In this document: positions 1 through 57,134 of the stretch, one piece after another | How the letters are laid out: each line of letters begins with the position of its first letter | Numbering within the stretch: position 1 is the first letter of the stretch | NCBI GenBank assembly: GCA_046753765.1 | Contig: JBHHUN010000007.1 | Span: 1 to 57,134 of the forward strand | Source of the DNA: Candidatus Dojkabacteria bacterium | GTDB lineage: Bacteria; Patescibacteriota; Dojkabacteria; B142; OLB20 | Length of the DNA stretch: 57,134 nt | Reading direction: 5' to 3' | Program-made: the position numbers and the translations under genes | The notes under the pieces: model-generated | The model's input: only the letters and a program-made list of their open reading frames with translations | What the model was told of the DNA's origin: nothing | The model's database searches: none

Positions 1-207
1 GCATGTCTTTTGACAGCGAGGTCGAAGGCCTCCTCTTCCATGCATAAATTAGCACCTCTTCCGGAAAGCTTCCCACCAGGATCAATAACCACCACACCAT
101 CGGAATTTCGGACAAATCGGACCATCTCGTTTTTAGGCAGCTTTTCTCCAGTCCCAATACAGGTCCGAATTGCGTCCCTGCTTTTTGCTGCAGGTTTACC
201 TTTCATC

Positions 208-1509
208 TTATTTGAGTTTGGCTTTAATCTCTTCAACTGATTTTGGACCGATCCCCTTGATAGCTTCTCCAGCTTCTATTTTCTCTTTAAGCTCATCGAG
301 TGTGGCTATCCCTGCTTTACCAAGTGCTGTCTCAACTCTTTTTGGTAGACCAAGTTCGGTAATACCAGCCGGAAGAACAGTTTCAACCTTTGCTTCCTTC
401 CCTTTACCTTTTACTTCCTTTTTATCATCATCGGGGCTATCGATTTTAATTGTTTCACCCTCAATATCGATGTTCCACCCTGTGAGCTTCGCAGCCAATC
501 TAACATTCTGTCCTTCTTTTCCAATCGCAAGCGAAAGTTGATCATCGGGGACTATCACCTTAGCCTCCTTTTCATCCTCATCAGTCAGTGTCACGCTTAT
601 GACCTGAGCAGGACTGAGAGCGTTGGCAATAAAAGCTGAGATGTTCTCATCCCAAAGTATGATATCGATCTTTTCTTCGATATTTCCAAAACGAAGCTCG
701 TTCATGATCGCATTTATTCGGACACCTTTTTGCCCAACACACGATCCAATAGGATCAACTCCTTCGGTATTTGAACTTACAGCAACCTTGGACCTTGACC
801 CAGCCTCTCTTGCGACAGCCTTAATCTCCACTGAACCAGACACTATCTCGGGAACCTCGAGCGAAAATAGCCCCTTCAAAAACTCGGGGTCGGTTCTTGA
901 GATAATTAACTGTTTGCCCCTGGCACCTTCACGAATATCTTTAATTAGCACCTTCATTCTCGTTCCACTTTTATAGAATTCGACCGGAATGCGTTCTTCT
1001 TGTGGCATTACGGCGACGGCCCTTCGAATCTCAAAGATCACGCTATCACCGTCCATCCTCTGAACGACAGCGTAGTCTATCTCTCCGATCTTATCTTTGA
1101 ACTCAACCATTATTGCCTCTTTTTCAGACTCACGAATCTTTTGCAGTATCACTTGCTTGGCAGCTTGAGCAGCCACCCTTCCAAAATCACCACTAGGTGT
1201 GATATCTACCTGAACATGGTCTCCTACCTTCAGTTTGGATTCAAGCTTTTGTGCATCTTCCAGAGAAATCTGTGTAGGCGGATTTGTGACCTCATCAACA
1301 ACCTTTTTATCGGCATAAACACTGATGCTTCCGCCAACCGGATCAATCTCTACCTCAATATTGACACCCTCCTCTTCAGGATAATCCCTGCGAAAACCAG
1401 CCTTGACTGCAGTCTTTATGGCTTCAAGTACTTCTTCTGGGTCGATATTTCGCTCAGCAGCTATCTGATTAATCGCAGATAGAAAGTCTGTTTGTGATGA
1501 CATTGGCAT
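208..1509 (-). CDS. nusA: Transcription termination/antitermination factor NusA
   Basis: NusA N-domain, S1 and KH motifs (AREAGSRSKVAV, VGQKGVRI, SLAIGKEGQNVRLAAKLTGWNIDI), short C-terminal HhH-like tail. Start may be the second Met (1503). Confidence 0.97.
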   Translation of the reverse strand: MPMSSQTDFLSAINQIAAERNIDPEEVLEAIKTAVKAGFRRDYPEEEGVNIEVEIDPVGGSISVYADKKVVDEVTNPPTQISLEDAQKLESKLKVGDHVQVDITPSGDFGRVAAQAAKQVILQKIRESEKEAIMVEFKDKIGEIDYAVVQRMDGDSVIFEIRRAVAVMPQEERIPVEFYKSGTRMKVLIKDIREGARGKQLIISRTDPEFLKGLFSLEVPEIVSGSVEIKAVAREAGSRSKVAVSSNTEGVDPIGSCVGQKGVRINAIMNELRFGNIEEKIDIILWDENISAFIANALSPAQVISVTLTDEDEKEAKVIVPDDQLSLAIGKEGQNVRLAAKLTGWNIDIEGETIKIDSPDDDKKEVKGKGKEAKVETVLPAGITELGLPKRVETALGKAGIATLDELKEKIEAGEAIKGIGPKSVEEIKAKLK

Positions 1510-1554
1510 GAGTTAAAAAATAAAGAAATCCTGTAGGTGAATAGATGTCTTTAA

Positions 1555-1585
1555 ATAAACGGTGAGCATCAAGCCCACCTTCTAC
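1555..1585 (-). promoter_or_regulatory. Leader hairpin upstream of nusA resembling the rimP/nusA leader motif
   Basis: Minus strand reads AGAAGGTGGGC-TTGAT-GCTCACC-GTTTATTT: 7-bp stem at 1561-1579, about 50 nt before the start. Candidate promoter TTGTCA (1632-1627), 18 nt, TATTAT (1608-1603) lies upstream. Confidence 0.5.
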
Positions 1586-1700
1586 AAGTCGTATTCCCTA
1601 CAATAATACCAGACACAGCCCGTAATTGACAAACAAACCCCAAGGCTTAAAAATATACTTTAATGTGATGCTTTGTGTTTTAGTTGTATAATCAGCCTAA

Positions 1701-2243
1701 ATGATTGTCAGATCAAAACCTGAACAACCAGATATCCATCCATTACAAACTGCCAGAGGGCAAATGGAGACTCCACCGGAAAGTGTTCCCGCTGTTCCGA
1801 GTGAAAACCAGATGAGCATGGAGCTTCAGGGATCACGGTGGGAGTTTTTGTACAGGTTGAAACGTAGGCTCGCAAAAATCAGCATTCTTGTTGAAGCACT
1901 TCCCTACTGGCGTAACATGAACACTATTCTCGCCTTTTTGACATCGGTGACCATAGTTGTCGCGCTGTTTTACTCAATTAGCACGAATTTTGCCAAGCTA
2001 CCAGACAAGGTTCCCCTGTTTTTCCTGCAGTCCAGTAAAAGCTGGGAGCTTGTTGACAAAGAGATCTTGATTCCAATCCCGATATTTTTAGCCGTAACCT
2101 TAATCTTGCTTAACAAATTCAGTGGCGATGTATACAGATTTGATCGACGACTTTCATTTATGATGAACACCGGCATCGTCCTGTTCAATATTCTGGGGAT
2201 GCTAGCGTACTTTCAAATAACGTCACTTATTTTAGTGTTCTGA
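1701..2243 (+). CDS. Membrane protein, about 3 TM helices (DUF1648-like)
   Basis: Hydrophobic segments and LPDKVPLFF motif; co-oriented 10 nt upstream of the transferase gene. Confidence 0.65.
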   Translation: MIVRSKPEQPDIHPLQTARGQMETPPESVPAVPSENQMSMELQGSRWEFLYRLKRRLAKISILVEALPYWRNMNTILAFLTSVTIVVALFYSISTNFAKLPDKVPLFFLQSSKSWELVDKEILIPIPIFLAVTLILLNKFSGDVYRFDRRLSFMMNTGIVLFNILGMLAYFQITSLILVF

Positions 2244-2253
2244 TTATTGATCT

Positions 2254-3444
2254 ATGGAGGCCAATATCTTCGAACCATATCTTGATCTGCTGCCATATAT
2301 GGCTGCGGCATTCTTTGTCAGCTTGTTGTTGACGCCAGTTATTGGTTATCTAGCTACAAAATACAGATTCATTGACCTGCCAGCGAAATTACGTAAAAGA
2401 ACCGACAAAACAATAGACCAGAGGATACACGATGAGGCCAAACCAAGGCTTGGCGGGCTTGCAGTTTTGATCCCCTTTTTCCTGATTGCTTTTGCAGGCT
2501 CAACACTCACCTCTCAGGTATGGGGGATGCTTCTGGGTCTTGGAATCATCGTTATAGTTGGAGTGCTTGATGACAAGTATGAGCTTTCAGGGGGTGTCCA
2601 ATTTGCATTTCAACTTTTGGCGGCAATTATTGTTGTCGTGAGTGGTGTGAGCATTACTCATGTTGACGTTGCGGGGCTTAGTATCGACTTCAACAGTTTC
2701 TCGAGAGAATTAAATCTCGGCAGTTTCATTTATAACTTTGTTTTTCCAGCAGATCTAATAACTGTTGGATGGATCATGATCATCGTAAACGCATTAAACT
2801 GGGTTTGTGGAATTGACGCTTTAGGTGAAGGTATTACGTTTATTGCTGCACTTACTACCATGATCTTAGCTGTCCGGGTCGGGTCACCGGAGTTTGCTAT
2901 CTTCCCGGCATTACTGGTGGCAGGACTATTAGGATTTATTCCTTACAACTTTCCTCCATCAAAGATTATCGGAGGGACAGCCGGACACACCGGATATGGA
3001 TTTTTGCTGGCTGTTTTAGCTATCCTCAGCGGTGCCAAGATCACGTCCGGTATTATCCTGCTCAGTATTCCACTAGTAGACATGGGCTGGGTGCTCCTCA
3101 ACAGGATGCGCGACCATAAAACAGTTAATATCTTCAAGCTGTTCTCAATAAGTGGAAGGGTTCACCTGCACCACCGTTTGATGTCATTGGGTTTCTCGGG
3201 CAAACAGACTCTATATATCGAAACGTCAGCTATGGCTGTCGTCTCATTGATTGCGTTGTACTTTGGTGACTTCAATACTTCTTTGATTACACTAGTTCTA
3301 GTGATCGCACTGCTCATAATCTTTTTCACTATCATATCACTGCGAACCCGCAACAAGCCAAGCACCCCAAAGCCTCCCCCTAGTGAACCTGAACCGCCAG
3401 TTATTGACACCGGTCCTACCCCTGAAGAAAAATACGCTTACTAA
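2254..3444 (+). CDS. Undecaprenyl-phosphate GlcNAc-1-phosphate transferase (MraY/WecA/TagO family)
   Basis: Multi-TM; PRLGGLAV, GVLDDKYEL, NALNWVCGIDAL, YNFPPSKI and HLHHRL motifs. Confidence 0.9.
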   Translation: MEANIFEPYLDLLPYMAAAFFVSLLLTPVIGYLATKYRFIDLPAKLRKRTDKTIDQRIHDEAKPRLGGLAVLIPFFLIAFAGSTLTSQVWGMLLGLGIIVIVGVLDDKYELSGGVQFAFQLLAAIIVVVSGVSITHVDVAGLSIDFNSFSRELNLGSFIYNFVFPADLITVGWIMIIVNALNWVCGIDALGEGITFIAALTTMILAVRVGSPEFAIFPALLVAGLLGFIPYNFPPSKIIGGTAGHTGYGFLLAVLAILSGAKITSGIILLSIPLVDMGWVLLNRMRDHKTVNIFKLFSISGRVHLHHRLMSLGFSGKQTLYIETSAMAVVSLIALYFGDFNTSLITLVLVIALLIIFFTIISLRTRNKPSTPKPPPSEPEPPVIDTGPTPEEKYAY

Positions 3445-3501
3445 TGGGTTGCTTTTAGGGTATGATATCGGTATCAATTTTATCTATCTACAAAAATAAC
3501 A

Positions 3502-3786
3502 ATGGGTGCAACAGTTACCAACATAAGTAAAGGGCATCAGAAAGGGACTCATCCCAAAAGTAAGTATATTGTCGAAGTCCTTCAGGAACCTTGTATTGGC
3601 GCTGCAAGCTGCGTTGCAATAGCAGCTGAAACTTTTGAACTCAATGAGGCCAATAAGGCATACATTCTTGAAACGGATTGGGATTCAGATGACCTGGTTT
3701 TGGCGGCAGCACAATCGTGCCCGGTGTTTGCAATCATCATCAAAGATGCTAAAACTGGCAAGCAGATATTCCCTCAAGAGGAATAA
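3502..3786 (+). CDS. Single-cluster ferredoxin, probably [3Fe-4S]
   Basis: CIGAASC...CPVFAI; the second cluster Cys is replaced by Ala. Confidence 0.87.
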   Translation: MGATVTNISKGHQKGTHPKSKYIVEVLQEPCIGAASCVAIAAETFELNEANKAYILETDWDSDDLVLAAAQSCPVFAIIIKDAKTGKQIFPQEE

Positions 3787-4562
3787 TCACTAAGCTCTTT
3801 ATCCCTGACAACAAGACTCCAGAGATAATCAAACTGCTGCAGCTCATGCCTGGTGAGCTCTTTATCGCTAATTAGCGTAGCTGTATCTCTGTTCGTATCA
3901 ATAAGGGCAGCGTACTGCTCCCAGATAATCTTCACAGTGTTTTGTGTAAGGCTTTCTTCATGTCGTATTAGCGCAATCCTATGGTTGTCTGTCTCCCAAT
4001 CTTGCTTGTATGAAAACGTTTTCGCGGAATAGTTAAGCAGCTCGCGGATCTGACGTTCCTGCTCTCTGAGTTCAGAATTGATATTTTTTTCATATTTGCT
4101 CAAGATCGCTATCCCTGGGAGTTTCTCCGTAGTATTCGCATACACCGCCAATGATCTGCCACTTTGAACTATCTGCACTATCAGCTCACGTAGATCAGCC
4201 TTCCCATTCAGGTATGTGACCTTCGGAATTCTGAATGTATTTTCATATCTCCGCATGAGCTCTTCCATATTGAGACTTATCTCTTCGTAATCCTGCCTGA
4301 CCTGCTTTAATCTGGTTTCAAGCTGATCTTCAATTAGCTTTGGAGACTGCGGCTCATACACCTTGGACTTACCCTCTTTTGACTCTTTAACAAACCCAAA
4401 ACTTATTAGTTGAGGCAGGTATTCATAAATTGAACTCCTGGGAATGGATGTATCCCTTGCCAGTGTCAGTATAGTCGACCTGCCTTTATCTAAGAGGTAT
4501 TGATAGATTATGGCATGATTTTCAGTCGTGCCAAGTTGCTTGAATACTCTTTCTAGATCCAT
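3774..4562 (-). CDS. TrmB-family transcriptional regulator
   Basis: N-terminal wHTH (LARDTSIPRSSIYEYLPQLISFGFV) plus YLNGK..L C-terminal sensor domain. Confidence 0.8.
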   Translation of the reverse strand: MDLERVFKQLGTTENHAIIYQYLLDKGRSTILTLARDTSIPRSSIYEYLPQLISFGFVKESKEGKSKVYEPQSPKLIEDQLETRLKQVRQDYEEISLNMEELMRRYENTFRIPKVTYLNGKADLRELIVQIVQSGRSLAVYANTTEKLPGIAILSKYEKNINSELREQERQIRELLNYSAKTFSYKQDWETDNHRIALIRHEESLTQNTVKIIWEQYAALIDTNRDTATLISDKELTRHELQQFDYLWSLVVRDKELSDYSS

Positions 4563-4648
4563 AATCTGAATAATAACACATTTATGTCGAACCTACTGAC
4601 ATAATAACAATAGATCACAAGTTAAAGTCTGATGGCTAAAGTGCTAAT

Positions 4649-4948
4649 ATGAATAAAATTATGGACAGCGAAGAGATTTTAACATGTCCCGTGTGTAACG
4701 GATGGGGGTCTACCCCTCTACCTTTGGATGCTCACTTCAAGAGCTGCCCTAACTGTCACGGTGATGCATTGCAGCTCTCTAACCCCAAATTTATTTTGTA
4801 TTGGGATATGCCCGGGTACTTCGACTATTCAGGCAGACAAAGAAGCCGCATTGGTCGTTACGGCTTGATAGTTGTAATACTTGTAGTCATCACAGGAACC
4901 GTTCTGCTACTGGTATTTTTAGCGTCGCAGACATTGAATTTAATATGA
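4649..4948 (+). CDS. Small Zn-finger protein with C-terminal TM helix
   Basis: CPVCNGWG...CPNCHG (DnaJ-like CxxCxGxG) and a hydrophobic tail; ATGA overlap with the next gene. Confidence 0.7.
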   Translation: MNKIMDSEEILTCPVCNGWGSTPLPLDAHFKSCPNCHGDALQLSNPKFILYWDMPGYFDYSGRQRSRIGRYGLIVVILVVITGTVLLLVFLASQTLNLI

Positions 4949-7203
4949 GTGCACCACAGGCACAACCACAAGTAAGACGGATAAAACCTCAACCTCATGC
5001 CCAAGAGGATACTGCAGGAAAAGTGATTCTCAACTTGTCAGAGTATATGGCCAAAGGCGTTTTCCGCTTCCTGCTCGATCTTGGGGACAGAGCCCACAAC
5101 CGTGGGAAGAAAATCATTACTATCTATGACATGTTTCTTTCACTTGAAAGACTCCCACAGTTTGCAAACGAAAACGTTCGTCTCAAGTATGACAAACTTG
5201 AAGTAGAAGAAAAGATGCTTCTGGCAATCAAAAGAGTTGTTGTTCCTGTAAGAGTTGAAGGAAAAGTCTTCTTTACTCCGCGGTTAAAAAGCCTGCTCCT
5301 TCACGCGTTTTTGCTCTCCAAAAGGACGGTTGACAGTAAGATCACATTAAAAGACATTTGGCAGAGCCTGTTTGAGTCCGAGGAGATCTCAACACTCATC
5401 TTTGGGAAGGCGGCCAAGCAACAAACTATTACAGCTCAAAAAAACGAGACTCCTGCACAAACTCAAATATCTACACTTTCACAGCTTGCACCCAATATCG
5501 CCAAACTGACACAAGACCTGACACTTGTGTATAAGAGCAACACCGTCAAGCCAATGATTAATCGACAAAAAGAGCTGAACCAACTGCTTAGGATCATGAC
5601 CCGGGAAGATAATCACAATCCCCTTCTGGTTGGAGAAAGCGGGGTTGGCAAAGAAACCCTCGTCCACGGGTTGGCGTACGAGCTCATATACAACCAACAG
5701 ATTCCCGCCTACCTAAAAGACTACAGGGTTTTGCAGTTGAACTTCTCAACACTCATCGCCAGCTCTGAGTACCCCGGCAGTAACCTCCCTCAGTTTATGG
5801 ATGAGATCAATAGAATCGGGAAGCTTATCCTCTTCGTTGATGGAATACGGTTTTCTCAGGTGTCACAAGAGCAATACGTGCTCAATAACTTTTTGTCGCT
5901 ATTGTTTAGAAACAACTCAATTATTGTAATTATCTCAACTGACCCTGCGTTTTATCTCTCGCAGCTGGAAAAAGAGCAGACCATTAAAGAAAACTTTGAG
6001 GTTATCAAAGTTGAGGAGCCCACAAAAGAAGTTTTACTGCAGATTCTTGCAGAGGAAACATCCATAATAAGCAAGAAGCACAACATTCAGATCGACTCTG
6101 GGATATTCGAGCCGCTCATTGATCTTGCGAAACGATATATGGCTTCGAGTTCGTTCCCTCAGAAGGCTATTTCACTTCTGGGCGAATCTGCAGCAGCAGC
6201 CCGGTTAAGCAAGCAGTCATCAATTAATATCGACAACATAAAAAAGATCCTTGCTGAAAAAACTGGAATCCCGATCCAATCTATATCTGTATCTGATCGC
6301 GAGAAACTACTGAAGTTAGAGGGAGAGCTTAACAGTGTTGTTATCGGGCAACAACACGCTGTTAGCGAGGTGGTTGAGGCCATAAAACGATCACGTGCCG
6401 GCTTAAAAGATGCAAAGAAGCCAATTGGATCGTTTCTGTTCTTGGGACCGACTGGTGTTGGAAAGACCGAGCTGGCTAAACAGATCGCCTCAAAATACTA
6501 TGAGGACGCAAAGGCGTTCGTGAGGCTCGATATGAGTGAGTACTCTGAAAAACACACCAGCCAGAGGCTGATCGGATCTCCGCCAGGATACACTGGCTAC
6601 GAAGAGGGCGGTCAATTTACCAACCCGGTTATACAAAAGCCCTACTCTCTTATACTTCTTGATGAGGCTGAGAAAGCGCATCCACAGATCTTTGACATCT
6701 TTCTGCAAGTGCTCGATGAAGGTCGTTTAACTGATTCGCGTGGTAAGCTGGCTGATTTTAGAAACTCCATTCTAATCTTTACGAGCAACATAGCATCACA
6801 ATTAATACTTGAGGACCTTTCCAGTGCCGAATCAAATTTCAAGAAGAGTCCAAAAGCGTACTATGAGCAGGTGATCCTCCCCGAACTTCTGAAGGTCTTC
6901 AGACCGGAGTTTATCAACAGATTCGATGAGATTATTCCATTTAACCCCCTCGGTGTCCATGAGTTGATTGAAATCGCCAAGCTGAAAATCAGACGGGTCA
7001 AACACAATTTAAAAGAGAAGCAGATCACACTCGAGACACCAGACACAGAGCTTGAAAAACTTGTACGAGCAGCATATGACCCAAGGTTTGGGGCACGTCC
7101 AATTGAAAGGATGATTAAAGACAAGATTGAAACACCGATTGCAGAGAAGATAGTTGCCGGAGGATTTACCGGTGGAAATATTATAAACTGGAAATATCAA
7201 TAA
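4945..7203 (+). CDS. ClpA/B/C-family AAA+ ATPase with degenerate first nucleotide-binding domain
   Basis: Clp_N-like FFTPRLKSLL; D1 GESGVGKE / LFVDG; intact D2 GPTGVGKT, RLDMSEY, GSPPGYTGY, LLDEAEKAH, FRPEFINR, GARP. Start reassigned from 4801 to the ATG at 4945. Confidence 0.9.
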   Translation: MSAPQAQPQVRRIKPQPHAQEDTAGKVILNLSEYMAKGVFRFLLDLGDRAHNRGKKIITIYDMFLSLERLPQFANENVRLKYDKLEVEEKMLLAIKRVVVPVRVEGKVFFTPRLKSLLLHAFLLSKRTVDSKITLKDIWQSLFESEEISTLIFGKAAKQQTITAQKNETPAQTQISTLSQLAPNIAKLTQDLTLVYKSNTVKPMINRQKELNQLLRIMTREDNHNPLLVGESGVGKETLVHGLAYELIYNQQIPAYLKDYRVLQLNFSTLIASSEYPGSNLPQFMDEINRIGKLILFVDGIRFSQVSQEQYVLNNFLSLLFRNNSIIVIISTDPAFYLSQLEKEQTIKENFEVIKVEEPTKEVLLQILAEETSIISKKHNIQIDSGIFEPLIDLAKRYMASSSFPQKAISLLGESAAAARLSKQSSINIDNIKKILAEKTGIPIQSISVSDREKLLKLEGELNSVVIGQQHAVSEVVEAIKRSRAGLKDAKKPIGSFLFLGPTGVGKTELAKQIASKYYEDAKAFVRLDMSEYSEKHTSQRLIGSPPGYTGYEEGGQFTNPVIQKPYSLILLDEAEKAHPQIFDIFLQVLDEGRLTDSRGKLADFRNSILIFTSNIASQLILEDLSSAESNFKKSPKAYYEQVILPELLKVFRPEFINRFDEIIPFNPLGVHELIEIAKLKIRRVKHNLKEKQITLETPDTELEKLVRAAYDPRFGARPIERMIKDKIETPIAEKIVAGGFTGGNIINWKYQ

Positions 7204-7204
7204 C

Positions 7205-7405
7205 ATGGTTGGAGCAAACCCAGATCACAACAATCCTGATTCAATAATCCCCGGAGTGGATCCTGACCAACCGTACCAGACCGGAGATTTCTCGACTCCA
7301 GGAAAACAGGTACAAGACAGAGGATTCATTGCAGGTATTGCCCGTTTATTGCAGAACCCAAAAGACTTCATCTGGTTTGCAAACAAAAAACTCAAAGAAA
7401 AATAA
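7205..7405 (+). CDS. Small hypothetical protein (66 aa)
   Basis: ATG 1 nt after the Clp stop; fills the gap before sufC; no family recognised. Confidence 0.45.
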   Translation: MVGANPDHNNPDSIIPGVDPDQPYQTGDFSTPGKQVQDRGFIAGIARLLQNPKDFIWFANKKLKEK

Positions 7406-7481
7406 CTCTTTACAGTAATTCAACACATTTTTGTTACAATAATCCTGTCTTACCCAGAGACCTGTCACATGAGATACACAG

Positions 7482-8210
7482 ATGATCGATATTAAAAATC
7501 TCCACGCTACAATTGATGGACAAGAGATCTTGAAGGGAGTCAATCTCAGCCTTGAACCTGGACAGCTTCAAATCCTCATGGGACCAAATGGTTCTGGCAA
7601 ATCAACACTCGCTAAAGCGCTGCTCGGTCACCCAAGTGTTACCGTGACTCGGGGCTCTATCGAACTTGATGGCCGGGACGTTACAGATCTGGATCCAAAC
7701 GAGCGATCACTCGCCGGATTGTTTATGGCTTTTCAATACCCAACAGAAGTCCCGGGTGTAAACTTTAGTAACTTCCTGCGGATGGCGTACAACGCAAGAC
7801 TCAAAGAAAAGAACAAGCTTCCCGTATTCAAGTTTAGAAAGATAATTAAGGAGAAGGCGGAGCTTCTAGATATTGATCCTGAACTGCTGGACAGAAATCT
7901 CAATGAGGGTTTATCTGGAGGAGAAAAAAAGAAGGCCGAGATCTTGCAGCTGGCTGTTCTTGAGCCAAAGTATGCAATTCTTGACGAAACCGATTCGGGG
8001 CTCGATATTGATGCCCTGCGAACAGTTTTTACAGGTGTAAAGAAACTGATGACCACTGACAAAAAAATGGGGATACTTGTAATTACTCACTACCAGAGAA
8101 TATTTGACTACATAAAACCCGACAAAGCTATGATCATGAAAGAGGGAAGTATAACTGAAAGTGGAGATATGCAGCTGGTAAGAGACATCTTAAAGACTGG
8201 CTATAAGTGA
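7482..8210 (+). CDS. sufC: Fe-S cluster assembly ATPase SufC
   Basis: GPNGSGKST, FQYPTEVPG, LSGGEKKK, LDETDSGLDIDAL. Confidence 0.97.
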   Translation: MIDIKNLHATIDGQEILKGVNLSLEPGQLQILMGPNGSGKSTLAKALLGHPSVTVTRGSIELDGRDVTDLDPNERSLAGLFMAFQYPTEVPGVNFSNFLRMAYNARLKEKNKLPVFKFRKIIKEKAELLDIDPELLDRNLNEGLSGGEKKKAEILQLAVLEPKYAILDETDSGLDIDALRTVFTGVKKLMTTDKKMGILVITHYQRIFDYIKPDKAMIMKEGSITESGDMQLVRDILKTGYK

Positions 8211-8225
8211 TCTTACTCGAGAAAG

Positions 8226-9686
8226 ATGGCGGATAACCTTCAAAAGTCAAAAACAAATGCCGGTGAGGTAGCCACAGAAGAGGTCAGGGTTGCGAGCGGC
8301 ATTAATAGTGACTACGAGTCAAAATATGGTTTCCATGATGACGTTGCCAGCAGTGTTAACATTGGTAAAGGCATCAGTGAAAAGATTATCAGACAGATCT
8401 CTAAACTTAAGGGTGAAGATAAATGGATGCTCAATCAGAGGCTTAGAGCTTTCAAAATCTTCAAAGAGAAACCACTGCCAAAGTGGGGGGCTGAGCTTGG
8501 AGGCATCAAGTTTGACGACATTCACTATTTTGTCCGCGCAACAGATAAACAGGGGCGCAGCTGGGATGAGGTTCCTGCAGAGATAAAAGATACATTTGAT
8601 AAGCTTGGAATCCCCCAGGCAGAAAGGAAGTTTTTGGCGGGGGTTGCCACACAATACGAATCTGAAGTGGTTTATCAAAATCTTCAGAAGAGATTCACAG
8701 ATAAAGGGATTATTTTCTTAGATACTGACACTGCGTATAAAAAACACCCGGATATATTCCACGAGCATTTTGGAAAAGTCGTCCCTTCAACAGATAACAA
8801 ATTCGCTGCTCTTAATACATCTGTCTGGAGTGGTGGAACATTTATTTACGTTCCGAAAGGAGTTAAGGTTGATATCCCGCTGCAGGCATACTTCAGAATT
8901 AATGCCCAGAACATGGGACAGTTCGAAAGAACGCTCATAATCGCCGATGAAGGGAGCGAGATTCACTACATTGAGGGTTGTACAGCACCTGTTTATTCAA
9001 GTGATTCACTGCACAGCGCTGTGGTTGAGATCATCGTCAAAAGAAATGCTCGTGTCCGGTATACAACACTACAAAACTGGTCTAATAACGTTTACAACCT
9101 CGTGACCAAACGTGCGATTGTTAGGGGCAACGGTGTCATGGAGTGGGTTGACTGCAACCTCGGCTCAAAGGTAACCATGAAATACCCTGCTGTTCATCTG
9201 ACCGAACCTGGCGCACACGGAGAGGTGCTTTCAATTGCTCTAGCTGGTAAAGGTCAGCATCAGGATGCCGGTGCGAAAGCTGTTCACAGCGCACCAAACA
9301 CGTCAAGCGTCATCCAGTCAAAGTCAATCTGCAAAGATGGCGGGAGAACAACTTACCGCGGACTTCTCAAGATGACAAAAGGATCCAAGGGATCAAAATC
9401 AAAAGTAATCTGCGACGCACTGATCCTTGATAATAAATCACAAACAGATACTTATCCATACAATATTATCAATGAAAAAGAGGTTAGCGTTGGGCACGAG
9501 GCCAGTGTCAGTAAGGTTAACGAAGAGCAGTTGTTCTATCTGATGTCTCGTGGTTTATCCGAGGAAGAGGCAGCATCACTCGTCGTTTCGGGTTTCATTG
9601 AGCCGATAGTCAAAGAGCTGCCAATGGAATACGCCATGGAGATGAACGCGCTGATTCAGATGACAATGGCAGGGTCAGTTGGATAG
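8226..9686 (+). CDS. sufB: Fe-S cluster assembly scaffold SufB
   Basis: [35 protein letters not shown]. Confidence 0.97.
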
Positions 9687-9695
9687 CTATGTAAT

Positions 9696-10199
9696 ATGAA
9701 ACAGATAATTCTTGATCTCACAAAACCAAATCAAACTTTTGAGATAACAGAAGACACAGAGTTTCTCGGGTTGTTCGTTGGACGTAACAGCGAACAAGTA
9801 GAGACAGTGCTGAACGTGATTCACAAGAATCCTGAACTGAAATCACTAACAAAAATTAAAGCCGTTGTGTATGACCGTGCAAACTTTGACATGGAGGGCA
9901 AGCTGATCATCGAGACCGGTGCTAGAAACACAGACTCATACCTGAGCATCGACGTTCTGCTCATGGGCCCCGATGCCACTGCCAGAGCGGTTCCAAGCCT
10001 TGAGATTACAGAAGATGACGTTAAAGGTGGTCATGGAGCGACTGTTGGGCAGGTAGACGGTGATCAGTTGTTTTATCTACAATCGCGCGGGCTGACACAC
10101 GATCAGGCTGAAAGACTACTGGTCGAAGGATTCGTACAAGATTTTCTACGTAACGTAAAATCTAAACAGGAGCTTGCAAAATTCAAGAAAATGCTATGA
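9696..10199 (+). CDS. sufD: Short SufD-like protein (C-terminal part only)
   Basis: PSLEITEDDVKGGHGATVGQVDGDQLFYLQSRGL; sits between sufB and sufS; only 167 aa. Confidence 0.88.
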   Translation: MKQIILDLTKPNQTFEITEDTEFLGLFVGRNSEQVETVLNVIHKNPELKSLTKIKAVVYDRANFDMEGKLIIETGARNTDSYLSIDVLLMGPDATARAVPSLEITEDDVKGGHGATVGQVDGDQLFYLQSRGLTHDQAERLLVEGFVQDFLRNVKSKQELAKFKKML

Positions 10200-11416
10200 A
10201 CAAAAAAGACTTCCCTCTGTTGCAAAATCGGCCCGAATTAGTTTATCTTGACAACGCAGCCACAACCCAAAAACCACAGCAAGTAATTAACGCAATAGTC
10301 CACTACTACGAGAATTCAAATGCGAACGTCCACAGAGGTATTTACAAGTTGAGCGAAGAAGCCACAAGCCTGTATGAAGAATCGCGTGAGCTTGTCGCAC
10401 TCTTCCTTGGTGCAAAGCCTGAACAGATCATATTCACACCAGGAGCTACAGCAGGCCTTAACTACGTCGCTCTTGGATACGCATCGGGAATCATCAGTGG
10501 CGGAAGCGACGACGTGCTGCTTACAACAGAGATGGAACACCACTCAAACCTTGTGCCGTGGCAGCAGCTCGCAAACGAGCTGAAGGTCAAACTCGACTTC
10601 GTAAAGGTAGATGATGAGTACAGGCTGGATCTTGACGATCTCGAACAAAAGCTTCAGGGTAATAACGTAAAAATACTGGCACTTACCCATATGAGTAACA
10701 CTCTGGGGACTATCAATCCTATCGAAGAGATCGTGTCTATGGTCCGTGAAGCCTCGCCAATGACAAAGATCGTTGTTGATGGCGCGCAGTACGCTCCTCA
10801 TTTTCCTCTAAACCTAACAGAGCTGGACGTTGACTTCTACTCAATAGCAGGACATAAGCTATATGGTCCAACGGGAATTGGTGTACTTTACGGAAAATCA
10901 TCACTCCTAAAAGCTATGGATCCAGTATTCACTGGGGGAGGGATGATCCGCAAAGTTGAAAGGAACCAAACACAGTGGGCAGACATTCCTGGCAAGTTTG
11001 AACCAGGTACACCAAATATCGCTGGTGCAATAGGTCTGGGAGAGGCAGTTCGTTACCTGAAGACTATCGGAATGGATAAGATCGCAGCCCACACGCAGGA
11101 ACTTGCTGCGTACACGCTCGCAAAACTCTCTCCAATCGAAAACATTAGTATTTACGGTCCCGGTGAAGCTGACGACCGGGGAGGAGTTTTCAGCTTTGCG
11201 GTCGAAAGTATTCATGCACATGACATGGCACAGCTTCTTGACGGTGAAAATGTGGCTGTTCGGGCCGGGCACCACTGCAATCAGGTGTTGATGCGTGAGG
11301 TATTGGGAACATCTTCAACAACAAGATCGTCTGTTGGGCTTTATAACGACTACAGTGACATTGACAAACTGGCAGAGGCAATAGAAGTTGCTGTTCGGAA
11401 GTTTTACAACCGTTAG
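10196..11416 (+). CDS. sufS: Cysteine desulfurase SufS
   Basis: YLDNAATTQKP, GHKLYGPTGIG (PLP Lys), VRAGHHC (catalytic Cys); ATGA overlap with sufD. Confidence 0.96.
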   Translation: MNKKDFPLLQNRPELVYLDNAATTQKPQQVINAIVHYYENSNANVHRGIYKLSEEATSLYEESRELVALFLGAKPEQIIFTPGATAGLNYVALGYASGIISGGSDDVLLTTEMEHHSNLVPWQQLANELKVKLDFVKVDDEYRLDLDDLEQKLQGNNVKILALTHMSNTLGTINPIEEIVSMVREASPMTKIVVDGAQYAPHFPLNLTELDVDFYSIAGHKLYGPTGIGVLYGKSSLLKAMDPVFTGGGMIRKVERNQTQWADIPGKFEPGTPNIAGAIGLGEAVRYLKTIGMDKIAAHTQELAAYTLAKLSPIENISIYGPGEADDRGGVFSFAVESIHAHDMAQLLDGENVAVRAGHHCNQVLMREVLGTSSTTRSSVGLYNDYSDIDKLAEAIEVAVRKFYNR

Positions 11417-11449
11417 CCCCCACAGAATCTCTGATAATACTTCTGGGAG

Positions 11450-11602
11450 TTAAACTGGCTTGGGAATTTTATGTAGCTCACCACTAATAGCAGTACCACC
11501 TGCAATAAGCGCGTGGGCAGCAACAAGTATCAGCGCCCCAAAAAGAGCAATTTTTGTTGTTTTCTTGAGAAGTGTTTCTTTTTTCCTTGGTTTTTCGCTC
11601 AT
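11450..11602 (-). CDS. Small membrane peptide (50 aa), antisense inside the suf cluster
   Basis: MSEKPRKKETLLKKTTKIALFGALILVAAHALIAGG...: basic N-terminus plus one TM helix; exactly fills the sufS-sufU gap. Confidence 0.55.
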   Translation of the reverse strand: MSEKPRKKETLLKKTTKIALFGALILVAAHALIAGGTAISGELHKIPKPV

Positions 11603-11638
11603 GTTAAAATTATACCAAAAAAGCACATCTATAAGATA

Positions 11639-12007
11639 ATGGATATATACAGAGAGCAACTTCTCGACAACTATCAAAATCCACGCAATTTCAGGGAGAT
11701 AATTGATGCTGATGCTATAATGGAAATGGAAAACACACATTGCGGGGACCGTATTAAGGTTTTTGTAAATGTAGAAGACGGAAAGATTGTAGATGCCAGT
11801 TTTGACGGTGAAGGGTGTGCAATCGCAATTGCAAGCGCGTCAATGCTTACGGAGTATATTAGAGGTAAAACTGTCGCGGACGTGAAAGACATCGATATAT
11901 ACGACTGGATGGACATTATGGACGTCAGGCTGACAACATCAAGAGCAAAATGTGCAAGCCTGAGTCTCGAAAGTGTGCGGGGAGCCTTAGAAAAAGGCCC
12001 TTTTTAG
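11639..12007 (+). CDS. sufU: SufU/NifU-like Fe-S scaffold or sulfur-transfer protein
   Basis: MDIYREQLLDNYQNPRN, HCGD, FDGEGCAI, RAKCA. Start reassigned from 11513. Confidence 0.93.
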   Translation: MDIYREQLLDNYQNPRNFREIIDADAIMEMENTHCGDRIKVFVNVEDGKIVDASFDGEGCAIAIASASMLTEYIRGKTVADVKDIDIYDWMDIMDVRLTTSRAKCASLSLESVRGALEKGPF

Positions 12008-12037
12008 TTGACCAAAACAAAGATATATAGTTATACT
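12008..12037 (+). promoter_or_regulatory. Sigma70-type promoter of the Zn-ribbon gene
   Basis: TTGACC (12008-13), 18 nt, TATACT (12032-37); ATG 8 nt downstream. Confidence 0.55.
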
Positions 12038-12045
12038 GTATAGCA

Positions 12046-12420
12046 ATGCAGAATAAAAAGGATCAAAACGAGAAGCAAAATTTTATCCGCAATCTGCTGG
12101 CAGTTGCCCCCAAGCACTGCGATAATTGTGGGTCAAGATACTCCGAAACAGATTTCAAGATCGTCAAGAGCTCAAACGTTAATACTGTGCTGCACCTGAA
12201 GTGTCACACATGTAACAATGCTTACATGCTTAACGTCATGAACCCTGTTAACGGCATGGTCGGTTCTCAAAGAACCCCTATCAATATTGACCTTCGCAAT
12301 GGCGATGAAATTCAGAAGTTCGCCGGAACAGAGTCCGTTTCTAAAAACGAAGCTATAGACACCTACAACGACCTCAAACCAGGCGCAACAGCTGGCGAGC
12401 TTAAGAATCTCCTAGCTTAA
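12046..12420 (+). CDS. Zn-ribbon hypothetical protein
   Basis: CDNC...CHTC; own promoter; overlaps the recF 3' end by 20 nt. Confidence 0.75.
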   Translation: MQNKKDQNEKQNFIRNLLAVAPKHCDNCGSRYSETDFKIVKSSNVNTVLHLKCHTCNNAYMLNVMNPVNGMVGSQRTPINIDLRNGDEIQKFAGTESVSKNEAIDTYNDLKPGATAGELKNLLA

Positions 12421-13531
12421 TCCTCTTCCCTCTTTTCAGAAAGCCATCTGTATAATCAGCAGTAGACGTTCCTGTAATGATTATCTGGTTTTCCATCTTA
12501 CTCAAAATACGTTCCAGGTTTTCTCTGTGTTTTTGATCGAGTTCAGACATAACATCATCAAGAAGTAGAATCAACTTCTCATTAAACAGCTCCTCCAGAT
12601 AAACGAGCATTGCAAGTTTAAAGATCAGTGCAGCCAAACGCTGCTGACCACGTGAGCCAAATATCTTAACCGGCCTGCCGGCAAGAGTAATATCAATGTC
12701 GTCTCTGTGAGGTCCGTAAAGAGTCTTAGTGGCTGCAATCTCTTTGAATGAGTTTTCCTCTATCTTTTGGCGCAAGCGCCGAGCAACCTTGCTCCTGTAA
12801 TCATCATCTTTCTCCCCTTTGCCACCGATCTCACCGAACTTCGAAATATACCCAAGACTGAGGTCGTTTAGCTCGCCGTTAAATAGTTCTCTGGCGGTTT
12901 CTGCCAGAACAGGCAAAAATCGTTCAAGAGTTTCGATACGAGTAGTAATAACCTTGCTTCCCAGATCAATCAGTTTGTCATTCCAGTATCCAAGCTCACC
13001 TTTTTTTGCCACCCCTTCAGCGATTCTGGCTAAAAGCTTGTTTCGCTGTTTAACCACAGCTTTGTACTCTTTTAATGTTGCAGCAAATTCAATGTCAAAG
13101 CTGTTGATAAAATCATCCAGTTCACCTCTTCTAACCTCTGGTGATCCTGAGATAAGATCGAGATCGTGGGGAGCAAAAAGAACTGCATAAAGATTGCCGG
13201 AAAATGTGGTTTTACGCTTCGAGATTCCATTCACTTCGTACCGTTTAAAGTTGCGTCCTTCTTGACTGCTGAAAATGATAGTCAGCTTCACCGGATCGAT
13301 TGACACTAACTCAGCATCTATCCTCGCAAAATCACTTTTCTTGTCCAGTGAGATGTTACTTCCGTCCAAATACTTTCGAAACGACTTAACATAGCTTAAG
13401 TAATGAATTCCATCCAGAAAGTTACTTTTGCCGGCACCGTTGGGTGCAACAATAATGTTTAGACCAGGAGCAATCCTGGCTTTAAGGTTCAAGTTACGAA
13501 AATTTTTATAAGCGATATTTGAGATATGCAC
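12401..13531 (-). CDS. recF: DNA replication and repair protein RecF
   Basis: APNGAGKSN, GPHRDD, GSRGQQR, LLLDDVMSELD; GTG start. Confidence 0.95.
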   Translation of the reverse strand: MHISNIAYKNFRNLNLKARIAPGLNIIVAPNGAGKSNFLDGIHYLSYVKSFRKYLDGSNISLDKKSDFARIDAELVSIDPVKLTIIFSSQEGRNFKRYEVNGISKRKTTFSGNLYAVLFAPHDLDLISGSPEVRRGELDDFINSFDIEFAATLKEYKAVVKQRNKLLARIAEGVAKKGELGYWNDKLIDLGSKVITTRIETLERFLPVLAETARELFNGELNDLSLGYISKFGEIGGKGEKDDDYRSKVARRLRQKIEENSFKEIAATKTLYGPHRDDIDITLAGRPVKIFGSRGQQRLAALIFKLAMLVYLEELFNEKLILLLDDVMSELDQKHRENLERILSKMENQIIITGTSTADYTDGFLKRGKRIKLGDS

Positions 13532-13538
13532 CGAAGAT

Positions 13539-14645
13539 CTATGTTTTGGGTATTATACCCTCAACCTGATCTTTCAGCCATTTAAGCGCCTTTTGCTGCA
13601 GAAGAACTGTAGTAATGTACTGCTTTCCACGGTCAGAGTCATATTCTTTCTTAAGCTTTGGGTCCATTATTGTATCGATCTGACGCTGCACCTCGCTATC
13701 GACCACAGTAAGCTTATTAGCCCTTGCAATTTCTACGTATAGTAGTTCAGAGCTGATTCGCTTCACAACTTCTTTTTCCCACTGATCTTTCAGCTCTTCA
13801 AGAGTTGTGTTCTGTGTCTTTAGAAAGTCGTCAAGCTCAATATTGAGCTCTTCGACACGCTTGGTATAGTCTGCAACCTGTCTGTCCAGCTCAGCATTGA
13901 TAAGTGCTTTTGGCGGTTCAATTTTGGAGATCTTAATCGCCTCATCAACCATAGTCTGGATCTTCTCGTTATCTGCCTGGACCTTTTTTTCTTGCTCAAG
14001 CCGTTTTCTCAACTCTTTCTTAAGATCACCTACAGTTTCAAAGCCGAGTTTCATCTCTTTTACATCTTTGTCGGTCAACTTGGAGGCCGTCTTTTTTGCA
14101 GATTTCTCTTTTGATGATTTTCCTTTGGCTTTCTTCTCCTTACCATCCTTCCCCTTAACACTCTTCTTAGCGGCACCCTTCGTCTTCTGTTGAATATCAA
14201 CCAGCTGCTGTATTGATTTCTCCACATCTTCGTCTGTCACTTTGCTCTGTGTGTCCTTGACCTTGATCTTTGTAAAGTCACCAAGTTTAATTTTAGGAAA
14301 CTCAACAAATATCGCCTTAAAAACAAGCTCATCGCCCTCTGCAACCTTAACTACCTGATAACTAATCTGAGTAATCGGACTTAGATCTTCTTCTTTAAGA
14401 ACCTCAAGGGTTATTTTTGGGAGTAGCCTCTGCAAAGTCTCTTCGTACAGCCTGGTACCAAGCTTTGCCTCCATCAGATCCTGTGGGCCTTTACCCGGCC
14501 TAAATCCGGGCATAGAGACGTCTGCAGAAAGAGTTTTGAAGACATTTGCTTTCTCTGTAGCAAATCGATCTTTTGTAACCGTGATCGTCAGTTCGACCTC
14601 TTGTTCTTTCGTTTTCTCCTTTTTGTATTTGTAGTCTTTTGCCAT
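13539..14645 (-). CDS. tig: Trigger factor lacking a recognisable FKBP/PPIase domain
   Basis: Ribosome-binding MPGFRPGK loop and C-terminal SurA-like domain; the middle is a Lys-rich low-complexity linker. Confidence 0.88.
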   Translation of the reverse strand: MAKDYKYKKEKTKEQEVELTITVTKDRFATEKANVFKTLSADVSMPGFRPGKGPQDLMEAKLGTRLYEETLQRLLPKITLEVLKEEDLSPITQISYQVVKVAEGDELVFKAIFVEFPKIKLGDFTKIKVKDTQSKVTDEDVEKSIQQLVDIQQKTKGAAKKSVKGKDGKEKKAKGKSSKEKSAKKTASKLTDKDVKEMKLGFETVGDLKKELRKRLEQEKKVQADNEKIQTMVDEAIKISKIEPPKALINAELDRQVADYTKRVEELNIELDDFLKTQNTTLEELKDQWEKEVVKRISSELLYVEIARANKLTVVDSEVQRQIDTIMDPKLKKEYDSDRGKQYITTVLLQQKALKWLKDQVEGIIPKT

Positions 14646-14700
14646 GTTTAGACACTTAACCCGGCAATTATAGCTTAAAACTGGTCAATATCAAAGTCCC

Positions 14701-15843
14701 CTACTTCTTTCGCTTCTTCTTTTTCCTGGTATCTTTGCCGTTACTGAGATTAAACTGTAAATTTCCGTTTTCCTCTGAAGTTAAGGCGATAGAGGCTATT
14801 ACTGCAGTAATAGGACCAATGAGAAGTGCGGCGATCGAAGCATTAATGAAAAGCAACAGTGACTGCACAACAAATGGGTCTTCCCAGAAAGGAATACTTC
14901 CTTCACCACCGGCGATCATGATGTGAACAAGGGAAATACCAAGAAACACAAAAAATAGACTGTTAATGACCCTTGCAATTGCTATCTGATTGTGTGCTGT
15001 GCCCTCTCTGATCAGGTTGATTGTATTAGTGCTTGGGTAAGTCTGCTTTTTCTTAAGGATTCCCTGAACGACATCAAGGGTCGTGTTAAGGGTTGCACCA
15101 AATGCCACAAAAAGCACAGCCGCATTTATGATACTCCAAAACTCTACAAGCGCTATCCTCGACTCTAAAAAAGAGATGTTTGTGTAGAACAGTTCTGTCA
15201 GAAAGGTAGATTTAAAGAGCAGCAGGTTTATCATAAGGATGATAAATAGCGTCAAGAGCTGTGAAATCCCCACTATCGCTGCAAGCTTCACGTTACGAAG
15301 GTGTATCAACATACTAATAAATGCCACGAATCCAAGCAGAACGAAAGATGCAACAAATATGTTGAAGTTGCTCAGCAGATACACTAGAGAGCCAGAAAAC
15401 GTTAAGGTAAAGATTATCAGCGTAGGGATCACGTACTTAAACCCCTGCCTGCCTAGTATTACCAACATAAAGGCCAAAAAGATCATCACCACCCAGAAGA
15501 GCAGTGTTTCTCGATTATGTCCACTAAAAGAATACAGCGTACCTATACTTGAATCTACCTCGTTCACGTAGACTCTATCACCAATCTTAATCTCTTCAAG
15601 ATTCAGGTCTTTCACCTGGACACGAAGATTAATGAACTGCTCAGTTCCATCCAGCCTAGCCTCAACATTTTGATAGAAAAACCCACCATCCTCTACAAGG
15701 TCAATAAGATTCACAACTTCTGCAATGTTTGATCTGTTGGGAGCGCTTGAGAGTACCCCGAGTAGTGATCCGCCTAAGAGGAAAATAACAACGAGAATTG
15801 TTACCAGTGAGTCGAGATTCAAGTTCTTTCGCAACCTGTCCAT
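14701..15843 (-). CDS. YibE/F-like membrane protein
   Basis: OB-like extracytoplasmic segment (IKIGDRVYV) followed by many TMs and GATLNTTLDV, degenerate relative to the YibE/F consensus. Confidence 0.65.
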   Translation of the reverse strand: MDRLRKNLNLDSLVTILVVIFLLGGSLLGVLSSAPNRSNIAEVVNLIDLVEDGGFFYQNVEARLDGTEQFINLRVQVKDLNLEEIKIGDRVYVNEVDSSIGTLYSFSGHNRETLLFWVVMIFLAFMLVILGRQGFKYVIPTLIIFTLTFSGSLVYLLSNFNIFVASFVLLGFVAFISMLIHLRNVKLAAIVGISQLLTLFIILMINLLLFKSTFLTELFYTNISFLESRIALVEFWSIINAAVLFVAFGATLNTTLDVVQGILKKKQTYPSTNTINLIREGTAHNQIAIARVINSLFFVFLGISLVHIMIAGGEGSIPFWEDPFVVQSLLLFINASIAALLIGPITAVIASIALTSEENGNLQFNLSNGKDTRKKKKRKK

Positions 15844-15857
15844 TAATTCTCTGTTAG

Positions 15858-15998
15858 CTAAATTTCACTGTCGTTATCGTCCTCAAGATCTTCGAAGTCA
15901 TACACAAGGTCATCAAGCGCATCTTCATCATCACTGTCCTGGCCAAAAAGCTTGTGCTCATAGTTTATCTCATTTTCCTCGTCGTAACCATCCTGCAT
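15858..15998 (-). CDS. Small hyper-acidic protein (46 aa)
   Basis: MQDGYDEENEINYEHKLFGQDSDDEDALDDLVYDFEDLEDDNDSEI; co-oriented between dus and the YibE/F gene. Confidence 0.55.
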   Translation of the reverse strand: MQDGYDEENEINYEHKLFGQDSDDEDALDDLVYDFEDLEDDNDSEI

Positions 15999-16059
15999 GA
16001 CAGGGAGAATAGATGATAGATCAAGATTATTCCCTGATCCAGAAATTGTCAAGTGGCCT

Positions 16060-17157
16060 TTATAAGGCTCGAAGGAGCTTCACAACATCTTTGGACGAAT
16101 TCGTTTGCATCAGTTTCATTCTGACCTCAGATGCACCGGGAAAAGATTTCATATACCAACCCAGGTGTTTACGCATCTGGACGAATGGGCTGAGCTGTTT
16201 AACTCTCTCAAAGACACGCGAGTGCTCTATCGCCATCTCAACCCGTTCAGTAACACTGATATCTTCGAGAACAATATTCTTTTTCAAATCTCGTATCTGA
16301 TTCTTGTACCTGAAGATCCAAGGATTTCCCATGGCCGCCCTTCCTATCAACACACCATCCACACCTGACTGTGCTATCCTCTCGACGGCAACATTGGGAT
16401 TAGTTATGTCACCATTGCCAATATATGTAACTCTATCCTCAGCTTCTTTGCCCTTATTGAACCCGCGAACAATCTGTGCTCCTTCTGCAATCGAATTCCA
16501 ATCTGCATTACCCGTATACGTCTGTTTCAGTGTACGACCATGCATAGTAATATTTGCAGCACCAGCTTCCAATAGATTATTCACCCACTCAGTAATCACA
16601 ACTTCTCTGAGCCCAATCCTTGTCTTCACCGACACGGGGATCTGTTTTCGATCATCATCAAATACGATACCGAGATCACGCAGCTTCATTTTAGTATTGT
16701 TAGTGGCAGCAACAGTTTTTTGGGGAAGTCCAACAAATCCATCACTTACCCAATCATTTACCCCTTTTTTCGTAGCAGTGATGATCTGACGCGCCAGATC
16801 AGGTGTATTAATGAGTGCTGCCCCCGAACCCCTTGCTGCCACGCTCCTTGATGGACACCCCATATTAATATCAATCCCGTCAAACCCAAGTGTGCAAGCA
16901 ACTTTTGCGGCAAGATAAAAAAGTTTTGGATCTTTGCCGTAGATCTGAGCAACCACGGGTTTCTCGACCTCATGGTATAAAAAATCTTCAAACAGCCTGC
17001 TTGAACCGTGATAAATCCCATCAACACTGACAAATTCAGTAATTATCACATCGGGCTTTCCATGTTTTGCAGTAATAAACCTAAACGGTGCATCTGTGAC
17101 ACCATCCATAGGTGCAAGACCAACAACAGGTTTTGGGAGGTTTTGCCAAAAGTTCAT
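16060..17157 (-). CDS. dus: tRNA-dihydrouridine synthase (DusB-like)
   Basis: LAPMDGVTD, DINMGCP, GSGAAL, VSVKTRIG, MHGRT, GNGDI, IGRAAMGNPW. Confidence 0.94.
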   Translation of the reverse strand: MNFWQNLPKPVVGLAPMDGVTDAPFRFITAKHGKPDVIITEFVSVDGIYHGSSRLFEDFLYHEVEKPVVAQIYGKDPKLFYLAAKVACTLGFDGIDINMGCPSRSVAARGSGAALINTPDLARQIITATKKGVNDWVSDGFVGLPQKTVAATNNTKMKLRDLGIVFDDDRKQIPVSVKTRIGLREVVITEWVNNLLEAGAANITMHGRTLKQTYTGNADWNSIAEGAQIVRGFNKGKEAEDRVTYIGNGDITNPNVAVERIAQSGVDGVLIGRAAMGNPWIFRYKNQIRDLKKNIVLEDISVTERVEMAIEHSRVFERVKQLSPFVQMRKHLGWYMKSFPGASEVRMKLMQTNSSKDVVKLLRAL

Positions 17158-17213
17158 TATTAAGATAAATTGATCAGTGAAATCCAGGCTTTATTATATC
17201 GCTAAATTCAACG

Positions 17214-17879
17214 ATGCAAAACGTACGTGGCAAGTTTATTGTTATTGATGGTACTGATGGAAGTGGAAAGGCAACCCAGACAAACCGCCTTGTTAAACAT
17301 CTCAAGGAAAAAGGTTACAAAGTGAGAATCGCCGACTTTCCAAGATACGGAAAAAGAAGTGCTACTATGGTCGAAGATTATCTCAATGGTGAATACGGAA
17401 GTGCTGATGAAGTTGGAGCATACAGAGCGTCGATTTTTTTCGCCTGTGATAGGTACGCCGCAAGCTTTGAACTAAAGAAATGGCTCCGGGCAGGAGAGAT
17501 CGTTATTTCCAATAGATACACCTCTGCGAATATGGGGCACCAGGCAGGTAAAATTAGTGACGCAAAAGAACGTGATAATTATTTAGACTGGCTTCACGAT
17601 CTCGAGTTTAATGTTTTTGCTATCCCAAAACCAGATCTGACCCTGCTTCTCTACCTTGATCCAAAGACCGGCCAACAGTGGGTTGATAAAAAAGACGATA
17701 GAAAATACTTAAATGGAAAGAAAAGAGACATACACGAGGCCGATATAAAACACTTGTCTAATGCAGCGGAAGCTTATAAGTACGTTGCAGGAAAATACAA
17801 TTGGCCTGTTATTAATGCTGATCAAAGCATTCCCAGAGTACACAGGGACATCTGGAAAATAGTGAGCACAATACTCTAA
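17214..17879 (+). CDS. tmk: Thymidylate kinase
   Basis: IDGTDGSGKATQ P-loop, FACDRY, ISNRYTSANMGHQ, PKPDLT. Confidence 0.93.
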   Translation: MQNVRGKFIVIDGTDGSGKATQTNRLVKHLKEKGYKVRIADFPRYGKRSATMVEDYLNGEYGSADEVGAYRASIFFACDRYAASFELKKWLRAGEIVISNRYTSANMGHQAGKISDAKERDNYLDWLHDLEFNVFAIPKPDLTLLLYLDPKTGQQWVDKKDDRKYLNGKKRDIHEADIKHLSNAAEAYKYVAGKYNWPVINADQSIPRVHRDIWKIVSTIL

Positions 17880-17974
17880 CCCTGTAAAGATTTTTAATTC
17901 TTTTCACTAAGTCTGGAATTCAAGTGCAAAACCCCAGTCACATCTCAGCAAAGGCAGCATTTTAAAGCGAGACG

Positions 17975-18160
17975 CTACAGATCAGTGTACACGGTCTCTG
18001 TCGAGAATCCGCATACCGGGCAGAGGAAGCCCCCCTCCAGAAAGTACAGCTTATTGCTGCAATCCGGGCAGGTCGTTGTTTTGTCTTTCTCACGACTTTC
18101 CTCAAGCCTTCTCTCCAATTTGATCTGCAAATCTCGCCAGCTTTGCTGGTATCTGCGCAT
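17975..18160 (-). CDS. Small Zn-ribbon protein (61 aa)
   Basis: CPDCSNKLYFLEGGFLCPVCGFS after a helical N-terminus. Confidence 0.65.
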   Translation of the reverse strand: MRRYQQSWRDLQIKLERRLEESREKDKTTTCPDCSNKLYFLEGGFLCPVCGFSTETVYTDL

Positions 18161-18359
18161 AATTGGAAGTAAAAAATAAAAATATCTTTGCTTCCAGCAC
18201 AGATATCTTTGTTTCGCACTGTGCTTTCAGCCGCTTTCCAACCTGCTCAATTACTTAAAAGTAATTTCGCAGTCTTGAAATTGAAATACACTCTGCTTAT
18301 ACTAACGCTAAAGCTTCGATAGAGTTACACTTTTGTACGGAAGAAATATACAAAACGCA

Positions 18360-18473
18360 CTAGACCTGCAGATACCTTGCTCCAAGCTCAATTATGAATT
18401 CAACTTCCGACGCATTCAATAACCCGGGGTGTATTTTTCCGTTATATCCGAGGTCGATTACACTTGCTCGCAT
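18360..18473 (-). pseudogene. 37-aa ORF starting like a Ppx/GppA exopolyphosphatase (possible remnant)
   Basis: My translation: MRASVIDLGYNGKIHPGLLNASEVEFIIELGARYLQV*. Only the first 11 residues (VIDLGxN) fit the family. Confidence 0.3.
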
Positions 18474-18749
18474 AATAATTACTGAGCGAAACAGTGTTGA
18501 AGGGGGTTTAACGAGCCCAAAGTCGTTCTAAGGAATGTAAAAAGTCTAGATACTCTCTGTCAGAGGATATTCGCCGATCCCAATTAGGTATTCGCTCTTT
18601 TCTTTGGTGTTGAACTCTGCCAAAGTTTTAGGCTCCGGATCCGGATATCAATGACGCAGCTTTTGGGATTCTTAAGCCTTCTTTTTGGCAGGTCCTCGAT
18701 CAGATCTCGATCTCTTATCAATTTAGTAGGTGACTTGTCCTATGACCAT

Positions 18750-19418
18750 TCAGATCTTACTACCAATCTTGTACTTTCTTTTGAGCTCACTGATCTTTCC
18801 CTTTTTGATAAGATCAGTTTCGTCTCTTCTATCTGTCCGGCTTTGGATGTTCGACTTGCTCAGGTGATATTTCGCTCTGGTTAAACCGTGCTTTCTCGCC
18901 TCAGCTCTACTCATCGGTAAGGAAAGCGCCTGGAAAACAATCTGACAAATTCTCTCCCCGGGATAGATCCTAATAATCTGCTCACCTGTTTTGTTAACTA
19001 TAGGTATAACTAACGAGCCTTTGTAGCCGACATCAATAATGCCTGTCAGATCTACAGCAAGCCCACGTCGATTAATAGAAGAACGTGGGTACAGAACACA
19101 CATGATATCCCTTGCCTTGAGGTCAATTCGCTCAAGTGTTGCACCAATTACTGACTCGCCAGGGAGAAGCTCAAAATACTGCCCCTGTTTTAATGAAAGT
19201 TTGTCAAAGTTTTGACCATTTACGTTCTTATCAAGTGGATCTATAGAGATAGCTTTCCTGCCTTCTTTTGTTAAAGTCCATGTTTTTGGGATTAAAAAGT
19301 CAAATCCAAGACGCAGATCGATTGCGTGTGGCTGTACCTGAAAACCATCCAGTGGGGGCTCAAAGACAAGCTCATTTGAATCTATTCGAGCAAGAATTTC
19401 GCTGCGGGTAAGGACCAT
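18750..19418 (-). CDS. dcd: dCTP deaminase
   Basis: QPHAIDLRL, PRSSINRRGL, IIDVGYKG, YPGERICQ. Confidence 0.92.
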   Translation of the reverse strand: MVLTRSEILARIDSNELVFEPPLDGFQVQPHAIDLRLGFDFLIPKTWTLTKEGRKAISIDPLDKNVNGQNFDKLSLKQGQYFELLPGESVIGATLERIDLKARDIMCVLYPRSSINRRGLAVDLTGIIDVGYKGSLVIPIVNKTGEQIIRIYPGERICQIVFQALSLPMSRAEARKHGLTRAKYHLSKSNIQSRTDRRDETDLIKKGKISELKRKYKIGSKI

Positions 19419-19945
19419 TATTTCAGAACTTCATAATGTAGAAGTAATGTTCCCCGCTCATTGAGCTTCTCAACCGATTCTAGTTTGAGAGCTACTTCAA
19501 GTTTTTCTGCGCCTGCCAGGTGTATTCCAGCACCAAACACTCTAGGTTCGATGGTCAGGTAGATATCGTCAACAAGTCCAGCTGCAAGAAACTGATTGTT
19601 CACGTTACCACCACCAATTAGAGCAGCGTGTTCAATATCCTTTTTTTTCAGGATCTCATAAATCTCTTTTGCACTTCCGCTGACAAACTCAGTAGTTTCA
19701 GCATCAATCTCAGAGAATTTTCCTGAGTCACTCGTGAGAACAACATTGTGTCTTTCAGCTAATGCCTTAGCTCCAGCCGCCCTAAAGGTATTACTTCCTA
19801 ACACTACAGTGCCTATCCTCTTCGTCATCTCCCGAAAATGAATTCTGTCTTCTTTTGAATTCCAGGTAAAACTGTTCTCGTCTGCACTTCGGGCAATCAC
19901 ACCATCAATAGAGGTCACCATTATGAGGGTTAGTTTCAATATCAA
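19418..19945 (-). CDS. folA: Dihydrofolate reductase-family protein (FolA/RibD-C fold)
   Basis: IMVTSIDGVIA, W.SKEDRIHFREMT, VLGSNTF, LIGGG; TTG start; TAATG overlap with dcd; adjacent to thyA. Confidence 0.8.
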   Translation of the reverse strand: MILKLTLIMVTSIDGVIARSADENSFTWNSKEDRIHFREMTKRIGTVVLGSNTFRAAGAKALAERHNVVLTSDSGKFSEIDAETTEFVSGSAKEIYEILKKKDIEHAALIGGGNVNNQFLAAGLVDDIYLTIEPRVFGAGIHLAGAEKLEVALKLESVEKLNERGTLLLHYEVLK

Positions 19946-20069
19946 AACCTAATGAATATCCGTCATTGTAATCTTTTTTCTTCAGTAAATTCAATTAATC
20001 CTTGAATAAATATTTTTATTACTGCTATATTGTCACCAGTTTATAACTCCTAACCCTAGAACAATTCGA

Positions 20070-20570
20070 ATGGGTAAACTCAAAGCTAAAAAACGTTTGC
20101 GCCCCAGCTGGGATGAGTACTTTCTGGACATTATGAGTGCAGTTTCTAAGAGAGGAACCTGCGACAGGGGTTATTCGGCTTGTGTTATTGTTAAGGATAA
20201 AAGAATTCTAACAACCGGTTATGCAGGTTCCCCTGAGGGCCTTAAGCACTGCGATGAGATTGGTCACGAAATGAATGAAGTAATACATAGCGATGGGACG
20301 AAGTCAAAACACTGCATTCGTACCTCTCATGCAGAGCAAAATGCTATCGCCCAGGCTGCAAGGTTTGGAATTCCAATTGATGGGTCATCGATTTACGTCA
20401 ACATGGAACCATGTTACACCTGTGCAAAGATCCTGATTAACGCGGGTATTGCAAAAGTTGTCTGCAACAAACGTTATCACCAAGCTCAACGCTCAAGGGA
20501 GGTTTTGAAGGGTGCAGGAGTGGAGCTAGTTGTTCTGCATGATGATAATGAAACCTACCCTGATCAGTAA
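20070..20570 (+). CDS. dCMP deaminase (ComEB-like)
   Basis: RPSWDEYFL, HAEQNAI, EPCYTCAK. Confidence 0.93.
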   Translation: MGKLKAKKRLRPSWDEYFLDIMSAVSKRGTCDRGYSACVIVKDKRILTTGYAGSPEGLKHCDEIGHEMNEVIHSDGTKSKHCIRTSHAEQNAIAQAARFGIPIDGSSIYVNMEPCYTCAKILINAGIAKVVCNKRYHQAQRSREVLKGAGVELVVLHDDNETYPDQ

Positions 20571-21391
20571 TGAAACAGTACCTCGACAGCCTACAACACA
20601 TTCTCGATCACGGAAAACACCGTCCAAACCGCACGGGGGTTGACCAAATTGGCGTTTTTGGTATGCAGATGCGTTTCGATATGGCAGACGGATTTCCCGC
20701 AGTGACTACAAAGAAGCTCTTCATGAAGGGTATTATCGGCGAACTGCTGTGGTTTATAAGCGGGAGTAGTGACAACAATGATCTAAACAAGATGGGCATT
20801 AAGATCTGGGACGGAAATGCCAACGCAGATTACTGGAAGGACAAGGCGAAGTTCCCAGGTGATCTTGGAAGAGTCTACGGTGTACAGTGGAGGCATTGGA
20901 GAACGCCAGAAGGTAAAGAAATCGATCAGCTTGCTTTGGCTATTGAGAAGATCACAAAAGACCCCTTTGATAGAAGAATTATCGTAACCGCCTGGAACCC
21001 CGGAGAGCTGGACCAGATGGCCCTTCCACCCTGCCACCTCTTATTCCAGTTTTATATCGACGACGGCAGGCTTTCTTTGCAAATGTACCAACGTAGCTGT
21101 GATATGTTCCTCGGAATACCATTTAATATTGCCTCCTATGCACTTCTTTTACATATGGTCGCTCAGGTCACAGATCTTAAACCTGGAGAGTTCGTCCACA
21201 CACTTGGTGATGCGCATATATATGAAAACCACATAGATCAGGTAAAGGAGCAACTAGGACGCAAACCATATGCCTTGCCAAAACTAAAGCTTAACGAGAA
21301 GATTAAGGATATAGATGCATTTACGGTTGAGGATATTGAACTTGGAGATTACAAGCACCACCCCAGTATAAAGGCCAAAATGGCAGTCTAG
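20570..21391 (+). CDS. thyA: Thymidylate synthase
   Basis: DLGRVYGVQWR, MALPPCH, QRSCDMFLGIPFNIASY; TAATG overlap with the deaminase. Confidence 0.98.
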   Translation: MKQYLDSLQHILDHGKHRPNRTGVDQIGVFGMQMRFDMADGFPAVTTKKLFMKGIIGELLWFISGSSDNNDLNKMGIKIWDGNANADYWKDKAKFPGDLGRVYGVQWRHWRTPEGKEIDQLALAIEKITKDPFDRRIIVTAWNPGELDQMALPPCHLLFQFYIDDGRLSLQMYQRSCDMFLGIPFNIASYALLLHMVAQVTDLKPGEFVHTLGDAHIYENHIDQVKEQLGRKPYALPKLKLNEKIKDIDAFTVEDIELGDYKHHPSIKAKMAV

Positions 21392-21442
21392 TTGTACTGC
21401 AGAAGTCTTCGCGGTAAACTATGCACATAACAAAACGCGGAT

Positions 21443-22570
21443 ATGTGTGGCAGGATAATCAGATTTCTACTCTCAGCCATTGCAATCTTTCTTGTATTCC
21501 TGGGCATCCTGCTGCTTGCGCTCCGAATTCCACTGCTTAATGCAAACACCTACAAAACCGCACTCGAGAACTCCGGGATCTATAGCACAGCAAGAGAGCA
21601 GGCAGAGGCGTTTCTACTTCCCGATAGAGAAGATGAAAAGACAGCTGGAGCTTACGTGTTTCTTGATCCTATCCTTGACAACCTAGATATTGAAGAGGTG
21701 CTGAGAACGACTGTCAACAATAACCTAGACAACTTTTTCTCATGGGTGAATGGCACCTCTGAAAAACTGACTATATACTTTCCCCGAACAACTTTAGTGC
21801 AAAGCTTTAAATTTGAAGAGCTAGAAGCAAATCTTATCTCGGAGTTTCGTGATCAGATAGCTGAGCTTCCTGAGTGTACAGAGGCAGAGCTTCTGGAGCT
21901 AAAGAAAAATGAGACCGGAGAGGAATTATTCATTCCTGAGTGCAGACCACCCGGAGAATTTGACGATGTAATAGCTGCTAGCCAGGAAGATCTCCTTGAT
22001 GAGATCAAAACTCTTTTTGGCGAAGAAAACCCGGTGGAAGTTGCTCTTGATGAAGCGAACCTTGGCCACCTAAATGAATCGACTGACCTCAGGACACTGA
22101 TCGAGAACCAACCTGGCACAAACGCAGGTGAGGCGCTCAACAGCCTTGAGCAGATACGCAATTACGTGTTTTATACATTGATTCTCGGTTGGGCACTGAT
22201 CTTTGTTGCCGCGCTTCTGCTTGTCATAGTTATCATCACTGGGAAACTCTCAAACAAAGGTACACTGACTACGATCTCCAATATCTTCCTTGTCGTTGGT
22301 GTCCTGTTGACTGTTGTAGCATTCCTTGGGATGCGTCTCCCCGACATGATACTCCCCTTACTTGAACAACAGCTTATGAGTGTTCCTGTTGAGACAGAGG
22401 CATTTGCCAACATTGCACAATCGGTAGTGGAAGAACTTATACCAGTGGTATTTAGACTCCCGCTGTTTGTCGGGTTGTCCATCTTTTTCGTCAGCCTGTT
22501 GATGAGGATAGCCAGCTTACTGATGAAAGATGAACCTGTGACAGAGACAGTTGGACAAAAACAATCTTGA
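21443..22570 (+). CDS. Membrane protein, paralog 1 (N-terminal TM, large extracytoplasmic loop, 3 C-terminal TMs)
   Basis: Hydropathy pattern; LPECTE...FIPECRP Cys pair; similar to the next gene. Confidence 0.8.
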   Translation: MCGRIIRFLLSAIAIFLVFLGILLLALRIPLLNANTYKTALENSGIYSTAREQAEAFLLPDREDEKTAGAYVFLDPILDNLDIEEVLRTTVNNNLDNFFSWVNGTSEKLTIYFPRTTLVQSFKFEELEANLISEFRDQIAELPECTEAELLELKKNETGEELFIPECRPPGEFDDVIAASQEDLLDEIKTLFGEENPVEVALDEANLGHLNESTDLRTLIENQPGTNAGEALNSLEQIRNYVFYTLILGWALIFVAALLLVIVIITGKLSNKGTLTTISNIFLVVGVLLTVVAFLGMRLPDMILPLLEQQLMSVPVETEAFANIAQSVVEELIPVVFRLPLFVGLSIFFVSLLMRIASLLMKDEPVTETVGQKQS

Positions 22571-22619
22571 TTTATCTTATCAAATGAATATAAAATATAT
22601 TTAATATATCCTACTAGGA

Positions 22620-23816
22620 ATGTTCAAAGGTCTGATTAGGTTTCTACTTGGGGTTTTATCAGTGGTTTTCATCTGCGCTGGACTTCTTATCCTGACAGTG
22701 CGACTGAGGGCATTTGACCCCGACACTTATAAGCTCGCTCTTGCCCCTTCAGGAGTTTACAAAGAATTTCGTTTCCAACTTGAAGAGTTTCTGCTAGCAA
22801 ATTATGCTGCAACCCAGTCAAAGGAATCAGCTATAGAACTGGCGATACTGGAAGAAATCGACTTCAAATCTTTTACCGTCCCGGCTGGGGAAAGAAATAT
22901 TGACAACATTTTTTCATGGCTTAACCAGGAGCAGACACACCTTGGGATATACATTCCCCGGCAAGCGGTTACTGAAAAACTATCAAATCCTGAAATAAGA
23001 TCGAACATTTCAAGCCAACTGGATGCATTGTTAGACCAACTGCCTCCTTGCCCTGAAGACACACAAGATATCCTTGCTCAAACTAGTAATAGTCCTGATT
23101 TAGAAATGAGTGACCTAGCCGTATTTCCTGCCTGCATTCCCTCTGGTGGTGAGGTTACTGCTACTGAAGTCAATCTTGAATTAGAGAAATTTTTCACAAA
23201 ACTCTCGAATGAGAATTTTGTTGATAAGGTCACGGGGCTGGCTGAGTTCACTGTTTCTTCAGATGAAACAAATATAATGCAAATACAATCTCAACTTCCT
23301 GCTAAAACCAGACTTCGGATGCAGGCTAACCTTGAAACAGTCAGGAATTTAGCCGAAACTTTGACAGTAATTGGCTGGACCGCAATTATTATCGGAATTG
23401 TTATGCTACTTCTCGTCATCTTCCTCAAAAAGTTCAACTGGCGCAATATGCTTCTCACAATTTCTACGGTATTTATCCTTGCGGGGCTGCTAACCTTGAT
23501 AGTTGCATATTTCGGGAACTCGTATCCGGAGACAATGCTCGAATATATCCCTGAATACATACTCAAGAACAGTCAGCTTACACCCCAGATGGCTGCGGCG
23601 GCAAAGAACTTTCATACAAGTGCCATATCAAAACTATTTGAGATGAGTCTTTATACCGGTGGAGCAGTGTCTATAATCGGGTCAATCGTTTTCCTCGCGG
23701 CGAAGCTAATGCCAAAAACTAAAGGGGAGAGACGAAGATCGACAACTATTGGGCAGGGCTTACCAACAGATGATGATCTCGCACCTAAACTGAAGCCAGG
23801 CTTACAATCTGTATGA
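22620..23816 (+). CDS. Membrane protein, paralog 2
   Basis: Same layout; DTYKLALAPSGVY, NIDNIFSWLN, LPPCPE...VFPACIP. Confidence 0.8.
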   Translation: MFKGLIRFLLGVLSVVFICAGLLILTVRLRAFDPDTYKLALAPSGVYKEFRFQLEEFLLANYAATQSKESAIELAILEEIDFKSFTVPAGERNIDNIFSWLNQEQTHLGIYIPRQAVTEKLSNPEIRSNISSQLDALLDQLPPCPEDTQDILAQTSNSPDLEMSDLAVFPACIPSGGEVTATEVNLELEKFFTKLSNENFVDKVTGLAEFTVSSDETNIMQIQSQLPAKTRLRMQANLETVRNLAETLTVIGWTAIIIGIVMLLLVIFLKKFNWRNMLLTISTVFILAGLLTLIVAYFGNSYPETMLEYIPEYILKNSQLTPQMAAAAKNFHTSAISKLFEMSLYTGGAVSIIGSIVFLAAKLMPKTKGERRRSTTIGQGLPTDDDLAPKLKPGLQSV

Positions 23817-23842
23817 GAGGCTAGAGAAAATCCCCAAGTTAG

Positions 23843-23868
23843 TTGACAACACCCCCTGGGGGTGTTGT
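23843..23868 (+). promoter_or_regulatory. -35 box overlapped by a perfect 11-bp inverted repeat (CsoR-type operator candidate) upstream of gdhA
   Basis: TTGACA at 23843-48; ACAACACCCCC-T-GGGGGTGTTGT at 23846-23868. The matching -10 is weak. Confidence 0.65.
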
Positions 23869-23891
23869 ATTTCGCTTTTAAGGTTTACACA

Positions 23892-25127
23892 ATGAATAAC
23901 CCACTTGTAAACGCACACAAGCAGCTTGAAAGTGTCGCTTCCTTAATAAAGCTGGAGAGCTCAATTCTGGAGCGGCTCCAGAATCCAGAGAGGCTTATAA
24001 AAGTATCGATTCCACTTAGGATGGACGAGGGAGAAGACAGGGTTTTAGTTGGATTTCGCTCCCAGCATAACAGCACTCTTGGTCCATACAAAGGTGGGGT
24101 CAGGTTTCACCCTGATGTTACAGAAGATGAAGTTGTAGCACTCTCAATGTGGATGACCTGGAAAACAGCAACTGTAAACCTGCCATACGGTGGCGGGAAA
24201 GGTGGCGTTATAGTTGACGCGAAAGCCCTTAGTGAACACGAGCTTGAGAGACTTGCCAGAGGGTATGTACGTGCTCTGGCAGATTTCTTTGGACATGAGA
24301 CGGATATTCCAGCTCCAGATGTAAATACAAACGCACAGATAATGGCTTGGATGAGCGATGAATACAGCCGGATTGCAGGAAGCCACGGGAGTAAGCATAC
24401 ATTCACTGGTAAGCCTGTTAACCTTGGTGGTTCACTTGGCAGGGAAGAAGCCACCGGACAGGGAGGTGTATACGTACTCAATGAGCTCTCTGCAGATTTC
24501 GAAATAGATCCCAATGAAACAACCATTGCGGTCCAGGGAATAGGAAATGTCGGGTACTGGTTTGCAAAACTCGCGTCTGACAACGGATACAAAATCATCG
24601 CCATATCAGACTCACGTGGTGGCGTATATAACGCAGAGGGCATGGATATTGACAAGGTTGCCGATCACAAAAAGAAGTACGGCAATTTAGCAGATTACTC
24701 TGCCAAGAGCATTGAAAACAAAGACCTGCTTGAACTGGATGTGGACATACTCGTTCCATCAGCCCTGGAGAACGTAATAACAGAGGAAAATGCTGCCGAC
24801 ATAAAGGCAAAATATATTATAGAAATGGCAAACGGGCCAATCACACACGAAGCTGAATCTATTCTTCTGGATAAAGGGATAACAGTGGTTCCCGATATTC
24901 TTGCAAATGCAGGAGGAGTGACTGTCAGCTACTTTGAGTGGGTTCAAAACAGGATGGGTTTTCACTGGACACACGGTGAGGTCCTCTCAAAACTGCAGCC
25001 AATTATGGCAGACGCGTATCAACAGGTTACAAACAAAAGCCACAAACTGAGCACAGATCTAAGAATGGGTGCGTATGCCGGTGCAGTTGAGAGGGTTGCT
25101 GAGGCAATGAAGATCAGGGGTTTTTAA
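23892..25127 (+). CDS. gdhA: Glu/Leu/Phe/Val dehydrogenase, glutamate dehydrogenase-like
   Basis: GPYKGGVRF, GGGKGG, DIPAPDVNT, TGKP, GREEATG, QGIGNVG, NAGGVTVSYFEW. Start reassigned to the ATG at 23892. Confidence 0.93.
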   Translation: MNNPLVNAHKQLESVASLIKLESSILERLQNPERLIKVSIPLRMDEGEDRVLVGFRSQHNSTLGPYKGGVRFHPDVTEDEVVALSMWMTWKTATVNLPYGGGKGGVIVDAKALSEHELERLARGYVRALADFFGHETDIPAPDVNTNAQIMAWMSDEYSRIAGSHGSKHTFTGKPVNLGGSLGREEATGQGGVYVLNELSADFEIDPNETTIAVQGIGNVGYWFAKLASDNGYKIIAISDSRGGVYNAEGMDIDKVADHKKKYGNLADYSAKSIENKDLLELDVDILVPSALENVITEENAADIKAKYIIEMANGPITHEAESILLDKGITVVPDILANAGGVTVSYFEWVQNRMGFHWTHGEVLSKLQPIMADAYQQVTNKSHKLSTDLRMGAYAGAVERVAEAMKIRGF

Positions 25128-25134
25128 CATAGAA

Positions 25135-25172
25135 AATGGTACGCCTGATCATTTCGTACAGCGCGTACCATT
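25135..25172. terminator. Stem-loop between convergent gdhA and trxB
   Basis: AATGGTACGC (25135-44) pairs with GCGTACCATT (25163-72); A/T-rich flanks. Confidence 0.55.
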
Positions 25173-25190
25173 AATTAGTTAGAAGGTAAA

Positions 25191-26165
25191 TTACTCCCCT
25201 GGTGTGTTTGTGTATATATTAGCACTTGTGTCAACCTCTACCCCCTTTTTCTCAAGCCACTTTTCAAGGTCTATGGCTGCCATACATCCCATTCCTGCAG
25301 CTGTAACAGCCTGTCTATAGCGGTGATCGTTCACATCTCCTCCTACAAAGACACCATCAACTGACGTATGTGTGTTGTCTTTGACAACTATATATCCAAT
25401 GTCGTTAAGGTCAACTGCATCTCCAAGGAACTTTGTGCTTGGGATGTGACCTATTGCAAGGAACATACCGTCGACCTTAAGTTCGGTCTCTTCATTTTTT
25501 TCAGTATTCTTGAGCTTGAGTGCTGTGACGTTTGTTTCGTTACCAAGCACCTCCAGGATTTCGGTATTCCAGATAATTTCGATCTTCTCGTTCTCCTTAA
25601 CACGTTGCTGCATTATCTTACTTGCCCTGAATTCACCTCGTCTGTGAATGATATAGACCTTGCTTGCAAATCTGGTCAGGTAAGATGCCTCCTCCATAGC
25701 GCTGTCACCGCCGCCGATAACTGCAACTACTCTTTCTTTATAAAATGCACCGTCGCAGGTTGCACAAGATGACACCCCTTTTCCCCAGAACGCACTTTCG
25801 CTCTCGAGGCCCAGTCTTCGTGAAGTAGCACCGGTAGCTATAATTATTGCTGTAGCCGAATACTCCTCATCACCAACCCATACCTTTTTCACATCTCCCG
25901 AGAAATCAACTCTGTCTACGTTTTTATGGATGATTTCGGTTCCAAACCGTTCAGCCTGTTTCATCATCATCTCCATAAGTTCAGGACCCTGAACTCCCTC
26001 AGGAAACCCCGGGAAATTCTCTACATCTGTTGTAGTCATAAGCTGGCCGCCAAACTCCAGTCCGGCAAACAGTATCGGCTTAAGATTTGCTCGTGCTGTG
26101 TAGATCGCAGCTGTTAGACCGGCAGGACCTGAGCCAATGATTATGACGTCTCTTTTGTCTGACAT
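25191..26165 (-). CDS. trxB: Thioredoxin reductase
   Basis: GSGPAG, GGQLMTT, CATCDG, GGGDSA, YRQAVTAAG. Confidence 0.97.
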   Translation of the reverse strand: MSDKRDVIIIGSGPAGLTAAIYTARANLKPILFAGLEFGGQLMTTTDVENFPGFPEGVQGPELMEMMMKQAERFGTEIIHKNVDRVDFSGDVKKVWVGDEEYSATAIIIATGATSRRLGLESESAFWGKGVSSCATCDGAFYKERVVAVIGGGDSAMEEASYLTRFASKVYIIHRRGEFRASKIMQQRVKENEKIEIIWNTEILEVLGNETNVTALKLKNTEKNEETELKVDGMFLAIGHIPSTKFLGDAVDLNDIGYIVVKDNTHTSVDGVFVGGDVNDHRYRQAVTAAGMGCMAAIDLEKWLEKKGVEVDTSANIYTNTPGE

Positions 26166-26182
26166 ATTGAAAAACTAATAAG

Positions 26183-26524
26183 TTAAGTGTTATTGATTGC
26201 TTCCTGAAGCTCTTCAATAAAGACGTGTTTTGGCCTGTAACCAATAAAGTCACCTATCACTTTTCCGTCCTTAAACAATTTCATGTTTGGAATACTGCGG
26301 ACTTGGTATTGGAAGGCGATCTGCTGATTGGCAGAGACCTGTGTGTCCAGTTTAGTTATTTTAAGCTCCTCTTGCAACTCGTCAGCGATCTCATCGAGAA
26401 TAGGTGCCATCATACGGCAGGGCATACACCAGTCGGCCCAAAAATCGACAAGAACAGGCTTGTCTGACTTAAGCACTTCGACTTCGAAGTCTTTTCCATC
26501 GAGATCTGATGCTTGTTTTGACAT
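26183..26524 (-). CDS. trxA: Thioredoxin
   Basis: VLVDFWADWCMPCR, cis-Pro SIPN, FKDG. Confidence 0.95.
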   Translation of the reverse strand: MSKQASDLDGKDFEVEVLKSDKPVLVDFWADWCMPCRMMAPILDEIADELQEELKITKLDTQVSANQQIAFQYQVRSIPNMKLFKDGKVIGDFIGYRPKHVFIEELQEAINNT

Positions 26525-26559
26525 AAGAACTAATTATAGAAGTAAAATATGTGCTGTTT

Positions 26560-26799
26560 TTAGCTGTTTCTAATCAGTTCTGTAAAGAAACTTCTACACG
26601 CCTCTTCCTCGTTCTCACAGTCCTTAATAAAAGTCCAGAAGTTCTGCTCTATGTATTTTGTCATTACAGAATTAAGTGCAGACCGTGCAGCTTTCATTTG
26701 GGTTATAACTGCAAAGGGATCTTTTTCCTCGTCTACCATCTTCTTTACGCCGTTAAGCTGACCGACGATATTATTTATTAGCTGTTCGTTTGATTTCAT
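26560..26799 (-). CDS. CsoR/RcnR/FrmR-family regulator with non-canonical ligand set
   Basis: IVGQLNGVKKMVDEEKD..VITQMKAARSAL matches the DUF156 helical pattern; the canonical Cys, His and Cys are absent. Confidence 0.8.
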   Translation of the reverse strand: MKSNEQLINNIVGQLNGVKKMVDEEKDPFAVITQMKAARSALNSVMTKYIEQNFWTFIKDCENEEEACRSFFTELIRNS

Positions 26800-26821
26800 A
26801 ATTATAGTAGTAAACTGTAAG

Positions 26822-26851
26822 AGTATAACCGATACCCCAGGGGGGTGTCAA
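26822..26851 (-). promoter_or_regulatory. Promoter of the csoR-like/trxA/trxB operon with G/C-tract operator in the spacer
   Basis: Minus strand: TTGACA (26851-46), CCCCCCTGGGGTATCGGT, TATACT (26827-22); imperfect palindrome GACACCCC-CCT-GGGGTATC. Confidence 0.75.
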
Positions 26852-26917
26852 GGTTACTAGGAGATTTGGCTAAAATATGATAAACAGAACTTTGTCTAAA
26901 GATTGCCTAAGGAATCA

Positions 26918-26989
26918 TGAGCGCGATAGGATTCGAACCTACAACCAACTGGTTAAGAGCCAGCTGCTCTACCATTGAGCTACGCGCCC
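26918..26989 (-). tRNA. tRNA-Lys(CTT)
   Basis: GGGCGCG/CGCGCTC acceptor; anticodon arm GCTGG-CTCTTAA-CCAGT; GGTTCGAATCC; CCA not encoded. Confidence 0.95.
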
Positions 26990-27015
26990 ACTAAATCGTG
27001 TTATCCATTATACAC

Positions 27016-27089
27016 TGCGCCCTGAGGGATTCGAACCCCCAACACCTGGTTCCGAAGACCAGTGCTCTATCCAGTTGAGCTAAGGGCGC
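27016..27089 (-). tRNA. tRNA-Arg(TCG)
   Basis: GCGCCCT/AGGGCGC acceptor; anticodon arm CTGGT-CTTCGGA-ACCAG; GGTTCGAATCC; CCA not encoded. Confidence 0.95.
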
Positions 27090-27149
27090 GCATGACAACG
27101 CATACATCGTCTCAGTGATTTTAACATGGGAGACTTACTCAGGAAAGCC

Positions 27150-30100
27150 CTAACCAAATGGAGAAGCTACTCTTGACTTGCCTTTTCCTGTTGGATCCAA
27201 TGGCAGAGCAAGATCAATTGCTTTTCCAGACCTGGCATCAACTTTTGCAAATACTTGACCAGCAGGGCTTCTAAACAGTGTACCCTTTTTCATCTGAGAA
27301 GAGGGGAATTTAAACCCAGGGGCATCTGAGCTTAGATGGTATTGCCCCGGTTTTGGAGAAAAGCCATACCGTCCTCTATCATCACTCATCTGAACATCAA
27401 CCTGACGACTCTCCTTAATATCAAATAGTCTAATAAATCCGCCCTTCACCCTGCTGCCCGACTTGGTATCGTAGATGTATCCCCAATTACGTTTGTTCCA
27501 ACCCTCGATAAGTTTAAGTACTACAAATTGTACTATGTATAACCCGACAATTACGAAGTTGAAAATGACGGGTGCAATGACGGTGATGATTACTGCTGTC
27601 ACAAACCCGATATAGACTAGGTATGTATTGAAGGACAGCAGTGTTGTCCTGATCCTGTGTCGAAGATCAGTTCGAACTTTTGCATTTCCGCCGCGAATTG
27701 TCATTTCAACATCCTCTGCAACTGACGAATCCTTCTCGGTAATCTTAATCTCTTTTTTGAACCTACCGTAGTCAGGATGCTCAACTTCTAATCGATATGT
27801 TCCCTGATCAATTGGCATACCGTACTTTCCGTTAAGATCAGTAACTCTTTCTTTAATGAACACGCCACCGCTGTACAGTCTAACTGTTGCAAAAGGTATT
27901 GCCTCTCGCGTTGTACCATCGAAAACAATGCCCCATGTTTTGTATTTCTTTCGGTCTTTGATCCAGCCAAGTGCAAACAGTACGAATCTTGGATATGCAA
28001 AGATGTCGAGAGCTATTGTAGCAGTTGTTGCAAACAGAAGCGCAGCCGGAATCGCAGCGAGTGCAAGCTGTCTTAGTATGTCGGCCTCTGGTGTCGTTCT
28101 TCTTGGGAAGTAACGACGGTAAGCGCTGACAGGAATTACACCATTCGCTTCACAATCAGTCGGCTCGTCATTTATCAAAACGTTACACACTATGTTGTAG
28201 ATTGCATCATTTGTACCGTCAAGGTTATCCAACTCAACAATTCCTGTGTGGTTTGTCACCCCCGGATCAGAAGCTGAACTGAATGGCAGATCATCTTCGT
28301 TGTGTCCATAATGGAGCTTGCAGTTTGCGATTCCCGCTGTAGAGTAATTAACAATTACCTGTGCCTGATTGTTAAATGCGATGTCATCCTCCTCAACGGA
28401 GATACACTCAAGAGCCTCTGTTGTCGGCAACTCTCCTCCCGGCGTTGTGAATGCATCGGTGTGCTCCCCCTGTCTGCCAGCGTTTGATTCAGCAATAATT
28501 CTGAATAGATAACCTTCTGCCTCTTCCAGATCAGTGATTGTGTCACAGTGCGACAACGAGTACGTAGTCTCGATATCTGTTGTATCAGTATAAACGCCTA
28601 CACTGCCTAAACCATAATCAATGCTTCCAACGGTAGGGATATTTGTATTCCAGCAGATCTCGACTGTAGTCTCATCAGTCTCATTCACAACCACATCGGT
28701 GATGTCCACACCTTGCTGGCAGTAAGCTGTGTTTGGATTGGCTGAACAGTCTTCACCCGGTGGAACCGTAGGTGTTACTCCCGGATCTGTTGGTGTTGGT
28801 GTGGGAGTAGCAGGTGGTGGTCCGGTTACTGTGATATCTGGTGTTGTCGCTGTTAGTGCCGCATTAATAGTATCGGTCACGGTTACTGTGTAGGTGCCAC
28901 CTTCGGTAAACGTTAGCTCATCTGTGAAGACGTGCTGTCCGGCATCTCCTCCGTTGAAGATGTAGTTCACTGGCAGTACTGCTGTGCCCGAAGTGGAGGC
29001 AAATGTCACCGTGCCGGTATAAGTTGGATCCTGGACTGCAAAGGAATCAAGTGCAGTAACAGTAAGTGTTAATGGATCCCCTGCGTTTACAGAGGTGCTG
29101 CTCACTCCAATTGTAAGGCTGTCTACTGTACTGACAATGAAATCTGCAGCGTTACTCCCGTTATTACCAAACTCTACCCAGTCACTGGTAATCCCCTCAG
29201 TTGAATTTACAACCCGCGCTCTCCATTTGTATGACTCTCCTGGGGTAAGCGCAGGGATTGTTGCCTGAGCAATGATTGCTGCACCCCCTGTATAACTTTG
29301 AATTGGACCTGTTGTAATCCCAAGAACGCCCTCATCTGGAGACGGATCTTTAGCAACTATCTCCCCTATGTGTACCTGTGCACCAGTGAAACTCTCATTA
29401 ACCAAGACAACCTCGAACACTGCCTGAAGATCTATCGGCGTAAGTGCAGTCCCTCCCGGGTCAGACATACTCGCCTTCAAAACAACCTCCTGCTCCTGTG
29501 TCCTACCACCTACAGGGATAATTGTTGATGCGTCTGATTTATACTGGTCTCTAAAAGTTGGTGTACTTGGTATCGTTCCCACCGAAGGATATGTTCCAAC
29601 CTGACCAGTTTGCCCGCCTGGCGAAGCCCCTTGTGCTACAGAGACTACCCCTGTAACATCACATGGCCCAAGAGTTGTAAGAATGGAAACTCTACCTCCT
29701 CCTCCTCCTCCTCCATCAAACACCTCATCTCCACCATCTCCCCCCTCAGCTGTAATATCTCCTGATATGTCACAAGTTTCTCCTTCAATCAATACACTAC
29801 CCCCAGCTCCTCCTCCTCCTCCGGGTGAAGCAGTAAGGCCATCTGTTCCACTTACATCAATTGTTCCAAACAGGTCTACGTTTCCTCTTCTTGCTCGAAT
29901 TGCAACCGCACCACCTCCTTTTCCACCGGAAGTTCCAGGCCCGGATGCTCCTCCTCCGGAACCAATACTCAAAGGCTCTCTTTGACTCCCATAGAAATCA
30001 CCAGCCTGGCCTTCTCCATTTCCGTCATCTTCCCCATTTCCACCTGTTCCACCATGTCCCCCGCCACCACCACCAGAGTTTGTATTCCCTCTTCTACCTG

Positions 30101-33100
30101 CTCCAGGTCCATCTCCTGGAACAAACCCTCTCCCAATACCATCTATCAAGGCTCCCGCCCCTAACGTGAAATCACCTGTAAGATGAAAAACTACACCTCT
30201 TCCAACCCTTACGCTATAAGCTGCGTCATAAGCATCCAGATAGTCCTGGTATTCTTGTGTCCCCAATCCGAATGCCCTCGCAATGATTTCGGTATCACCA
30301 AACACATGGTCATAGATTCCGAATTCGTCAATTAGTCCATTGTAGTTAGTAGTATATCCCTGCCCAATCAAAGCATTTGCCCCACTCACGACTGCATTTG
30401 GATAGATAGCTGCCTCCTCGTTGGTTTTTACGCCATTGATGTACCATTTCAACAGCATATTATCTAAATCGCGCACAACAGCGACATGATTCCATTGGTT
30501 TAATGTTAAAGCTGCCTGGGAAACAAACCCTTGATAAGGTGTTGTATCTGCTCCAGAAGTACCGTAGAAGTAGCTAAGTGTTCCATCTAATTCCTGAGTG
30601 ATAGTGCCTTCTCCACCATACGCTTTATTGTAGGGATTCTGCCTTGAGGCAAAGCTTCTAGGATACAACCACATCTCTATTGTCTGGTTGTGTGTCATCT
30701 GAAGGGCAGCAGGATTCCCCAGATCTACAAAACTGTCTACACCATTAAAATCGAGTGCTTTTTGATATTTTCCATCAACAATAACTGCTCCGGAGTTACC
30801 CCCATTATTTGAGTTCACGGAATCACAAACATCGCCGGAAGGTAAACATGTCCCTGCACTCAGTTCATCCATGTGAAGGAATAAGACTGCATTTGGACCT
30901 GCACCCAACTGATGTTCAGCTGGCAGGGGAGGATAGTTAATGCCTGAAGGTAACCCGAGCGGATCAGCCAGTGCTCTGGTTCTTACGTTAGTACCCAAGG
31001 TAAGGTCACGAAATGAGTAATCCGTCGGATCAAAGCTCATGCCATACGCCCCAGCATTGCCACTATTATCTATTATCAATGACCCTCGCTGTTGACCAAC
31101 CTCGAGTCCTTCTGCAACATAAATTGTTCCCGGACCGCCTCTGGTGCCTGATCCCCCGTAAGCCTGAAGTGTTGTACTTGGATCACCAGAAAAGTCATCA
31201 GTTAATCTTGCTTCCAGTGCAATTCTCCCACCTGCACCGCCACCTGCATCTGAGTACCCACCGCCACCATTTGCTCGAATTACTGGTGTTGAGGTTGGAG
31301 TTTTAGTCAACGTGTCTGCACTAATCCAAATACTTCCACCTGCACCACCACCACCCTGTCCACCCCAGGCATTTGAAACCCCGGCAGTCCCGTTTGTGGT
31401 TATTGTTCCATCTATTGTTGCAGTCCCTATCATATGTAACCCTATTGCCCCACCTCCGGTACCTCCCGCTGCTTTGACACCTACTAATCCACTCCCACGA
31501 CCCCCTCCACTACCCAGTTGTATTGGTTCTAAATAACTTCCATACGGACTTCCTGCAGCACCAACTCTTTGTCCACCATATCCACCATGACCTCCGCCAC
31601 CACCTTCTCTGTCTCCTTGCCCCCCACCACCTGGGCCACTTAGTTGACCATATCCTCCTGCATCCGCAGTAACTACTCCTCCACTTTCCAGAGCAAAATT
31701 GTCAAGATTTAAAGTGGGCCCCCGGTTATTTGTTGTATCCCCCACCATTGTTACGACTGATGTTCCACTCACACTTAAATCGCCAAAAGTGAAGTGTCCA
31801 TCTGTTGCCATTGTTGCAGTTGGATAGAGTGTCAGATCTCCATCTGCAGCAAGTGTTAGATCGTTAACATTCTGCCAGGTGCCCTTAATCGTGATTAGTC
31901 CATTTGTAACAGTGGTTGAGGATGCGGTTATTAGAACACCCCCTGGCTCTATGGAAACACCAGCGTCGGTGATCGCTGAGATTGCAGGTGCATTGACAGT
32001 ACCAAAGGTGGCAAGCTGTGAAGTTCCGTCTCCAACCAAGCTTGTACTCCCCGCGAGGTTAACGGTTGATCCCGGATCTGTAAGCTCTAAATCCCCATAT
32101 TCCGTCAGTTGAATTTGCTCAAAGTTGTAGGTTTCTCCGATACCTGATATTCCTGCACTTCTTCCATTTCTACCCGCATTATTCACAATAACCAGTCCCT
32201 CTCCTGGAGTTTGACTTGGTCCTTCATAGTATAGTGTGCCTGCACCGCCGTAGGTACCATTCCCGGTTCTTGCCTGCACTGTTGACAGACTGTCAAAGGT
32301 AAAATCATCAGTAGTGTGAGCATAAAGTGCAATTCTTCCGCCACCTCCCGCTCCTGCGTCAGAGTATCCATTTCCACCATTTGCATTAATAACCGGACCT
32401 GTTCCTCCGGTTTTTGTAAGCACATCTGCGCTTATCCAGATACTTCCTCCTGATCCTCCACCAGATTGTGCCCCGTGCGCATTAGTTGTTCCATTTCCCC
32501 CCACCGCTGTGATCAGCCCGTCTATAGTTACAGTATCTGTAGCAATTATTTTAATTGCTCCCCCTCCGGTTGCTCCAGCCGTTTGTTGATTAACTGATCC
32601 TTTACCTCTTCCCCCACCACTTCCGAGCTGTGTCGGTTGTCCAAAATCCCCATATGGAACACCGCCAGCGCCAATCCGTTGACCGCCATAGCCTCCATAT
32701 CCTCCTCCTCCTCCCTCTTTATCACCCATGTATCCCCGACCTGGTCCCGATTCACTTCCATACCCTCTAACATCCGCTGTAACTACTCCGCCTTCGGCCA
32801 AACTAAAGTTATCTAATAAAAGGCCGGGTCCCTGGTTATTTGCAGTGTCGCCTATAAACGAGATAGTTGATGTTGAGCTCACGGTTACATCTCCAAATGT
32901 GAAGTCGCCGTTCACTGCGCCTGTTGCTGTGGGGTATAGGATAAGATCCCCATCCGCTGCAAGAGTTAAATCAACTATGTCCTGCCAAGTACCTTTGATT
33001 GTTACTTCTGAATTAGTAACTGTAACGGAAGGGGAGGTAATTAATGTTCCCCCGGTTTCTATAAAGACGCCTGCATTTGAAAGGGCATTAACTGGTGGTC

Positions 33101-36100
33101 CATTTATTATTCCATACGTGACGAGTTGGGCTGTTCCATCTCCAGTTAGTCCAGCTGTAGAATTAAGATTTATTGTTGAGTTGGGATCTGTCAGTTCCAA
33201 GTCGCCATAACCAATCAGGTTGATGTTCTCGAAGTCGTATGTTTGAGCTACTCCGCTAATTGCTGCTCTTCTCCCATTTCTTCCTTTGTTATCAACGATA
33301 ACCTTACCCTGACCTGGTATTTGAGATGGTCCCTCGTAGTAAAGAGTTCCAGCACCCCCGTACGTACCGTTTCCACTACGCGCCTCCACAACCGTAGAAG
33401 TATCAATATTCAAATCATCAGTAGTATGGACATAAACTGCGACTCTCCCACCTGCACCTGCTCCTGCATCAGAATACCCATTCCCGCCATTGACAGTTAT
33501 CAATGGAGTACCTGCAGTTGTAGTTAGAATATCTGTTTCTAGCCATATGCTTCCTCCTGCACCACCACCCGACTGCGCACCGTGCGCATTAGTGGTGCCA
33601 TTGTTGCCGATAGCAGTGATTGTGCCATCTATTGTTGCAGTTCCGGCCACAATAAGCTTAATCGCCCCAGCTCCAGTCGCACCACTTGTTTTTTGACCCA
33701 CCAATCCACCGCCTCGTCCTCCACCACTACCGAGCTGAGTTGGCTGTTTGATATCATCATATGGAGCACCTCCTGCTCCAACCCTTTGACCTCCATAACC
33801 ACCGTGACCTCCACCTCCTCCTTCACGATCGCCAAAAGCGCCAGGACCTGGTCCTGATTCGCTTCCAAACCCCCTACCGTCGGCCGAAATTATCCCCCCT
33901 GAATCAATAGTGAGATTGTCGAGATTAAGTCCGACCCCTCTGTTATTAGTCGTATCCCCCAGAAGTGTTACGACCGAAGTAGAGCTTACAGATAAATCAC
34001 CGAACGTAAATTCACCAGCGACTGCCTGGGTCGCAGTTGGGTAAAAAATCATGTCGCCATCCGCAGCCAAAGTGATATCATCAATTCCCTGCCACGTGCC
34101 CCTCCAGGTTACAAGTGAATTAGTTACTGTTACTGCACTCGAGGTTATTAGTATTCCACCGGTTTCAATAAATACACCTGCATTTGTGATTGCATTCAAA
34201 ACAGGCCCGTTCACAGTTCCGTATGTAACCAGTTGGGAGGTTCCGTTTGCATCACCGGTTAAGCCTGCTGCAGATGTCAGGTTGATTGTAGATCCTGGAT
34301 CTGTCAACTCCAGGTGTCCGTAGTTAATCAGGTGAATGTTCTCAAATGTATATGTCTGGTTTAGTCCGCTGATTGCAGCTCTGCCACCGTTTCTTCCCAC
34401 ATTATCAACCCTAACCAATCCCTGCCCCGGTACCTGTGAAGGTCCTTCGTAATAATATGTGCCTGCCCCCCCATACGTACCAGCTCCTGTATATGCTTGA
34501 ATTGTTGTATTTGGATCTGTTGTGAAAGCATCGGTACCGGACGCGTAGATGGCAATACGCCCACCTGCCCCCCCCCCACCTGCACCGCCACCGCTACCGC
34601 CATTTACCCTCACTATCGGAGTTGAACCACCAGTTTTCGTAAGATTTGTGGCTTCAATCCATATTGATCCACCAGAACCACCGCCTGAATTGGCACCGTG
34701 CGCATTCGTCGACCCATTACCCCCATTCGCAGTTATCGTTCCATCAATTGTGGCTGTCCCTGAGACATCGAGTTTAATTGCACCACCGGCAGTTCCTCCA
34801 TTTCTACGTTGATTGAATGAACCATTGCCCCTACCGCCCCCACTCCCAAGCTGGGTCGGCTGGGTTATTGAATCATAAGGCACACCACCTGCTCCGTTGG
34901 TTGTAGCACCATAACCTCCGTGTCCACCACCTCCTCCTCTTTTAGATCCGATAATACCAGGTGACGGTCCGGCCTCGCTACCGTAACCTCTCGTGTCAGC
35001 TGTGACCAAGCCCCCACTGGTCAAAGTGAAATTGTCGAGGCTCAAGGTTACCCCTCTATTGTTGGTAGTGTCCCCAAGAAGGGTTACCACCGAACTGGAG
35101 CCAACGTTGAGATCTCCAAAAGTGAATTCGCCAGCGACCGCCTGTGTTGCAGTTGGATAAAACGTCAGATCTCCGTCTGCAGCTAACGTTATATCGTCGA
35201 TCCCTGACCAGGTCCCCCGCCAGGTAATTAGTGCGTTAGACACAGTCACGGCATTCGCCGCAATCAATGTTCCGCCAGTTTCGATGAATACACCAGAATC
35301 GGTTATGTTAGTTAAACTTGGTCCGTTAACTGTCCCAAATGTAACGAGCTGGGATGTACCATCACCAGTCAATCCAGCGGTAGATGTAATGTTTACAGTT
35401 GAACCAGGATCAGTAAGTTCTAAGTCTCCCTCCCCTGTCAAGTGGATATTTTCAAATGTATAGGTCTGATTTGTACCTGAGATACCAGCCCTTTTACCCA
35501 CTCTACCAACATTATCTACCCTGACCAATCCACTTCCAGACTGCTGGGATGGTCCTTCAATATAGATTGTTCCGGCACCACCATATGACCCTCCCCCAGT
35601 GTAAGCCTCAATTGTAGTGTTTGCGTCTTGTGTAACGTCATCTGTAGTTCTTGCGTAGATCGCTATTCTACCCCCTGCACCAGCACCACCAGAACCACCC
35701 CCACTACCCCCATTAGCCCTGATAATCGTTGTAGCTCCGGGTGTTTTTGTAAGAATATCAGTGTCGATCCAGATCGCACCACCAGACCCTCCACCGGAAT
35801 TGGCTCCGTGTGCATTAGTAGAACCATTCCCTCCTATCGTTGTAATCACACCATCCAGCGTAGCAGAACCCGTAATTTCAAGATGAATCGCACTCCCTCC
35901 AGGTCCACCATTTCTGCGTTGGTTGAATGAACCGTTCCCTCTACCTCCACCGCTTCCCGGTTGCGTAGGCTGTTTTATATCATCATAAGGAACTCCAGAG
36001 GCACCATTTCCCGTTCCCCCATAACCACCGTGTGATGCGCCTCCTCCTCTTTTACTTCCAATAATTCCTCTCCCAGGGCCACTTTCGCTTCCGTATCCGA

Positions 36101-38336
36101 GATAGTTACCGGAAATCGTACTACCGGGATCGAGATCGAGGTTATCCATTAGTATCGTGACTCCGTATTCGGGTCCGACTTCATATGAATCAAGGCTTAA
36201 GATTGCATTGTTGGTGATTGTTATTGTTAAACCACGACAATCGAAAATGCCCTGATTTGTTGCATCAGCGACCCACGTTTGGTTTGCATCGATTATTCCA
36301 TCTGCATCGGGACACGCACCAAGTGAGGTAACAACTGCAATCGCATTCGAAAGAGCACTAACCAGTCCATCTTCACCCTTCACCTTAATGCTGTCTTCAG
36401 TATCGTACTGCATGTTAGAGATGGTTTTTATTCCCGCATCCCCGCCTGTGAAGATTACTGAAGAAGGCGTGAGGCTACCGCCCAGTACGGTTACTCCATC
36501 AAGTGCATCAACTGGTGAGAAATTTATTGTTCCTGTGTAATTAGTCTTAAGGTTGTTGTATTGGTCAAATACCTCGATTGTTACTGTGTCGAAGTTTTGA
36601 TTTATTAGAGCGACATCAGGGGCGTCAATATTAATTCTTGAAAGCACGTCGGGGTTACCACTTGAATAAAAGTCTACTGGGCTTCCATTTAGTCCTGAGC
36701 CACTTGCTCTAACTCTGTTGTTGAGGCTTCCAGCAGTTCTCCCCAGTTTATAGTTATTCTCTGCTATTCCACTGGCATCCGTTACGGAAGTTGCACCGTT
36801 CAGAAGTGTTCCCCCGCTTGCACCGTTAATTACGCTCCAACTAACAACATACCCAGGAATCGCCCCTCCTGAGCTATCTGTGACCTTAACCTTCAAAGGG
36901 TTACCAAGATTCGTAAATACCGTTCCCGACTGACTATCGCCTGAGATCAGTGAGATAGTGTCTGGCTGACCTGTAATTCGAAAATCAGTATCATTTTCTG
37001 TGTTACCACCAAAACTAGCCCAGGCACTATATCCACCATTATTGTCACGTACTCTGGCCTGCCAGTGGTAGTCCTGTAGCCGCGTTAACCCACTCACAAC
37101 GATCTTCCCACAATCTGATGTTGGCGAACTGCACAATTGAGGATTGCTCTGGTTTACAACCTGAGTATGAGTTGGCACTCCTGTAAAAGGAGTACCCAAC
37201 TGTTGTAGCTCTATCTGCATCGCCAACGTGTCGGGCAGGTCAGGGTCAATCATGTCGGTCACAAATACTACTGTTGTTTGTGTAGTCACGTCTCCGACAG
37301 GTATCTCTGTTGTTTCGTTGGATCGGAACTGTTTCAAGATGCTTGGAGTATTCGGTCTACAAGTAGGACCAATCTGGGTTCCAATCCCACCGTTCTGGGA
37401 TCCAATCCCTTGATCAACCTGCACAGTCCCGGAGAAATTATTTAGGGTGTCACAAAGCATCACAAGTCGTCCACCGCCGCCGCCGCCACCGGTGTACGTT
37501 GCCGATGTTGCATCTCCACCATTTGCCGAGACCAACCCAGCACCTGCAAATTCATCAGCTTCGATCCAAATGCTTCCTCCGGCACCACCACCACCCGATG
37601 AGTCTGTCCCAACCTGCCCGGTTTCACCGTCAGCAGTAATTTCGCCATTAATTGTGACTACGCCTGTAGAATCGATTTTTAGTGCACCACCACCTGTACC
37701 TCCAACTCCACCATCTCCACCGCTACCACCAGCACTTCCCAGTGTAACTGGAGCTTCAGTTGATCCATACGCATTTCCTGGAGTACCGGAAGGGTTACTT
37801 CCGTCCTCCGCTCCCTCTCCTCCAGCACCTCCATGTCCACCCCCTGCGCCACCTGTTGTCCCCGCACTGTCTCCTCCGTCTCCACTTGGTGATTCTGCCT
37901 CTCCTGGTAAGTACCCCTTACCCGTGGCATTAATTTTTCCTCCACTTTGGACTGTCAGGTCTTTTACTAACAACGTAACTCCCCAGTCTCCTGCCAGATC
38001 GTCGTTATCAGTAACATTTCTCTCAATTATCACTTCTCCTGTGGCTCCGATAATCAGATCAAGGCTTGCGCAGTTTACGACACCATCAACGTTATCGGGT
38101 GTTACTGTCACCTGGGTACTAATTACAGTAGGTGCAGCGGGAAGTGGGCATACACTCTCAGCGATAATTCTTCTGAATATCTGAAGATAATTTACCCCTG
38201 TAAACAGAACCGCCACTGCAACAAAAGCGAACACAGTAGAATAAATGAAGAGTTCCACACGCCTGAGGCGGCTTGTCAATCTTGGAAGCCTGTTGATTAG
38301 CGAATTGAGATTAATTCGCTTCGAGTCCTTGCTCAT
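27150..38336 (-). CDS. Giant (~3730 aa) Gly-rich repeat cell-surface protein
   Basis: Uninterrupted 11.2-kb ORF. N-terminal TM anchor, Gly-rich units, Ig/FN3-like modules, LamG domain, Pro/Thr linker, C-terminal TMs with two carboxypeptidase-regulatory-like domains. ATG at 38336 preferred over TTG at 38348. Confidence 0.92.
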   Translation of the reverse strand: MSKDSKRINLNSLINRLPRLTSRLRRVELFIYSTVFAFVAVAVLFTGVNYLQIFRRIIAESVCPLPAAPTVISTQVTVTPDNVDGVVNCASLDLIIGATGEVIIERNVTDNDDLAGDWGVTLLVKDLTVQSGGKINATGKGYLPGEAESPSGDGGDSAGTTGGAGGGHGGAGGEGAEDGSNPSGTPGNAYGSTEAPVTLGSAGGSGGDGGVGGTGGGALKIDSTGVVTINGEITADGETGQVGTDSSGGGGAGGSIWIEADEFAGAGLVSANGGDATSATYTGGGGGGGRLVMLCDTLNNFSGTVQVDQGIGSQNGGIGTQIGPTCRPNTPSILKQFRSNETTEIPVGDVTTQTTVVFVTDMIDPDLPDTLAMQIELQQLGTPFTGVPTHTQVVNQSNPQLCSSPTSDCGKIVVSGLTRLQDYHWQARVRDNNGGYSAWASFGGNTENDTDFRITGQPDTISLISGDSQSGTVFTNLGNPLKVKVTDSSGGAIPGYVVSWSVINGASGGTLLNGATSVTDASGIAENNYKLGRTAGSLNNRVRASGSGLNGSPVDFYSSGNPDVLSRINIDAPDVALINQNFDTVTIEVFDQYNNLKTNYTGTINFSPVDALDGVTVLGGSLTPSSVIFTGGDAGIKTISNMQYDTEDSIKVKGEDGLVSALSNAIAVVTSLGACPDADGIIDANQTWVADATNQGIFDCRGLTITITNNAILSLDSYEVGPEYGVTILMDNLDLDPGSTISGNYLGYGSESGPGRGIIGSKRGGGASHGGYGGTGNGASGVPYDDIKQPTQPGSGGGRGNGSFNQRRNGGPGGSAIHLEITGSATLDGVITTIGGNGSTNAHGANSGGGSGGAIWIDTDILTKTPGATTIIRANGGSGGGSGGAGAGGRIAIYARTTDDVTQDANTTIEAYTGGGSYGGAGTIYIEGPSQQSGSGLVRVDNVGRVGKRAGISGTNQTYTFENIHLTGEGDLELTDPGSTVNITSTAGLTGDGTSQLVTFGTVNGPSLTNITDSGVFIETGGTLIAANAVTVSNALITWRGTWSGIDDITLAADGDLTFYPTATQAVAGEFTFGDLNVGSSSVVTLLGDTTNNRGVTLSLDNFTLTSGGLVTADTRGYGSEAGPSPGIIGSKRGGGGGHGGYGATTNGAGGVPYDSITQPTQLGSGGGRGNGSFNQRRNGGTAGGAIKLDVSGTATIDGTITANGGNGSTNAHGANSGGGSGGSIWIEATNLTKTGGSTPIVRVNGGSGGGAGGGGAGGRIAIYASGTDAFTTDPNTTIQAYTGAGTYGGAGTYYYEGPSQVPGQGLVRVDNVGRNGGRAAISGLNQTYTFENIHLINYGHLELTDPGSTINLTSAAGLTGDANGTSQLVTYGTVNGPVLNAITNAGVFIETGGILITSSAVTVTNSLVTWRGTWQGIDDITLAADGDMIFYPTATQAVAGEFTFGDLSVSSTSVVTLLGDTTNNRGVGLNLDNLTIDSGGIISADGRGFGSESGPGPGAFGDREGGGGGHGGYGGQRVGAGGAPYDDIKQPTQLGSGGGRGGGLVGQKTSGATGAGAIKLIVAGTATIDGTITAIGNNGTTNAHGAQSGGGAGGSIWLETDILTTTAGTPLITVNGGNGYSDAGAGAGGRVAVYVHTTDDLNIDTSTVVEARSGNGTYGGAGTLYYEGPSQIPGQGKVIVDNKGRNGRRAAISGVAQTYDFENINLIGYGDLELTDPNSTINLNSTAGLTGDGTAQLVTYGIINGPPVNALSNAGVFIETGGTLITSPSVTVTNSEVTIKGTWQDIVDLTLAADGDLILYPTATGAVNGDFTFGDVTVSSTSTISFIGDTANNQGPGLLLDNFSLAEGGVVTADVRGYGSESGPGRGYMGDKEGGGGGYGGYGGQRIGAGGVPYGDFGQPTQLGSGGGRGKGSVNQQTAGATGGGAIKIIATDTVTIDGLITAVGGNGTTNAHGAQSGGGSGGSIWISADVLTKTGGTGPVINANGGNGYSDAGAGGGGRIALYAHTTDDFTFDSLSTVQARTGNGTYGGAGTLYYEGPSQTPGEGLVIVNNAGRNGRSAGISGIGETYNFEQIQLTEYGDLELTDPGSTVNLAGSTSLVGDGTSQLATFGTVNAPAISAITDAGVSIEPGGVLITASSTTVTNGLITIKGTWQNVNDLTLAADGDLTLYPTATMATDGHFTFGDLSVSGTSVVTMVGDTTNNRGPTLNLDNFALESGGVVTADAGGYGQLSGPGGGGQGDREGGGGGHGGYGGQRVGAAGSPYGSYLEPIQLGSGGGRGSGLVGVKAAGGTGGGAIGLHMIGTATIDGTITTNGTAGVSNAWGGQGGGGAGGSIWISADTLTKTPTSTPVIRANGGGGYSDAGGGAGGRIALEARLTDDFSGDPSTTLQAYGGSGTRGGPGTIYVAEGLEVGQQRGSLIIDNSGNAGAYGMSFDPTDYSFRDLTLGTNVRTRALADPLGLPSGINYPPLPAEHQLGAGPNAVLFLHMDELSAGTCLPSGDVCDSVNSNNGGNSGAVIVDGKYQKALDFNGVDSFVDLGNPAALQMTHNQTIEMWLYPRSFASRQNPYNKAYGGEGTITQELDGTLSYFYGTSGADTTPYQGFVSQAALTLNQWNHVAVVRDLDNMLLKWYINGVKTNEEAAIYPNAVVSGANALIGQGYTTNYNGLIDEFGIYDHVFGDTEIIARAFGLGTQEYQDYLDAYDAAYSVRVGRGVVFHLTGDFTLGAGALIDGIGRGFVPGDGPGAGRRGNTNSGGGGGGHGGTGGNGEDDGNGEGQAGDFYGSQREPLSIGSGGGASGPGTSGGKGGGAVAIRARRGNVDLFGTIDVSGTDGLTASPGGGGGAGGSVLIEGETCDISGDITAEGGDGGDEVFDGGGGGGGRVSILTTLGPCDVTGVVSVAQGASPGGQTGQVGTYPSVGTIPSTPTFRDQYKSDASTIIPVGGRTQEQEVVLKASMSDPGGTALTPIDLQAVFEVVLVNESFTGAQVHIGEIVAKDPSPDEGVLGITTGPIQSYTGGAAIIAQATIPALTPGESYKWRARVVNSTEGITSDWVEFGNNGSNAADFIVSTVDSLTIGVSSTSVNAGDPLTLTVTALDSFAVQDPTYTGTVTFASTSGTAVLPVNYIFNGGDAGQHVFTDELTFTEGGTYTVTVTDTINAALTATTPDITVTGPPPATPTPTPTDPGVTPTVPPGEDCSANPNTAYCQQGVDITDVVVNETDETTVEICWNTNIPTVGSIDYGLGSVGVYTDTTDIETTYSLSHCDTITDLEEAEGYLFRIIAESNAGRQGEHTDAFTTPGGELPTTEALECISVEEDDIAFNNQAQVIVNYSTAGIANCKLHYGHNEDDLPFSSASDPGVTNHTGIVELDNLDGTNDAIYNIVCNVLINDEPTDCEANGVIPVSAYRRYFPRRTTPEADILRQLALAAIPAALLFATTATIALDIFAYPRFVLFALGWIKDRKKYKTWGIVFDGTTREAIPFATVRLYSGGVFIKERVTDLNGKYGMPIDQGTYRLEVEHPDYGRFKKEIKITEKDSSVAEDVEMTIRGGNAKVRTDLRHRIRTTLLSFNTYLVYIGFVTAVIITVIAPVIFNFVIVGLYIVQFVVLKLIEGWNKRNWGYIYDTKSGSRVKGGFIRLFDIKESRQVDVQMSDDRGRYGFSPKPGQYHLSSDAPGFKFPSSQMKKGTLFRSPAGQVFAKVDARSGKAIDLALPLDPTGKGKSRVASPFG
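31110..36170 (-). repeat. Five tandem ~370-aa coding repeats inside the giant gene
   Basis: The Gly of the G[YF]G motif begins at 36098, 34988, 33872, 32765 and 31655 (periods 1110, 1116, 1107, 1110 nt). The fifth unit is partial. Boundaries approximate. Confidence 0.92.
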
Positions 38337-38427
38337 ATAACTAAACAACGAGTTGACATAAATATAGCAATATTGAAATTCGAGGGCAATGAACTTTCGA
38401 GCTATTTAGGGGACAAATCGAGATAGA

Positions 38428-39150
38428 TCAGATATTTATCCTGTCACCGAGAACAACTTCAGGTTCTATAACATACAGCTCCCAAAAAGCGAGTGTCAGA
38501 GCGAGGCTGTCACGAAGCCGAAAGTAATCAAGACCCTTGTAAAGCCTCCTGTCAGCAATAACACCAACCGAATCAACACCAAGAGCATTACACAGATACA
38601 ACGCTCTTGGAAGATGGAACTCCTGTGTTATGAGTGTTGCCCGCTCAAGGCCAAACACCTGTCTGGCTCGATAACAGGTATCGTACGTTCTGCGTCCGGC
38701 ATAATCCGGCTGCAGATCAAGTTCTCTCACCCCATGATCAATCGCAAAATCAATCATTACTTGTGGTTCGTTGTAGTCTTCGAATCTGTTGTCACCTGAC
38801 ATTATGATCTTTTGCACCTTGCCCTGATTGTAAAGATCGACTGCAGTGAGTATTCGGTCTTCAAGTATTGCACTTGGTTCTTGTGCGTAATCGGTCAGTG
38901 CTGCACCAAAGACTATTGCAACTCTATTTTCAGGTACGTTGTCACCCGGAAGGTACATATCAACTCTGAAGTTGCTAACAACCACTTGTCTAATAGTAAA
39001 AGGGATTGCAATGAAGACTACTATTGCAAATACTACAATAGCCAACAGATACTTGTAGTTGGGTTTGGGGCGAAATGAAAACCGTTTCCTCTTGCGCAGA
39101 TGCACTCCAGTTTTGCCTTTGATGTTGTAGTTTGAAAGCTGTCTGTCCAT
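38428..39150 (-). CDS. sanA: SanA/YdcF (DUF218) family protein
   Basis: IVFGA, IIMSGDN..YNEP, DYAGRRTYDTC, ITQEFHLPRA. Confidence 0.88.
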   Translation of the reverse strand: MDRQLSNYNIKGKTGVHLRKRKRFSFRPKPNYKYLLAIVVFAIVVFIAIPFTIRQVVVSNFRVDMYLPGDNVPENRVAIVFGAALTDYAQEPSAILEDRILTAVDLYNQGKVQKIIMSGDNRFEDYNEPQVMIDFAIDHGVRELDLQPDYAGRRTYDTCYRARQVFGLERATLITQEFHLPRALYLCNALGVDSVGVIADRRLYKGLDYFRLRDSLALTLAFWELYVIEPEVVLGDRINI

Positions 39151-39234
39151 TTCTAAGATATCTTATCGTATTTTAATCGATATGCTTAGCTTGCGAAACA
39201 TTTGACATACATATTATTATATATAAAAGCCAAG

Positions 39235-39717
39235 ATGCCCATGAGAGATAACAAATGGCTACAAGACAAAATGTACGAACTGTGGGAGAATTACTTTGTC
39301 GACACTCCGAGGAAAAACCGCGTACTCATCAAGTTTGGGAGAGCATCCAAGCGTCAGCTCGGTAGTATTCGCTGGGTGACCGAAAAGACAAGGGGAATGA
39401 AAGATCTTTTGAACGGCGAGAATGACCTGCAGGCAGGCAGGCAGGAATTCGACGACGAAAGAACATCCCTGATCATCATCACAAATCACTTCAAAGATAC
39501 ATCCATTCCCTATGAGGTTGTTACAGCAACAATTGCCCATGAGATGTGTCACTATACCCATGGCTTTAACTCTCCGCTACAACAGCTTTATGACCATCCA
39601 CATAAGGGCGGTGTTATTCGGAGAGAGATGGAGAGAAGAGGTCTGGGAGGACTTTATAGAACTGCGAACAAATGGCTCAAGGAGTACTGGGCGAAGTATC
39701 TACACTCAAAACACTAA
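39235..39717 (+). CDS. SprT-like Zn metalloprotease
   Basis: IKFGR...LGSI, HEMCH, HPH. The ORF-track TTG start (39202) coincides with a TTGACA box, so ATG 39235 or 39241 is preferred. Confidence 0.75.
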   Translation: MPMRDNKWLQDKMYELWENYFVDTPRKNRVLIKFGRASKRQLGSIRWVTEKTRGMKDLLNGENDLQAGRQEFDDERTSLIIITNHFKDTSIPYEVVTATIAHEMCHYTHGFNSPLQQLYDHPHKGGVIRREMERRGLGGLYRTANKWLKEYWAKYLHSKH

Positions 39718-40336
39718 CCGCGTATCCGAGGTCTCCAAGTACTAAATCGATAACTTTTACAGCATCGTCTCGTGCTTCATTAAGAATACCAAAGTCGCCA
39801 TTTACCGCACCTCGACCCTGTTTAATCAACTCCTGTCTTGCGAGGTTGAAATCCTGATTGGGATCGTTTGCAAACAAGAAGCGGAGCAATCCGTTTGTGG
39901 TTTCGACTTCTATGTCACCATTAACGGATGCACCCAGTATCTCAGCAGCCGGAAGGTCTATCTGGATTGTCCTGTTTTCGTTGTCTACTATGATCTGATC
40001 TTTCGTCAGCTTACTGTAGTCAACACCGGCATCGATCCTGACCAGCCCCTCTGCTTTTATCTCCTGACCCCACCAAAAGTTAGACCAATCTGAGCCTTTA
40101 TCGATTTTTATAGTGGCTTTCTGGTCGAGAAACACCGTTTTAGTAACAACAAATGCTTCGCTTGATATCTTTTCGACAATAACTTGAGAGGTGATCTGGC
40201 GAGCCTCCTCAGGCTTTTCCTGGATAGTTGGTCTGAATATGATTCCGCCCGCAATTACAGAGCACAGCACAAGTAACGCTCCAGATACAATTGTTGTAAG
40301 TAGTAGAAGTGGCTTTGATTTTTTTAGGTTATTCAT
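39677..40336 (-). CDS. DUF4230-like membrane-anchored protein
   Basis: N-terminal TM, then IDAGVDYSKL...IQIDLPAAEIL; its ATG overlaps the zwf stop (GATGAATAA). Confidence 0.7.
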   Translation of the reverse strand: MNNLKKSKPLLLLTTIVSGALLVLCSVIAGGIIFRPTIQEKPEEARQITSQVIVEKISSEAFVVTKTVFLDQKATIKIDKGSDWSNFWWGQEIKAEGLVRIDAGVDYSKLTKDQIIVDNENRTIQIDLPAAEILGASVNGDIEVETTNGLLRFLFANDPNQDFNLARQELIKQGRGAVNGDFGILNEARDDAVKVIDLVLGDLGYAVSVLSVDTSPSTP

Positions 40337-41741
40337 CTGCAAGTTCGTTGCTGCCTGCTGGATAAAGTATGAGGTCATCAGCGTTATTCTCCCATCTTTT
40401 CAGAATAGAATCCACGAATGTCCAAGAGGCCTTAAGCTCTTCAGTTCCCAGAAATAAGCTTCGCCTTAACCTGATTACGTCCAGCATTATTTTTTCGTAT
40501 GCGTCGGGCAAGATAGTTTGAAAGCTCTCTTTATAATTAAAAGACATATCAACCTCATCGAGTCTTTCACTCGTTGGCTTTTTAACCTGAAGCTTAAGTG
40601 TCATCCCTTCGTGTGGTTGGAGTCTAAAAATGAGTGTGTTACTGCCTTTAATACCCTTGATTGATTCGTTTGGTTTGTAATCAACAATTATGCTCGAATT
40701 TTTCTCTTTCATGCGCTTCCCCGATACAATATCCAATTCAAGGCCATCCCAGTCTCCACCACCAACTTTTGCCCTAATCTTTACAAATGTCTCTGTGTCC
40801 GAATCTTCAGAAACATCATTTTCTTCTTTGTAGCCCACAACAATCTTTCCCCCAACAACACCCTCTTTGTACTGGCCACGAATGATCTCGACAGCCCTAA
40901 GATTTTTGAGCACTTCAGTCTTTGCAGCTCTGATCTTATCGTGATCAAACTCATTTGGAAGCTGCATTAACACCAGGGCTACAAGCTGTAAGATGTGACT
41001 CTGAACCATATCCCGCAGATGTCCATAGGAATCATAGTAGCTACCTCTTGTGCCTACACCAAGTGATTCATAAACGTGTATTTTAATAGCACGAATATGC
41101 TTAACATCCCAATCATCCAGGAAGAACGGATTAGCCGCCCTGAAGTACAGTAAGTTTTGTACAGTTTCTTTACCCAGATAGTGGTCGATTCTATAGATTT
41201 GAGATTCCTCAAACACAGAGAGAACCTTCTCATTAAGAGATTTAAAGCTGGCAAGATCTCTGCCGAAGGGCTTTTCAATTACAACCCTCGTATCTTTGAC
41301 GTTCTCGCAGATCTGACTTAACTGTGTCTGTTGAAGTCCTTCGAATACTTGACCGAAAAAATCAGGACTAATTGCGAGATGGAATATCTTATGCGTGCAA
41401 ACGCCTAAACTATCGTCTATTTCGTTGAGTCTATCGGCAAGAGTCTTATAAGCCTCCATGTCTGAAAAGTCACCGCGTAGATAACTGACCCTCTTTGAAA
41501 ACCTATTCCAAGTTACCTGATCAAGGAGCCTCGGTTTCATTTTTTCGACTTCATCTTTTAGATACTTACGAAAACTCTCAGCAGTATATTCTCTTCGTGC
41601 AAAGGCGATTATCTCAAACTGTCCTGGAAGAAGCCCTTGTTTATCGAGATTGTACAAAGCGGGAATCAGCTTCCTTCTGGTGAGATCACCAGAGCCACCA
41701 AAGATAACTAGAATAGTGGGTTGATTGTTAGAAATATCCAT
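40329..41741 (-). CDS. zwf: Glucose-6-phosphate 1-dehydrogenase
   Basis: GGSGDLTRRKL, IEKPFG, YRIDHYLGKE, RDMVQSH. Confidence 0.97.
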   Translation of the reverse strand: MDISNNQPTILVIFGGSGDLTRRKLIPALYNLDKQGLLPGQFEIIAFARREYTAESFRKYLKDEVEKMKPRLLDQVTWNRFSKRVSYLRGDFSDMEAYKTLADRLNEIDDSLGVCTHKIFHLAISPDFFGQVFEGLQQTQLSQICENVKDTRVVIEKPFGRDLASFKSLNEKVLSVFEESQIYRIDHYLGKETVQNLLYFRAANPFFLDDWDVKHIRAIKIHVYESLGVGTRGSYYDSYGHLRDMVQSHILQLVALVLMQLPNEFDHDKIRAAKTEVLKNLRAVEIIRGQYKEGVVGGKIVVGYKEENDVSEDSDTETFVKIRAKVGGGDWDGLELDIVSGKRMKEKNSSIIVDYKPNESIKGIKGSNTLIFRLQPHEGMTLKLQVKKPTSERLDEVDMSFNYKESFQTILPDAYEKIMLDVIRLRRSLFLGTEELKASWTFVDSILKRWENNADDLILYPAGSNELADE

Positions 41742-41746
41742 ATTGA

Positions 41747-42682
41747 TTATCTCTGTGGTCTTTCATGTTCTGTATGCCCTCCAAACTCTGCCCGCAGGGC
41801 CGAAATGACCTTATGAATTATCTCGTCTCTCTCTCTTGACGCGTACCTCGTATAGACGGCATTCGCAATATTCGTAAAAGGAACCTCTCTTTCAAGTGCT
41901 TCCTCTACTGCCCATTTACCTGTCCCAAGTGAGCCAACCATTGTTGGGGCATTGTCAAGTTTGTTATCTTTACTAAACGCAGTGTGCATAATTCCCATTA
42001 AGTTTCCAGCAATGATGCTGCCATGGTTCCAAACATCAGTGAGTTTGGATAGATCAACATCAAATCCAGACTTATGAAGCAGGTTAAATCCTTCTCCCAT
42101 CGCCTGCATGGTAGCGTACTCTATGGCGTTATGCACCATTTTTACGTAGTGTCCAGAGCCTCTTTTCCCAAAATAGCCGTATCCGGACTCGGTAGACATG
42201 TCCGAAATAAGGTCTTCTATATATTCAAATGCACCTTTGTCACCACCAGCCATAATACAGGCACCGTTTCGTGCACCGACGATACCACCACTAACCCCAC
42301 AATCAATAAGATGAATTCCTTTTTCTAATAACTTGTCTCCCCTCCTAATGCTGTCTTTGTAATGCGAGTTAACACCATCGATAAAGATATCTCCTGAGTT
42401 TAATCTTCTGTTCTCGCTTTCATCGGATACTGTCTGTTCTATCACCTCATCTACGGGTTCCCCAGCGGCTATCATAGAGAAGAGCACCTTTCTACCCTTG
42501 AGGTTTTCTATAAGGTCCGGGATAGATTCGTACACTTTCGCACCCTCTTTCTCCACTTCGACTCGTGGCGGAGCACTTCTATTCCAGGCATGCACCTCCC
42601 AGCCTTGCTCAAGTAACCTAAAAACCATATTCTTCCCCATGTTGCCAAGCCCTATAAATCCCACCTGCTTTTTATCCATCAC
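41747..42682 (-). CDS. gnd: 6-phosphogluconate dehydrogenase, short decarboxylating type
   Basis: GLGNMG, DCGVSGG, GHYVKMVHNAIEY, ALRAEFGGH. Confidence 0.94.
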   Translation of the reverse strand: MMDKKQVGFIGLGNMGKNMVFRLLEQGWEVHAWNRSAPPRVEVEKEGAKVYESIPDLIENLKGRKVLFSMIAAGEPVDEVIEQTVSDESENRRLNSGDIFIDGVNSHYKDSIRRGDKLLEKGIHLIDCGVSGGIVGARNGACIMAGGDKGAFEYIEDLISDMSTESGYGYFGKRGSGHYVKMVHNAIEYATMQAMGEGFNLLHKSGFDVDLSKLTDVWNHGSIIAGNLMGIMHTAFSKDNKLDNAPTMVGSLGTGKWAVEEALEREVPFTNIANAVYTRYASRERDEIIHKVISALRAEFGGHTEHERPQR

Positions 42683-42695
42683 AAACTATTAAGAG

Positions 42696-43421
42696 CTAAA
42701 CTATATTTTGATCAGTATAGACATTTACGTCCTGACTGCACAAGATGAGTGCAGGACACTTGTTAATACTGGCACTCCATTCCTTATTTGGGTGCTGCCG
42801 ATTTACGTTGTGGAGCTTGAGTAGAATGTTGCGCTTCTTATCTCCAACAGCGAAAACAAACACTTCATCTGCTTTTTTTATCATCCCAGGGGTGATTGTG
42901 ATCCTTTTCGGGTGGACTGTGTCGAGCTCGTGAGCAACAGCGAGCTCATTACCGTAGAAGGTTTTACTAAACATAGATTTTGAGGCAGGGAGAATTCCAG
43001 CGATGTGACCGTCTGCCCCTATTCCAAGCATTATAATCGTGAAGTAGCTTCTTGCGAGATATTCGTTGAGCTCATCGTTAAAGTCCTGAGCCTCTTGCTG
43101 ATGCCCACCACCACTCAGGAGATTTATGAGCGAAGCTCCTCCTTTAAGTAACTGGTCATGAAATCTTGTCTCTCTGAACATCTCCCAGTCAGCGTGCATA
43201 TGCTTGGGGTCTTTGTCCCAACGCTCATCTCCCATCATTACAGTAAGATTGGAGAAATCGTCAATACTCAGGAATTCTGGAATTCGGTTATAAACTTTCT
43301 CTGCACTCCCACCAGCAAGAAGTAACAGTACTTTCCTGCCTTCTAAAAGCTTTTTAGCCAGGAGATCTGACAGGTGTTTAGCTGCCTCGATTTCAGGTTT
43401 TGAGGAGATAAGAAATTGCAT
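42696..43421 (-). CDS. pgl: 6-phosphogluconolactonase-like protein
   Basis: LAGGS, GDERW, LGIGADGHIAGILP, RITIT; first gene of pgl-gnd-zwf. Start reassigned to ATG 43421 because the ORF-track extension is the antisense tRNA. Confidence 0.82.
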   Translation of the reverse strand: MQFLISSKPEIEAAKHLSDLLAKKLLEGRKVLLLLAGGSAEKVYNRIPEFLSIDDFSNLTVMMGDERWDKDPKHMHADWEMFRETRFHDQLLKGGASLINLLSGGGHQQEAQDFNDELNEYLARSYFTIIMLGIGADGHIAGILPASKSMFSKTFYGNELAVAHELDTVHPKRITITPGMIKKADEVFVFAVGDKKRNILLKLHNVNRQHPNKEWSASINKCPALILCSQDVNVYTDQNIV

Positions 43422-43508
43422 ACCACAAGAGTAGCATAATTTGCGTTTATTACGGAACAGCAGTAGAACGAAAGAAGCTAATTTAGTAGAATCGTTTACA
43501 GATGCTGT

Positions 43509-43582
43509 CGGGGCGTAGCTCAGTTGGCTAGAGCGCGCGGTTCGGGATCGCGAGGTCGCTGGTTCAAGTCCAGTCGCCCCGA
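43509..43582 (+). tRNA. tRNA-Pro(CGG)
   Basis: CGGGGCG/CGCCCCG acceptor; anticodon arm CGCGG-TTCGGGA-TCGCG; GGTTCAAGTCC. Confidence 0.95.
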
Positions 43583-43633
43583 CATACCAAGGCTGGAAAT
43601 CTTTTAAAATCACACTAATACATAGATATCCTT

Positions 43634-44404
43634 ATGAACTCAAAGACAGTTAACTCCGTAAAGAAGAAAGGCGTCAGATTTGTAAGATTCCAATGGACAA
43701 ATAATGCAAACATGATCAGAGAGAAAGCTGTCCATATTGATCGAGTATCCCAATACGCAAAAAGAGGAATAGGTGCTACACCAGCCGAACAGGTTGTGCC
43801 TGTTATGTACGACGTTCCGGTACAAAATGATCTTGGGCTTGGCCCAGTTGGTGAAGTACGCTTAGTACCAGATTGGAGCACTCTTAACATCATTCGAGAA
43901 TGAATTCTTCCTTCTTTGGAGAGAGGACAGGAGCAATTTCAGCCCTGTCGACAAAACAACATTTTCCTCTGTCCTGGCACTGGATATTAGTACAGACATC
44001 ATCAATGAGATCAGTACAACACTTTTGGCACAAGGCATTACTGTAGAGATGTATCACTCCGAATCAGGTCACGGTCAGCAGGGAATGGCACTCACCTGCA
44101 TCTAAGTCTCTGGAAAAATGGTAAGAACATCACTTCTGATTCTATGCAGAAAAGCAAGCTGCACAATCCTCTGCAGCTTGATCCGGGGAACCTATCAGAA
44201 AAAGAGCGTGCAGCAGAGTCGATTGTGCGTCTCCCGACAAATCTTTGCGTCGCTATCAAAGAGTTTAAGAAGAGCAAGGTGATAAGGAATACGATTGGTG
44301 GCAATCTGGCCACGTCTTACCTGGCGGTGAAGTCGGCGGAGTGGAAAGCTATGAAAGATATGACGCTTAAGGAAGAGGTTGAAATACTACTTGAGAAATA
44401 CTAA
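43634..44404 (+). pseudogene. glnA: Glutamine synthetase (GS I-like) pseudogene in three reading frames
   Basis: Frame A: GVRFVRFQW...GLGPVGEVRLVPDWSTL. Frame B from ~43890: SFENEFFLL...EMYHSESGHGQQ. Frame C from 44078: AGNGTHLHLSLWKNGKN...DPGNLSEKER...RLP...YLAVKSAEW...LLEKY*. Only 771 nt in total. Confidence 0.85.
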
Positions 44405-44559
44405 TCCTGTTTTCTAAGACCACCTTTGAGATATTCGGCTCAATCTACCCGCTATACGATTATATTTTCTACCCTCCTACTTATATCCACCCTCTAATCG
44501 ACATTACCTGAATATTATCCACCCTCAACCCCTATTTTGTACTAACTTTTAACTCGATT

Positions 44560-46629
44560 CTACTCTATCCTGAACGCCCCCCGTAGGATATTCCCAACAA
44601 CCCCCATCCAGCCTCTTTTTCTATTCATCTCAGTCTCGGTTAATTTGAAGTGCTGTTCAAGATAGGTATCAACCGCAGTAACATCCTCCCCATTTGCGAT
44701 CAATGTGCTCCTATACTTGAGCAGCATCGCTTTAATCATTGGATTAGCCAAATCCAAGGGTTTTGGTTGTTTCTTGGATTGTTTTTTCTCTTGACCAAGA
44801 ACATCATACCGCCCAAAACCAATCGCCCATCGCATTACCCACTCAAAATCATCCTGCATTCCGGTCCACAGTAATGTACCCAGCATACGCAAATGCACCA
44901 GATTCCTCGCCACTTGGGCAGCTTCCAGTAAGATCTTCCACTCAGGCGTTGGATCTGCAAGTGAGGGGAGGCCTGTCTCGGTAATATAGATATCCGGTTC
45001 AACGATTTCTGCATTTGGATGCCTTTTCTTAATCTTTGTTGCCGTTTCTGCGATCAGATCTGCAAGTCTTACCGTCTGAACAATTATCCCCTCTGGAAAC
45101 CTCACCCAGTTGTTGATATATGTATCCAGACCTTCACCTACGTCAATCTTCCCCATTGCCAAGTTGGCACCTAACGATTCTGCCCCAACGTACATGTTGT
45201 AGTATTGCATCCCAATGAAATCTGCATGAAATCGACCGTCCTTGACGCTCTCCTTCATAAACATTCTCTCCCACATGTTGTTCCCCCAGTTCATAAACAA
45301 CGAATCAACGTAAGAGCGATAGTATTCGCGCTTACTCGGCGTCTTCTTTGGAGCGAAAATTGGAGTATTGTGTGAATATCCCACCTGCACATCCAGATCT
45401 ATCTTTTTAAGGGCGTCTCTGGCAAGGATATGGCCTTTCACGGAGTGCCTCATAGCCGGTAGATACCCATTGATTACATCTGTCCAAACCCTCCTTGCTA
45501 AATCGTAGAGCCTTGGAACTATCCATTTTTTAGGCTCAAGCAGATTGCGCCTGAGTTCACCGGGGTCAATATCTATACCCCCGATAGCAAGTACTCTTCT
45601 GTATTCAGCTTCTAAGACAGCCCTGCGCTCTTCTGTTATGAAGCCCCTGTGAGGTGGCCAGTCTCCAGCAAGGTATCCGGCGGGGAAGGTTGAGGAAGGT
45701 TCATTGATTGTTAGTACGTAACCGGGGCGTGCATCTTCACCCAACGCTCCGTATACCTCGCTTACGTAGTCTCTAAACAAAGCTGGTGCATCAGGATTAC
45801 TCCAGTCCCCCTCTATCCAGCTTGGAAATGTAAAGTGCTGGAAGCACACAACGGTATCAACCCCATTTGATTTTGCATACCTGAGGATTTCTTGAAAGAA
45901 TTCAAAGTTCTCTTGATTCAGCCCTCCCCCTTCACCTGGAGGCAACATTAACCGGCTCCACTCTGCACTTAGGCGAAATGCACTACCCCCTTGAGCCTTT
46001 ATTCTGTCGATCTCTTCGTACCAATAGTTGATGTCTACTCCAGCTCTGTCCGGCATAGGCATTATTTCAAGATCACCACCTTCAAGCTCCATGGGAGTCT
46101 CGTGTTGGAGAAAGCGTTCCAACCTATCTCTGATCTTCTGATACCTACTATCGATGTCAGTCCCCTGCTCGCCGTTTAAACCTGCAAATTGATTCAGAAT
46201 CAATACAGTCCTCATAGTATCTTGGGACCCTTGGCTTACGAATCCAACTACCTCAGTTAAGAAATCGTGAGCATTTTCTTCGTCGCGGTGCTCTTCTTCA
46301 TCGACTACATTCAAAAGGATCTCCAACAGGTCCACATCGAGCTCCATAATATTCAAGCGGTGACTTCTATCGTTTATACCATGCTCATTAAAGCTATCCT
46401 TACGGATTTCAAGGCGTTGCTGAAAAACCTCCCTTATACCAGAAACAAAATCATCTCTTTCGTATTCATCTCTATTGATCCAAATATTTCTAAGTCTCGT
46501 ATTTACGCCTGTACGCACGTGCATACCCCAGATATCCAACTCCATAGCACCTTCAGGATATTTCTGAAATGTTGAGGTAGCAGTTCCGTCTCCTTGTTTT
46601 AACAAATCAGGGACTGGAGTGCGATCCAT
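44560..46629 (-). CDS. Divergent glycoside hydrolase family 1 protein
   Basis: FRLSAEWSR, HFTFPSW, TINEP (acid/base), YITETG (nucleophile), DDFEW; long unrecognised N-terminal region. Confidence 0.8.
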   Translation of the reverse strand: MDRTPVPDLLKQGDGTATSTFQKYPEGAMELDIWGMHVRTGVNTRLRNIWINRDEYERDDFVSGIREVFQQRLEIRKDSFNEHGINDRSHRLNIMELDVDLLEILLNVVDEEEHRDEENAHDFLTEVVGFVSQGSQDTMRTVLILNQFAGLNGEQGTDIDSRYQKIRDRLERFLQHETPMELEGGDLEIMPMPDRAGVDINYWYEEIDRIKAQGGSAFRLSAEWSRLMLPPGEGGGLNQENFEFFQEILRYAKSNGVDTVVCFQHFTFPSWIEGDWSNPDAPALFRDYVSEVYGALGEDARPGYVLTINEPSSTFPAGYLAGDWPPHRGFITEERRAVLEAEYRRVLAIGGIDIDPGELRRNLLEPKKWIVPRLYDLARRVWTDVINGYLPAMRHSVKGHILARDALKKIDLDVQVGYSHNTPIFAPKKTPSKREYYRSYVDSLFMNWGNNMWERMFMKESVKDGRFHADFIGMQYYNMYVGAESLGANLAMGKIDVGEGLDTYINNWVRFPEGIIVQTVRLADLIAETATKIKKRHPNAEIVEPDIYITETGLPSLADPTPEWKILLEAAQVARNLVHLRMLGTLLWTGMQDDFEWVMRWAIGFGRYDVLGQEKKQSKKQPKPLDLANPMIKAMLLKYRSTLIANGEDVTAVDTYLEQHFKLTETEMNRKRGWMGVVGNILRGAFRIE

Positions 46630-46715
46630 ACGTACTATATATAAAAGAACAATTGTAACTCACCGGGAGTCTATTCACAAAACACTTGTCCGATTATTGA
46701 GGATTGAAATATCGT

Positions 46716-47384
46716 TTATTCGGACCGTCCGATTCTAAGAAGAAGGCTAATCACTTCCGAAAAAGTTGAGGCATGTAATTGGGTTCTATTAGCCACTTTT
46801 GGGCGGTTTGCAAATTCATTGTAGTAGATGAAGTACTCCGCCACCCCATTCTCAACTATCTGAAAATCAGTATAGCCATCACCAATGACAACAGTTTTGC
46901 CTTGGAGTTGCAACTTCTTTGCTACTCTGGCCTTTCCACCGTCATGCGCCATAGGGTTGTCAGTATCGATCCCCTGAAATATGCCACTACTGAAGATGAA
47001 ACTGTTCGCATAGATGTTCGCTACATCTACACCGAACGGCTCAAGAACAGGGGTGATAATCTCTTTGAATCCTCCAGAAAATACATGAAGATTGTATGCG
47101 TTGAGCTTGTCGAACTCTTCGACAAACCCTTCCGACAGTTTACTACTGAGTAATTTTGCTGTATCGTCAACAATTTGCTGCGTAAGCGGCAATATGTCAA
47201 CCCTTCTTGCCAATGACTGACTAAATGTTATGTCGCCGTTCATCCCCATATCGGTTATTCTAGCTACCTCGTCCAACACTTTTAATCGTTTAGAATTACT
47301 ACCCAATGCTAGCCGAAATAATTCTTCCATCGTTTCAACAGATACGATTGTACTATCAAAATCAATAATCAGATTCTTAATCAT
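46716..47384 (-). CDS. HAD-IB phosphatase (phosphoserine phosphatase-like)
   Basis: DFDST, SGG, K and GDGYTD motifs I-IV. Confidence 0.88.
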   Translation of the reverse strand: MIKNLIIDFDSTIVSVETMEELFRLALGSNSKRLKVLDEVARITDMGMNGDITFSQSLARRVDILPLTQQIVDDTAKLLSSKLSEGFVEEFDKLNAYNLHVFSGGFKEIITPVLEPFGVDVANIYANSFIFSSGIFQGIDTDNPMAHDGGKARVAKKLQLQGKTVVIGDGYTDFQIVENGVAEYFIYYNEFANRPKVANRTQLHASTFSEVISLLLRIGRSE

Positions 47385-47486
47385 AATGATATTCTTTCGC
47401 GAAATTAATAATGCCTAATGTTGGAGTGTTTTGCAAGCGTACAATATTTTGATCAGAGAAGGATATGTGCGATAATACGAGCACTA

Positions 47487-48083
47487 ATGCTAAAAACAGT
47501 AGATACCAATAAACCAAAATATAATAGAACTTCGGTCAAAACTATCTCCAAGAAACGAAAGGATCAAAAGGTATACGCATTCATTGACAGTCAAAACGTC
47601 AACCTATCTGTGCAGGACAAGGGGTGGAAGCTCGATTGGACCGCATTTCGTAAGTACCTGGCAGAAAAATTCAACGTCCTGAAGGCCTTCCTTTTTATTG
47701 GCTACATGCCCGGGAATGAGACTCTGTACTCAACATTGCAGCAGCAGGGCTATATACTTATCTTTAAACCGCTCGTTGAAGCAGGCGATCACGGTGTTAA
47801 AGGTAATGTCGATGCCGAGCTGGTATTGCGTGCAATGCTCGAATACCGCAACTACGACTCTGCAGTTATTGTTACGGGCGATGGTGATTTCCACGCCCTG
47901 GTCGATCACCTTGAATCAACAGGCAAATTAAAGGCATTGATCGTCCCAAATAAGGAGAAGTACTCCAGTCTACTCAAGAAGTTCGAGCTTAAGATTGACT
48001 CAATCAGCAGTCATCGCAAAAAACTAGAATACACACACAGATCCTCAAGGCAACCAAAGAAAAATCCAAGAAAGTCTGGTTAA
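47487..48083 (+). CDS. NYN (LabA/DUF88, PIN-like) domain protein
   Basis: FIDSQNV, KGNVDAEL, VTGDGDF. Start uncertain (47418 or 47487). Confidence 0.87.
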   Translation: MLKTVDTNKPKYNRTSVKTISKKRKDQKVYAFIDSQNVNLSVQDKGWKLDWTAFRKYLAEKFNVLKAFLFIGYMPGNETLYSTLQQQGYILIFKPLVEAGDHGVKGNVDAELVLRAMLEYRNYDSAVIVTGDGDFHALVDHLESTGKLKALIVPNKEKYSSLLKKFELKIDSISSHRKKLEYTHRSSRQPKKNPRKSG

Positions 48084-48117
48084 AACTAGGCATTTTAATT
48101 ACATTGTATGTAGTTAA

Positions 48118-50085
48118 ATGATCCCTATGCTGTTTAAGAAGTTGTTTCTAGTGGCTATCACTATCGGAGTATTACTCAGCATTGGCCCCTCCTATGTGTC
48201 AGCACAGTTTGAGACACCTCAAGGATACGAACGCATCATCTCCTATGACACCATAATCAAAATCAACACCGACGGAGGTCTACTGGTTAGTGAACAGATC
48301 AAGGTCGAATCAACGGGGAGCCAGATCCGACGTGGAATTTATCGTGACTTCCCCACAATCTACACAAATGAGTTCGGATTGAAGCAATCAACATCGTTTG
48401 ATCTGAAATCAGTCGAAAAGGATGGCGTCAGTGAGCCATACCATATTGAAAACCAAACAAATGGCCCACGATTGTACATCGGTGAGGAAAACACCTTTCT
48501 TACACCCGGTATCTACACCTACAGGATAGTCTACGAAACAGATCGCCAACTAGGGTATTTCGCTGACCATGATGAGCTTTTCTTCAATGTTGTTGGTAAC
48601 GGGTGGTCATTTCCGGTTGAATCCGCATCAGCGATAGTAGCTTTACCGGGCTCTATTAAGGATTCCGAGCTCGTACTTGATGCGTTCACCGGGTTTCAGG
48701 GCGAGAAGGGAAAAGCTTTCATTTCTGGAACAGGTAAGGAGCACGGAACTGTGATCGCTTTCTTTGAAACCAACAACACTCTTTATACAGGCGAAGGTTT
48801 CACCATCCTGGTGGAGTTTCCTAAAGGAGTAGTCAGCGGGCCCGACCCGATATCGTCACTTTCCGCACTTATGTTTGATAACCTTTTTATTGTTATTACA
48901 GGCCTCGGACTCACTGGCCTTTTCGTTTACTACTTCATCATGTGGCTACTCTACGGCAGGGATCCGGTCGGGGGAACCATTATTCCGCTGTTTAAGCCCC
49001 CGAAGGACCTCTCTCCTGCAGCCGTGCGATACATTCTTGAGATGGGATTTGATGACAAAGCAATTGCTGTATCTGTACTCAGCATGGGAGTCCAAGGTTT
49101 CTTGAACATTAAGGAGGGCTCAAGCTACTACACTATAGAAAAGAATAAAACTAGTAAGCAAGGAGAGCTTTTCGGAGAAGAGCAGGCGATATACGACCAG
49201 TACTTCAGCTCCTCTGACTCATTAACGTTTAAAAACAGGAATCACGCAAGGGTAAATCGAGGCAAAGATGCCTTGAAAGACTTCCTCGAGAAGCAGTATT
49301 CTAACCTAATCGTTACAAATTCAAGCTTTCTTTGGGGTGGGATAGTTTTTTCTGTTGTTTATATTCTTATTGCAATCTCGTACCAAGTGATGCGCTTTCC
49401 AAATGAAGATTTCATCAGTGGGATCTTTATGACGGTCTTTTTTCTCGCTCCCGCAGCGATTATGTTTAAAACTGATTTTCTCCCAAACCTGAAGCTACTA
49501 TTCGTGAAACCGTCCTGCTCTATCCTGATGAAGGTGTTCTCTTTCTCTTTCGCTGCACTGTTCCTGCTTCCGGGACTTGCCGGCATAATATTGATGTCAC
49601 AGAGCATCGGACTGCTTGGTTTCATACTTGTCTCCATCCCTGTAGTATTACATTTCATCTACCACGATGCTCTTAAAGCAGTTACAAGGGCGGGCAAAAA
49701 GGTAAAAGACCAGATAGATGGCTTTAAGATGTATCTTCTTGCAACTGAAAAGGAGCGACTCGCGATAATGCATAAGAAATTGCCACAGACGCTTGAGACC
49801 TATGAACGATTTTTACCGTACGCAGTCGCAATGAACATTGAGTCGCAGTGGACTACACAATTTGAGAAGCAGATCGAAGCCGTAACCCAAGAAAAAGCCG
49901 ACTATTCACCAAACTGGTATTACGGAACACACTTCTATGCATCGACTGGGGGGATATCGGGTTTTACGGGCGCACTTACCAGTACAATCTCATCCTCAAC
50001 CCATGCCCCTGGGTCATCATCCGGTGGCGGTGGCGGTGGCAGCGCCGGTGGTGGCGGTGGTGGTGGCGGCGGAGGTGGCTGGTAG
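48118..50085 (+). CDS. DUF2207 (YciQ-like) membrane protein
   Basis: Signal peptide, ERIISYDTII, RGIYRDFP, FRYLLA-like GFKMYLLATE, YERFLPYAVA, C-terminal GGGGGGGW. Confidence 0.9.
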   Translation: MIPMLFKKLFLVAITIGVLLSIGPSYVSAQFETPQGYERIISYDTIIKINTDGGLLVSEQIKVESTGSQIRRGIYRDFPTIYTNEFGLKQSTSFDLKSVEKDGVSEPYHIENQTNGPRLYIGEENTFLTPGIYTYRIVYETDRQLGYFADHDELFFNVVGNGWSFPVESASAIVALPGSIKDSELVLDAFTGFQGEKGKAFISGTGKEHGTVIAFFETNNTLYTGEGFTILVEFPKGVVSGPDPISSLSALMFDNLFIVITGLGLTGLFVYYFIMWLLYGRDPVGGTIIPLFKPPKDLSPAAVRYILEMGFDDKAIAVSVLSMGVQGFLNIKEGSSYYTIEKNKTSKQGELFGEEQAIYDQYFSSSDSLTFKNRNHARVNRGKDALKDFLEKQYSNLIVTNSSFLWGGIVFSVVYILIAISYQVMRFPNEDFISGIFMTVFFLAPAAIMFKTDFLPNLKLLFVKPSCSILMKVFSFSFAALFLLPGLAGIILMSQSIGLLGFILVSIPVVLHFIYHDALKAVTRAGKKVKDQIDGFKMYLLATEKERLAIMHKKLPQTLETYERFLPYAVAMNIESQWTTQFEKQIEAVTQEKADYSPNWYYGTHFYASTGGISGFTGALTSTISSSTHAPGSSSGGGGGGSAGGGGGGGGGGGW

Positions 50086-50117
50086 GCTGGTAGGCTGGTA
50101 GGCTGGTAGGCTGGTAG
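50077..50117 (+). repeat. Perfect 8-bp tandem repeat (GGCTGGTA)x5 spanning the DUF2207 stop codon
   Basis: Units start at 50077, 50085, 50093, 50101 and 50109; the first contains the GGC TGG TAG end of the gene. Confidence 0.95.
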
Positions 50118-50133
50118 AGTATCTACCCAAACT

Positions 50134-50211
50134 TTACCTGTACCGTAAACCGATCGCCTTGCCCCTCCTACGTCTTCTTTTTTTTAAAGCCTGCTTCTGT
50201 TTTTTATTCAT
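50134..50211 (-). CDS. 25-aa highly basic peptide
   Basis: My translation: MNKKQKQALKKRRRRRGKAIGLRYR*; ATG to TAA, within the DUF2207-LCP gap; too short for the ORF track. Confidence 0.45.
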   Translation of the reverse strand: MNKKQKQALKKRRRRRGKAIGLRYR

Positions 50212-50320
50212 CAGCGGTTACATATTTAAACGCAACTTCTACACAAGTATCATGAAACTTGCAAAATAGCCCATATTCCTTGATACTGTGATTTGTGCTA
50301 GACTTTAGTAGGTATTGCAC

Positions 50321-51823
50321 ATGATATATACTGCCGAGGTACAACTTGATAAAAACAAAGAGCGATTTAAGCTCCGAAAGAGGAGGTTTTTCTTTGTTCT
50401 ACTGACGTTATTACTACCACTTGCACTCGGCTTCATATTTGCAAACCTTGAGTTACAGACATCCGCAACCTCAACAATCTCTGATGAACCGCAGAACCCC
50501 TCCCTACTCGGACAGGTTTCAAACCTCCTTCAAAAAGCGCCCGAGGTGATCGGCGAGATATGGCAGACCGAGTTTAAACACGACAACAAGATTACGTCCG
50601 CCCTGATAGTAGGAATAGACTCACGAAATGTAATCTTTAATGGGATAGAATTTATAAACACAAAGCCCGAAGGTCAGGCTGGCACAAGAAACACAGACAC
50701 AATACTCCAGGCTGTTTATGATCATGACACAGGTAGAGCCTTCTTGATTTCGATTCCAAGAGACATTGGTGTCGATGTCTCCATGTCCTGCCTTGAGTTT
50801 CATGGGAGTATACATTGGGTTTATGACAAGGCGCAAAGCGCCGGTTGTAAGGGCGGTGGACAGAGAGTGCTTGCTAAAACTGTTGAACGGATTACAGGAA
50901 TCAAGATCCAGTACTATGGATTTGTTACCCTCGATGCGTTTAAAGAGGTCATTGATATTGTCGGAGAGGAGAACGAAAATGGTGAAAAAGGTATATGGGT
51001 CAACAACCCAGCAGCTTTCTATGAAATCTACCCATACAACGATCACGGCTGGGAAAATGTGTATTTCGCACAAGGACGACAATTCATGACCGCCGAGAGG
51101 GCCCTTAGATTTGTGAGAAGTCGACAGTTCACATCAGATTGGGGACGTGCTAGACGCCAGCAGATATTTATCGAGGCAGTGAAGGACAGGGTACTTTCAG
51201 CAGAAACGTTGTTAAACCCAGGAAAAATTCTCGGGCTGATGGGGACATTCAAAGACAAGTTATTGTTTACTCCACCAAGTTTCTCAGAGGTAGTCGAAGG
51301 TATTAAACTGGCACAAAATCTTGACCAAACAGAGATCACAAATATTGTGTTAAGTCCTGACTTCGGTGGTTATGAGGTATTCTTAAACAAACAACCCCAT
51401 GACAGACCGGGCGGCCCCTACTATATGGTTCCCACAAGTTGGGCCAAATGTCCGAATAATGTGTACTGTAAGGTTCAGGAGTTCATAAGACAGATAATGC
51501 AATATCCAAGTATTTTCGAAGAGGAGGCTAAGATATTTGCTTATGCGAAAGAGTATGGAGCTAGTGGACCTAATTTTGAGAATGTAAACTATGAACAAAT
51601 AAAAGCAGCAAATTTACCTATTGGTGTGGCTGAGAGCAGATACCTAGCTGGCGCGGTAAACCCAAAGCAGGATGTGATGATTATTGATTATACAAATGGA
51701 AAGAAAAAATTCACTCTCAATGCACTTGAGAAACTGCTTGGTGTCAAAGCTGTCTCAGGCGATGCTTACCCCAGTGTCAGAATTAACGACGAGCATATCT
51801 CCATCGTCGTAAAGCCAACCTAG
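50321..51823 (+). CDS. LCP (LytR-CpsA-Psr) family glycopolymer transferase
   Basis: TM, IVGIDSR, RNTDTI, ISIPRD, ALRFVRSR..SDWGRARRQQ. Confidence 0.9.
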   Translation: MIYTAEVQLDKNKERFKLRKRRFFFVLLTLLLPLALGFIFANLELQTSATSTISDEPQNPSLLGQVSNLLQKAPEVIGEIWQTEFKHDNKITSALIVGIDSRNVIFNGIEFINTKPEGQAGTRNTDTILQAVYDHDTGRAFLISIPRDIGVDVSMSCLEFHGSIHWVYDKAQSAGCKGGGQRVLAKTVERITGIKIQYYGFVTLDAFKEVIDIVGEENENGEKGIWVNNPAAFYEIYPYNDHGWENVYFAQGRQFMTAERALRFVRSRQFTSDWGRARRQQIFIEAVKDRVLSAETLLNPGKILGLMGTFKDKLLFTPPSFSEVVEGIKLAQNLDQTEITNIVLSPDFGGYEVFLNKQPHDRPGGPYYMVPTSWAKCPNNVYCKVQEFIRQIMQYPSIFEEEAKIFAYAKEYGASGPNFENVNYEQIKAANLPIGVAESRYLAGAVNPKQDVMIIDYTNGKKKFTLNALEKLLGVKAVSGDAYPSVRINDEHISIVVKPT

Positions 51824-52009
51824 GGATCCTAATGATGATATGGTGCTGATAACCGCGCTGGTTGCAGCATTTGTAAAGCTTGAGATAAGGAAGACTTTGA
51901 ATTTCTCCAATTATTGCTGAATTAATACAATTTGGATCATTATAATACACGAGGTATATCACGATGATAATACCTATATAACAACACATTTGGAGGGTTT
52001 CGTCTTGAC

Positions 52010-52086
52010 TGGTCGGGAAGACAGGACTCGAACCTGCGACCTCGCGCTCCCAAAGCGCGCGTTCTAGCCAACTGAACTACTTCCCG
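52010..52086 (-). tRNA. tRNA-Pro(TGG), CCA encoded
   Basis: CGGGAAG/CTTCCCG acceptor; anticodon arm CGCGC-TTTGGGA-GCGCG; GGTTCGAGTCC; ends ACCA. Confidence 0.96.
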
Positions 52087-52099
52087 TATTTAGGTAATT

Positions 52100-52563
52100 T
52101 TAACACAAATTACACCAATTTACTTGCAGGACATTGAGATATGCTGCTCCATCTTGAAAGATACAAACCCCATCTTCTCCAAGATCATCAGTTCGGATTT
52201 CTAGTTTTCCATTGTTTTTTTCGCAATAAACAGAGGCAGGGTTTGCCATATCAGAAGCATCTCCATTACTGCAATCCTGTGGACACGTTGCTTTTGTCTC
52301 ACCACATAAATCTTCGCACACATCATCCGGTAGATCGTTGCCGTTTAAGCCCTCCGTAAATGTTTTCCTCCCGGGACTGCGCATTGCCTCGAATATGACT
52401 CCACGACCAGATATCCAGCGACTTCACACTCCGTAAACGAATTTATTTGACCCGCTTTATCCCTCTCAACGTAAACATAGGTACCCAGTCCGGCTATAGC
52501 TGAAGCAAAAAGTATGGAGCATACAAGCAGGACCCCCATTAAAATTAGTAGCTTTTTATCCAT
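52100..52563 (-). pseudogene. Frameshifted secreted Cys-rich protein with DUF333 domain
   Basis: The 5' ORF (TM, INSFTECEVAGY..ESYSRQC) and the 3' ORF (KTFTE...CPQDC...MANPASVYCEK...GVCIFQDG) join if one A is added to the A4 run at 52363-66. The DUF333 tail is atypical. Confidence 0.65.
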
Positions 52564-52618
52564 TTTCAGTCACTGATAAGTGACACTCGCTTACGAGTAT
52601 TATACAAAATATTGAGCT

Positions 52619-52942
52619 CTATTTTTCAAAAACGAACATCAATCCCTGTTTATTGATCGAAAGCCTTTCTTTTTTCATGGTGAGTCCACTTTTTTCTGCA
52701 AAATCAACAATCTCTTGACGAGTGAAGAAGTGCGCAATAGGTGTGAGTATTTGATCACTAAAGATATTCCATGCAACTTCCCTGGGCACCTTCTCTTTAC
52801 TCTTGAAATACAAGCGGTTACCCAGTTGGACATAGCCCAACTTAAAAAGGGGGAACAGTATTGTCTTTATCACCTGCCTACCGAATTTGAATCTGTATGC
52901 CCACCTAATTAAAAAACTGATATGGATTTGAGTAAAGACCAT
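52619..52942 (-). pseudogene. Possible C-terminal fragment of a class I SAM methyltransferase
   Basis: FSDQILTPIAHFFTRQEIVDF resembles methyltransferase C-termini; no GxGxG SAM motif; only ~40 nt separate it from the divergent radical SAM gene. Confidence 0.4.
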
Positions 52943-52982
52943 ATCATGTTAAGCTACTTCCATACTTAATCTTTACGCTGGC

Positions 52983-54035
52983 ATGATTAAACGATTAAAG
53001 TTCCACCAGAAGGCCCTGCTTTCTGGTCTAAAAGACACCAAACCTTATAAACTCAATTTCGCTGTCACTTACAGATGCAATCACCGCTGTCTAAATTGCA
53101 ACATCTGGCAGAAAAAGATAGTTGATGAGCTCACAACTGATGAGATTAAAAAATTCTTTCAGAAGTATCAGTTCAGTTGGATCAACCTTACTGGCGGAGA
53201 GATCGTGCTGCGCCCGGATATCGAGGATATACTGGATATTGTAAATAAGTACAACAAAGATCTATATGTATTAAGTCTCACAAGCAACGCTCTTTCGTAC
53301 ACAAGACTCATAAAAATAACGGAGAAGATCAGCAGGATGAATGTCCCTTATACTATGGCAACCATCAGTCTTGACGGCGTCTCTGAGATGCACAATAAGG
53401 TCAGGGGGCTCCCGAATGCATTTAAACATACCATGCTTGCGATCGAAGGAATCAAAGACATCCCCGGAATCCAATTCCAGATCGGATATACAATCTACCA
53501 GGAAAACGTTGGCAAGCTTAAAGGTTTTGTAAGGCATATGGAGAAAAACTATGAGTGGTTTGATGTGAACAAGATGCACGTTAATACAATGAATCTGAGT
53601 GGGCACTACTACTCTAACAAGGGTCTAAAAATCGCAGAAGACTATAACGAAAAGGCGCGCACGGATATCCGGTATTTTATGTCACGTTTCAAAAAAGACA
53701 TGAGTTATGCAGGTGTTGCCGAAAGAGCCTACCAAAAGCTCAATGCCAAGTTCCAGAAAACAGGCGTCACACCACTCCCCTGCAAAGCGCTTTCTGCCTC
53801 TGTATTTCTTGATCCTAACGGGTTTATTTATCCCTGTATAATCTGGACAAATAAACTAGGGAATCTCAGGAATTTTGACTACGATCTGAATAAAATCTAC
53901 GAAACAGATGAATATAAAGGACTGCGTGAGCTTATCAAACAAAAAAAGTGCCCCAACTGCTGGACATCGTGTGAGGCAACTCAAACGATGCTTGGGAACC
54001 TCATGAATCCTCACTTTTTTATGAATATCTTCTAG
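52983..54035 (+). CDS. Radical SAM protein with SPASM/twitch-like C-terminal Cys cluster
   Basis: CNHRCLNC, TGGE, SLDG, C...PNGFIYPC...CPNCWTSC. Confidence 0.92.
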   Translation: MIKRLKFHQKALLSGLKDTKPYKLNFAVTYRCNHRCLNCNIWQKKIVDELTTDEIKKFFQKYQFSWINLTGGEIVLRPDIEDILDIVNKYNKDLYVLSLTSNALSYTRLIKITEKISRMNVPYTMATISLDGVSEMHNKVRGLPNAFKHTMLAIEGIKDIPGIQFQIGYTIYQENVGKLKGFVRHMEKNYEWFDVNKMHVNTMNLSGHYYSNKGLKIAEDYNEKARTDIRYFMSRFKKDMSYAGVAERAYQKLNAKFQKTGVTPLPCKALSASVFLDPNGFIYPCIIWTNKLGNLRNFDYDLNKIYETDEYKGLRELIKQKKCPNCWTSCEATQTMLGNLMNPHFFMNIF

Positions 54036-54056
54036 TTTGAACTCGAAGCAAATAGC

Positions 54057-55757
54057 ATGATATCTGAGAAACTAATAATGGGAATATGGGATGGGCACGA
54101 TGCAGGAGTTGCATTTATTTCCGGCAATAAGGTTCTTTTTGCAGCAAATGAGGAACGTTTCAGTAGACTGAAGTTGGACGTCAGTTTCCCCCACCTTGCT
54201 ATTCGAGCTGGTCTGGACTATCTAAAAATTGAACCTCAAGAAATTAAAACTGTGGCTTTCTCAACTACAGATCCGGCAAAGACGTTAACCCGTGTGTTTC
54301 CAGCAACAAAAAAACGATACTATGCTATTCGACGAAAAAAGACAGCTCCCGGGAAACTGACGGGCATAAGTAGATGGTTGAAGTACTTTTTGACTGAGCT
54401 AAAACCTAATATGCTTAGTCGGAAGATTTCCAGATCCAACGTACTCGGGAATCTGAGAAAAAGTGCCATTAACCCCGAAAAACTACTCGCATTCGACCAT
54501 CACTGGTGTCACATGACTGGAGCTTATGCAACATCGGGCTTTGATGACGCGCTCATCGTCTCCCTGGATGGGATAGGTGACGGACTATCAGGTCTCGTGG
54601 TCTCTGTTAAAGATGGCGACTTCAAAACGCTTCACAAACAAAGCGGAAAACACTCGTTAGGGATTTTTTTTGAGCATGTGACCAACCTACTTAATATGCG
54701 TGAGCTAGAAGACGAAGGAAAAGTTATGGCTCTAGCAGATTTCTCATATGCAATAGAGGATAGTAAAAACCCACTGATTTCATTGTTTTCGATGACAGAT
54801 GGAGAGTTGAAAGCAAAATTCAACTCCAGAAAGATGTATTCACAGCTCAAGCGTGAGCTTTGGAGGTATCCACTGGAGCAATTTGCCTATTTGGCCCAGA
54901 GAGCACTCGAGTACCACGTGATAGGTTACATCAAGTTCTGGCTTGGAAGATCTGCTCAAAATAAGGTCGTTTTTACAGGTGGAATCGCTGCAAATATCAA
55001 GTTGAACAGTAAGATTCTAAAGCTTGACCAGGTTGAGGATATGTACGTTTTCCCTCATATGGGTGACGGGGGGCTGGCACTTGGGGCGGCGGCGGCGGCA
55101 AACCAAAAATTACACAAAGAAATGAACCTGGACCTGCATAACGCATTTTTAGGACCAGATTACTCTAACTTCAAAATTAAAACTCTACTAGAAAAACACA
55201 AATTAAAGTCACATCGTGTAAATCCAGCCAGGTCAGCTGCACAACATGTGGCTCGAGGGAGCATTGTGTTATGGTATCAGGGTAGAATGGAATATGGTCC
55301 CCGTGCTCTTGGACATAGGTCAATATTGGCCCTCCCCGGAAGAAAAGAAATCAAAGACCAGTTGAATCTAAAGATAAAGAAACGTGTATGGTACCAGCCT
55401 TTCTGCCCATCCATGCTCAGTGAAGATGCACAAAAGATACTACAGAGTGTCAAAGGGACACCAAACGAATACATGACCATGGGTTACTGGGTTCGCAAAA
55501 AGTATCTCGAAGAAATGTATGGTGTTGCAAATATCGATGGGTCCTGTCGCCCTCAGATAGTTTATAAACACAATAAAATCTATTATGACTTCCTAGTGGA
55601 ACTCAAACAGCTCACCGGGCTTGGGGTCGTCTTAAACACAAGTCTCAATTTACACGGAGACCCTATCGTTGCCAATCCAAAAGATGCAATCGAAATGTTT
55701 GCAAAAAGCGATGTCAACTACTTATATATCGGAAATCAGCTGATAACTAAAAGATGA
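54057..55757 (+). CDS. Carbamoyltransferase (NodU/CmcH/TobZ family)
   Basis: GHDA, ANEERFSR.K, DHHWCH, DGIGD, EGKVMALA, GRMEYGPRALGHRSILA, LNTSLN. Confidence 0.94.
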   Translation: MISEKLIMGIWDGHDAGVAFISGNKVLFAANEERFSRLKLDVSFPHLAIRAGLDYLKIEPQEIKTVAFSTTDPAKTLTRVFPATKKRYYAIRRKKTAPGKLTGISRWLKYFLTELKPNMLSRKISRSNVLGNLRKSAINPEKLLAFDHHWCHMTGAYATSGFDDALIVSLDGIGDGLSGLVVSVKDGDFKTLHKQSGKHSLGIFFEHVTNLLNMRELEDEGKVMALADFSYAIEDSKNPLISLFSMTDGELKAKFNSRKMYSQLKRELWRYPLEQFAYLAQRALEYHVIGYIKFWLGRSAQNKVVFTGGIAANIKLNSKILKLDQVEDMYVFPHMGDGGLALGAAAAANQKLHKEMNLDLHNAFLGPDYSNFKIKTLLEKHKLKSHRVNPARSAAQHVARGSIVLWYQGRMEYGPRALGHRSILALPGRKEIKDQLNLKIKKRVWYQPFCPSMLSEDAQKILQSVKGTPNEYMTMGYWVRKKYLEEMYGVANIDGSCRPQIVYKHNKIYYDFLVELKQLTGLGVVLNTSLNLHGDPIVANPKDAIEMFAKSDVNYLYIGNQLITKR

Positions 55758-56455
55758 CAAAACAAAAAGACAGTCAAAACTTAAAAGTGGGGGTGGTCAT
55801 TTGTACTTTAAACGAGGAGAGGTCGATTACAGAACTTGTAAAAGCAAGCCTTAAGTACGCTGACGAGGTGTGTATTGTTGATGGACACTCAACAGACAAG
55901 ACTGTTTCAAGAGCACGCAAGGCTGGGGCAGTTGTCCTGTTTGAAGACGATAAGGGTAAGGGAGGAGCTATAAGGACTGCAGTAAGGCAAAAAGATTATG
56001 ATATATTTGTATTTATGGACGCAGACCTTTCTCACGACCCCACAGACATTCCCTTGTTAGTCTCACCTATCCTAAAGGGTCAAGCTGACCTCGTCACGGG
56101 TTCCAGATTACTTGGGGGTTCTGACGAACTTCACGGAACATTCGATGAGTTTCTCAGACTTTCCGGATCAGCTTTCATTACATTCTGTATAAACCGGAGA
56201 TTCGGAGTAAGTATCAGCGATAGCCAAAACGGATTTAGAGCAGGGAGAGGTAAGATGCTCAAAGACCTGGATCTTAGAGAAAACAGTACCACAATCGAAC
56301 AGGAGATGATCATGAAGGCTCTAAAAAAAGGTTACGTCCTCACTGAGGTTCCGGCACACGAATACAGGAGGAAATTCGGAGAATCAAGGATATCCCTCAC
56401 CCGTCAAAGCTTTCGTTATATTTATTCTATGATTAAATATCTATTGCTGCCATGA
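55754..56455 (+). CDS. GT2 glycosyltransferase (polyprenol-phosphate sugar synthase-like)
   Basis: TLNEE, VDGHSTD, GKGGA, DADLSHDP, GSR, SDSQNGFRA; ATGA overlaps at both ends. Confidence 0.92.
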   Translation: MTKQKDSQNLKVGVVICTLNEERSITELVKASLKYADEVCIVDGHSTDKTVSRARKAGAVVLFEDDKGKGGAIRTAVRQKDYDIFVFMDADLSHDPTDIPLLVSPILKGQADLVTGSRLLGGSDELHGTFDEFLRLSGSAFITFCINRRFGVSISDSQNGFRAGRGKMLKDLDLRENSTTIEQEMIMKALKKGYVLTEVPAHEYRRKFGESRISLTRQSFRYIYSMIKYLLLP

Positions 56456-57134
56456 GCTCTGCATTAGAATTTACACGAAACGTCCAGCCGTATTTTTTTT
56501 ACGTTGCCGTTATATTAATTGTTCTGATTCTCGCAAAGAACGCAGAGTTTATTAAGCACAGTCTGCGGAAGTACATGACGCTTAAAAAACTGCTGGTACT
56601 GCTTGGTGCTGCGGTTATTCTCACGTTTTTTGTTACCAACACAGCCCCTAGGACACGGCGAATACTCTACGATGAAAGTATCTATGTCAATAACGCCCAG
56701 AATATAAGCAAACTCGGAAAAAATCAGTACTGTGTCTCGGGGTCATTTGAGGAGGGGAGGTACAGCTGTTCCGACAGTATTATCAATAAGCAGCCCCCCG
56801 GATACCCCTCAACGCTATCGCTTTTTTTCCAGATATTTCAGCCCAGTTGGGAGAACGCCAATCTGTTTAATAACGTCATATTGCTGATCAATATCCTCTT
56901 GGTCTTCCTTGCGGTTCTCATCGTTACAAACCAAATCAAAGTAGCAGCTATCTCATCAGTCATTTTTGCACTAACTCCTGTAATAGCAAATTGGCACAAT
57001 ACTGCAGCGGTCGAGCCGGTCGGTTCAATGTACGCAGGACTTACTTTGCTTGCCTTTCTCATATTTTATCGTAGTAAGCGATACGGTTTCTATCTCCTGG
57101 GTTGGATTCTTTTTGCATTGGCAACTGCAACAAG
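56452..57134 (+). CDS. GT-C fold (ArnT/PMT-like) membrane glycosyltransferase, 3' end outside the window
   Basis: Open from ATG 56452 to the window end (no stop, so absent from the ORF track): TMs, LYDESIY, KQPPGYP. Confidence 0.8.
   Translation, partial: MSSALEFTRNVQPYFFYVAVILIVLILAKNAEFIKHSLRKYMTLKKLLVLLGAAVILTFFVTNTAPRTRRILYDESIYVNNAQNISKLGKNQYCVSGSFEEGRYSCSDSIINKQPPGYPSTLSLFFQIFQPSWENANLFNNVILLINILLVFLAVLIVTNQIKVAAISSVIFALTPVIANWHNTAAVEPVGSMYAGLTLLAFLIFYRSKRYGFYLLGWILFALATAT

Follow-up and report, generated by a model that had tools for sequence, protein, structure and literature searches.

A conserved operator in two convergent promoters points to an undescribed thiol/oxidative-stress regulon linking thioredoxin and glutamate dehydrogenase in Patescibacteria

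In a stretch of 57,134 nucleotides from a Candidatus Dojkabacteria genome (GCA_046753765.1, JBHHUN010000007.1; hereafter the window), two convergent transcription units, gdh and csoR-trxA-trxB, are each preceded by a TTGACA hexamer with a C-tract/G-tract palindrome at its edge, which raises the question of whether one regulator controls the thioredoxin system and glutamate dehydrogenase together. The original prediction had proposed such a CsoR-family regulon, and our gene calls agree with the two convergent units that it described. The first consists of gdh (23892-25127, plus strand), encoding a hexameric-type glutamate dehydrogenase (ELFV dehydrogenase) of 411 amino acids (PF02812, PF00208). 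The second, on the minus strand, comprises the gene for a putative repressor of the CsoR/CstR family of 79 amino acids (26560-26799; PF02583), trxA for a thioredoxin of 113 amino acids with the active site WCMPC (26183-26524; TIGR01068, 111 bits, cut-off 96.8), and trxB for a thioredoxin-disulfide reductase of 324 amino acids (25191-26165; TIGR01292, 424 bits, cut-off 343) that carries a CATC redox site and the NADPH-type motif HRRGEFR. Where gdh and trxB converge, a hairpin (25135-25172; -18.8 kcal/mol on one strand and -18.9 kcal/mol on the other) is a probable bidirectional terminator. The solved structures closest to the GDH are those of the Thermococcus, Pyrococcus and Thermotoga enzymes, and neither solved-structure similarity nor the dinucleotide-fold region discriminated between a preference for NAD and one for NADP. 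The window sequence was found in DNA runs only, all of them from one hydrothermal-vent sample.

Upstream of gdh, the -35 hexamer TTGACA, recognised from the sequence (23843-23848, plus strand), directly adjoins the core operator ACACCCCCTGGGGGTGT (23849-23865), and the two are spanned in part by a perfect palindrome of 23 bp (23846-23868; ACAACACCCCC-T-GGGGGTGTTGT, centred on T23857). On the other side, the csoR-trxA-trxB promoter has its -35 hexamer TTGACA at 26846-26851 (minus strand), found both in the sequence and by a promoter scan; this hexamer overlaps by 3 nt with the putative autoregulatory operator ACACCCCCCTGGGGTAT (minus strand; 26832-26848), and the same 3-nt overlap recurs in approximately 45 orthologous promoters. 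The scan placed the -10 hexamer TATACT at 26822-26827 (minus strand), and the resulting TTGACA-18-TATACT, with 11 of 12 positions matched, outranked every other promoter called in the region. The whole site reads TTGACACCCCCCTGGGGTATC on the minus strand (about 26851 to 26831), and its right half-site is GGGGTAT, a variant also present in the promoter of the closest relative, L190. A check of the sequence returned both sites exactly where and as they had first been reported, including the perfect 11-bp arms at gdh.

The gdh and csoR sites exceed chance. When the window was scored with a weight matrix built from 45 independent orthologous promoters, from which the window itself was left out, the gdh site reached 31.7/30.6 bits, 31.7 being the maximum possible because all 14 specified operator positions and the commonest central triplet are matched, and the weaker csoR site reached 22.8/21.1 bits. 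Elsewhere in the window no score exceeded 7.7 bits, and the highest value in any of 200 random windows generated by a first-order Markov model was 18.6 bits, none of the 200 reaching 20. The shared core CCCCCTGGGG, of which the original prediction had noticed no further copy, occurs exactly twice in the 57-kb window, and any C4-N(0-5)-G4 arrangement is likewise confined there to the two sites. In relatives there was one operator site per 20-kb locus, and across approximately 1 Mb of such loci all 50 matches with at most one mismatch were TTGACA-linked sites of the operator kind. When metagenomes were scanned for the 14 bases of ACACCCC-N3-GGGGTGT without further context, 80 loci were returned, among them no further gdh site; most lacked an adjacent TTGACA and many resembled ordinary hairpins, and the palindrome alone is not diagnostic. 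Ten loci with an adjacent TTGACA were followed, in which the hexamer stood at offset 0 in nine cases and at offset 4 in L104; nine of these ten head operons of the csoR-like, trxA, SLAC1-type or fusion-protein kind, and the tenth had no match.

The element is conserved well beyond the window. Of 56 loci from GTDB species genomes, about 45 carry its consensus, TTGACACCCC-N3-GGGGTGT-a-TG-n-TAnnnT, immediately upstream of the orthologous csoR-like gene, and it has the same position at L001, L005, L006, L186 and L190. In the window as in about 45 orthologous Patescibacteria loci, the operator occupies the spacer between the -35 and -10 hexamers, and in several patescibacterial lineages it precedes the csoR-like gene whatever genes follow. 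The sequence pattern is that expected of the CsoR/RcnR superfamily, a G/C-tract within an inverted repeat that overlaps the regulator's own promoter. A C-tract/G-tract with a flanking inverted repeat is also found in the cst operator of S. mitis, ATATACCCTTATGGGGTATAT (PMC8643695).

The genes behind this promoter vary among relatives. The regulator operon contains trxA at 28 loci, trxB at L007, L008, L021, L024, L034 and L186, and gdh in ten other genomes (among them L009, L010, L011, L016, L018, L021, L024, L030, L186); further partners are Fpg, desulfoferrodoxin (superoxide reductase), rubrerythrin, TehA/SLAC1-like proteins, HlyD with AcrB (an RND pump), SBF and DUF302. At L186 the order is csoR-trxA-trxB-gdh, and this locus is syntenic with the window, with thyA, dhfr and a membrane-protein gene in common. 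The GDH tree of Patescibacteria has two deep clades, and operonic gdh is present in each. At six stand-alone gdh orthologues (L063, L064, L065, L187, L188, L189), however, the motif was not found, and one of them, L064, shares its Dojkabacteria genome with L034, a csoR-trxA-trxB operon that does carry the motif. When the contexts of seven close GDH homologues were compared, these six had neither the motif nor a csoR gene nearby, and L186 alone had them. Since gdh lies in the operon in ten other genomes and the motif is absent at the six stand-alone genes, gdh is a recurrent but facultative member of the proposed regulon that varies by lineage. The reading as a CsoR-family regulon gains support from the approximately 45 orthologous promoters with the operator and from the recurrent linkage of gdh, trx and regulator genes, from which we infer binding and repression.

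The conserved operator in both promoters points to an undescribed thiol/oxidative-stress regulon that appears to be widespread in Patescibacteria. We consider it probable that the 79-residue CsoR/CstR-type regulator jointly represses csoR-trxA-trxB and gdh and that a thiol-reactive signal relieves this repression. In such a scheme the PF02583 protein, presumably a tetramer as in other CsoR-family members, would repress a small stress regulon by binding ACACCCC-N3-GGGGTGT between the -35 (TTGACA) and -10 hexamers of sigma-70-type promoters and thereby blocking RNA polymerase. It would have at least two targets in the genome, namely its own operon through the weaker site with the GGGGTAT half-site and gdh through the perfect consensus. 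Modification of sensor cysteines by the signal, for which disulfide/oxidative stress, persulfides and metalloid oxyanions are candidates, would lower the affinity for DNA and de-repress both units together, so that thioredoxin, the NADPH-dependent thioredoxin reductase and glutamate dehydrogenase would all increase. The GDH, whose reaction direction and cofactor are predictions, would be the likely source of reducing equivalents. As to origin, the ancestor probably carried gdh inside the operon, as L186 does, and in the window lineage the gene was probably inverted in place and kept in the regulon through its own copy of the operator.

The features of the regulator bear directly on the sensing step of this scheme. 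The protein matches PF02583 (DUF156, CsoR/RcnR superfamily) with 54.2 bits over residues 8-67 (gathering score 22.8), and its AF2 model (mean pLDDT 91.4) consists of helices 4-23, 28-59 and 64-77, the all-helical three-helix protomer expected of that superfamily. Among solved structures, the protein is closest to the persulfide sensor CstR of S. pneumoniae (7MQ1; E 1.3e-5). The window regulator lacks the residues through which CsoR, RcnR, CstR and FrmR canonically sense their signals: with P28, N53 and F57 at positions X, Y and Z it has neither the x-C-H-C (X-Y-Z) ligand set of CsoR nor the H-C-H-H or H-C-H-C fingerprint of RcnR/InrS (the protein begins with MKSNEQ, and position X is not a Cys), and the Pro2 plus Cys35 fingerprint of FrmR is not found either. 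Because these residues are absent, the regulator may respond to no signal. In that case it would bind both operators but be signal-blind in the window lineage, keeping the thioredoxin system and GDH steady through homeostatic negative feedback, with which both the loss of every canonical ligand or dithiol and an autoregulatory site weaker than the gdh site would agree. However, the protein carries a cysteine pair, C61-x6-C68, whose distribution argues for a retained function. CstR-type cysteines at X and Z with N at Y are present in 39 of 46 relatives and absent from the window protein, L186, L007, L008 and P0002, and it is in all five of these pair-less sequences, as well as in 12 four-Cys relatives, that C61 and C68 are kept. 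The operon partners of relatives, moreover, are stress-defence genes (those for superoxide reductase, rubrerythrin and Fpg), and we regard pure feedback as unlikely. In a Dojkabacteria-type subclade the canonical CstR-like pair would instead have been lost, and C61/C68 is there the likely sensor, judged from the pattern of conservation.

Joint repression of both units also presupposes that the gdh palindrome is an operator, and here the promoter itself is less clear than that of csoR. The -10 element of gdh is poor (TATTTC with a 19-nt spacer or TGTATT with 17 nt), and the promoter scan called neither a promoter nor a canonical -10 at gdh. The same scan read the palindrome as a hairpin resembling a terminator, with 10 pairs and a 3-nt loop, followed by ATTTCGCTTT and situated 30 nt past the stop codon of the upstream membrane-protein gene (22620-23816); the RNA fold of the whole gdh leader was not significant (z-score -0.86). 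The palindrome could thus be an intrinsic terminator of the upstream gene only, its likeness to the operator coincidental and gdh outside the regulon, a reading with which the many hairpin-like metagenome matches without TTGACA would also be consistent. Against such a coincidence stand the score of the site, which is the matrix maximum when no random window reached even 20 bits, the perfect TTGACA that abuts it at an offset within the 0-5 nt also seen in the bona fide csoR promoters L005, L008 and L104, and the identity of the downstream gene, which is found in the csoR operon in ten other genomes including the syntenic L186. The coincidental-terminator reading was rejected on these grounds as very improbable. 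The gdh palindrome may nevertheless be a dual element, serving both as operator and as intrinsic terminator of the upstream gene.

That the regulator is a classical sensor of Cu(I) or of Ni/Co, like CsoR, RcnR or InrS, with the trx genes as passengers, could be argued from its PF02583 membership, from the HlyD and AcrB efflux operons that some relatives head, and from weak NCBIfam matches, RcnR and RicR among them, which at 24-33 bits fall far under the cut-offs of 133-175. It shares with the Cu(I) sensor CsoR of M. tuberculosis, B. subtilis and S. lividans the Pfam family, the fold, a GC-tract operator and, by prediction, an autoregulated operon. In contrast to CsoR, the window protein lacks x-C-H-C and has QLINNI in place of the Arg-rich helix-1 motif, and no copA or copZ is linked. 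P28, N53 and F57 are non-ligands, an N-terminal His is missing, the window operon holds no metal efflux gene or chaperone, and CstR, the regulator's nearest relative of solved structure, senses persulfides rather than metals; the metal-sensor reading was rejected as extremely unlikely. There is just as little probability that another DNA-binding protein recognises the palindrome and that its co-occurrence with csoR-like genes is incidental: although the csoR-like protein is itself a predicted binder, that reading was rejected in view of a motif that precedes the csoR-like gene in approximately 45 loci of several lineages irrespective of the genes downstream and that is of the published CsoR/CstR operator type.

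Among characterised systems, the predicted joint control by the window regulator most resembles regulation by CstR (S. aureus, E. faecalis, S. pneumoniae SPD_0073; 7MQ1), with which the regulator shares the three-helix fold and its position as the first gene of the operon, and whose x-C-N-C dithiol pattern is common to most patescibacterial relatives. The operator is of the same type, a C-tract/G-tract in an inverted repeat overlapping the promoter (PMC8643695), but its flanks are ACAC/GTGT in the window system compared with ATAC/GTAT in CstR, and both CstR cysteines are absent from the window protein, which has C61-x6-C68 instead. The regulated genes differ as well. Known CstR regulons comprise sulfurtransferases, persulfide dioxygenase, SQR, CoA-persulfide reductase and TauE, whereas the regulon proposed for the window type comprises trxA, trxB and gdh, and elsewhere genes for SOR, rubrerythrin, Fpg and TehA-like proteins; a sulfide/persulfide detoxification neighbourhood (rhodanese, PDO, SQR, CoAPR, TauE) was not encountered among the operon partners. 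Sulfur chemistry is hinted at among these partners only by a YgaP-like TM protein and DUF302.

In other bacteria, trxA and trxB respond to thiol stress through Spx (Bacillus), SigR-RsrA (Streptomyces) or OxyR. The output predicted here, a rise in thioredoxin and its reductase upon thiol-oxidative stress, would be the same as theirs, as would the predicted cysteine-based sensing; these regulators, however, belong to unrelated families and work by activation or through an anti-sigma factor, in contrast to the promoter-occluding repressor predicted for the window. To our knowledge, none of them co-regulates glutamate dehydrogenase. We likewise know of no experimentally characterised stress regulon in Patescibacteria. 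The original prediction had been made without knowledge of any such regulon, and in our literature search, too, neither a trx or gdh regulon under a CsoR-family protein nor a stress regulon in CPR bacteria was found described; thioredoxin is not mentioned in the CsoR-family network paper. A related idea, that GDH supplies NADPH to the thioredoxin and glutathione systems of an organism with reduced metabolism, was proposed for the NADP-GDH of Plasmodium falciparum, GDHa, which reportedly proved dispensable (PMC3163627). That case is eukaryotic and involves no shared regulator, whereas the link described here is genetic, consisting of a shared operon and operator recognised from sequence alone.

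A more far-reaching version of the proposal, which we put forward tentatively and consider rather doubtful, is that this protein is the master thiol/oxidative-stress regulator of Patescibacteria, that GDH is a dedicated NADPH generator, and that in Dojkabacteria/WS6 sensing has moved to C61-x6-C68. If this were true, the master regulon would unite thioredoxin, thioredoxin reductase, GDH, superoxide reductase, rubrerythrin, Fpg and anion/metalloid exporters, and GDH would have been recruited as the NADPH source for thioredoxin reductase in cells of minimal central metabolism. A C61-x6-C68 switch at the alpha2-alpha3 junction would then replace the interprotomer X/Z dithiol, a geometry of sensing for which the CsoR fold offers no described example.

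The candidate phyla radiation holds a large share of bacterial diversity, and gene regulation in these organisms is almost unstudied. For them, the conserved and easily recognised promoter-operator module provides a testable regulon, in which the thioredoxin system is genetically linked to glutamate dehydrogenase as its probable source of reductant, and the operator could be used as a marker for the annotation of stress genes in thousands of uncultured genomes. For the CsoR/CstR family, the regulon would add thiol repair and ROS defence as a new output next to metal efflux or sulfide detoxification, and the window lineage offers a new candidate sensing site.

In the window, which derives from a hydrothermal-vent metagenome, the gdh gene (23892-25127, forward strand) converges with a reverse-strand unit encoding a 79-aa PF02583 regulator (csoR; 26560-26799), trxA (26183-26524) and trxB (25191-26165), and Pfam and NCBIfam agree on the four gene identities of the original prediction. 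The two TTGACA-linked palindromes proposed for these units were recovered with the sequence and coordinates claimed: a -35 element TTGACA (23843-23848, forward strand) runs into the perfect palindrome ACAACACCCCC-T-GGGGGTGTTGT with 11-bp arms (23846-23868), followed by an AAGG Shine-Dalgarno-like element and the gdh ATG, and the element TTGACACCCCCCTGGGGTATC (26851 to 26831, reverse strand) lies upstream of csoR-trxA-trxB. Nor did the shared core prove to have further copies, since an exact search of the window found CCCCCTGGGG only at the gdh and csoR sites, and matches to the pattern C4-N(0-5)-G4 anywhere in the 57 kb were confined to the same two places. The top call of a promoter scan in the csoR region was TTGACA-18-TATACT, which matches 11 of 12 positions. 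The 63-bp gap between gdh and trxB contains a hairpin (AATGGTACGC ... GCGTACCATT; 25135-25172) that probably terminates transcription in both directions; its folding energy is about -19 kcal/mol on either strand. Also encoded in the window, in tandem, are two paralogous membrane proteins (375 aa, 21443-22570; 398 aa, 22620-23816), for which no Pfam family was found and which show weak homology (25-28%) to a 391-aa protein in syntenic position in the comparison locus L186.

The palindrome recurs widely. A word-based homology search identified six relatives of the regulator, and scanning a single genome for each GTDB species gave 56 regulator loci, nearly all from Patescibacteria, with WS6/Dojkabacteria proteins as the top matches (55-59% identity). 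The pattern cTTGACACCCC-N3-GGGGTGT-a-TG-n-TAnnnT was found 5' of the regulator gene or operon in about 45 of these 56 loci, and likewise in the comparison loci L001, L005, L006, L186 and L190; the 17-bp ACACCCC-N3-GGGGTGT therefore occupies the spacer that separates a consensus -35 from an extended -10. With up to one mismatch allowed, a search of about 1 Mb of fetched loci gave 50 matches, every one a TTGACA-linked operator-type site, and nearly all loci have such a site. With a weight matrix built from 45 operator sites, the window sites being left out, the gdh site scored 31.7 bits, the maximum of the matrix, and the csoR site 22.8 bits; the next-best window position reached 7.7, and none of 200 Markov-1 random windows contained a score of at least 20 bits. 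The offset between TTGACA and operator at gdh (+3) falls within the range of true csoR promoters (0 in most, +2 in L008, +4 in L104, +5 in L005). Judged from these sequence patterns, the palindrome is the predicted, conserved operator of this regulator subfamily. The patescibacterial regulator and operator are also present on several contigs with the label 'uncultured Gammaproteobacteria' or 'Bdellovibrionales' (L020, L027-L029, L037, L044, L047, L053); these labels look doubtful, and the promoter sequence of L020 is identical to that of the CPR-like contig L001.

The gdh palindrome could alternatively be just the terminator of the upstream gene, its likeness to the operator being coincidental. 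It lies 30 nt past the stop codon of that gene and was terminator-like in a scan (10 pairs, then ATTTCGCTTT), the promoter scan called no canonical -10 for gdh, and most metagenome matches to the bare 14-base pattern have no adjoining TTGACA, many resembling ordinary hairpins. However, the site is a perfect operator match that TTGACA adjoins, the gene behind it is gdh, the partner of csoR in operons of ten other genomes, and L186 shows synteny with the window, all of which makes a coincidence very unlikely; in a compact genome, one element could plausibly serve as operator and terminator at once. Two metagenome contigs, L099 (3969-4080) and L110 (635-746), contain two copies, 95 bp apart, of an approximately 50-bp element AAAATGGGACACCCCG(C/T)AGGGGTGTCATTTCAAATC..., a repeated hairpin unrelated to the csoR operator.

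Operon content was obtained by chaining co-directional ORFs 3' of each operator, clustering them and annotating the clusters by Pfam. trxA was located downstream of the regulator in 28 loci and trxB in six operons (L007, L008, L021, L024, L034, L186), and the window GDH clustered with operon genes of seven loci (L009, L010, L011, L016, L018, L021, L030), with the operonic gdh of L024 added by tblastn; every gdh found in csoR-centred loci was inside the operon. The protein P0013, one of seven close GDH homologues and 58% identical to the window GDH, is encoded in the four-gene operon csoR(79 aa)-trxA-trxB-gdh of L186, preceded by TTGACACCCCCTAGGGGTGT. This locus has thyA, dhfr and a homologous membrane-protein gene in common with the window, and its regulator likewise has Pro at the canonical sensing position X. 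Relative to L186, the window gdh is inverted in place with its own operator-bearing 5' region, and a gdh split off the operon yet keeping the operator can be read as regulon conservation. In the GDH tree, operonic gdh occurs in each of the two deep clades (support 100/100 for both) and, in the clade of the window, is intermixed with genes that stand alone; the linkage is therefore old or has repeatedly arisen, and has often been lost. Across related genomes the picture is mixed: gdh lies in the csoR operon of ten others, but six stand-alone orthologues (L063, L064, L065, L187, L188, L189) lack the motif, counts that are not frequencies since sampling was biased both ways. L064, one of the six, comes from the Dojkabacteria assembly that also contains a motif-bearing csoR-trxA-trxB unit (L034). 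Given these six, gdh is a recurrent but facultative regulon member. In L064 (4712-6260; assembly WJKM01) an 87-aa ArsR/SmtB-type (HTH_5) gene lies 25 nt 5' of gdh, which may there be under another small stress repressor.

Profile, fold and operator type place the regulator in the PF02583 superfamily, and its nearest solved structure is S. pneumoniae CstR (7MQ1, E 1.3e-5). Cys is present at both X and Z in 39 of 46 family members, mostly with Asn at Y, and this pair corresponds to the CstR-type x-C-x-C dithiol (family definitions in PMC8643695); 12 members have two extra cysteines, at Z+4 and near Z+11. Both canonical cysteines are gone from the window protein (sensing residues P28, N53, F57), L186, L007, L008 and the homologue P0002, and the second pair (C61-x6-C68 in the window protein) is retained in each of the five. 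In an AF2 model (pLDDT 91; helices 4-23, 28-59, 64-77), C61 falls in the loop joining alpha2 and alpha3 and C68 within the opening turns of alpha3, and we infer that this pair is the redox-sensitive element in the window's clade. The regulator lacks the defining ligands of CsoR, RcnR/InrS, FrmR and CstR, and it probably works in a CstR-like manner, as a thiol-based, promoter-occluding repressor. A feedback repressor blind to any signal seems unlikely, and it is highly improbable that the regulator is a classical metal sensor or that a different protein binds the palindrome.

Such a thiol-based repressor would occlude both the gdh and the csoR-trxA-trxB promoter, and modification of its sensor thiols would de-repress them, yielding more TrxA (WCMPC), more NADPH-type TrxB (CATC, HRRGEFR) and more GDH. 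The csoR site is the weaker one, with a half-site GGGGTAT also present in the closest relative L190, and the combination of a perfect gdh site with a weaker autoregulatory site suggests tight gdh control and leaky thioredoxin-operon expression. Operon logic and the NADPH motif of TrxB make GDH a candidate supplier of NAD(P)H to TrxB; the GDH cofactor itself was not readable from similarity to solved structures or from sequence motifs. The 28 operon-linked trxA genes encode WCGPC (22), WCMPC (3), WCAPC (2) or WCQPC (1) active sites; the window's WCMPC, in place of the canonical WCGPC, is common to L008 and L186.

Also behind the operator are formamidopyrimidine-DNA glycosylase (Fpg), desulfoferrodoxin (superoxide reductase) and rubrerythrin, which together make up a defence set against oxygen and ROS, as well as TehA/SLAC1-like anion channels (about 14 loci), HlyD + AcrB efflux pairs accompanied by a YgaP-like TM protein, an ACR3-like SBF transporter that carries CBS domains, DUF302, a metallo-beta-lactamase-fold protein and NDK. 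The Fpg, desulfoferrodoxin and rubrerythrin operons occur in L010, L017, L021 and L030, organisms of a type usually regarded as anaerobic fermenters. In seven Moraniibacteria-type loci (L032, L033, L038, L041, L042, L046, L049) an HlyD + AcrB (RND) efflux operon begins with the operator and regulator, in many cases including the YgaP-like protein and lacking trxA, and these regulators have the canonical X/Z cysteine pair only. The common theme of these genes is oxidised-thiol repair, ROS removal and anion/metalloid export, not copper or nickel efflux. Known CstR regulons, in contrast, comprise sulfurtransferase, persulfide dioxygenase and SQR, so that the window regulator differs from CstR in its regulon and, in its clade, in its cysteine pair. 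A large network study of the CsoR family, in which thioredoxin is not mentioned, leaves a number of clusters uncharacterised (PMC8643695), and our full-text literature search found no description of a CsoR-family trx/gdh regulon, as originally supposed, or of any CPR stress regulon.

What the first reader, a model, noticed from the sequence alone, without database searches (positions are those of the whole stretch)
27150..38336. 11.2-kb gene for a doubly membrane-anchored giant surface protein
Seen: N-terminal TM; Gly-rich unit; FN3-like and Ig-like modules; five ~370-aa repeats; LamG domain (~30290-30900); another Gly-rich unit; Ig module; Pro/Thr hinge; two FN3-like modules; then TM, carboxypeptidase-regulatory-like domain, 2 TMs and a second such domain. 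It occupies about 20% of this window. Known: CPR are mostly episymbionts and giant surface proteins are reported in them, largely uncharacterised. Inference: a host-attachment filament with a lectin-like head.
Basis: partly seen in the sequence, partly recalled or inferred. Interest (0 to 1): 0.72.

Follow-up and report, generated by a model that had tools for sequence, protein, structure and literature searches.

The report
Giant membrane-anchored surface fibre gene
This 11.2-kb gene of an uncultured ultra-small (Dojkabacteria/CPR) bacterium encodes a 376-kDa cell-surface rod of seven glycine-rich beta-solenoid units. It is held in the membrane by an undescribed anchor module shared by well over a thousand other surface-protein clusters; what the rod binds is unknown.

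Summary
One unbroken ORF lies on the minus strand (27150..38348; ATG at 38336; 3728-3732 aa), and two sequencing runs of the same sample assemble it identically. LamG passes Pfam's threshold. The Ig and FN3 calls stay below threshold. The two "Gly-rich units" are the same domain as the core of the five repeats, so there are seven units. A confident AlphaFold model (pLDDT 88, pTM 0.90) shows a beta-solenoid with no close solved relative. NusA places the organism in Dojkabacteria (WS6, CPR). Thirteen orthologues all have exactly 1+5+1 units. The end units are positional orthologues, whereas the five central units are homogenised within each protein, so rod length looks selected. LamG occurs in only 5 of 13, so it is an accessory, not the defining head. 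The last 328 aa form a module of TM helix, transthyretin-like sandwich, TM hairpin and second sandwich. It ends more than 1,400 protein clusters with unrelated extracellular passengers. Charge bias puts both sandwiches in the cytoplasm. Double anchoring is plausible but unproven. Host attachment remains inference, and no RNA data exist.

The parts
27150..38348 (-). Whole ORF, 3732 aa from TTG. The ATG at 38336 gives the 3728-aa protein on record. 376 kDa, pI 4.4.
38259..38348 (-). Cytoplasmic N-terminal tail (aa 1-30) with 8 K/R and the leader motif INLNSLINRLP
   Evidence: The motif [LIVF]xL[NS]x[LIWY]Ix[KR]LP is found 3-28 residues from the N-terminus in 6 distinct anchor-bearing proteins. 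Two of these carry unrelated passengers. None is expected in shuffles.
38190..38258 (-). N-terminal TM helix (aa 31-53), a signal-anchor, probably uncleaved
   Evidence: Hydropathy 2.28 over 19 aa. Conserved in orthologues. No lipobox.
37329..38171 (-). Gly-rich beta-solenoid unit 0 (aa 60-340), opening with a conserved Cys67/Cys93 pair
   Evidence: Self-BLAST 31-41% identity to the other units. Unit HMM hit. AgmC_N-like, far below threshold. Positional orthologue in 13/13.
36309..37331 (-). FN3-like module plus Ig-like (Big_1-like) modules (aa 340-680)
   Evidence: Sub-threshold Pfam Big_1 and Ig_Rha78A_N. Homologous to aa 2935-3180.
30993..36281 (-). Five tandem ~372-aa units (aa 690-2452), each a Gly-rich core plus a beta-helix extension. 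The fifth is truncated.
   Evidence: AF2 model of aa 1000-1494: pLDDT 88.4, pTM 0.90, all-beta short strands. The weak best fold matches are beta-helix adhesins.
30279..30902 (-). LamG / concanavalin-A-like domain (aa 2483-2690; Pfam match 2536-2688)
   Evidence: PF13385 E 2.6e-18 and 1.7e-20 on the excised segment. An insert at this site is present in 5/13 orthologues.
29544..30251 (-). Gly-rich unit 6 (aa 2700-2935)
   Evidence: 41% identical to unit 0. Positional orthologue in 13/13.
28809..29546 (-). Second FN3-like plus Ig-like pair (aa 2935-3180)
   Evidence: Homology to aa 340-680. Weak PKD and InlK_D3 matches.
28746..28820 (-). Pro/Thr-rich hinge (aa 3177-3201, PPPATPTPTPTDPGVTPTVPPGE)
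   Evidence: Read directly from the sequence.
28134..28700 (-). Two FN3-like modules with conserved Cys residues (aa 3217-3405)
   Evidence: fn3 and Pur_ac_phosph_N below threshold. Weak neogenin FN3 hit with the orthologue profile. Conserved C3268, C3315, C3343, C3388 and C3399.
27960..28076 (-). Anchor TM1 plus a short helix after the YPR kink (aa 3425-3463), followed by the polybasic KDRKKYK-WG junction
   Evidence: AF2 H16-47 and H49-59. 4.2 K/R in the 8 residues after it, averaged over ~147 family members.
27702..27932 (-). Transthyretin-like / CarboxypepD_reg-like beta-sandwich 1 (aa 3473-3549), inferred to be cytoplasmic
   Evidence: PF13715 28.3 bits. AF2 pLDDT >90. Foldseek gives rmsd 2.0-2.5 A over ~81 residues to the carboxypeptidase D transthyretin-like domain, 1qmu and 5aq0.
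27495..27635 (-). TM2-TM3 helical hairpin (aa 3572-3618) with an uncharged 5-residue loop
27192..27482 (-). Transthyretin-like beta-sandwich 2 (aa 3623-3719), inferred to be cytoplasmic
   Evidence: Internal similarity to sandwich 1. AF2. Foldseek.
27153..27191 (-). Basic tail ending in the SPFG motif (aa 3720-3732)
   Evidence: 69 of 151 family members have PF in their last 8 residues. 96 of 151 have PF or F[GS] there.

Best explanation
The gene encodes a giant, membrane-anchored, extracellular rod of a Dojkabacteria (CPR) cell.

Shown:
- An N-terminal hydrophobic signal-anchor.
- A ~3,370-residue passenger. It holds seven copies of one glycine-rich beta-solenoid domain (1+5+1), Ig/FN3-like spacers, an accessory LamG carbohydrate-binding-type domain and a Pro/Thr hinge.
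- A 300-residue C-terminal module made of a TM helix, a transthyretin-like sandwich, a TM hairpin and a second sandwich.

Inferred:
- The Sec pathway exports the passenger.
- The C-terminal module acts as a stop-transfer anchor that stitches the chain three times through the membrane. Both sandwiches and the SPFG tail stay in the cytoplasm.
- The N-terminal helix is not cleaved, so both ends stay in the membrane.
- The rod projects from or arches over the cell surface with a genetically fixed length. It mediates contact (adhesion) with another surface, and LamG adds glycan binding in this lineage.

The same anchor module serves as a general surface-protein anchor in these bacteria.
For: - ORF integrity.
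- Taxonomy: NusA is 73% identical to WS6 OLB20 / Ca. Dojkabacteria. The anchor is 46% identical to a WS6 OLB20 locus.
- Architecture.
- Rod fold: the AF2 model has pLDDT 88.4 and pTM 0.90 with regularly spaced short strands. The top PDB matches, all weak, are beta-helix adhesin passengers (Ag43, Hbp, TibA, EspC, Hap), lyases and tailspikes.
- Conserved orthologue family: 13 proteins of 3,384-3,961 aa at 34-44% identity, each with exactly 7 units.
- Unit evolution: the end units are positional orthologues in 26/26. The central units have their nearest neighbour in the same protein in 44/65. Identity is 0.50 within a protein against 0.41 and 0.40 between proteins. The units turn over or homogenise while their number stays at five.
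- Anchor structure: AF2 pLDDT 86.7. Each sandwich superposes on the carboxypeptidase D transthyretin-like domain at 2.0-2.5 A.
- Anchor distribution: 3,279 cluster representatives at E<=1e-3, 1,494 at <=1e-10 and 127 at <=1e-30. The module is at the extreme C-terminus in 148 of 151 examined. Passengers are unrelated and of extracellular type: Cohesin, TSP3, Big_5, Beta_helix/NosD, NHL, SBBP. Many members have classical signal peptides.
- Topology: mean K/R is 4.2 in the 8 residues after TM1, 4.6 before TM2, 2.4 after TM3 and 0.04 in the TM2-3 loop. The segment before TM1 is net acidic. The N-tail has 8 K/R against 2 after the TM. Cys residues conserved across orthologues lie only in the passenger.
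- Uncleaved N-terminus: receiver-like N-terminal domains in about 10 anchor-bearing paralogues, and a conserved cytoplasmic leader motif.
Against: - There are no expression data. No RNA run holds the gene.
- No ligand or host is known.
- LamG is absent from 8 of 13 orthologues, so glycan binding cannot be the core function.
- A strictly fixed unit number is unusual for adhesins, whose repeat numbers commonly vary. It fits a structural spacer equally well.
- CarboxypepD_reg, CnaB and SdrD_B-type sandwiches are normally extracytoplasmic. The cytoplasmic placement rests on charge bias and helix counting, not on experiment.
- The inter-domain geometry of the anchor model is uncertain (pTM 0.56).
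- Cleavage of the N-terminal helix could not be tested, because no SignalP or DeepTMHMM was available.
- The Ig/FN3 assignments are below threshold.
Confidence: 0.6

Rival explanations
1. It is a fixed-length structural element of the cell envelope, not an adhesin. It could be a spacer, strut, or scaffold associated with an S-layer. It would set a distance or hold an outer layer, and LamG would be an optional decoration.
For: - Exactly 1+5+1 units in 13/13 orthologues despite homogenisation of the central units.
- A housekeeping neighbourhood without synteny to partner genes.
- LamG in only 5/13.
- Both ends probably sit in the same membrane, which suits an arch or strut.
Against: - No similarity to known S-layer proteins or SLH domains.
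- The fold class (beta-solenoid plus Ig/FN3 stalk plus lectin-type domains) is typical of adhesins.
- The closest orthologue adds a galactose-binding F5/8 type C domain, which points to ligand binding.
Confidence: 0.2
2. It is a transmembrane coupling or sensing device. Force or contact on the extracellular rod passes through the three-helix module to the two cytoplasmic sandwiches and the N-terminal leader. These dock a cytoplasmic partner. The outcome would be signalling, or a motility 'leg' like the giant Gli proteins of Mycoplasma mobile.
For: - Conserved cytoplasmic elements at both ends: the leader motif, and two sandwiches plus the SPF[GSN] tail.
- Paralogues with receiver-like N-terminal domains.
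- Distant motif similarity of the Gly-rich unit to the N-terminal domain of the gliding protein AgmC.
Against: - The AgmC match is far below threshold (90 bits against 275).
- The receiver matches are below Pfam's threshold (21-28 bits against 30.2).
- No partner gene is conserved next to the giant in the three loci seen.
- No motor or kinase was found nearby.
Confidence: 0.12
3. It is a singly anchored protein. The N-terminal helix is a long cleavable signal peptide, so the mature protein is tethered only by the C-terminal module and extends as a free fibre with unit 0 at its tip.
For: - Many proteins with the same anchor have ordinary cleavable-looking signal peptides.
- Several orthologues have small residues before the conserved Cys, for example IAAVIA-C in P0040.
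- A free fibre is the usual geometry for monoderm adhesins.
Against: - The hydrophobic core is ~22 residues long.
- It is followed by a conserved basic, amphipathic stretch of ~12-15 residues before any candidate site.
- Several orthologues have Pro immediately after the only Ala-x-Ala (ASA-PCP).
- The cytoplasmic leader motif is conserved.
- Receiver-domain paralogues show that an uncleaved N-in anchor exists in this family.
Confidence: 0.35
4. The beta-solenoid units are catalytic, acting as polysaccharide lyases or depolymerases on a host cell wall, rather than being structural.
For: Among the weak fold matches are PL6 alginate lyase, fucoidan lyase, polygalacturonase and phage tailspike depolymerases.
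Against: - All those matches have E>0.1 and TM-scores of about 0.1-0.2.
- No Pfam or NCBIfam enzyme family matches.
- The invariant residues of the units are almost all Gly, with few Asp/Glu/Lys/Arg of the kind expected in a conserved active site.
Confidence: 0.04

Closest known systems
Uncurated C-terminal '3 TM + 2 transthyretin-like domains' anchor module of CPR/Patescibacteria surface proteins. There is no Pfam or NCBIfam model of the whole module. I found no paper on it. Earlier notes of this scan describe it in other genomes.
   Same: - The same order of elements, with the polybasic-WG junction after TM1 and after TM3.
- Extreme C-terminal position.
- Unrelated extracellular passengers.
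- The SPF[GSN] tail in most members.
   Different: Here the module closes a conserved 7-unit beta-solenoid giant. It is paired with an N-terminal leader motif and a TM helix.
LPXTG/sortase-anchored monoderm adhesins (MSCRAMMs such as SdrD, serine-rich repeat proteins, pilins)
   Same: - An N-terminal export signal.
- A long stalk of Ig-like or beta-helix modules.
- A Pro/Thr-rich segment near the C-terminal anchor.
- A hydrophobic helix followed by a basic cluster.
- The anchor's sandwiches resemble CnaB and SdrD_B domains.
   Different: - No LPXTG motif.
- The anchor is a 300-residue polytopic module, not a sorting signal.
- Its sandwiches are inferred to be inside the cell, whereas CnaB and SdrD_B domains are outside.
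Beta-helical passengers of autotransporter and two-partner-secretion adhesins (Ag43, Hbp, TibA, Hap, EtpA)
   Same: An elongated parallel beta-solenoid rod serves as the main body. These are the best, though weak, fold matches.
   Different: - E>=3.7e-3 and TM-score ~0.2, so the fold is not the same in detail.
- No beta-barrel translocator was found; Pfam reports only five families, none of that kind.
- CPR cells are generally held to lack an outer membrane (my knowledge), so I did not expect one.
- The coils are wide and glycine-rich.
AgmC N-terminal domain (NCBIfam NF047640, an adventurous gliding motility protein of Myxococcus)
   Same: The same series of Gly-rich motifs. Five stretches of the protein match profile positions ~216-396.
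   Different: The score is 90 bits against a cut-off of 275, so it is not a member. Nothing about AgmC's mechanism was found in the paper library.
Giant membrane proteins of the CPR predator Vampirococcus lugosii (PMC8080830)
   Same: CPR proteins of 1,392-4,163 aa that are predicted to be membrane-located. They carry adhesion-type domains and are proposed to form the fibrous cell surface and to mediate host attachment.
   Different: The paper names different domains (WD40, PKD, DUF11, integrin, saposin). I did no sequence comparison with them.
Giant RTX adhesins (for example the ice-binding adhesin of Marinomonas, LapA, SiiE)
   Same: - Hundreds of kDa in size.
- Tandem spacer repeats that set the reach.
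- Lectin-type ligand-binding domains inserted near one end.
   Different: - No RTX nonapeptide array and no type I secretion signal.
- They are held at the outer membrane by an N-terminal plug, whereas this protein has alpha-helical membrane anchors.

Membership tests
Laminin_G_3 / concanavalin-A-like lectin superfamily (PF13385) | Sequence match above Pfam's gathering score over the whole domain | tested here: met
   67.1 bits against 27.6, E 2.6e-18, profile positions 2-150 of 151. 74.2 bits on the excised segment.
Laminin_G_3 / concanavalin-A-like lectin superfamily (PF13385) | Carbohydrate or other ligand binding | not testable with these tools
   Needs a glycan array or binding assay on aa 2483-2690.
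CarboxypepD_reg-like / transthyretin-like beta-sandwich (PF13715, PF13620) | Sequence match above the gathering score | tested here: inconclusive
   In this protein PF13715 scores 28.3 bits against 32.2. Family members with the same module pass, for example P0020 at 51.8 bits and 43 of 48 scanned members at E<=1e-4.
CarboxypepD_reg-like / transthyretin-like beta-sandwich (PF13715, PF13620) | Seven-stranded prealbumin-like sandwich fold | tested here: met
   AF2 pLDDT >90 in both domains. Foldseek gives rmsd 2.0-2.5 A over 80-81 residues to 1qmu_A, 2nsm and 5aq0.
CPR C-terminal anchor module (uncurated) | Order TM1 / polybasic-WG / sandwich / TM hairpin / basic-WG / sandwich, at the extreme C-terminus | tested here: met
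   phmmer full-length matches to 150 listed proteins, nearly all C-terminal. Alignment A1. Structure.
CPR C-terminal anchor module (uncurated) | Both sandwiches on the cytoplasmic side | tested here: inconclusive
   Positive-inside counts over ~150 members favour it strongly. There is no experimental topology and no dedicated predictor was available.
AgmC N-terminal domain (NF047640) | Score above the curated cut-off of 275 bits | tested here: not met
   90.4 bits for the whole protein in 5 stretches. 27.1 and 17.8 bits for single units.
Fibronectin type III (PF00041) and Big_1 (PF02369) modules | Score above the gathering threshold | tested here: inconclusive
   fn3 16-18 bits against 25. Pur_ac_phosph_N 27.7 against 30. 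Big_1 27.4 against 34.9. The orthologue profile against PDB gives only neogenin FN3 at E 0.088.
LPXTG sortase substrates | LPXTG-type motif before a C-terminal hydrophobic helix and basic tail | tested here: not met
   There is no LPxTG. The only loose match is IPVSA at aa 3405.
Autotransporter / type V adhesins | C-terminal beta-barrel translocator domain | tested here: not met
   No such Pfam match. The C-terminus is alpha-helical TM plus sandwiches.
RTX adhesins | Arrays of GGxGxDxUx nonapeptides and a type I secretion signal | tested here: not met
   A single chance match at aa 2869. No HemolysinCabind hit.
Bacterial lipoproteins | Lipobox [LVI][ASTVI][GAS]C at the end of the signal peptide | tested here: not met
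   None in the first 80 residues.

The most novel reading that the evidence does not exclude
The giant is not a passive adhesin. It would be a fixed-length, doubly anchored transmembrane coupling device. The N-terminal leader motif and the C-terminal pair of cytoplasmic transthyretin-like domains with the SPFG tail would dock one cytoplasmic partner. Contact or pulling on the extracellular beta-solenoid arch would then be passed into the cell, as mechanosensing or a motility-like 'leg'. The receiver-domain paralogues would be signalling versions of the same device. In that case the anchor module would define a CPR-wide class of outside-in couplers.
Probability: 0.12. Interest if true: 0.85.

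Novelty: new variant of a known kind. Interest (0 to 1): 0.55.

Why it matters
How ultra-small CPR bacteria build their surfaces and hold on to other cells is largely unknown, and very few are cultured. This gene gives three concrete handles.

1. It belongs to a conserved orthologue family of ~3,400-4,000-aa proteins in Dojkabacteria whose rod length appears to be under selection. The count stays at five central units while the units themselves are homogenised. A measurable fibre length can therefore be looked for in cryo-ET.

2. It contains a glycine-rich beta-solenoid domain with no Pfam model and no close solved structure. The same domain also occurs in giant proteins of other phyla.

3. 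It carries a 300-residue anchor module that closes well over a thousand surface-protein clusters. If the module does place two folded domains in the cytoplasm, it is an unusual way to fasten surface proteins, or to couple them to the cell interior.

The module could also serve as a sequence tag for listing the surface proteome of these organisms from metagenomes.

Tried and rejected
- The genome search and the fetch from genomes were shut. I could not count anchor-bearing genes per genome, check for sortase, or search the genome for partners.
- A word-based homologue search with the excised C-terminal module found nothing. The exhaustive phmmer search was needed.
- The search for related loci with the broad alignment A1 had no conserved stretch. 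The narrower A2 worked but returned only 5 loci, so it is not a census.
- An RNA-run search found none, so expression is untested.
- The orthologue profile against PDB sequences gave only a marginal FN3 hit. The anchor profile against PDB gave marginal NOMO and TonB-receptor hits.
- NCBIfam has nothing for the anchor.
- Literature searches for the anchor ('carboxypeptidase regulatory' plus Patescibacteria) and for AgmC gave nothing usable.
- Foldseek of the repeat model found no significant PDB match. In BFVD it found only weak matches to Gly-rich proteins of giant viruses.
- The 'polyglycine-II bundle' idea from another note could not be resolved, because model coordinates are not readable here. 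The Gly-rich arcs are modelled with confidence but without assigned strands.
- Rejected: lipoprotein, LPXTG substrate, RTX adhesin and autotransporter.
- Rejected: assembly artefact.
- Rejected: an operon with a conserved partner. The neighbours differ in the window, L001 and L007.
Full report
**1. Observation.**
The window contains one very long ORF on the minus strand, 27150..38348. It is 3732 codons from a TTG. An ATG four codons later, at 38336, gives the 3728-aa protein already on record from this same 57,134-base contig.

The ORF is not an assembly accident. In run X1 a single contig covers 27045-38700 without a difference. In run X2 two overlapping contigs do the same, with even depth. 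Both runs come from the same hydrothermal-vent sample, so this is not independent biology.

The gene is richer in G+C (0.48-0.50) than its flanks (0.42-0.46) and is strongly G-skewed on its coding strand. This fits 18% glycine. The product is 376 kDa with pI 4.4.

**2. Anatomy.**
Self-comparison, Pfam and NCBIfam give the following order:
- a basic N-terminal tail (aa 1-30);
- a TM helix (31-53);
- a Gly-rich unit (60-340);
- an FN3-like module and Ig-like modules (340-680);
- five tandem ~372-aa units (690-2452, 48-73% identical, the fifth truncated);
- LamG (Pfam 2536-2688, E 2.6e-18, above threshold);
- another Gly-rich unit (2700-2935);
- a second FN3-like/Ig-like pair homologous to the first (2935-3180);
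- a Pro/Thr hinge (3177-3201);
- two FN3-like modules (3217-3405);
- the C-terminal membrane module (3425-3732).

First, the 'Gly-rich units' at either end are homologous to the core of the five repeats (31-41% identity), so the protein has seven copies of one domain. Second, the FN3/Ig labels rest on sub-threshold matches only.

**3. The repeat unit.**
I folded aa 1000-1494, one central unit with 60 residues on each side. The alignment held 19 units from this protein and its relatives. The model is confident: pLDDT 88.4, pTM 0.90. It is all-beta, with short strands every 6-7 residues in the C-terminal half. In the Gly-rich half three longer strands (AIKLDV..., GGSIWIEA..., GRIAIY...) are separated by glycine-rich arcs.

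Foldseek finds no significant solved relative; the best hit has E 3.7e-3 and TM ~0.2. The list is nevertheless headed by parallel beta-helix passengers of adhesins (Ag43, Hbp, TibA, EspC, Hap), lyases and tailspikes. In the viral library only Gly-rich proteins of giant viruses match weakly. I read this as a beta-solenoid rod of a type not yet solved.

The NCBIfam match to the N-terminal domain of the gliding protein AgmC is motif-level only: 90 bits against a cut-off of 275.

The same Gly-rich unit also occurs in giant proteins labelled Verrucomicrobiales, Anaerolineales and others. It is thus a widespread domain that has no Pfam model.

**4. Organism and relatives.**
NusA from the window is 73% identical to NusA of candidate division WS6 bacterium OLB20 and of Ca. 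Dojkabacteria MAGs. A scan of reference genomes with the anchor found its best match (46%) in WS6 OLB20.

The neighbourhood is housekeeping:
- tRNA-Arg, tRNA-Lys, trxA, trxB and gdh lie downstream;
- DUF218, DUF4230, zwf, gnd and pgl lie upstream.

It is not shared with the loci of two relatives.

**5. A conserved orthologue family with a fixed number of units.**
Thirteen full-length relatives of 3,384-3,961 aa, 34-44% identical to this protein, have the same architecture. A unit HMM finds exactly seven units in each.

In a tree of all 91 units, the first units form one clade and the last units another. For these end units the nearest neighbour has the same position in 26 of 26. The central units instead group mostly by protein. 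Their nearest neighbour is in the same protein in 44 of 65. Mean identity is 0.50 within a protein, against 0.41 for the same position and 0.40 for other positions between proteins.

So the central units are homogenised or replaced within each lineage, yet their number stays at five. This argues that the length of the rod is under selection.

Taking the usual 4.8 A rise per solenoid coil, my rough estimate of the contour is several tens of nanometres. That figure is inference, not measured on the model.

**6. LamG is an accessory.**
The segment between unit 6 and unit 7 carries an insert in only 5 of the 13 orthologues. The insert is LamG here and in three of the others. In the closest relative, P0018, it is a galactose-binding F5/8 type C domain plus LamG. 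The other eight join the two units directly.

A lectin-type domain at a fixed insertion site is consistent with ligand binding in some lineages. It cannot be the core function, and it is not at the end or the middle of the chain.

**7. The C-terminal module.**
An exhaustive phmmer search with the last 328 aa found 3,279 cluster representatives at E<=1e-3, 1,494 at <=1e-10 and 127 at <=1e-30. In 148 of the 151 I examined, the module is at the extreme C-terminus of proteins from ~260 to over 4,000 aa.

Their passengers are unrelated and of extracellular type: Cohesin-like, TSP3, Big_5, Beta_helix/NosD, NHL, SGL, SBBP and P_proprotein. Many begin with ordinary signal peptides.

The AF2 model has pLDDT 86.7. 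It shows the following elements:
- a 32-residue helix;
- a Tyr-Pro kink;
- an 11-residue helix;
- a beta-sandwich;
- a helical hairpin;
- a second sandwich.

Each sandwich superposes on the transthyretin-like domain of carboxypeptidase D at 2.0-2.5 A, and resembles CnaB and SdrD_B domains.

Neither Pfam nor NCBIfam has a model of the whole module, and I found no paper on it. Earlier notes of this scan describe the same module in other CPR genomes. I treat them as leads and reached the description above from my own searches.

**8. Topology.**
Over about 150 aligned members, mean K/R counts are:
- 4.2 K/R in the eight residues after the first helix pair;
- 4.6 K/R in the ~21 residues before TM2;
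- 2.4 K/R in the seven residues after TM3;
- 0.04 K/R in the five-residue TM2-TM3 loop;
- a net acidic segment before TM1 (1.2 K/R against 2.75 D/E).

The 11-residue helix is too short to cross the membrane. By the positive-inside rule, the passenger is outside and both sandwiches and the tail are inside. That is unusual for this fold class, which is normally extracytoplasmic, so I keep it as a strong inference rather than a fact.

PF stands in the last eight residues in 69 of 151 members, and PF or F[GS] in 96. This protein ends ...ASPFG.

**9. The N-terminus and 'double anchoring'.**
The tail before the N-terminal helix has 8 K/R, against 2 after it, so it is N-in. Several observations argue against cleavage:
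- The hydrophobic core is ~22 residues long.
- In the orthologues it is followed by a conserved basic amphipathic stretch and then A-x-x-C-P.
- Several orthologues read ASA-PCP, where Pro at +1 would block signal peptidase I (the rule is from my knowledge).

A cytoplasmic leader motif, [LIVF]xL[NS]x[LIWY]Ix[KR]LP, precedes the helix in six distinct anchor-bearing proteins. Two of them have unrelated beta-propeller passengers. None is expected by chance.

About ten other anchor-bearing proteins begin with a receiver-like domain followed by a TM helix. Three of them were scanned and match Pfam Response_reg at E 2e-6 to 4e-4, below threshold. Such proteins must keep their N-terminus in the cytoplasm.

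Double anchoring of this giant is therefore plausible. I put it near 0.6-0.65, but it is not shown.

**10. What it most likely does.**
Shown: a giant ORF, its domain order, the solenoid fold prediction, the conserved family, and the shared anchor.

Inferred:
- Sec export;
- retention by the C-terminal module, and probably also by the N-terminal helix;
- a surface rod or arch of fixed length;
- a contact or adhesion function, with LamG adding glycan binding.

Four rivals remain: a purely structural envelope spacer, a transmembrane coupler or sensor, a singly anchored free fibre, and a catalytic solenoid. The first and third are live. The last has almost no support. No expression data exist.

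**11. Comparison with the known.**
In function the protein resembles monoderm stalk adhesins and beta-helical autotransporter passengers. It fails the defining tests of LPXTG substrates, autotransporters, RTX adhesins and lipoproteins. It is not a member of the AgmC_N family.

It belongs to the general class of giant CPR membrane proteins proposed to mediate host attachment, as in Vampirococcus (PMC8080830).

What differs is:
- the unmodelled Gly-rich solenoid unit in a fixed 1+5+1 array;
- the polytopic anchor with folded domains on the inside;
- conserved cytoplasmic elements at both ends.

**12. Verdict.**
I class it as a new variant of a known kind, of moderate interest (0.55). The anchor module has already come up repeatedly in this scan. 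The new points here are:
- the orthologue family with a selected unit number;
- the accessory status of LamG;
- the leader motif;
- the receiver-domain paralogues.

Noticed in passing
L007 10001-20911 (P0034); also P0059, P0068, P0075, P0077, P0106, P0108, P0110, P0121, P0128: About ten proteins with the same C-terminal anchor begin with a receiver-like domain (Pfam Response_reg, E 2e-6 to 4e-4, below threshold). A TM helix and a large extracellular passenger follow. Surface proteins would then have cytoplasmic domains at both ends, possibly regulated by phosphorylation. No kinase lies within 10 kb of P0034.
   Followed up: partly
window 38280-38315 (aa 12-22 of the giant); N-termini of P0021, P0024, P0027, P0040, P0043: A conserved cytoplasmic leader motif [LIVF]xL[NS]x[LIWY]Ix[KR]LP lies 12-18 residues before the N-terminal TM helix. 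Anchor-bearing proteins with unrelated passengers share it. It is absent from shuffled controls.
   Followed up: partly
window 27153-27164 (last residues ASPFG): A short motif, [ST]PF[GSN] or KFG, sits at the very C-terminus. 69 of 151 anchor-bearing proteins have PF in their last 8 residues, and 96 of 151 have PF or F[GS] there. It follows a variable basic linker. The rest end right after the second sandwich.
   Followed up: partly
P0004-P0017 (proteins from other phyla): The Gly-rich solenoid unit occurs 3-11 times in giant proteins labelled Verrucomicrobiales (caspase family), Anaerolineales (Ig-like) and 'SBBP repeat' proteins. These lack the CPR anchor. It is a widespread domain with no Pfam model.
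   Followed up: partly
P0033 (2870-aa fragment): Three consecutive central units give identical HMM coordinates and scores. This points to a very recent amplification, in contrast with the diverged units here.
   Followed up: no
window 26917-27089: tRNA-Lys(CTT) and tRNA-Arg(TCG) lie 60-160 bases downstream of the giant gene on the same strand. Contigs of both runs break or branch exactly there, with many loose ends at 26926-27050. Presumably the tRNA sequence is shared with other organisms in the sample.
   Followed up: no
window 4801-7203: An 800-aa Clp/Hsp100-type ATPase gives strong Pfam matches only for the second AAA module (AAA_2, ClpB_D2-small).
   Followed up: no
window 44560-46629: A 689-aa ORF matches Glyco_hydro_1 over only ~145 residues (profile positions 60-199 of 453). 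It is either a partial or a highly diverged GH1 domain inside a larger protein.
   Followed up: no
window 40329-43613: zwf, gnd and a pgl-like gene form a complete oxidative pentose-phosphate block directly upstream of the giant gene's neighbours. I recorded it as context only.
   Followed up: no

Follow-up and report, generated by a model that had tools for sequence, protein, structure and literature searches.

The window, by which we mean the whole stretch of DNA that was analysed (57,134 nucleotides), contains three overlapping plus-strand open frames between a tRNA-Pro(CGG) gene (43509-43583, plus strand) and the stop codon, at 44560, of a 689-aa GH1-like gene (44560-46629, minus strand). 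An ORF scan placed these frames at 43619-43903 (MNSK...DWSTLNIIRE, then a stop), 43866-44105 (...TSFENEFFLL...ESGHGQQGMALTCI, then a stop) and 44009-44404 (...AGNGTHLHLSLWKNGKNITSDSMQKSKLHNPLQLDPGNLSEKER...LLEKY, then a stop). The left flank is formed by the 6-phosphogluconolactonase gene pgl (42696-43421, minus strand), the first gene of a pgl-zwf-gnd run. Using intact 444-446-aa homologues as tblastn queries against the window, with the same outcome on the whole genome, together with Pfam searches and MAFFT alignment, we found four collinear pieces of one ~445-aa glutamine synthetase (GS)-family gene at 43634-44404 on the plus strand, the first of them 50 nt downstream of the tRNA gene.

Segment 1 (43634-43888, frame A) comprises the start codon and the N-terminal beta-grasp domain, MNSK...DWSTLN, and corresponds to family residues 1 to ~85; in tblastn, family residues 1-86 aligned to 43634-43894 (E 4e-30). 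The start of the catalytic domain, TSFENEFF...ESGHGQQ, follows as segment 2 at 43887-44081 (family residues ~130-193) in the +1 frame, here called frame B, where family residues 130-197 aligned to 43887-44093 (E 8e-17). Segment 3 (AGNGTHLHLSLWKNGKNITSDS, 44078-44143, family residues ~238-260), which carries the G.G.H.H metal and glutamate site, is in frame A again, with family residues 232-255/260 aligned to 44060-44131/44140 (E 1e-7). The C-terminal helices, MQKSKLHNPLQLDPGNLSEKER...LLEKY, make up segment 4 at 44144-44404 (family residues ~360-444), also in frame A, ending in the stop codon TAA at 44402-44404; family residues 360-444 aligned to 44147-44401 (E 3e-24). Segments 1, 3 and 4 therefore lie in one common frame, and besides the terminal TAA the frames are closed by TGA at 43901-43903, when segment 1 is read on, and by TAA at 44103-44105, when segment 2 is read on.

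The Pfam matches followed the same division. Gln-synt_N_2 (PF16952) matched residues 4-83 of segment 1 with 40.4 bits, against a gathering cut-off of 35.7, and Gln-synt_C (PF00120) gave three separate matches, at model positions 21-104 (segment 2), 145-172 (segment 3) and 267-341 (segment 4), the latter two both lying in the third open frame. The PF00120 scores were 27.6 and 56.5 bits against a cut-off of 24, and model positions ~105-144 and 173-266 were missing from the remnant. A preliminary description of this DNA had reported four GS segments in the correct order, with frame changes at ~43890 and 44078, an in-frame jump at ~44140 and about 255 of ~445 codons remaining; tblastn, Pfam and the alignment agreed on the order, tblastn returned the same frame changes and jump, and we counted 258 surviving codons for a family whose modal length is 444 aa. 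It had also proposed an alignment to an intact GS, in which (tblastn, MAFFT) the fragments proved collinear with a single parent and the breakpoints could be located.

Parent family of the remnant

A search with a padded query returned 1522 homologues, and the best 120 of these 1522 had lengths of 439-488 aa, most often 444. Over the ~255 surviving residues, the remnant was 48-53% identical to 24 aligned intact homologues. Most of the closest intact homologues were from cyanobacteria; Desulfobacterales, Vulcanimicrobiota and Gemmataceae contributed some. We scored two intact relatives, P0001 and P0013, with NCBIfam models. The GlnA type I model (TIGR00653, cut-off 429 bits) gave 265.6 bits for P0001 and 249 bits for P0013, and the type III GS model gave 272 bits against a cut-off of 470. 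The best model was gamma-glutamylputrescine synthetase (NF045547), at 462 and 443 bits, which is below its cut-off of 650. The nearest named family is thus gamma-glutamylputrescine synthetase, and the parent is predicted to be a GS-family ligase and not a canonical glnA. The earlier designation of the locus as a glutamine synthetase gene was therefore kept at the level of the family, on the strength of PF16952 plus PF00120, and given up for glnA, as all NCBIfam cut-offs were missed.

Deletion junctions and lost motifs

In the MAFFT alignment with the 24 intact homologues the remnant is interrupted by three clean gaps, which are 46, 44 and 99 columns wide (98 for the third in a second alignment). 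The reading frames require the deletion lengths to be 2, 1 and 0 modulo 3, which gives ~137, ~133 and 294-297 nt, a total loss of ~565 nt or ~42% of the gene length. At the protein level the window copy lacks ~188 family residues, in three blocks. When these lengths are added to the 771 nt present, ~445 codons are obtained, so that three deletions explain all of the missing sequence.

Junction 1 (43886-43889, plus strand) joins AAC (Asn, frame A) to ACA (Thr, frame B) with a 2-nt overlap, removing ~46 codons (~137 nt) and causing the +1 shift; it reads CTT AAC / ACA TCA, has at most two common bases (43887-43888) and is placed to within 2 codons in either direction. At junction 2 (44078-44081, plus strand) the four bases GCAG are common to CAG CAG (QQ, frame B) and GCA GGG (AG, frame A); here ~44 codons (~133 nt) are gone, including that for the Glu after GQQ, and the sequence returns to frame A. 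Junction 3 lies in frame somewhere within 44132-44160 (plus strand), with ~98-99 codons (294-297 nt) gone, including those for NSYRR, DNREAA.R and FE.K. Because the closest intact homologue is only 53% identical, the breakpoints are exact to a couple of codons and any microhomology is putative. It is arguable at junction 2 alone, where the common bases would number five (GCAGG) if an ancestral invariant Glu codon, GAR, came after QQ. The GCAGG microhomology previously proposed for this junction was thus borne out for GCAG, while its fifth base belongs to the presumed ancestral codon.

Repeats able to drive deletions, or to cause collapse during assembly, were absent from the remnant; the only pair found was 17 nt long and 76% identical, and it was rejected as a cause of the deletions, as it flanks no junction. 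Separately, a perfect 9-bp inverted repeat (44155-44163 and 44172-44180) adjoins junction 3 and is enclosed by an outer 6-bp pair (44135-40 and 44194-99), the whole occupying 44135-44199 of the window. On the minus strand the 44155-44180 hairpin is followed by a T-rich tail, has a terminator-like score and lies 380 nt downstream of the GH1-like stop codon. We did not retain it as a significant structure, its fold z-scores being modest (only -1.1 and -2.3), and it could be a chance feature, a recruited terminator or related to the deletions.

In the alignment of the family, 35 of the 80 strictly invariant columns fall in the deleted parts, as do 63 of the 142 columns conserved at 95% or more (~44% of conserved positions). 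In GS enzymes, the second metal site, the arginines that bind phosphate/ATP and the Glu flap come from the Glu after GQQ and the NSYRR, DNREAA.R and FE.K motifs. All four motifs lie within the gaps and are absent from the remnant, as had been noted from the sequence at the outset. No single open frame holds the full motif set, the coding sequence being spread over three frames with two internal stops on read-through. Since the motifs that form the metal, ATP/phosphate and flap sites were deleted, neither a GS active site nor an active enzyme can be made from the remnant.

Independent assembly and coding potential of the pieces

As the source is a metagenome-type assembly of 69 contigs, we considered whether the gene might be intact in the cell and the gaps produced by assembler collapse or chimeric joining in the metagenome bin. 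However, a Logan contig of run SRR29324594 reproduced window positions 43554-46903 (3350 nt), with all three junctions base-identical and a single mismatch, at 46717, which is 2.3 kb off and outside the remnant; this second assembly may come from the same sample as the window. It also encoded the exact 89-aa and 86-aa ORF products. In addition, there were no internal repeats able to cause a collapse, and tblastn did not find the deleted parts of the gene elsewhere in the assembly. We therefore give an assembly artefact almost no credence. An intact allele may accompany the deleted one in the population (heteroplasmy). The mismatch itself reflects a silent variant in the population: the stop codon of the HAD gene (46716-46718, minus strand) reads TAA with T at this base and TGA with C.

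A different reading of the intact frames is that the pieces still work, either as small proteins or through +1/-1 ribosomal frameshifting that yields a 256-aa non-enzymatic protein, with selection explaining the missing stops. The 89-aa beta-grasp ORF (43634-43903) and the 86-131-aa C-terminal ORF (44009/44144-44404) are both open and have an ATG start, and the common frame of segments 1, 3 and 4 would suit such a product. However, the pieces have lost every phosphate/ATP, flap and second metal-site motif, a consensus scan found no promoter-like site for the remnant, and no slippery or stimulatory RNA family was detected, the tRNA being the only structured RNA found in a search of the locus that included riboswitches. 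Moreover, no similar short proteins were present in 15 billion sequences, where both ORFs formed singleton clusters. Working fragments are thus extremely unlikely.

Age of the inactivation

The surviving ancestral frames contained no stop in 258 codons, compared with 29 stops in 510 codons of the off-frames of the same DNA, and there were no small frameshifts inside the surviving segments. A stop arises from 3.2-3.8% of random substitutions in this sequence. In simulations of neutral change, the frames stayed free of stops with a probability of 0.27 at 0.05 substitutions per site, 0.089 at 0.1, 0.015 at 0.2 and 0.0007 at 0.4, which places the inactivation within about the last 0.1 substitutions per site under neutrality. 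The remnant retained 41 of the 45 strictly invariant residues (91%), yet was only 53% identical to the consensus, and its divergence was concentrated at variable columns. Retention of near-invariant residues (69 of 79, 87%) was slightly below that of the lowest intact member (intact members retain at least 92.5%), and selection may therefore have been somewhat relaxed, either before the deletions or after them.

The codon usage of the remnant was compared with that of host and homologue genes by a synonymous-codon log-likelihood difference (host minus homologue usage). Host genes gave +0.078 (sd 0.027) and the homologues -0.075 (sd 0.039); the remnant, at +0.110, fits the host genes better than the homologues. 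Taken together, the lack of stops and small frameshifts, the retention of invariant residues and the host-like codons indicate a gene that was long under selection and was recently inactivated. The two corresponding statements of the preliminary description, that nonsense codons are not scattered through the surviving parts and that the decay was by recent, repeated deletion and not by point mutation, both held.

The same data bear on whether this could be an old pseudogene that died long ago and has drifted neutrally, its deletions being the visible part of a general decay. The long terminal branch (0.89-1.36 changes per site, the median being 0.07), the deviant amino-acid composition and the change of 10 of the 79 near-invariant residues would all be expected of such a gene. 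However, if it were neutral, the ~47% amino-acid divergence would need ~0.3-0.4 substitutions per site, at which the probability of finding no stop in 258 codons is ~0.001-0.01; neither the segments free of small frameshifts nor the uneven conservation (91% of invariant columns kept versus 53% overall) fits neutral drift. An early death of the gene is accordingly very unlikely, and we prefer its recent inactivation after a long period of selection.

Origin of the gene

In the two nearest genera a conserved run of HAD, GH1-like, pgl, zwf and gnd genes occupies the corresponding region. The GH1-like gene is separated from pgl by 38 nt in genome G003, with no tRNA and no GS between them, and in genome G001 only by a 173-aa ORF (2643-3164, minus strand) that had no NCBIfam match, again with neither a tRNA nor a GS. 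The remnant and tRNA-Pro(CGG) thus form a lineage-specific insertion, a 1.1-kb insert between pgl and the GH1-like gene that is absent from the relatives searched and breaks the synteny conserved in G003 and G001. The sister genera are distant (pgl 47-54% identical), so that acquisition, amelioration and rapid divergence had plenty of time to occur.

The tRNA gene has itself moved. In the sister genera G001 and G003 it is clustered as Pro(GGG)-Leu(CAG)-Pro(CGG); here the counterpart of that cluster (G000:C4:1216-1910) consists of Pro(GGG), Cys and Leu(TAA) alone, Pro(CGG) having come to lie between pgl and the remnant. We considered this tRNA as an island attachment site and rejected it, as neither a direct repeat of its 3' end nor an integrase remnant was found; a tRNA-Pro near pgl in genus g6 was set aside as a counterpart because it is a TGG and not a CGG isoacceptor. 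Only ~145 residues (203-348) of the 689-aa GH1-like protein are covered by PF00232 (model positions 60-199 of 453), and the gene is predicted to encode an atypical relative of family-1 glycosidases beside oxidative pentose-phosphate genes, an arrangement conserved in the sister genera.

Searches for relatives of the remnant gave no match among 40 relatives, and among metagenome contigs no close relative with an intact or differently deleted copy, the sole match being 32% identical. With P0001 as the query, the subfamily was not found in 400 Patescibacteria genomes, where the best matches were 33-37% identical. When 221 genomes of the class were searched with PF00120, GS was present in 28 of the 220 others (~13%). 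Twelve of these class GS genes, examined individually, were ~427-513 aa long and 23-29% identical to the remnant's family; they have the PF00120 catalytic domain in common with it, whereas they differ from it in length and in the N-terminal region, show no synteny and have no counterpart in this genome. Those of ~480-500 aa have an apparent extra N-terminal stretch, such that the alignment with P0001 begins near residue 100, and a conserved C-terminus, ...EVLYHHEITNQ.LWN.F.

In a quick LG+G4 tree the remnant fell inside a cyanobacterial clade (99 SH-aLRT). However, a careful C20 mixture tree placed it on the family backbone with a support of 63/13 and an end branch of 1.36, and in an AU test a grouping with non-cyanobacteria was not rejected (p = 0.63). 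In view of this p value, the weak backbone placement and the long end branch, we do not rely on the donor of the quick tree, and the proposal of a cyanobacterial donor was withdrawn.

It could instead be supposed that the gene is a vertical relic, ancestral to Dojkabacteria or Patescibacteria and cleanly lost elsewhere, in which case it would represent true ancestral genome reduction. The fully host-like codon usage is what such a history would leave, as is the C20 placement on the backbone and not inside a donor clade. However, the subfamily was absent from the 40 relatives (searched with the remnant), the 221 class genomes (PF00120) and the 400 genomes of the phylum (P0001), the sister genera have the GH1-like gene and pgl adjacent without a scar, and the GS of class members, where present, is of a different type. 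Vertical descent is thus unlikely. Among the genomes searched, the parent subfamily is foreign to the phylum and was probably acquired horizontally by a genus-level lineage; as the subfamily is foreign and the insertion is lineage-specific, the loss concerns an acquired accessory gene and not ancestral core metabolism.

Genome content

The genome measures 1.26 Mb (relatives sampled, 0.5-2.1 Mb) and is 94% complete, so a GS could lie on a missing contig; neither the PF00120 profile nor tblastn found another GS in the assembly. This was also the outcome for the second glnA that the preliminary description had suggested looking for. A glutamate dehydrogenase is present (23862-25127), and no convincing GOGAT was found, the only candidate being a partial Glu_synthase (PF01645) match of 23 bits. 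Since the genome has no GS, glutamine, or the product of the ligase, must come from outside. The organism would then resemble the ~87% of its class that lack GS and would have to depend on external glutamine.

We also searched the long intergenic gaps of the window for large gene remnants. There were none at 17.9-18.7 kb, and only a split DUF333 gene at 52.1-52.6 kb. This gene (PF03891, E 5e-12; 52100-52569, minus strand) is apparently separated by a frameshift from an N-terminal part that bears a signal/TM segment, the frameshift being near GGGAGGAAAACA (~52360-52372), beside tRNA-Pro(TGG). Either this is a further candidate pseudogene or the assembly has an error in a homopolymer.

Discussion

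We conclude, with a probability of roughly 0.85, that 43634-44404 is a non-functional pseudogene of a ~445-aa GS-family ATP-dependent ligase gene, one that was acquired horizontally, maintained by selection and then disrupted by three deletions. We propose the following order of events. The parent gene, from a subfamily otherwise found outside Patescibacteria and mostly in cyanobacteria, would have entered the lineage by horizontal transfer and been held under purifying selection long enough to adopt the codon usage of its host. Three separate internal deletions, two of them frame-shifting, followed this period of selection and most likely arose by replication slippage or end-joining at short microhomologies.

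If this is correct, a bacterium of this kind once made use of a GS-like ligase from a subfamily typical of cyanobacteria. The annotation of the locus also changes, in that the two short 'Gln-synt' ORFs are pieces of a dead gene and the genome should be scored as lacking GS. To our knowledge, few pseudogenes have been documented in the candidate phyla radiation, and the locus offers a clean, datable example of gene loss in such a genome. A more specific version, in which a long-resident gene from outside the phylum, of a family centred on cyanobacteria, was excised by a burst of 130-300-nt microhomology-type deletions with no visible earlier inactivation by point mutation or small indels, is unlikely at present; were it true, it would imply that the deletion spectrum of ultra-small Patescibacteria is skewed to large events, and would make possible a historical link of the Dojkabacteria lineage with cyanobacteria-rich communities or hosts.

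Deletional bias is known to erode bacterial pseudogenes (Mira, Ochman and Moran 2001; Kuo and Ochman 2009, as cited in PMC6054270). The present locus agrees with that pattern in that a dispensable gene is removed by deletions, and the arguable microhomology at a junction fits the signature of slippage or alternative end-joining discussed in PMC6054270. Deletional erosion of a dispensable gene is already well known, and the locus points to no new mechanism. Of the 104 deletions in a set of 53 pseudogenes, 81 did not exceed 15 nt (Danneels et al. 2018, PMC6054270), whereas all three lesions here are of 130-300 nt and there is no small frameshifting indel; with n = 3, this skew to large lesions is only a hint.

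With regard to known enzymes, the intact family aligned end to end, by sequence similarity, with GS-fold structures (E 1e-53 to 1e-66). The nearest of these dodecameric enzymes were archaeal GS I-alpha (8OOL and 8OOW), the 'probable glutamine synthetase' of P. aeruginosa (4HPP) and the glutamate--methylamine ligase 9QUR. Similarity of this kind does not settle the choice between ammonium and amine use by the parent.

The closest known counterpart is the 444-aa GS family protein of cyanobacteria (Lyngbya aestuarii, Moorena, Crocosphaera and Nostoc), which is also present in Desulfobacterales and Vulcanimicrobiota. In 17 of 80 loci the intact 444-aa gene is directly followed by an Amidohydro_2 (PF04909) gene, and an Amidohydro_2 gene also directly follows the GS-family gene on the contig of the best match (L134 5287-6405), which suggests an uncharacterised two-gene ligase/amidohydrolase module in cyanobacteria; such a pairing would be more typical of an amine-processing module. 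The remnant has the same PF16952 plus PF00120 architecture as this 444-aa family, with which all four of its pieces are collinear at 48-53% identity and share 41 of 45 invariant residues. It differs from the family in being frameshifted and ~188 residues short, and in having no Amidohydro_2 gene downstream.

Follow-up and report, generated by a model that had tools for sequence, protein, structure and literature searches.

Near the end of a 57,134-nucleotide stretch of DNA from a Candidatus Dojkabacteria bacterium (hereafter the window), an ultra-small bacterium of the CPR, four genes encode a radical SAM enzyme (rSAM), a carbamoyltransferase (CT) and two glycosyltransferases (GT2 and GT-C). 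Do these genes form a single pathway and, if so, what would it build and to what would the product be attached? We consider it probable, at roughly 0.6, that they constitute one functional module for lipid-carrier-dependent extracytoplasmic glycosylation, horizontally acquired by this Dojkabacteria lineage. No published description of the cassette was found in the searchable literature.

Gene content and organization of the cassette

The open reading frames, Pfam matches (judged against gathering cut-offs) and a direct reading of the gene boundaries bear out the first-pass annotation of four co-oriented genes, the last three joined by ATGA overlaps (Table 1). The overlaps lie at 55754-55757 (CT/GT2) and 56452-56455 (GT2/GT-C), 21 nt separate the rSAM and CT genes, and no terminator-like site was found on the plus strand inside the cassette. 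In a Kyte-Doolittle scan, CT, GT2 and rSAM have no transmembrane (TM) segments and GT-C has about 11.

Sequence beyond the window completes the fourth gene. The GT-C reading frame continues on contig C22 (bases 56-1025), giving a full-length protein of 550 aa, and its match to PMT_2 rises from 27 bits for the window part to 44 bits (cut-off 26.1). The window's contig (C7) and C22 are joined by a unique 55-nt overlap across which the frame is maintained, and synteny over the junction is kept in the complete sister genome G092. The assembled protein is 42% identical, end to end, with its ortholog in L004/G040, and motifs invariant in the family flank the junction on both sides (D74-E75, W286-G287 and FYAGS354-358).

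Table 1. Features of the cassette, its insertion site and a distant gene discussed in the text (positions within the window).
Feature	Position	Strand	Family or remark
PF00953 gene (MraY/WecA family)	2254-3441		PF00953
LCP (LytR-CpsA-Psr) gene, left flank of the insertion, outside the cassette	50315-51823	+	PF03816, 89 bits
Left part of the ~6.3-kb segment	51824-52982		small minus-strand ORFs
DUF333 protein, left part of insert	52100-52384	-	DUF333
107-aa ORF	52619-52942	-	no family match
72-aa ORF, left part of insert	within 51824-52982	-
rSAM, radical SAM enzyme with SPASM/twitch-type C-terminal domain, 350 aa	52983-54035	+	PF04055, PF13186
CT, class III TobZ/NodU/CmcH-type O-carbamoyltransferase, 566 aa	54057-55757	+	PF02543, PF16861
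GT2, DPM1/ArnC-like polyprenyl-phosphate glycosyltransferase-like, 233 aa	55754-56455	+	PF00535
GT-C, PMT_2 family, N-terminal 227 aa in window	56452-57134	+	PF13231; ORF open at window end (56452-57132+)

Insertion and co-conservation of the four genes

This lineage acquired the cassette as an insert of about 6.3 kb. Among 151 genomes of the class, a cassette-type CT is found only in this genome and in G040, and in none of the 15 genomes of the same family. In G092 the LCP ortholog (49% identical) adjoins genes for Thr-rich proteins at a distance of about 0.85 kb; here, some 6.3 kb separate the LCP gene from two genes for Thr/Pro-rich surface proteins, and this segment is missing in G092. The LCP gene that the first-pass annotation mentioned alongside the cassette is indeed present in the window, as is a PF00953 gene of the MraY/WecA family corresponding to its WecA/TagO gene, but neither belongs to the conserved neighborhood; LCP is absent from cassette neighborhoods in other phyla.

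Because these four families are found side by side again in other phyla, the set exceeds what chance would assemble. Counting partners within 10 kb of rSAM in 85 rSAM-anchored loci, we found CT in 41, GT2 in 50 and GT-C in 54; at least one partner is kept in 74, and all four families occur together in 25, distributed over Acidobacteriota, Ignavibacteriota, Verrucomicrobiota, Saganbacteria, CPR and DPANN archaea. The four closest rSAM homologs that were looked up (36-47% identical; from a CPR, an Ignavibacteria, a Verrucomicrobiae and an archaeal contig) all retain the complete set in differing orders, and three new CT-anchored loci contain the full set in two cases and CT with GT-C in the third. 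The genes are thus strongly co-conserved over bacterial and archaeal phyla with their order shuffled, and none of the enzymes falls in a characterized non-glycan pathway: the CT is TobZ-like, GT2 is DPMS/ArnC-like and GT-C has the GT-C fold.

These data leave little room for fortuitous adjacency of four genes acting in separate pathways, an explanation we strongly disfavor. Such an explanation would allow for the abundance of GT2 and GT-C genes and for the 11 of 85 loci that lack any partner within 10 kb; it does not account for recurrence in at least seven gene orders, in distant phyla and both prokaryotic domains, or for the translational overlaps and the joint insertion of all four genes in the present genome. 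Moreover, a CT of any kind is rare (7 of 151 class genomes), yet one lies within 10 kb of rSAM in nearly half of the loci. The cassette-linked CTs (34 sequences) form a clade with 100/100 support, apart from other CT paralogs; the second CT copy of this genome falls outside it.

Tailoring enzymes

The CT consists of a Kae1-like N-terminal domain (Carbam_trans_N, 108.6 bits) and a YrdC-like C-terminal domain (Carbam_trans_C, 187 bits). Its alignment to TobZ (1.4e-58) includes intact HxxxH (H148-H152) and GPRALG motifs, and in NCBIfam it misses the NodU equivalog cut-off (116 vs 1000). The class III members characterized so far O-carbamoylate sugars, such as tobramycin and the GlcNAc of Nod factor, converting carbamoyl phosphate and ATP to carbamoyl-AMP, from which the carbamoyl group passes to the sugar (PMC9633730). 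The source of carbamoyl phosphate in a CPR cell, which the first-pass annotation had raised as an open question, is a real problem: we detected no carbamoyl phosphate synthetase (CPSase), carbamate kinase or member of the OTC/ATC transcarbamylase superfamily in this genome (94% complete), and CPSase and carbamate kinase are likewise undetectable in 13 other small cassette-bearing genomes. A genome without a known route to the carbamoyl donor needed by its own CT presents a new puzzle, and the missing source counts against the module proposed here.

The rSAM passes the cut-offs for Radical_SAM (43.5 bits; cut-off 29.5) and SPASM (26 bits; cut-off 21.5), whereas in NCBIfam every model stays below its cut-off (the top one, TIGR04053, scores 70 vs 395). 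It belongs to an unnamed family with 2,635 representatives at E<=1e-30 (~2,600 50%-identity clusters). The CX3CX2C motif is intact (C32/C36/C39), and the C-terminal cysteines are arranged as C267-X12-G-X4-C285...C323-X2-C326-X3-C330, a Cys...Cys...CxxC pattern that we take to resemble the four-Cys twitch site of BtrN. A near-invariant W-T-x-C-E motif peculiar to the family is retained even in a subclade lacking the other auxiliary cysteines. In Foldseek, the AF2 model (pLDDT 95) matches SkfB, BlsE, anSME, MoaA and DesII at TM-scores of about 0.6.

Which substrate does this enzyme modify? Peptides are the typical substrates of SPASM enzymes, and rSAM might be an anSME- or sactisynthase-like maturase that acts on its Cys-rich neighbors or another polypeptide and merely travels with glycosylation genes. 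Consistent with this, SkfB, CteB, anSME and SuiB rank nearest to it in the PDB both by sequence profile and by Foldseek E-value, the closest structural relatives mix peptide maturases (SkfB, anSME, SuiB) with sugar enzymes (BlsE, DesII), and the two proteins encoded downstream contain 14 and 38 cysteines. We nevertheless regard a peptide substrate as quite improbable. The protein has no RRE or leader-binding domain, its radical SAM core beginning at about residue 20, and the highest TM-scores belong to the sugar-acting twitch enzyme BlsE (0.64/0.68). Across the 85 loci, no short precursor gene or Cys-rich protein is conserved alongside rSAM; it is GT2, GT-C and CT that constantly accompany it, and in Micrarchaeota rSAM is tightly paired with CT and a GT4. 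Because the Cys-rich neighbors are exported, extracellular disulfides are the most probable state of their cysteines. The near-invariant residues of the family are mostly polar (K23, R77, D79, N102, D131, R141, N175, H199, N201, N212, E331) and would fit a phospho-sugar better than a peptide.

Glycosyltransferases and predicted pathway

GT2 is a catalytic domain alone (Glycos_transf_2, 81 bits). Its top NCBIfam matches, all below cut-off, are AglJ, Dol-P-hexose transferase, PpgS and ArnC, and in the PDB residues 8-228 align with Dol-P-Man synthase of P. furiosus (5mlz, 1.3e-15) and ArnC (2e-10); the aligned part includes the motif DADLSHDP (DADLxHxP) at residue 89. In GT-C, D74-E75 sits in the first loop. 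The AF2 model of the GT-C ortholog has a GT-C fold, with PglB, STT3, DPY19 and ArnT at TM-scores of 0.47-0.55.

From these families we propose the following route. The soluble GT2 would transfer a sugar from an NDP-sugar, for which the genome offers GalU-, ManC- and GlmU-like enzymes as supply candidates, to polyprenyl phosphate on the cytoplasmic side of the membrane. Before or after this loading, the TobZ-type CT would O-carbamoylate the sugar in the cytoplasm via carbamoyl-AMP, and rSAM would abstract hydrogen on the same sugar, also in the cytoplasm, with oxidation, epimerization or decarboxylation as precedented outcomes. A putative flippase would then carry the tailored polyprenyl-P-sugar across the membrane, and the 11-TM GT-C would hand the sugar to an acceptor outside. 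What we infer is the order of the steps, which sugar is loaded, the radical chemistry, and what serves as flippase and as acceptor; no flippase or NDP-sugar-modifying gene conserved with the cassette was found in its neighborhoods. Co-conservation and enzyme families support the loading, tailoring and outside transfer of the originally proposed route to a carbamoylated, radical-modified surface sugar, though not the acceptor suggested for it.

Candidate acceptors

The possible acceptor suggested there was a giant protein (27150-38348) described as Ser/Thr-rich. It is in fact glycine-rich (18% Gly), its best window holds 16 Ser/Thr in 40 residues, and we found no Ser/Thr low-complexity tract in it. 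Better candidates are two Cys-rich, Thr/Pro-rich, doubly anchored proteins encoded on C22 directly downstream of the cassette. Thr/Pro-rich stretches of such membrane-anchored surface proteins are the acceptors that we tentatively favor, at slightly less than even odds. In G040/L004, a poly-Thr protein in which a TM segment follows an LPPTG motif, analogous in architecture to the downstream proteins here, is encoded directly upstream of CT on the same strand. The Thr-rich family also occurs in 14 of the 15 same-family genomes, all without the cassette, and this genome encodes at least five of its members; being independent of the cassette and multi-membered, the family could adjoin it by an accident of insertion.

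The same machinery could instead decorate a membrane lipid, lipoglycan or cell-wall polymer with the tailored sugar, as known enzymes do: ArnT acts on lipid A, YfhO/CsbB on teichoic acids and Rv3779 on arabinogalactan. By TM-score, the GT-C model comes closest to ArnT (0.54/0.55), and an LCP gene flanks the insert, though it is unconserved with the cassette elsewhere. The cassette also spans diderm bacteria, CPR and archaea, with very different surface proteins; sister genomes have the Thr-rich family without it; and about 88% of loci with CT have no S/T-rich protein nearby. Where S/T-rich neighbors do occur, however, they are enriched with CT (5 of 41 loci, ~12%, vs 0 of 44 without CT), and both carriers of the Dojkabacteria class have Thr-rich proteins directly beside the cassette, in differing arrangements. 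The top Foldseek E-values are to protein-glycosylating GT-Cs (STT3, PglB, DPY19), the best being to OST/PglB; with E-value and TM-score pointing to different enzymes, Foldseek does not tell GT-Cs that act on proteins from those that act on lipids. Since lipid A is absent from archaea and CPR, there is no obvious single lipid acceptor in common. A non-protein acceptor is an unlikely alternative to Thr/Pro-rich proteins, although one of some weight.

Comparison with known systems

The CT shares its two-domain architecture and its metal and adenylation motifs with TobZ (PDB 3VEN), NodU, NolO and CmcH. The cassette CTs, however, form a separate clade, are tied to genes for lipid-carrier glycosylation instead of secondary-metabolite or Nod clusters, and are also found in genomes that lack every known source of carbamoyl phosphate. 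Similarly, rSAM resembles BlsE (PDB 7VOB), BtrN and DesII (8HZV) in combining a radical SAM core with a C-terminal Cys-rich auxiliary-cluster domain and in lacking an RRE, but its sequence identity to them is just 12-17% and W-T-x-C-E is its family's own.

As in actinobacterial and eukaryotic protein O-mannosylation (Ppm1/DPM1 with PMT, GT39), a GT2 of the Dol-P/polyprenyl-P-mannose synthase type is paired with a PMT-family GT-C (PF13231/PF02366) that has Asp-Glu in its first extracytoplasmic loop. Targets of O-mannosylation are Thr/Pro-rich secreted proteins. The cassette GT-C differs in lacking MIR domains and any significant sequence match to solved PMTs, and in a signature of its own (two conserved loop cysteines, NKQPxGYP and FYAGSYxYGADVRYS). 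For the carbamoylation and radical modification predicted for its sugar, we know of no precedent among PMT donors.

Streptococci O-glycosylate Ser/Thr-rich regions of proteins through GtrB and PgtC2 or, in S. mutans, PgfS, PgfE, PgfM1 and PgfM2, and the target genes may adjoin the glycosylation genes (bioRxiv 10.1101/2024.05.05.592596; PMC5856776), much as Thr/Pro-rich anchored candidate acceptors abut the cassette. Similarity to the PgfS model is weak (29 bits vs a cut-off of 500), the cassette has no epimerase, and its CT and rSAM steps are without counterpart there.

In the ArnC/ArnD/ArnE-F/ArnT pathway, which places L-Ara4N on lipid A in Enterobacteria, a GT2, as proposed for the cassette, loads a tailored sugar onto a lipid phosphate (undecaprenyl in Arn), an enzyme at the cytoplasmic face edits a small carbon-nitrogen substituent (formyl in Arn, predicted to be carbamoyl here), and a GT-C completes the transfer outside the membrane. 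The GT2 matches to ArnC structures (2e-10) and the GT-C model match to ArnT (TM 0.54) accord with this likeness. Unlike the Arn pathway, the cassette has no ArnA, ArnB or ArnD homologs and no ArnE/F flippase, its GT2 lacks the TM helices of ArnC, and its CPR and archaeal carriers have no lipid A; in place of formyltransferase and deformylase it has CT and rSAM.

Gene layout and completion of the cassette

The first-pass annotation had described four co-oriented genes, the last three joined by ATGA overlaps, and both overlaps can be read directly, at 55754-55757 and 56452-56455. The gap between the radical SAM/SPASM-twitch gene (rSAM) and the TobZ-type O-carbamoyltransferase gene (CT) is 21 nt, and no terminator-like site was seen on the plus strand inside the four-gene set. 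The GT-C glycosyltransferase gene runs off the window, which is the entire contig C7 of a 1.26-Mb genome in 69 contigs (G000; 94% complete). Following the sequence beyond the window, as the annotation had proposed, completed this gene: positions 57080-57134 match exactly the opening 55 nt of another contig of the genome (C22:1-55), the sole partner for that end of C7, and the GT-C frame continues into it. The uniqueness of this 55-nt overlap, the in-frame ORF, the end-to-end alignment of the joined protein with its orthologs (42% identity to the nearest) and the gene order over the junction, kept in a complete sister genome that lacks the cassette (G092), lead us to treat the join as sound. 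Invariant GT-C residues flank the junction on both sides (D74-E75, W286-G287, F354-S358). Exact end overlaps of this kind occur in 16 contig pairs of the assembly and would probably allow many of the 69 contigs to be merged.

Coordinates of the cassette, its surroundings and related genes. Positions without a prefix are those of the window; C numbers are other contigs of the same genome, and L numbers are rSAM-anchored loci in other genomes.
Feature	Location	Strand	Product
rSAM	52983-54035	+	350 aa; Pfam Radical_SAM + SPASM
CT	54057-55757	+	566 aa; Pfam Carbam_trans_N + Carbam_trans_C
GT2	55754-56455	+	233 aa; Pfam Glycos_transf_2
GT-C	56452 to window end, on to C22:1025	+	550 aa joined; Pfam PMT_2
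PF00953 gene	2254-3441		MraY/WecA family; outside cassette
LCP gene	50315-51823		outside cassette
DUF333 gene and overlapping ORF	52100-52563	-	94 aa and 72 aa
Small insert ORF	52619-52942	-	107 aa
Thr-rich protein gene 1	C22:1036-2442	-	
Thr-rich protein gene 2	C22:2504-4078	-	
Membrane protein gene	C22:4094-5674	-	526 aa
DUF2298 gene	C22:6462-8462	-	666 aa
FAD amine-oxidase-family gene	C22:8469-9785	-	438 aa
Second CT	C16:1273-3021	+	582 aa
Thr-rich relative	C6:45068-46000		
Thr-rich relative	C42:4425-6897		
Thr-rich relative	C5:21297-23867		
CARDB-like gene	L010:8513-9304		
CARDB-like gene	L011:761-1576		
CARDB-like gene	L014:7843-8637		
CARDB-like gene	L018:2682-3494		
CARDB-like gene	L071:8459-9274		
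CARDB-like gene	L028:7570-8229		

Conservation of the cassette across phyla

The annotation had made its pathway proposal depend on co-conservation of the genes, and the four families are indeed found together across phyla. The four closest rSAM homologues examined (36-47% identical) are each accompanied by all four families, in a different order every time; these homologues lie on one CPR-like and one Verrucomicrobiae contig, in an Ignavibacteria MAG and in an archaeon that has TBP and MCM genes next to the locus. A scan of one genome per species yielded more than 555 rSAM relatives. Local iterated HMMs for the four families were then applied to 85 rSAM loci, up to ~±10 kb where the contig allowed. 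All four families are present at 25 of the 85 loci and at least one partner at 74; CT is found at 41, GT2 at 50 and GT-C at 54, while rSAM stands alone at 11, several of them on short contigs.

Gene order is fluid. The order rSAM-CT-GT2-GTC is that of this window; rSAM-GT2-CT-GTC occurs in Acidobacteriota and Ignavibacteriales, CT-GT2-GTC-GTC-rSAM at the locus (L004) of another Dojkabacteria-class genome from a different family (G040), GT2-rSAM-GTC-CT-GTC in Saganbacteria and two unclassified archaeal MAGs, and CT-GTC-rSAM in Woesearchaeota, with divergent and convergent arrangements in Verrucomicrobiota and Micrarchaeota. The Micrarchaeota often have just an adjoining rSAM-CT pair followed by a GT4, and loci without CT often carry two or three paralogous rSAMs and a GT-C. 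A CT-anchored check found the cassette-type CT in 6 of 101 genomes of one Acidobacteriota order; three newly found CT-anchored loci carry the full set (two loci) or CT and GT-C (one). Among 37 loci with CT, no further gene family is common to the phyla, save a second GT-C type in nine loci. The four genes are one functional unit. As a module the cassette is genuine, conserved and horizontally mobile.

Two other gene arrangements were observed during these comparisons. More distant rSAM members (31-36% identical) are found as two or three rSAM/SPASM paralogues side by side (L008, L009, L015, L016, L029, L047, L051), accompanied by a heptosyltransferase-type GT9 (L008, L009) and/or a GT-C; such loci are a related yet different glycan-tailoring cassette. 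Six cassette loci from archaea and Saganbacteria encode a ~265-aa CARDB-like protein, in most cases just upstream of GT2. Its features are a signal sequence, the conserved motif 'Y(H/S)DAN.YPFS' and a TM anchor at the C-terminus; it could be a target or an accessory part of the system.

Acquisition of the cassette

A close CT ortholog (58% identity) is found only in G040 among 151 genomes of the same class, and in none of 15 genomes of the same family. In G092, the LCP gene is followed, after a ~0.85 kb gap, by genes for Thr-rich proteins, a membrane protein, folD and DUF2298. The same flanks lie ~6.3 kb apart in G000 (51824 to C22:1035), where three small minus-strand ORFs and the cassette are found. 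The cassette is an acquired insert in the G000 lineage. No compositional sign of foreign origin was seen, the insert having 42-43% GC and the window ~44%. In the CT tree, which is midpoint-rooted only, the G000 and G040 sequences nest among those of Verrucomicrobiota, Acidobacteriota and Ignavibacteriota, with archaeal CTs outside.

The LCP gene and the PF00953 gene (WecA/TagO in the annotation) that had been placed elsewhere in the window are there, and we no longer count either as part of the pathway: the former is a conserved insertion flank that recurs in no other cassette locus, and the latter lies 50 kb away and does not recur at other cassette loci. The insert also includes, upstream of the cassette, a gene for a DUF333 protein (46.8 bits), an overlapping ORF whose product has a hydrophobic segment at its N-terminus, and a 107-aa ORF with no family match. 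The C-terminus of the last resembles, in what we take to be more an impression than a match, the tail of a class I methyltransferase; this ORF may be a gene remnant brought in with the cassette.

The two proposed tailoring enzymes

Class III O-carbamoyltransferases combine a Kae1-like N-terminal domain, with an HxxxH/Asp metal site, and a YrdC-like C-terminal adenylation domain. The cassette CT belongs to this class (TobZ/NodU/CmcH): PF02543 and PF16861 are both far above their cut-offs, the match to TobZ (1.4e-58) aligns HHWCH148-152 and GRMEYGPRALGHRS, and neither the metal site (HxxxH) nor the adenylation motif (GPRALG) is disrupted. It does not reach the NodU equivalog NF041651 (116 bits, cut-off 1000). 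Conservation among cassette CTs reaches 90% or more at 144 positions. In the tree, the cassette-linked CTs, 34 sequences, group in one clade with 100/100 support. G000's own other CT falls in a second, distinct clade, which also holds Gottesmanbacteria and Geobacterales sequences. This second CT, 33% identical to that of the cassette, adjoins a GDSL-family hydrolase gene and faces the same lack of a detected carbamoyl-phosphate source (see below).

The radical SAM superfamily is marked by a CX3CX2C motif that binds the SAM-cleaving [4Fe-4S] cluster and by a GGE SAM-binding motif. In rSAM the corresponding residues (C32, C36, C39, G71, G72, E73) are invariant among 36 family members, and PF04055 scores 43.5 bits (cut-off 29.5). 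The full SPASM domain, with two auxiliary clusters, has the seven-cysteine motif CX9-15GX4C ... CX2CX5CX3C ... C. The C-terminal part of rSAM has five cysteines (C267-X12-G-X4-C285 ... C323-X2-C326-X3-C330), so that the first half-motif is present and the second shortened; PF13186 is still above its cut-off (26 bits vs 21.5). With fewer than the seven cysteines of the full motif, this domain would fit either a partial SPASM domain or a twitch-like one that holds a single auxiliary cluster. Across the aligned family W327 and E331 never vary, and T328 and C330 hardly do. One rSAM subclade lacks the other four auxiliary cysteines (alignment A1), which implies that the auxiliary cluster is dispensable in part of the family; its retention of C330-E331 suggests that C330 may have a catalytic, not purely cluster-binding, role. 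The members of this subclade (P0038, P0040, P0043, P0051, P0064, P0071 and P0074) keep W-T-x-C-E with one exception.

The rSAM family comprises 2,635 50%-identity clusters at E<=1e-30. All 39 matches to named radical SAM equivalogs in NCBIfam lie far below the cut-offs (best 69.7 bits vs 395); those tested were TIGR04053, PTO1314, NirJ, AhbD, MftC, the sactisynthases, viperin and HpnH. Radical SAM maturases of RiPPs have an N-terminal RRE or leader-peptide-binding domain and an adjoining precursor peptide gene. The AF2 model of rSAM (pLDDT 95) has no RRE domain, with one N-terminal helix alone before a core whose first residues lie near position 20. The cassette neighbourhood clusters include no conserved small ORF that could encode a precursor. 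The nearest solved structures (Foldseek, PDB profile) include the peptide maturases SkfB, anSME and SuiB and the sugar/nucleotide enzymes BlsE, DesII and MoaA, all 12-18% identical; BlsE gives the best TM-scores (0.64/0.68). This mixture of peptide and sugar enzymes does not single out one class of substrate.

The glycosyltransferases and the proposed lipid carrier

GT2 is of the polyprenyl-phosphate type (DPM1/GtrB/ArnC/PpgS/AglJ), with DADLSHDP at residue 89; its residues 8-228, this motif included, align with the catalytic domain of the P. furiosus Dol-P-Man synthase (1.3e-15) and with ArnC. Its top NCBIfam matches are all polyprenyl-P sugar synthases, each below its equivalog cut-off (AglJ, score 124 for a cut-off of 325; Dol-P-hexose transferase, 72 for 375; PpgS, 62 for 370). 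No TM segment was found in GT2.

GT-C enzymes of the PMT_2 family are polytopic proteins of the GT-C fold whose first extracytoplasmic loop bears an acidic motif. The full-length joined protein matches PF13231 at 44.2 bits vs 26.1 and has ~11 hydrophobic/TM segments. Its structure was predicted on the 42%-identical L004 ortholog, standing in for the joined 550-aa protein, and the model (pLDDT 85) has the GT-C fold, resembling STT3, PglB, DPY19, ALG9 and ArnT (TM 0.47-0.55). Membership in GT39, the PMT family proper, is not indicated: Pfam detects no MIR domain and PDB sequence searches return nothing at E<=1. Foldseek compares the ortholog with Pmt4 at E=3.7e-3 and TM 0.45.

These two enzymes fit lipid-carrier glycosylation of the kind known from the Arn, Gtr and Pgf systems, and we give this general mechanism a probability of about 0.6. 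In such systems (GtrA/B/C, Arn, Pgf) a dedicated flippase (GtrA, ArnE/F, Wzx-like) is encoded with the GT2 and GT-C; a search of the cassette neighbourhoods in 37 loci with CT found no linked flippase common to the phyla. No cassette gene specifies the donor sugar. The genome encodes GalU-like, ManC-like and archaeal-GlmU-like nucleotidyltransferases, which would make donors of the UDP-Glc, GDP-Man and UDP-GlcNAc types plausible.

Candidate acceptors

The giant protein of the window, first put forward as a Ser/Thr-rich acceptor, is Gly-rich and has no S/T-rich tract, and it was dropped as a candidate. Two paralogous Thr-rich proteins are encoded directly downstream of the cassette, convergent with GT-C and lying 11 nt past its stop. 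In both, an anchor at the N-terminus (AVYxGxQLSQ) is combined with Cys-rich domains (14 cysteines in one protein, 38 in the other), a DUF11-like domain and a linker of Thr/Pro or Thr/Gln type; at the C-terminus a TPGTALISDEADR motif precedes a TM segment. G040 encodes a similarly built 374-aa protein immediately upstream of CT and in the same orientation. This protein carries YIGWRLSQ, a region rich in Cys, poly-Thr, TTPGTTIP repeats and LPPTG, then a TM segment and a basic tail, and its BLASTP comparison with the G000 Thr-rich proteins is not significant (E=0.06). Across the loci, S/T-rich neighbours occur at 5 of 41 with CT vs 0 of 44 without it, and Thr-rich PKD/BACON lipoproteins recur near Acidobacteriota cassettes. 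A protein acceptor is in our view a possibility at slightly under even odds.

Most cassette loci have no S/T-rich neighbour, and the GT-C fold search does not separate protein from lipid acceptor types; transfer to a lipid or a cell-wall polymer, the rival reading, seems to us somewhat less likely than a protein acceptor. The idea that the Thr-rich family is specific to the cassette was rejected: it occurs in 34 of the 151 class genomes, with relatives in 14 of 15 same-family genomes that lack the cassette, and profile-level relatives lie elsewhere in G000. The exact N-terminal YxGxxLSQ motif is confined to the two neighbours of the cassette.

Further along C22, the gene next to the Thr-rich pair was at first thought to encode an O-antigen ligase, an assignment left unsupported, as no Pfam match was found. 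Its polytopic membrane product is also encoded beside Thr-rich genes in two sister genomes (34-36% identity). The DUF2298 membrane protein (311 bits) is syntenic in the sister genomes; the adjoining FAD amine-oxidase-family gene was unmatched in the sister-genome regions compared.

The source of the carbamoyl group

Carbamoyl phosphate, whose half-life is ~5 min at 37 C, is supplied by three classes of source: CPSase, carbamate kinase-type enzymes and catabolic transcarbamylases (PMC6022934). In G000 the arcC model TIGR00746 gave zero matches, the OTC model TIGR00658, which also detects ATCase-type proteins, nothing at E<=1e-3, and the carB model TIGR01369 a 22-bit ATP-grasp fragment alone; each of the three models was positive in 14 of 14 control genomes. 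G000 thus carries two carbamoyltransferase genes despite undetected CPSase, carbamate kinase and OTC/ATCase superfamily. The missing ATCase-type match also suggests that it has no de novo pyrimidine synthesis.

We also searched the other 37 genomes with an rSAM and CT locus for carB and arcC. A strong carB match is present in 15 (14 larger bacterial genomes and one Micrarchaeote), arcC only in seven (three Ignavibacteria, four Micrarchaeota) and neither in the remaining 15. All but one of the last group have small genomes of 0.5-1.2 Mb. They comprise 12 MAGs of DPANN archaea, one Gottesmanbacteria (CPR) genome and one MAG labelled Pseudomonadales (1.2 Mb); the fifteenth is a fragmentary 4.4-Mb MAG. 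The Gottesmanbacteria genome and the MAG labelled Pseudomonadales (G029 and G034) carry the other CT clade, leaving 12 small genomes with the cassette-type CT and neither gene, or 13 with G000. As any of these 37 genomes may be incomplete, a single absence carries little weight; taken with the fact that G000 is 94% complete, the overall pattern does carry some.

A systematic divergence of the CT adenylation domain in the source-less genomes was looked for and not found. Of 144 reference positions, at least 90% conserved in the CTs of genomes with a source, 120 are kept, and every YrdC-like core motif is intact, so that the enzyme does not look degenerate or re-purposed. Small genomes lacking a source and a labile donor together imply that the donor is scavenged, made by a novel route or not needed by this CT clade. 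YrdC/TsaC relatives activate carboxyl groups derived from bicarbonate. In HypF, a relative of CT, carbamate is first made from carbamoyl phosphate and then adenylated (PMC9633730). Since HypF adenylates carbamate, its direct use (from CO2 and NH3) by the cassette CT clade would be chemically conceivable by analogy. Alternatively, the carbamoyl donor may be scavenged from the host.

Significance and comparison with known systems

Attached to their hosts, CPR bacteria and DPANN archaea are likely to make contact through their surface proteins. To our knowledge, the surface decoration of these organisms has not been studied experimentally. The cassette is a good entry point to their surface glycans, being portable and common to bacteria and archaea. 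It also offers a testable context for an unnamed radical SAM family of ~2,600 sequence clusters, and its predicted product, a carbamoyl sugar (+43 Da) that also carries a radical modification, should be detectable. Acceptor, sugar and radical chemistry are the parts that we infer.

Taken jointly, the parts would amount to a widespread, undescribed system that places a carbamoylated and radical-remodelled sugar on Thr-rich surface proteins in CPR, DPANN and several free-living phyla, with a TobZ-type CT that works without endogenous carbamoyl phosphate in ultra-small cells. We consider this full combination improbable as it stands; if true, it would mean a new O-carbamoylation route or a new metabolic dependency of episymbionts.

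We found no published description of the combination of CT, rSAM and GT2/GT-C in full-text literature searches, and a 2026 review on carbamate-bearing carbohydrates does not contain the words glycoprotein, polysaccharide or archaea. To the well-understood logic of lipid carriers and GT-C enzymes, the cassette adds the TobZ-type CT and the twitch/SPASM rSAM, both of them unusual tailoring enzymes, and it is in these additions that it differs from the Arn, Gtr and Pgf systems, which have neither.
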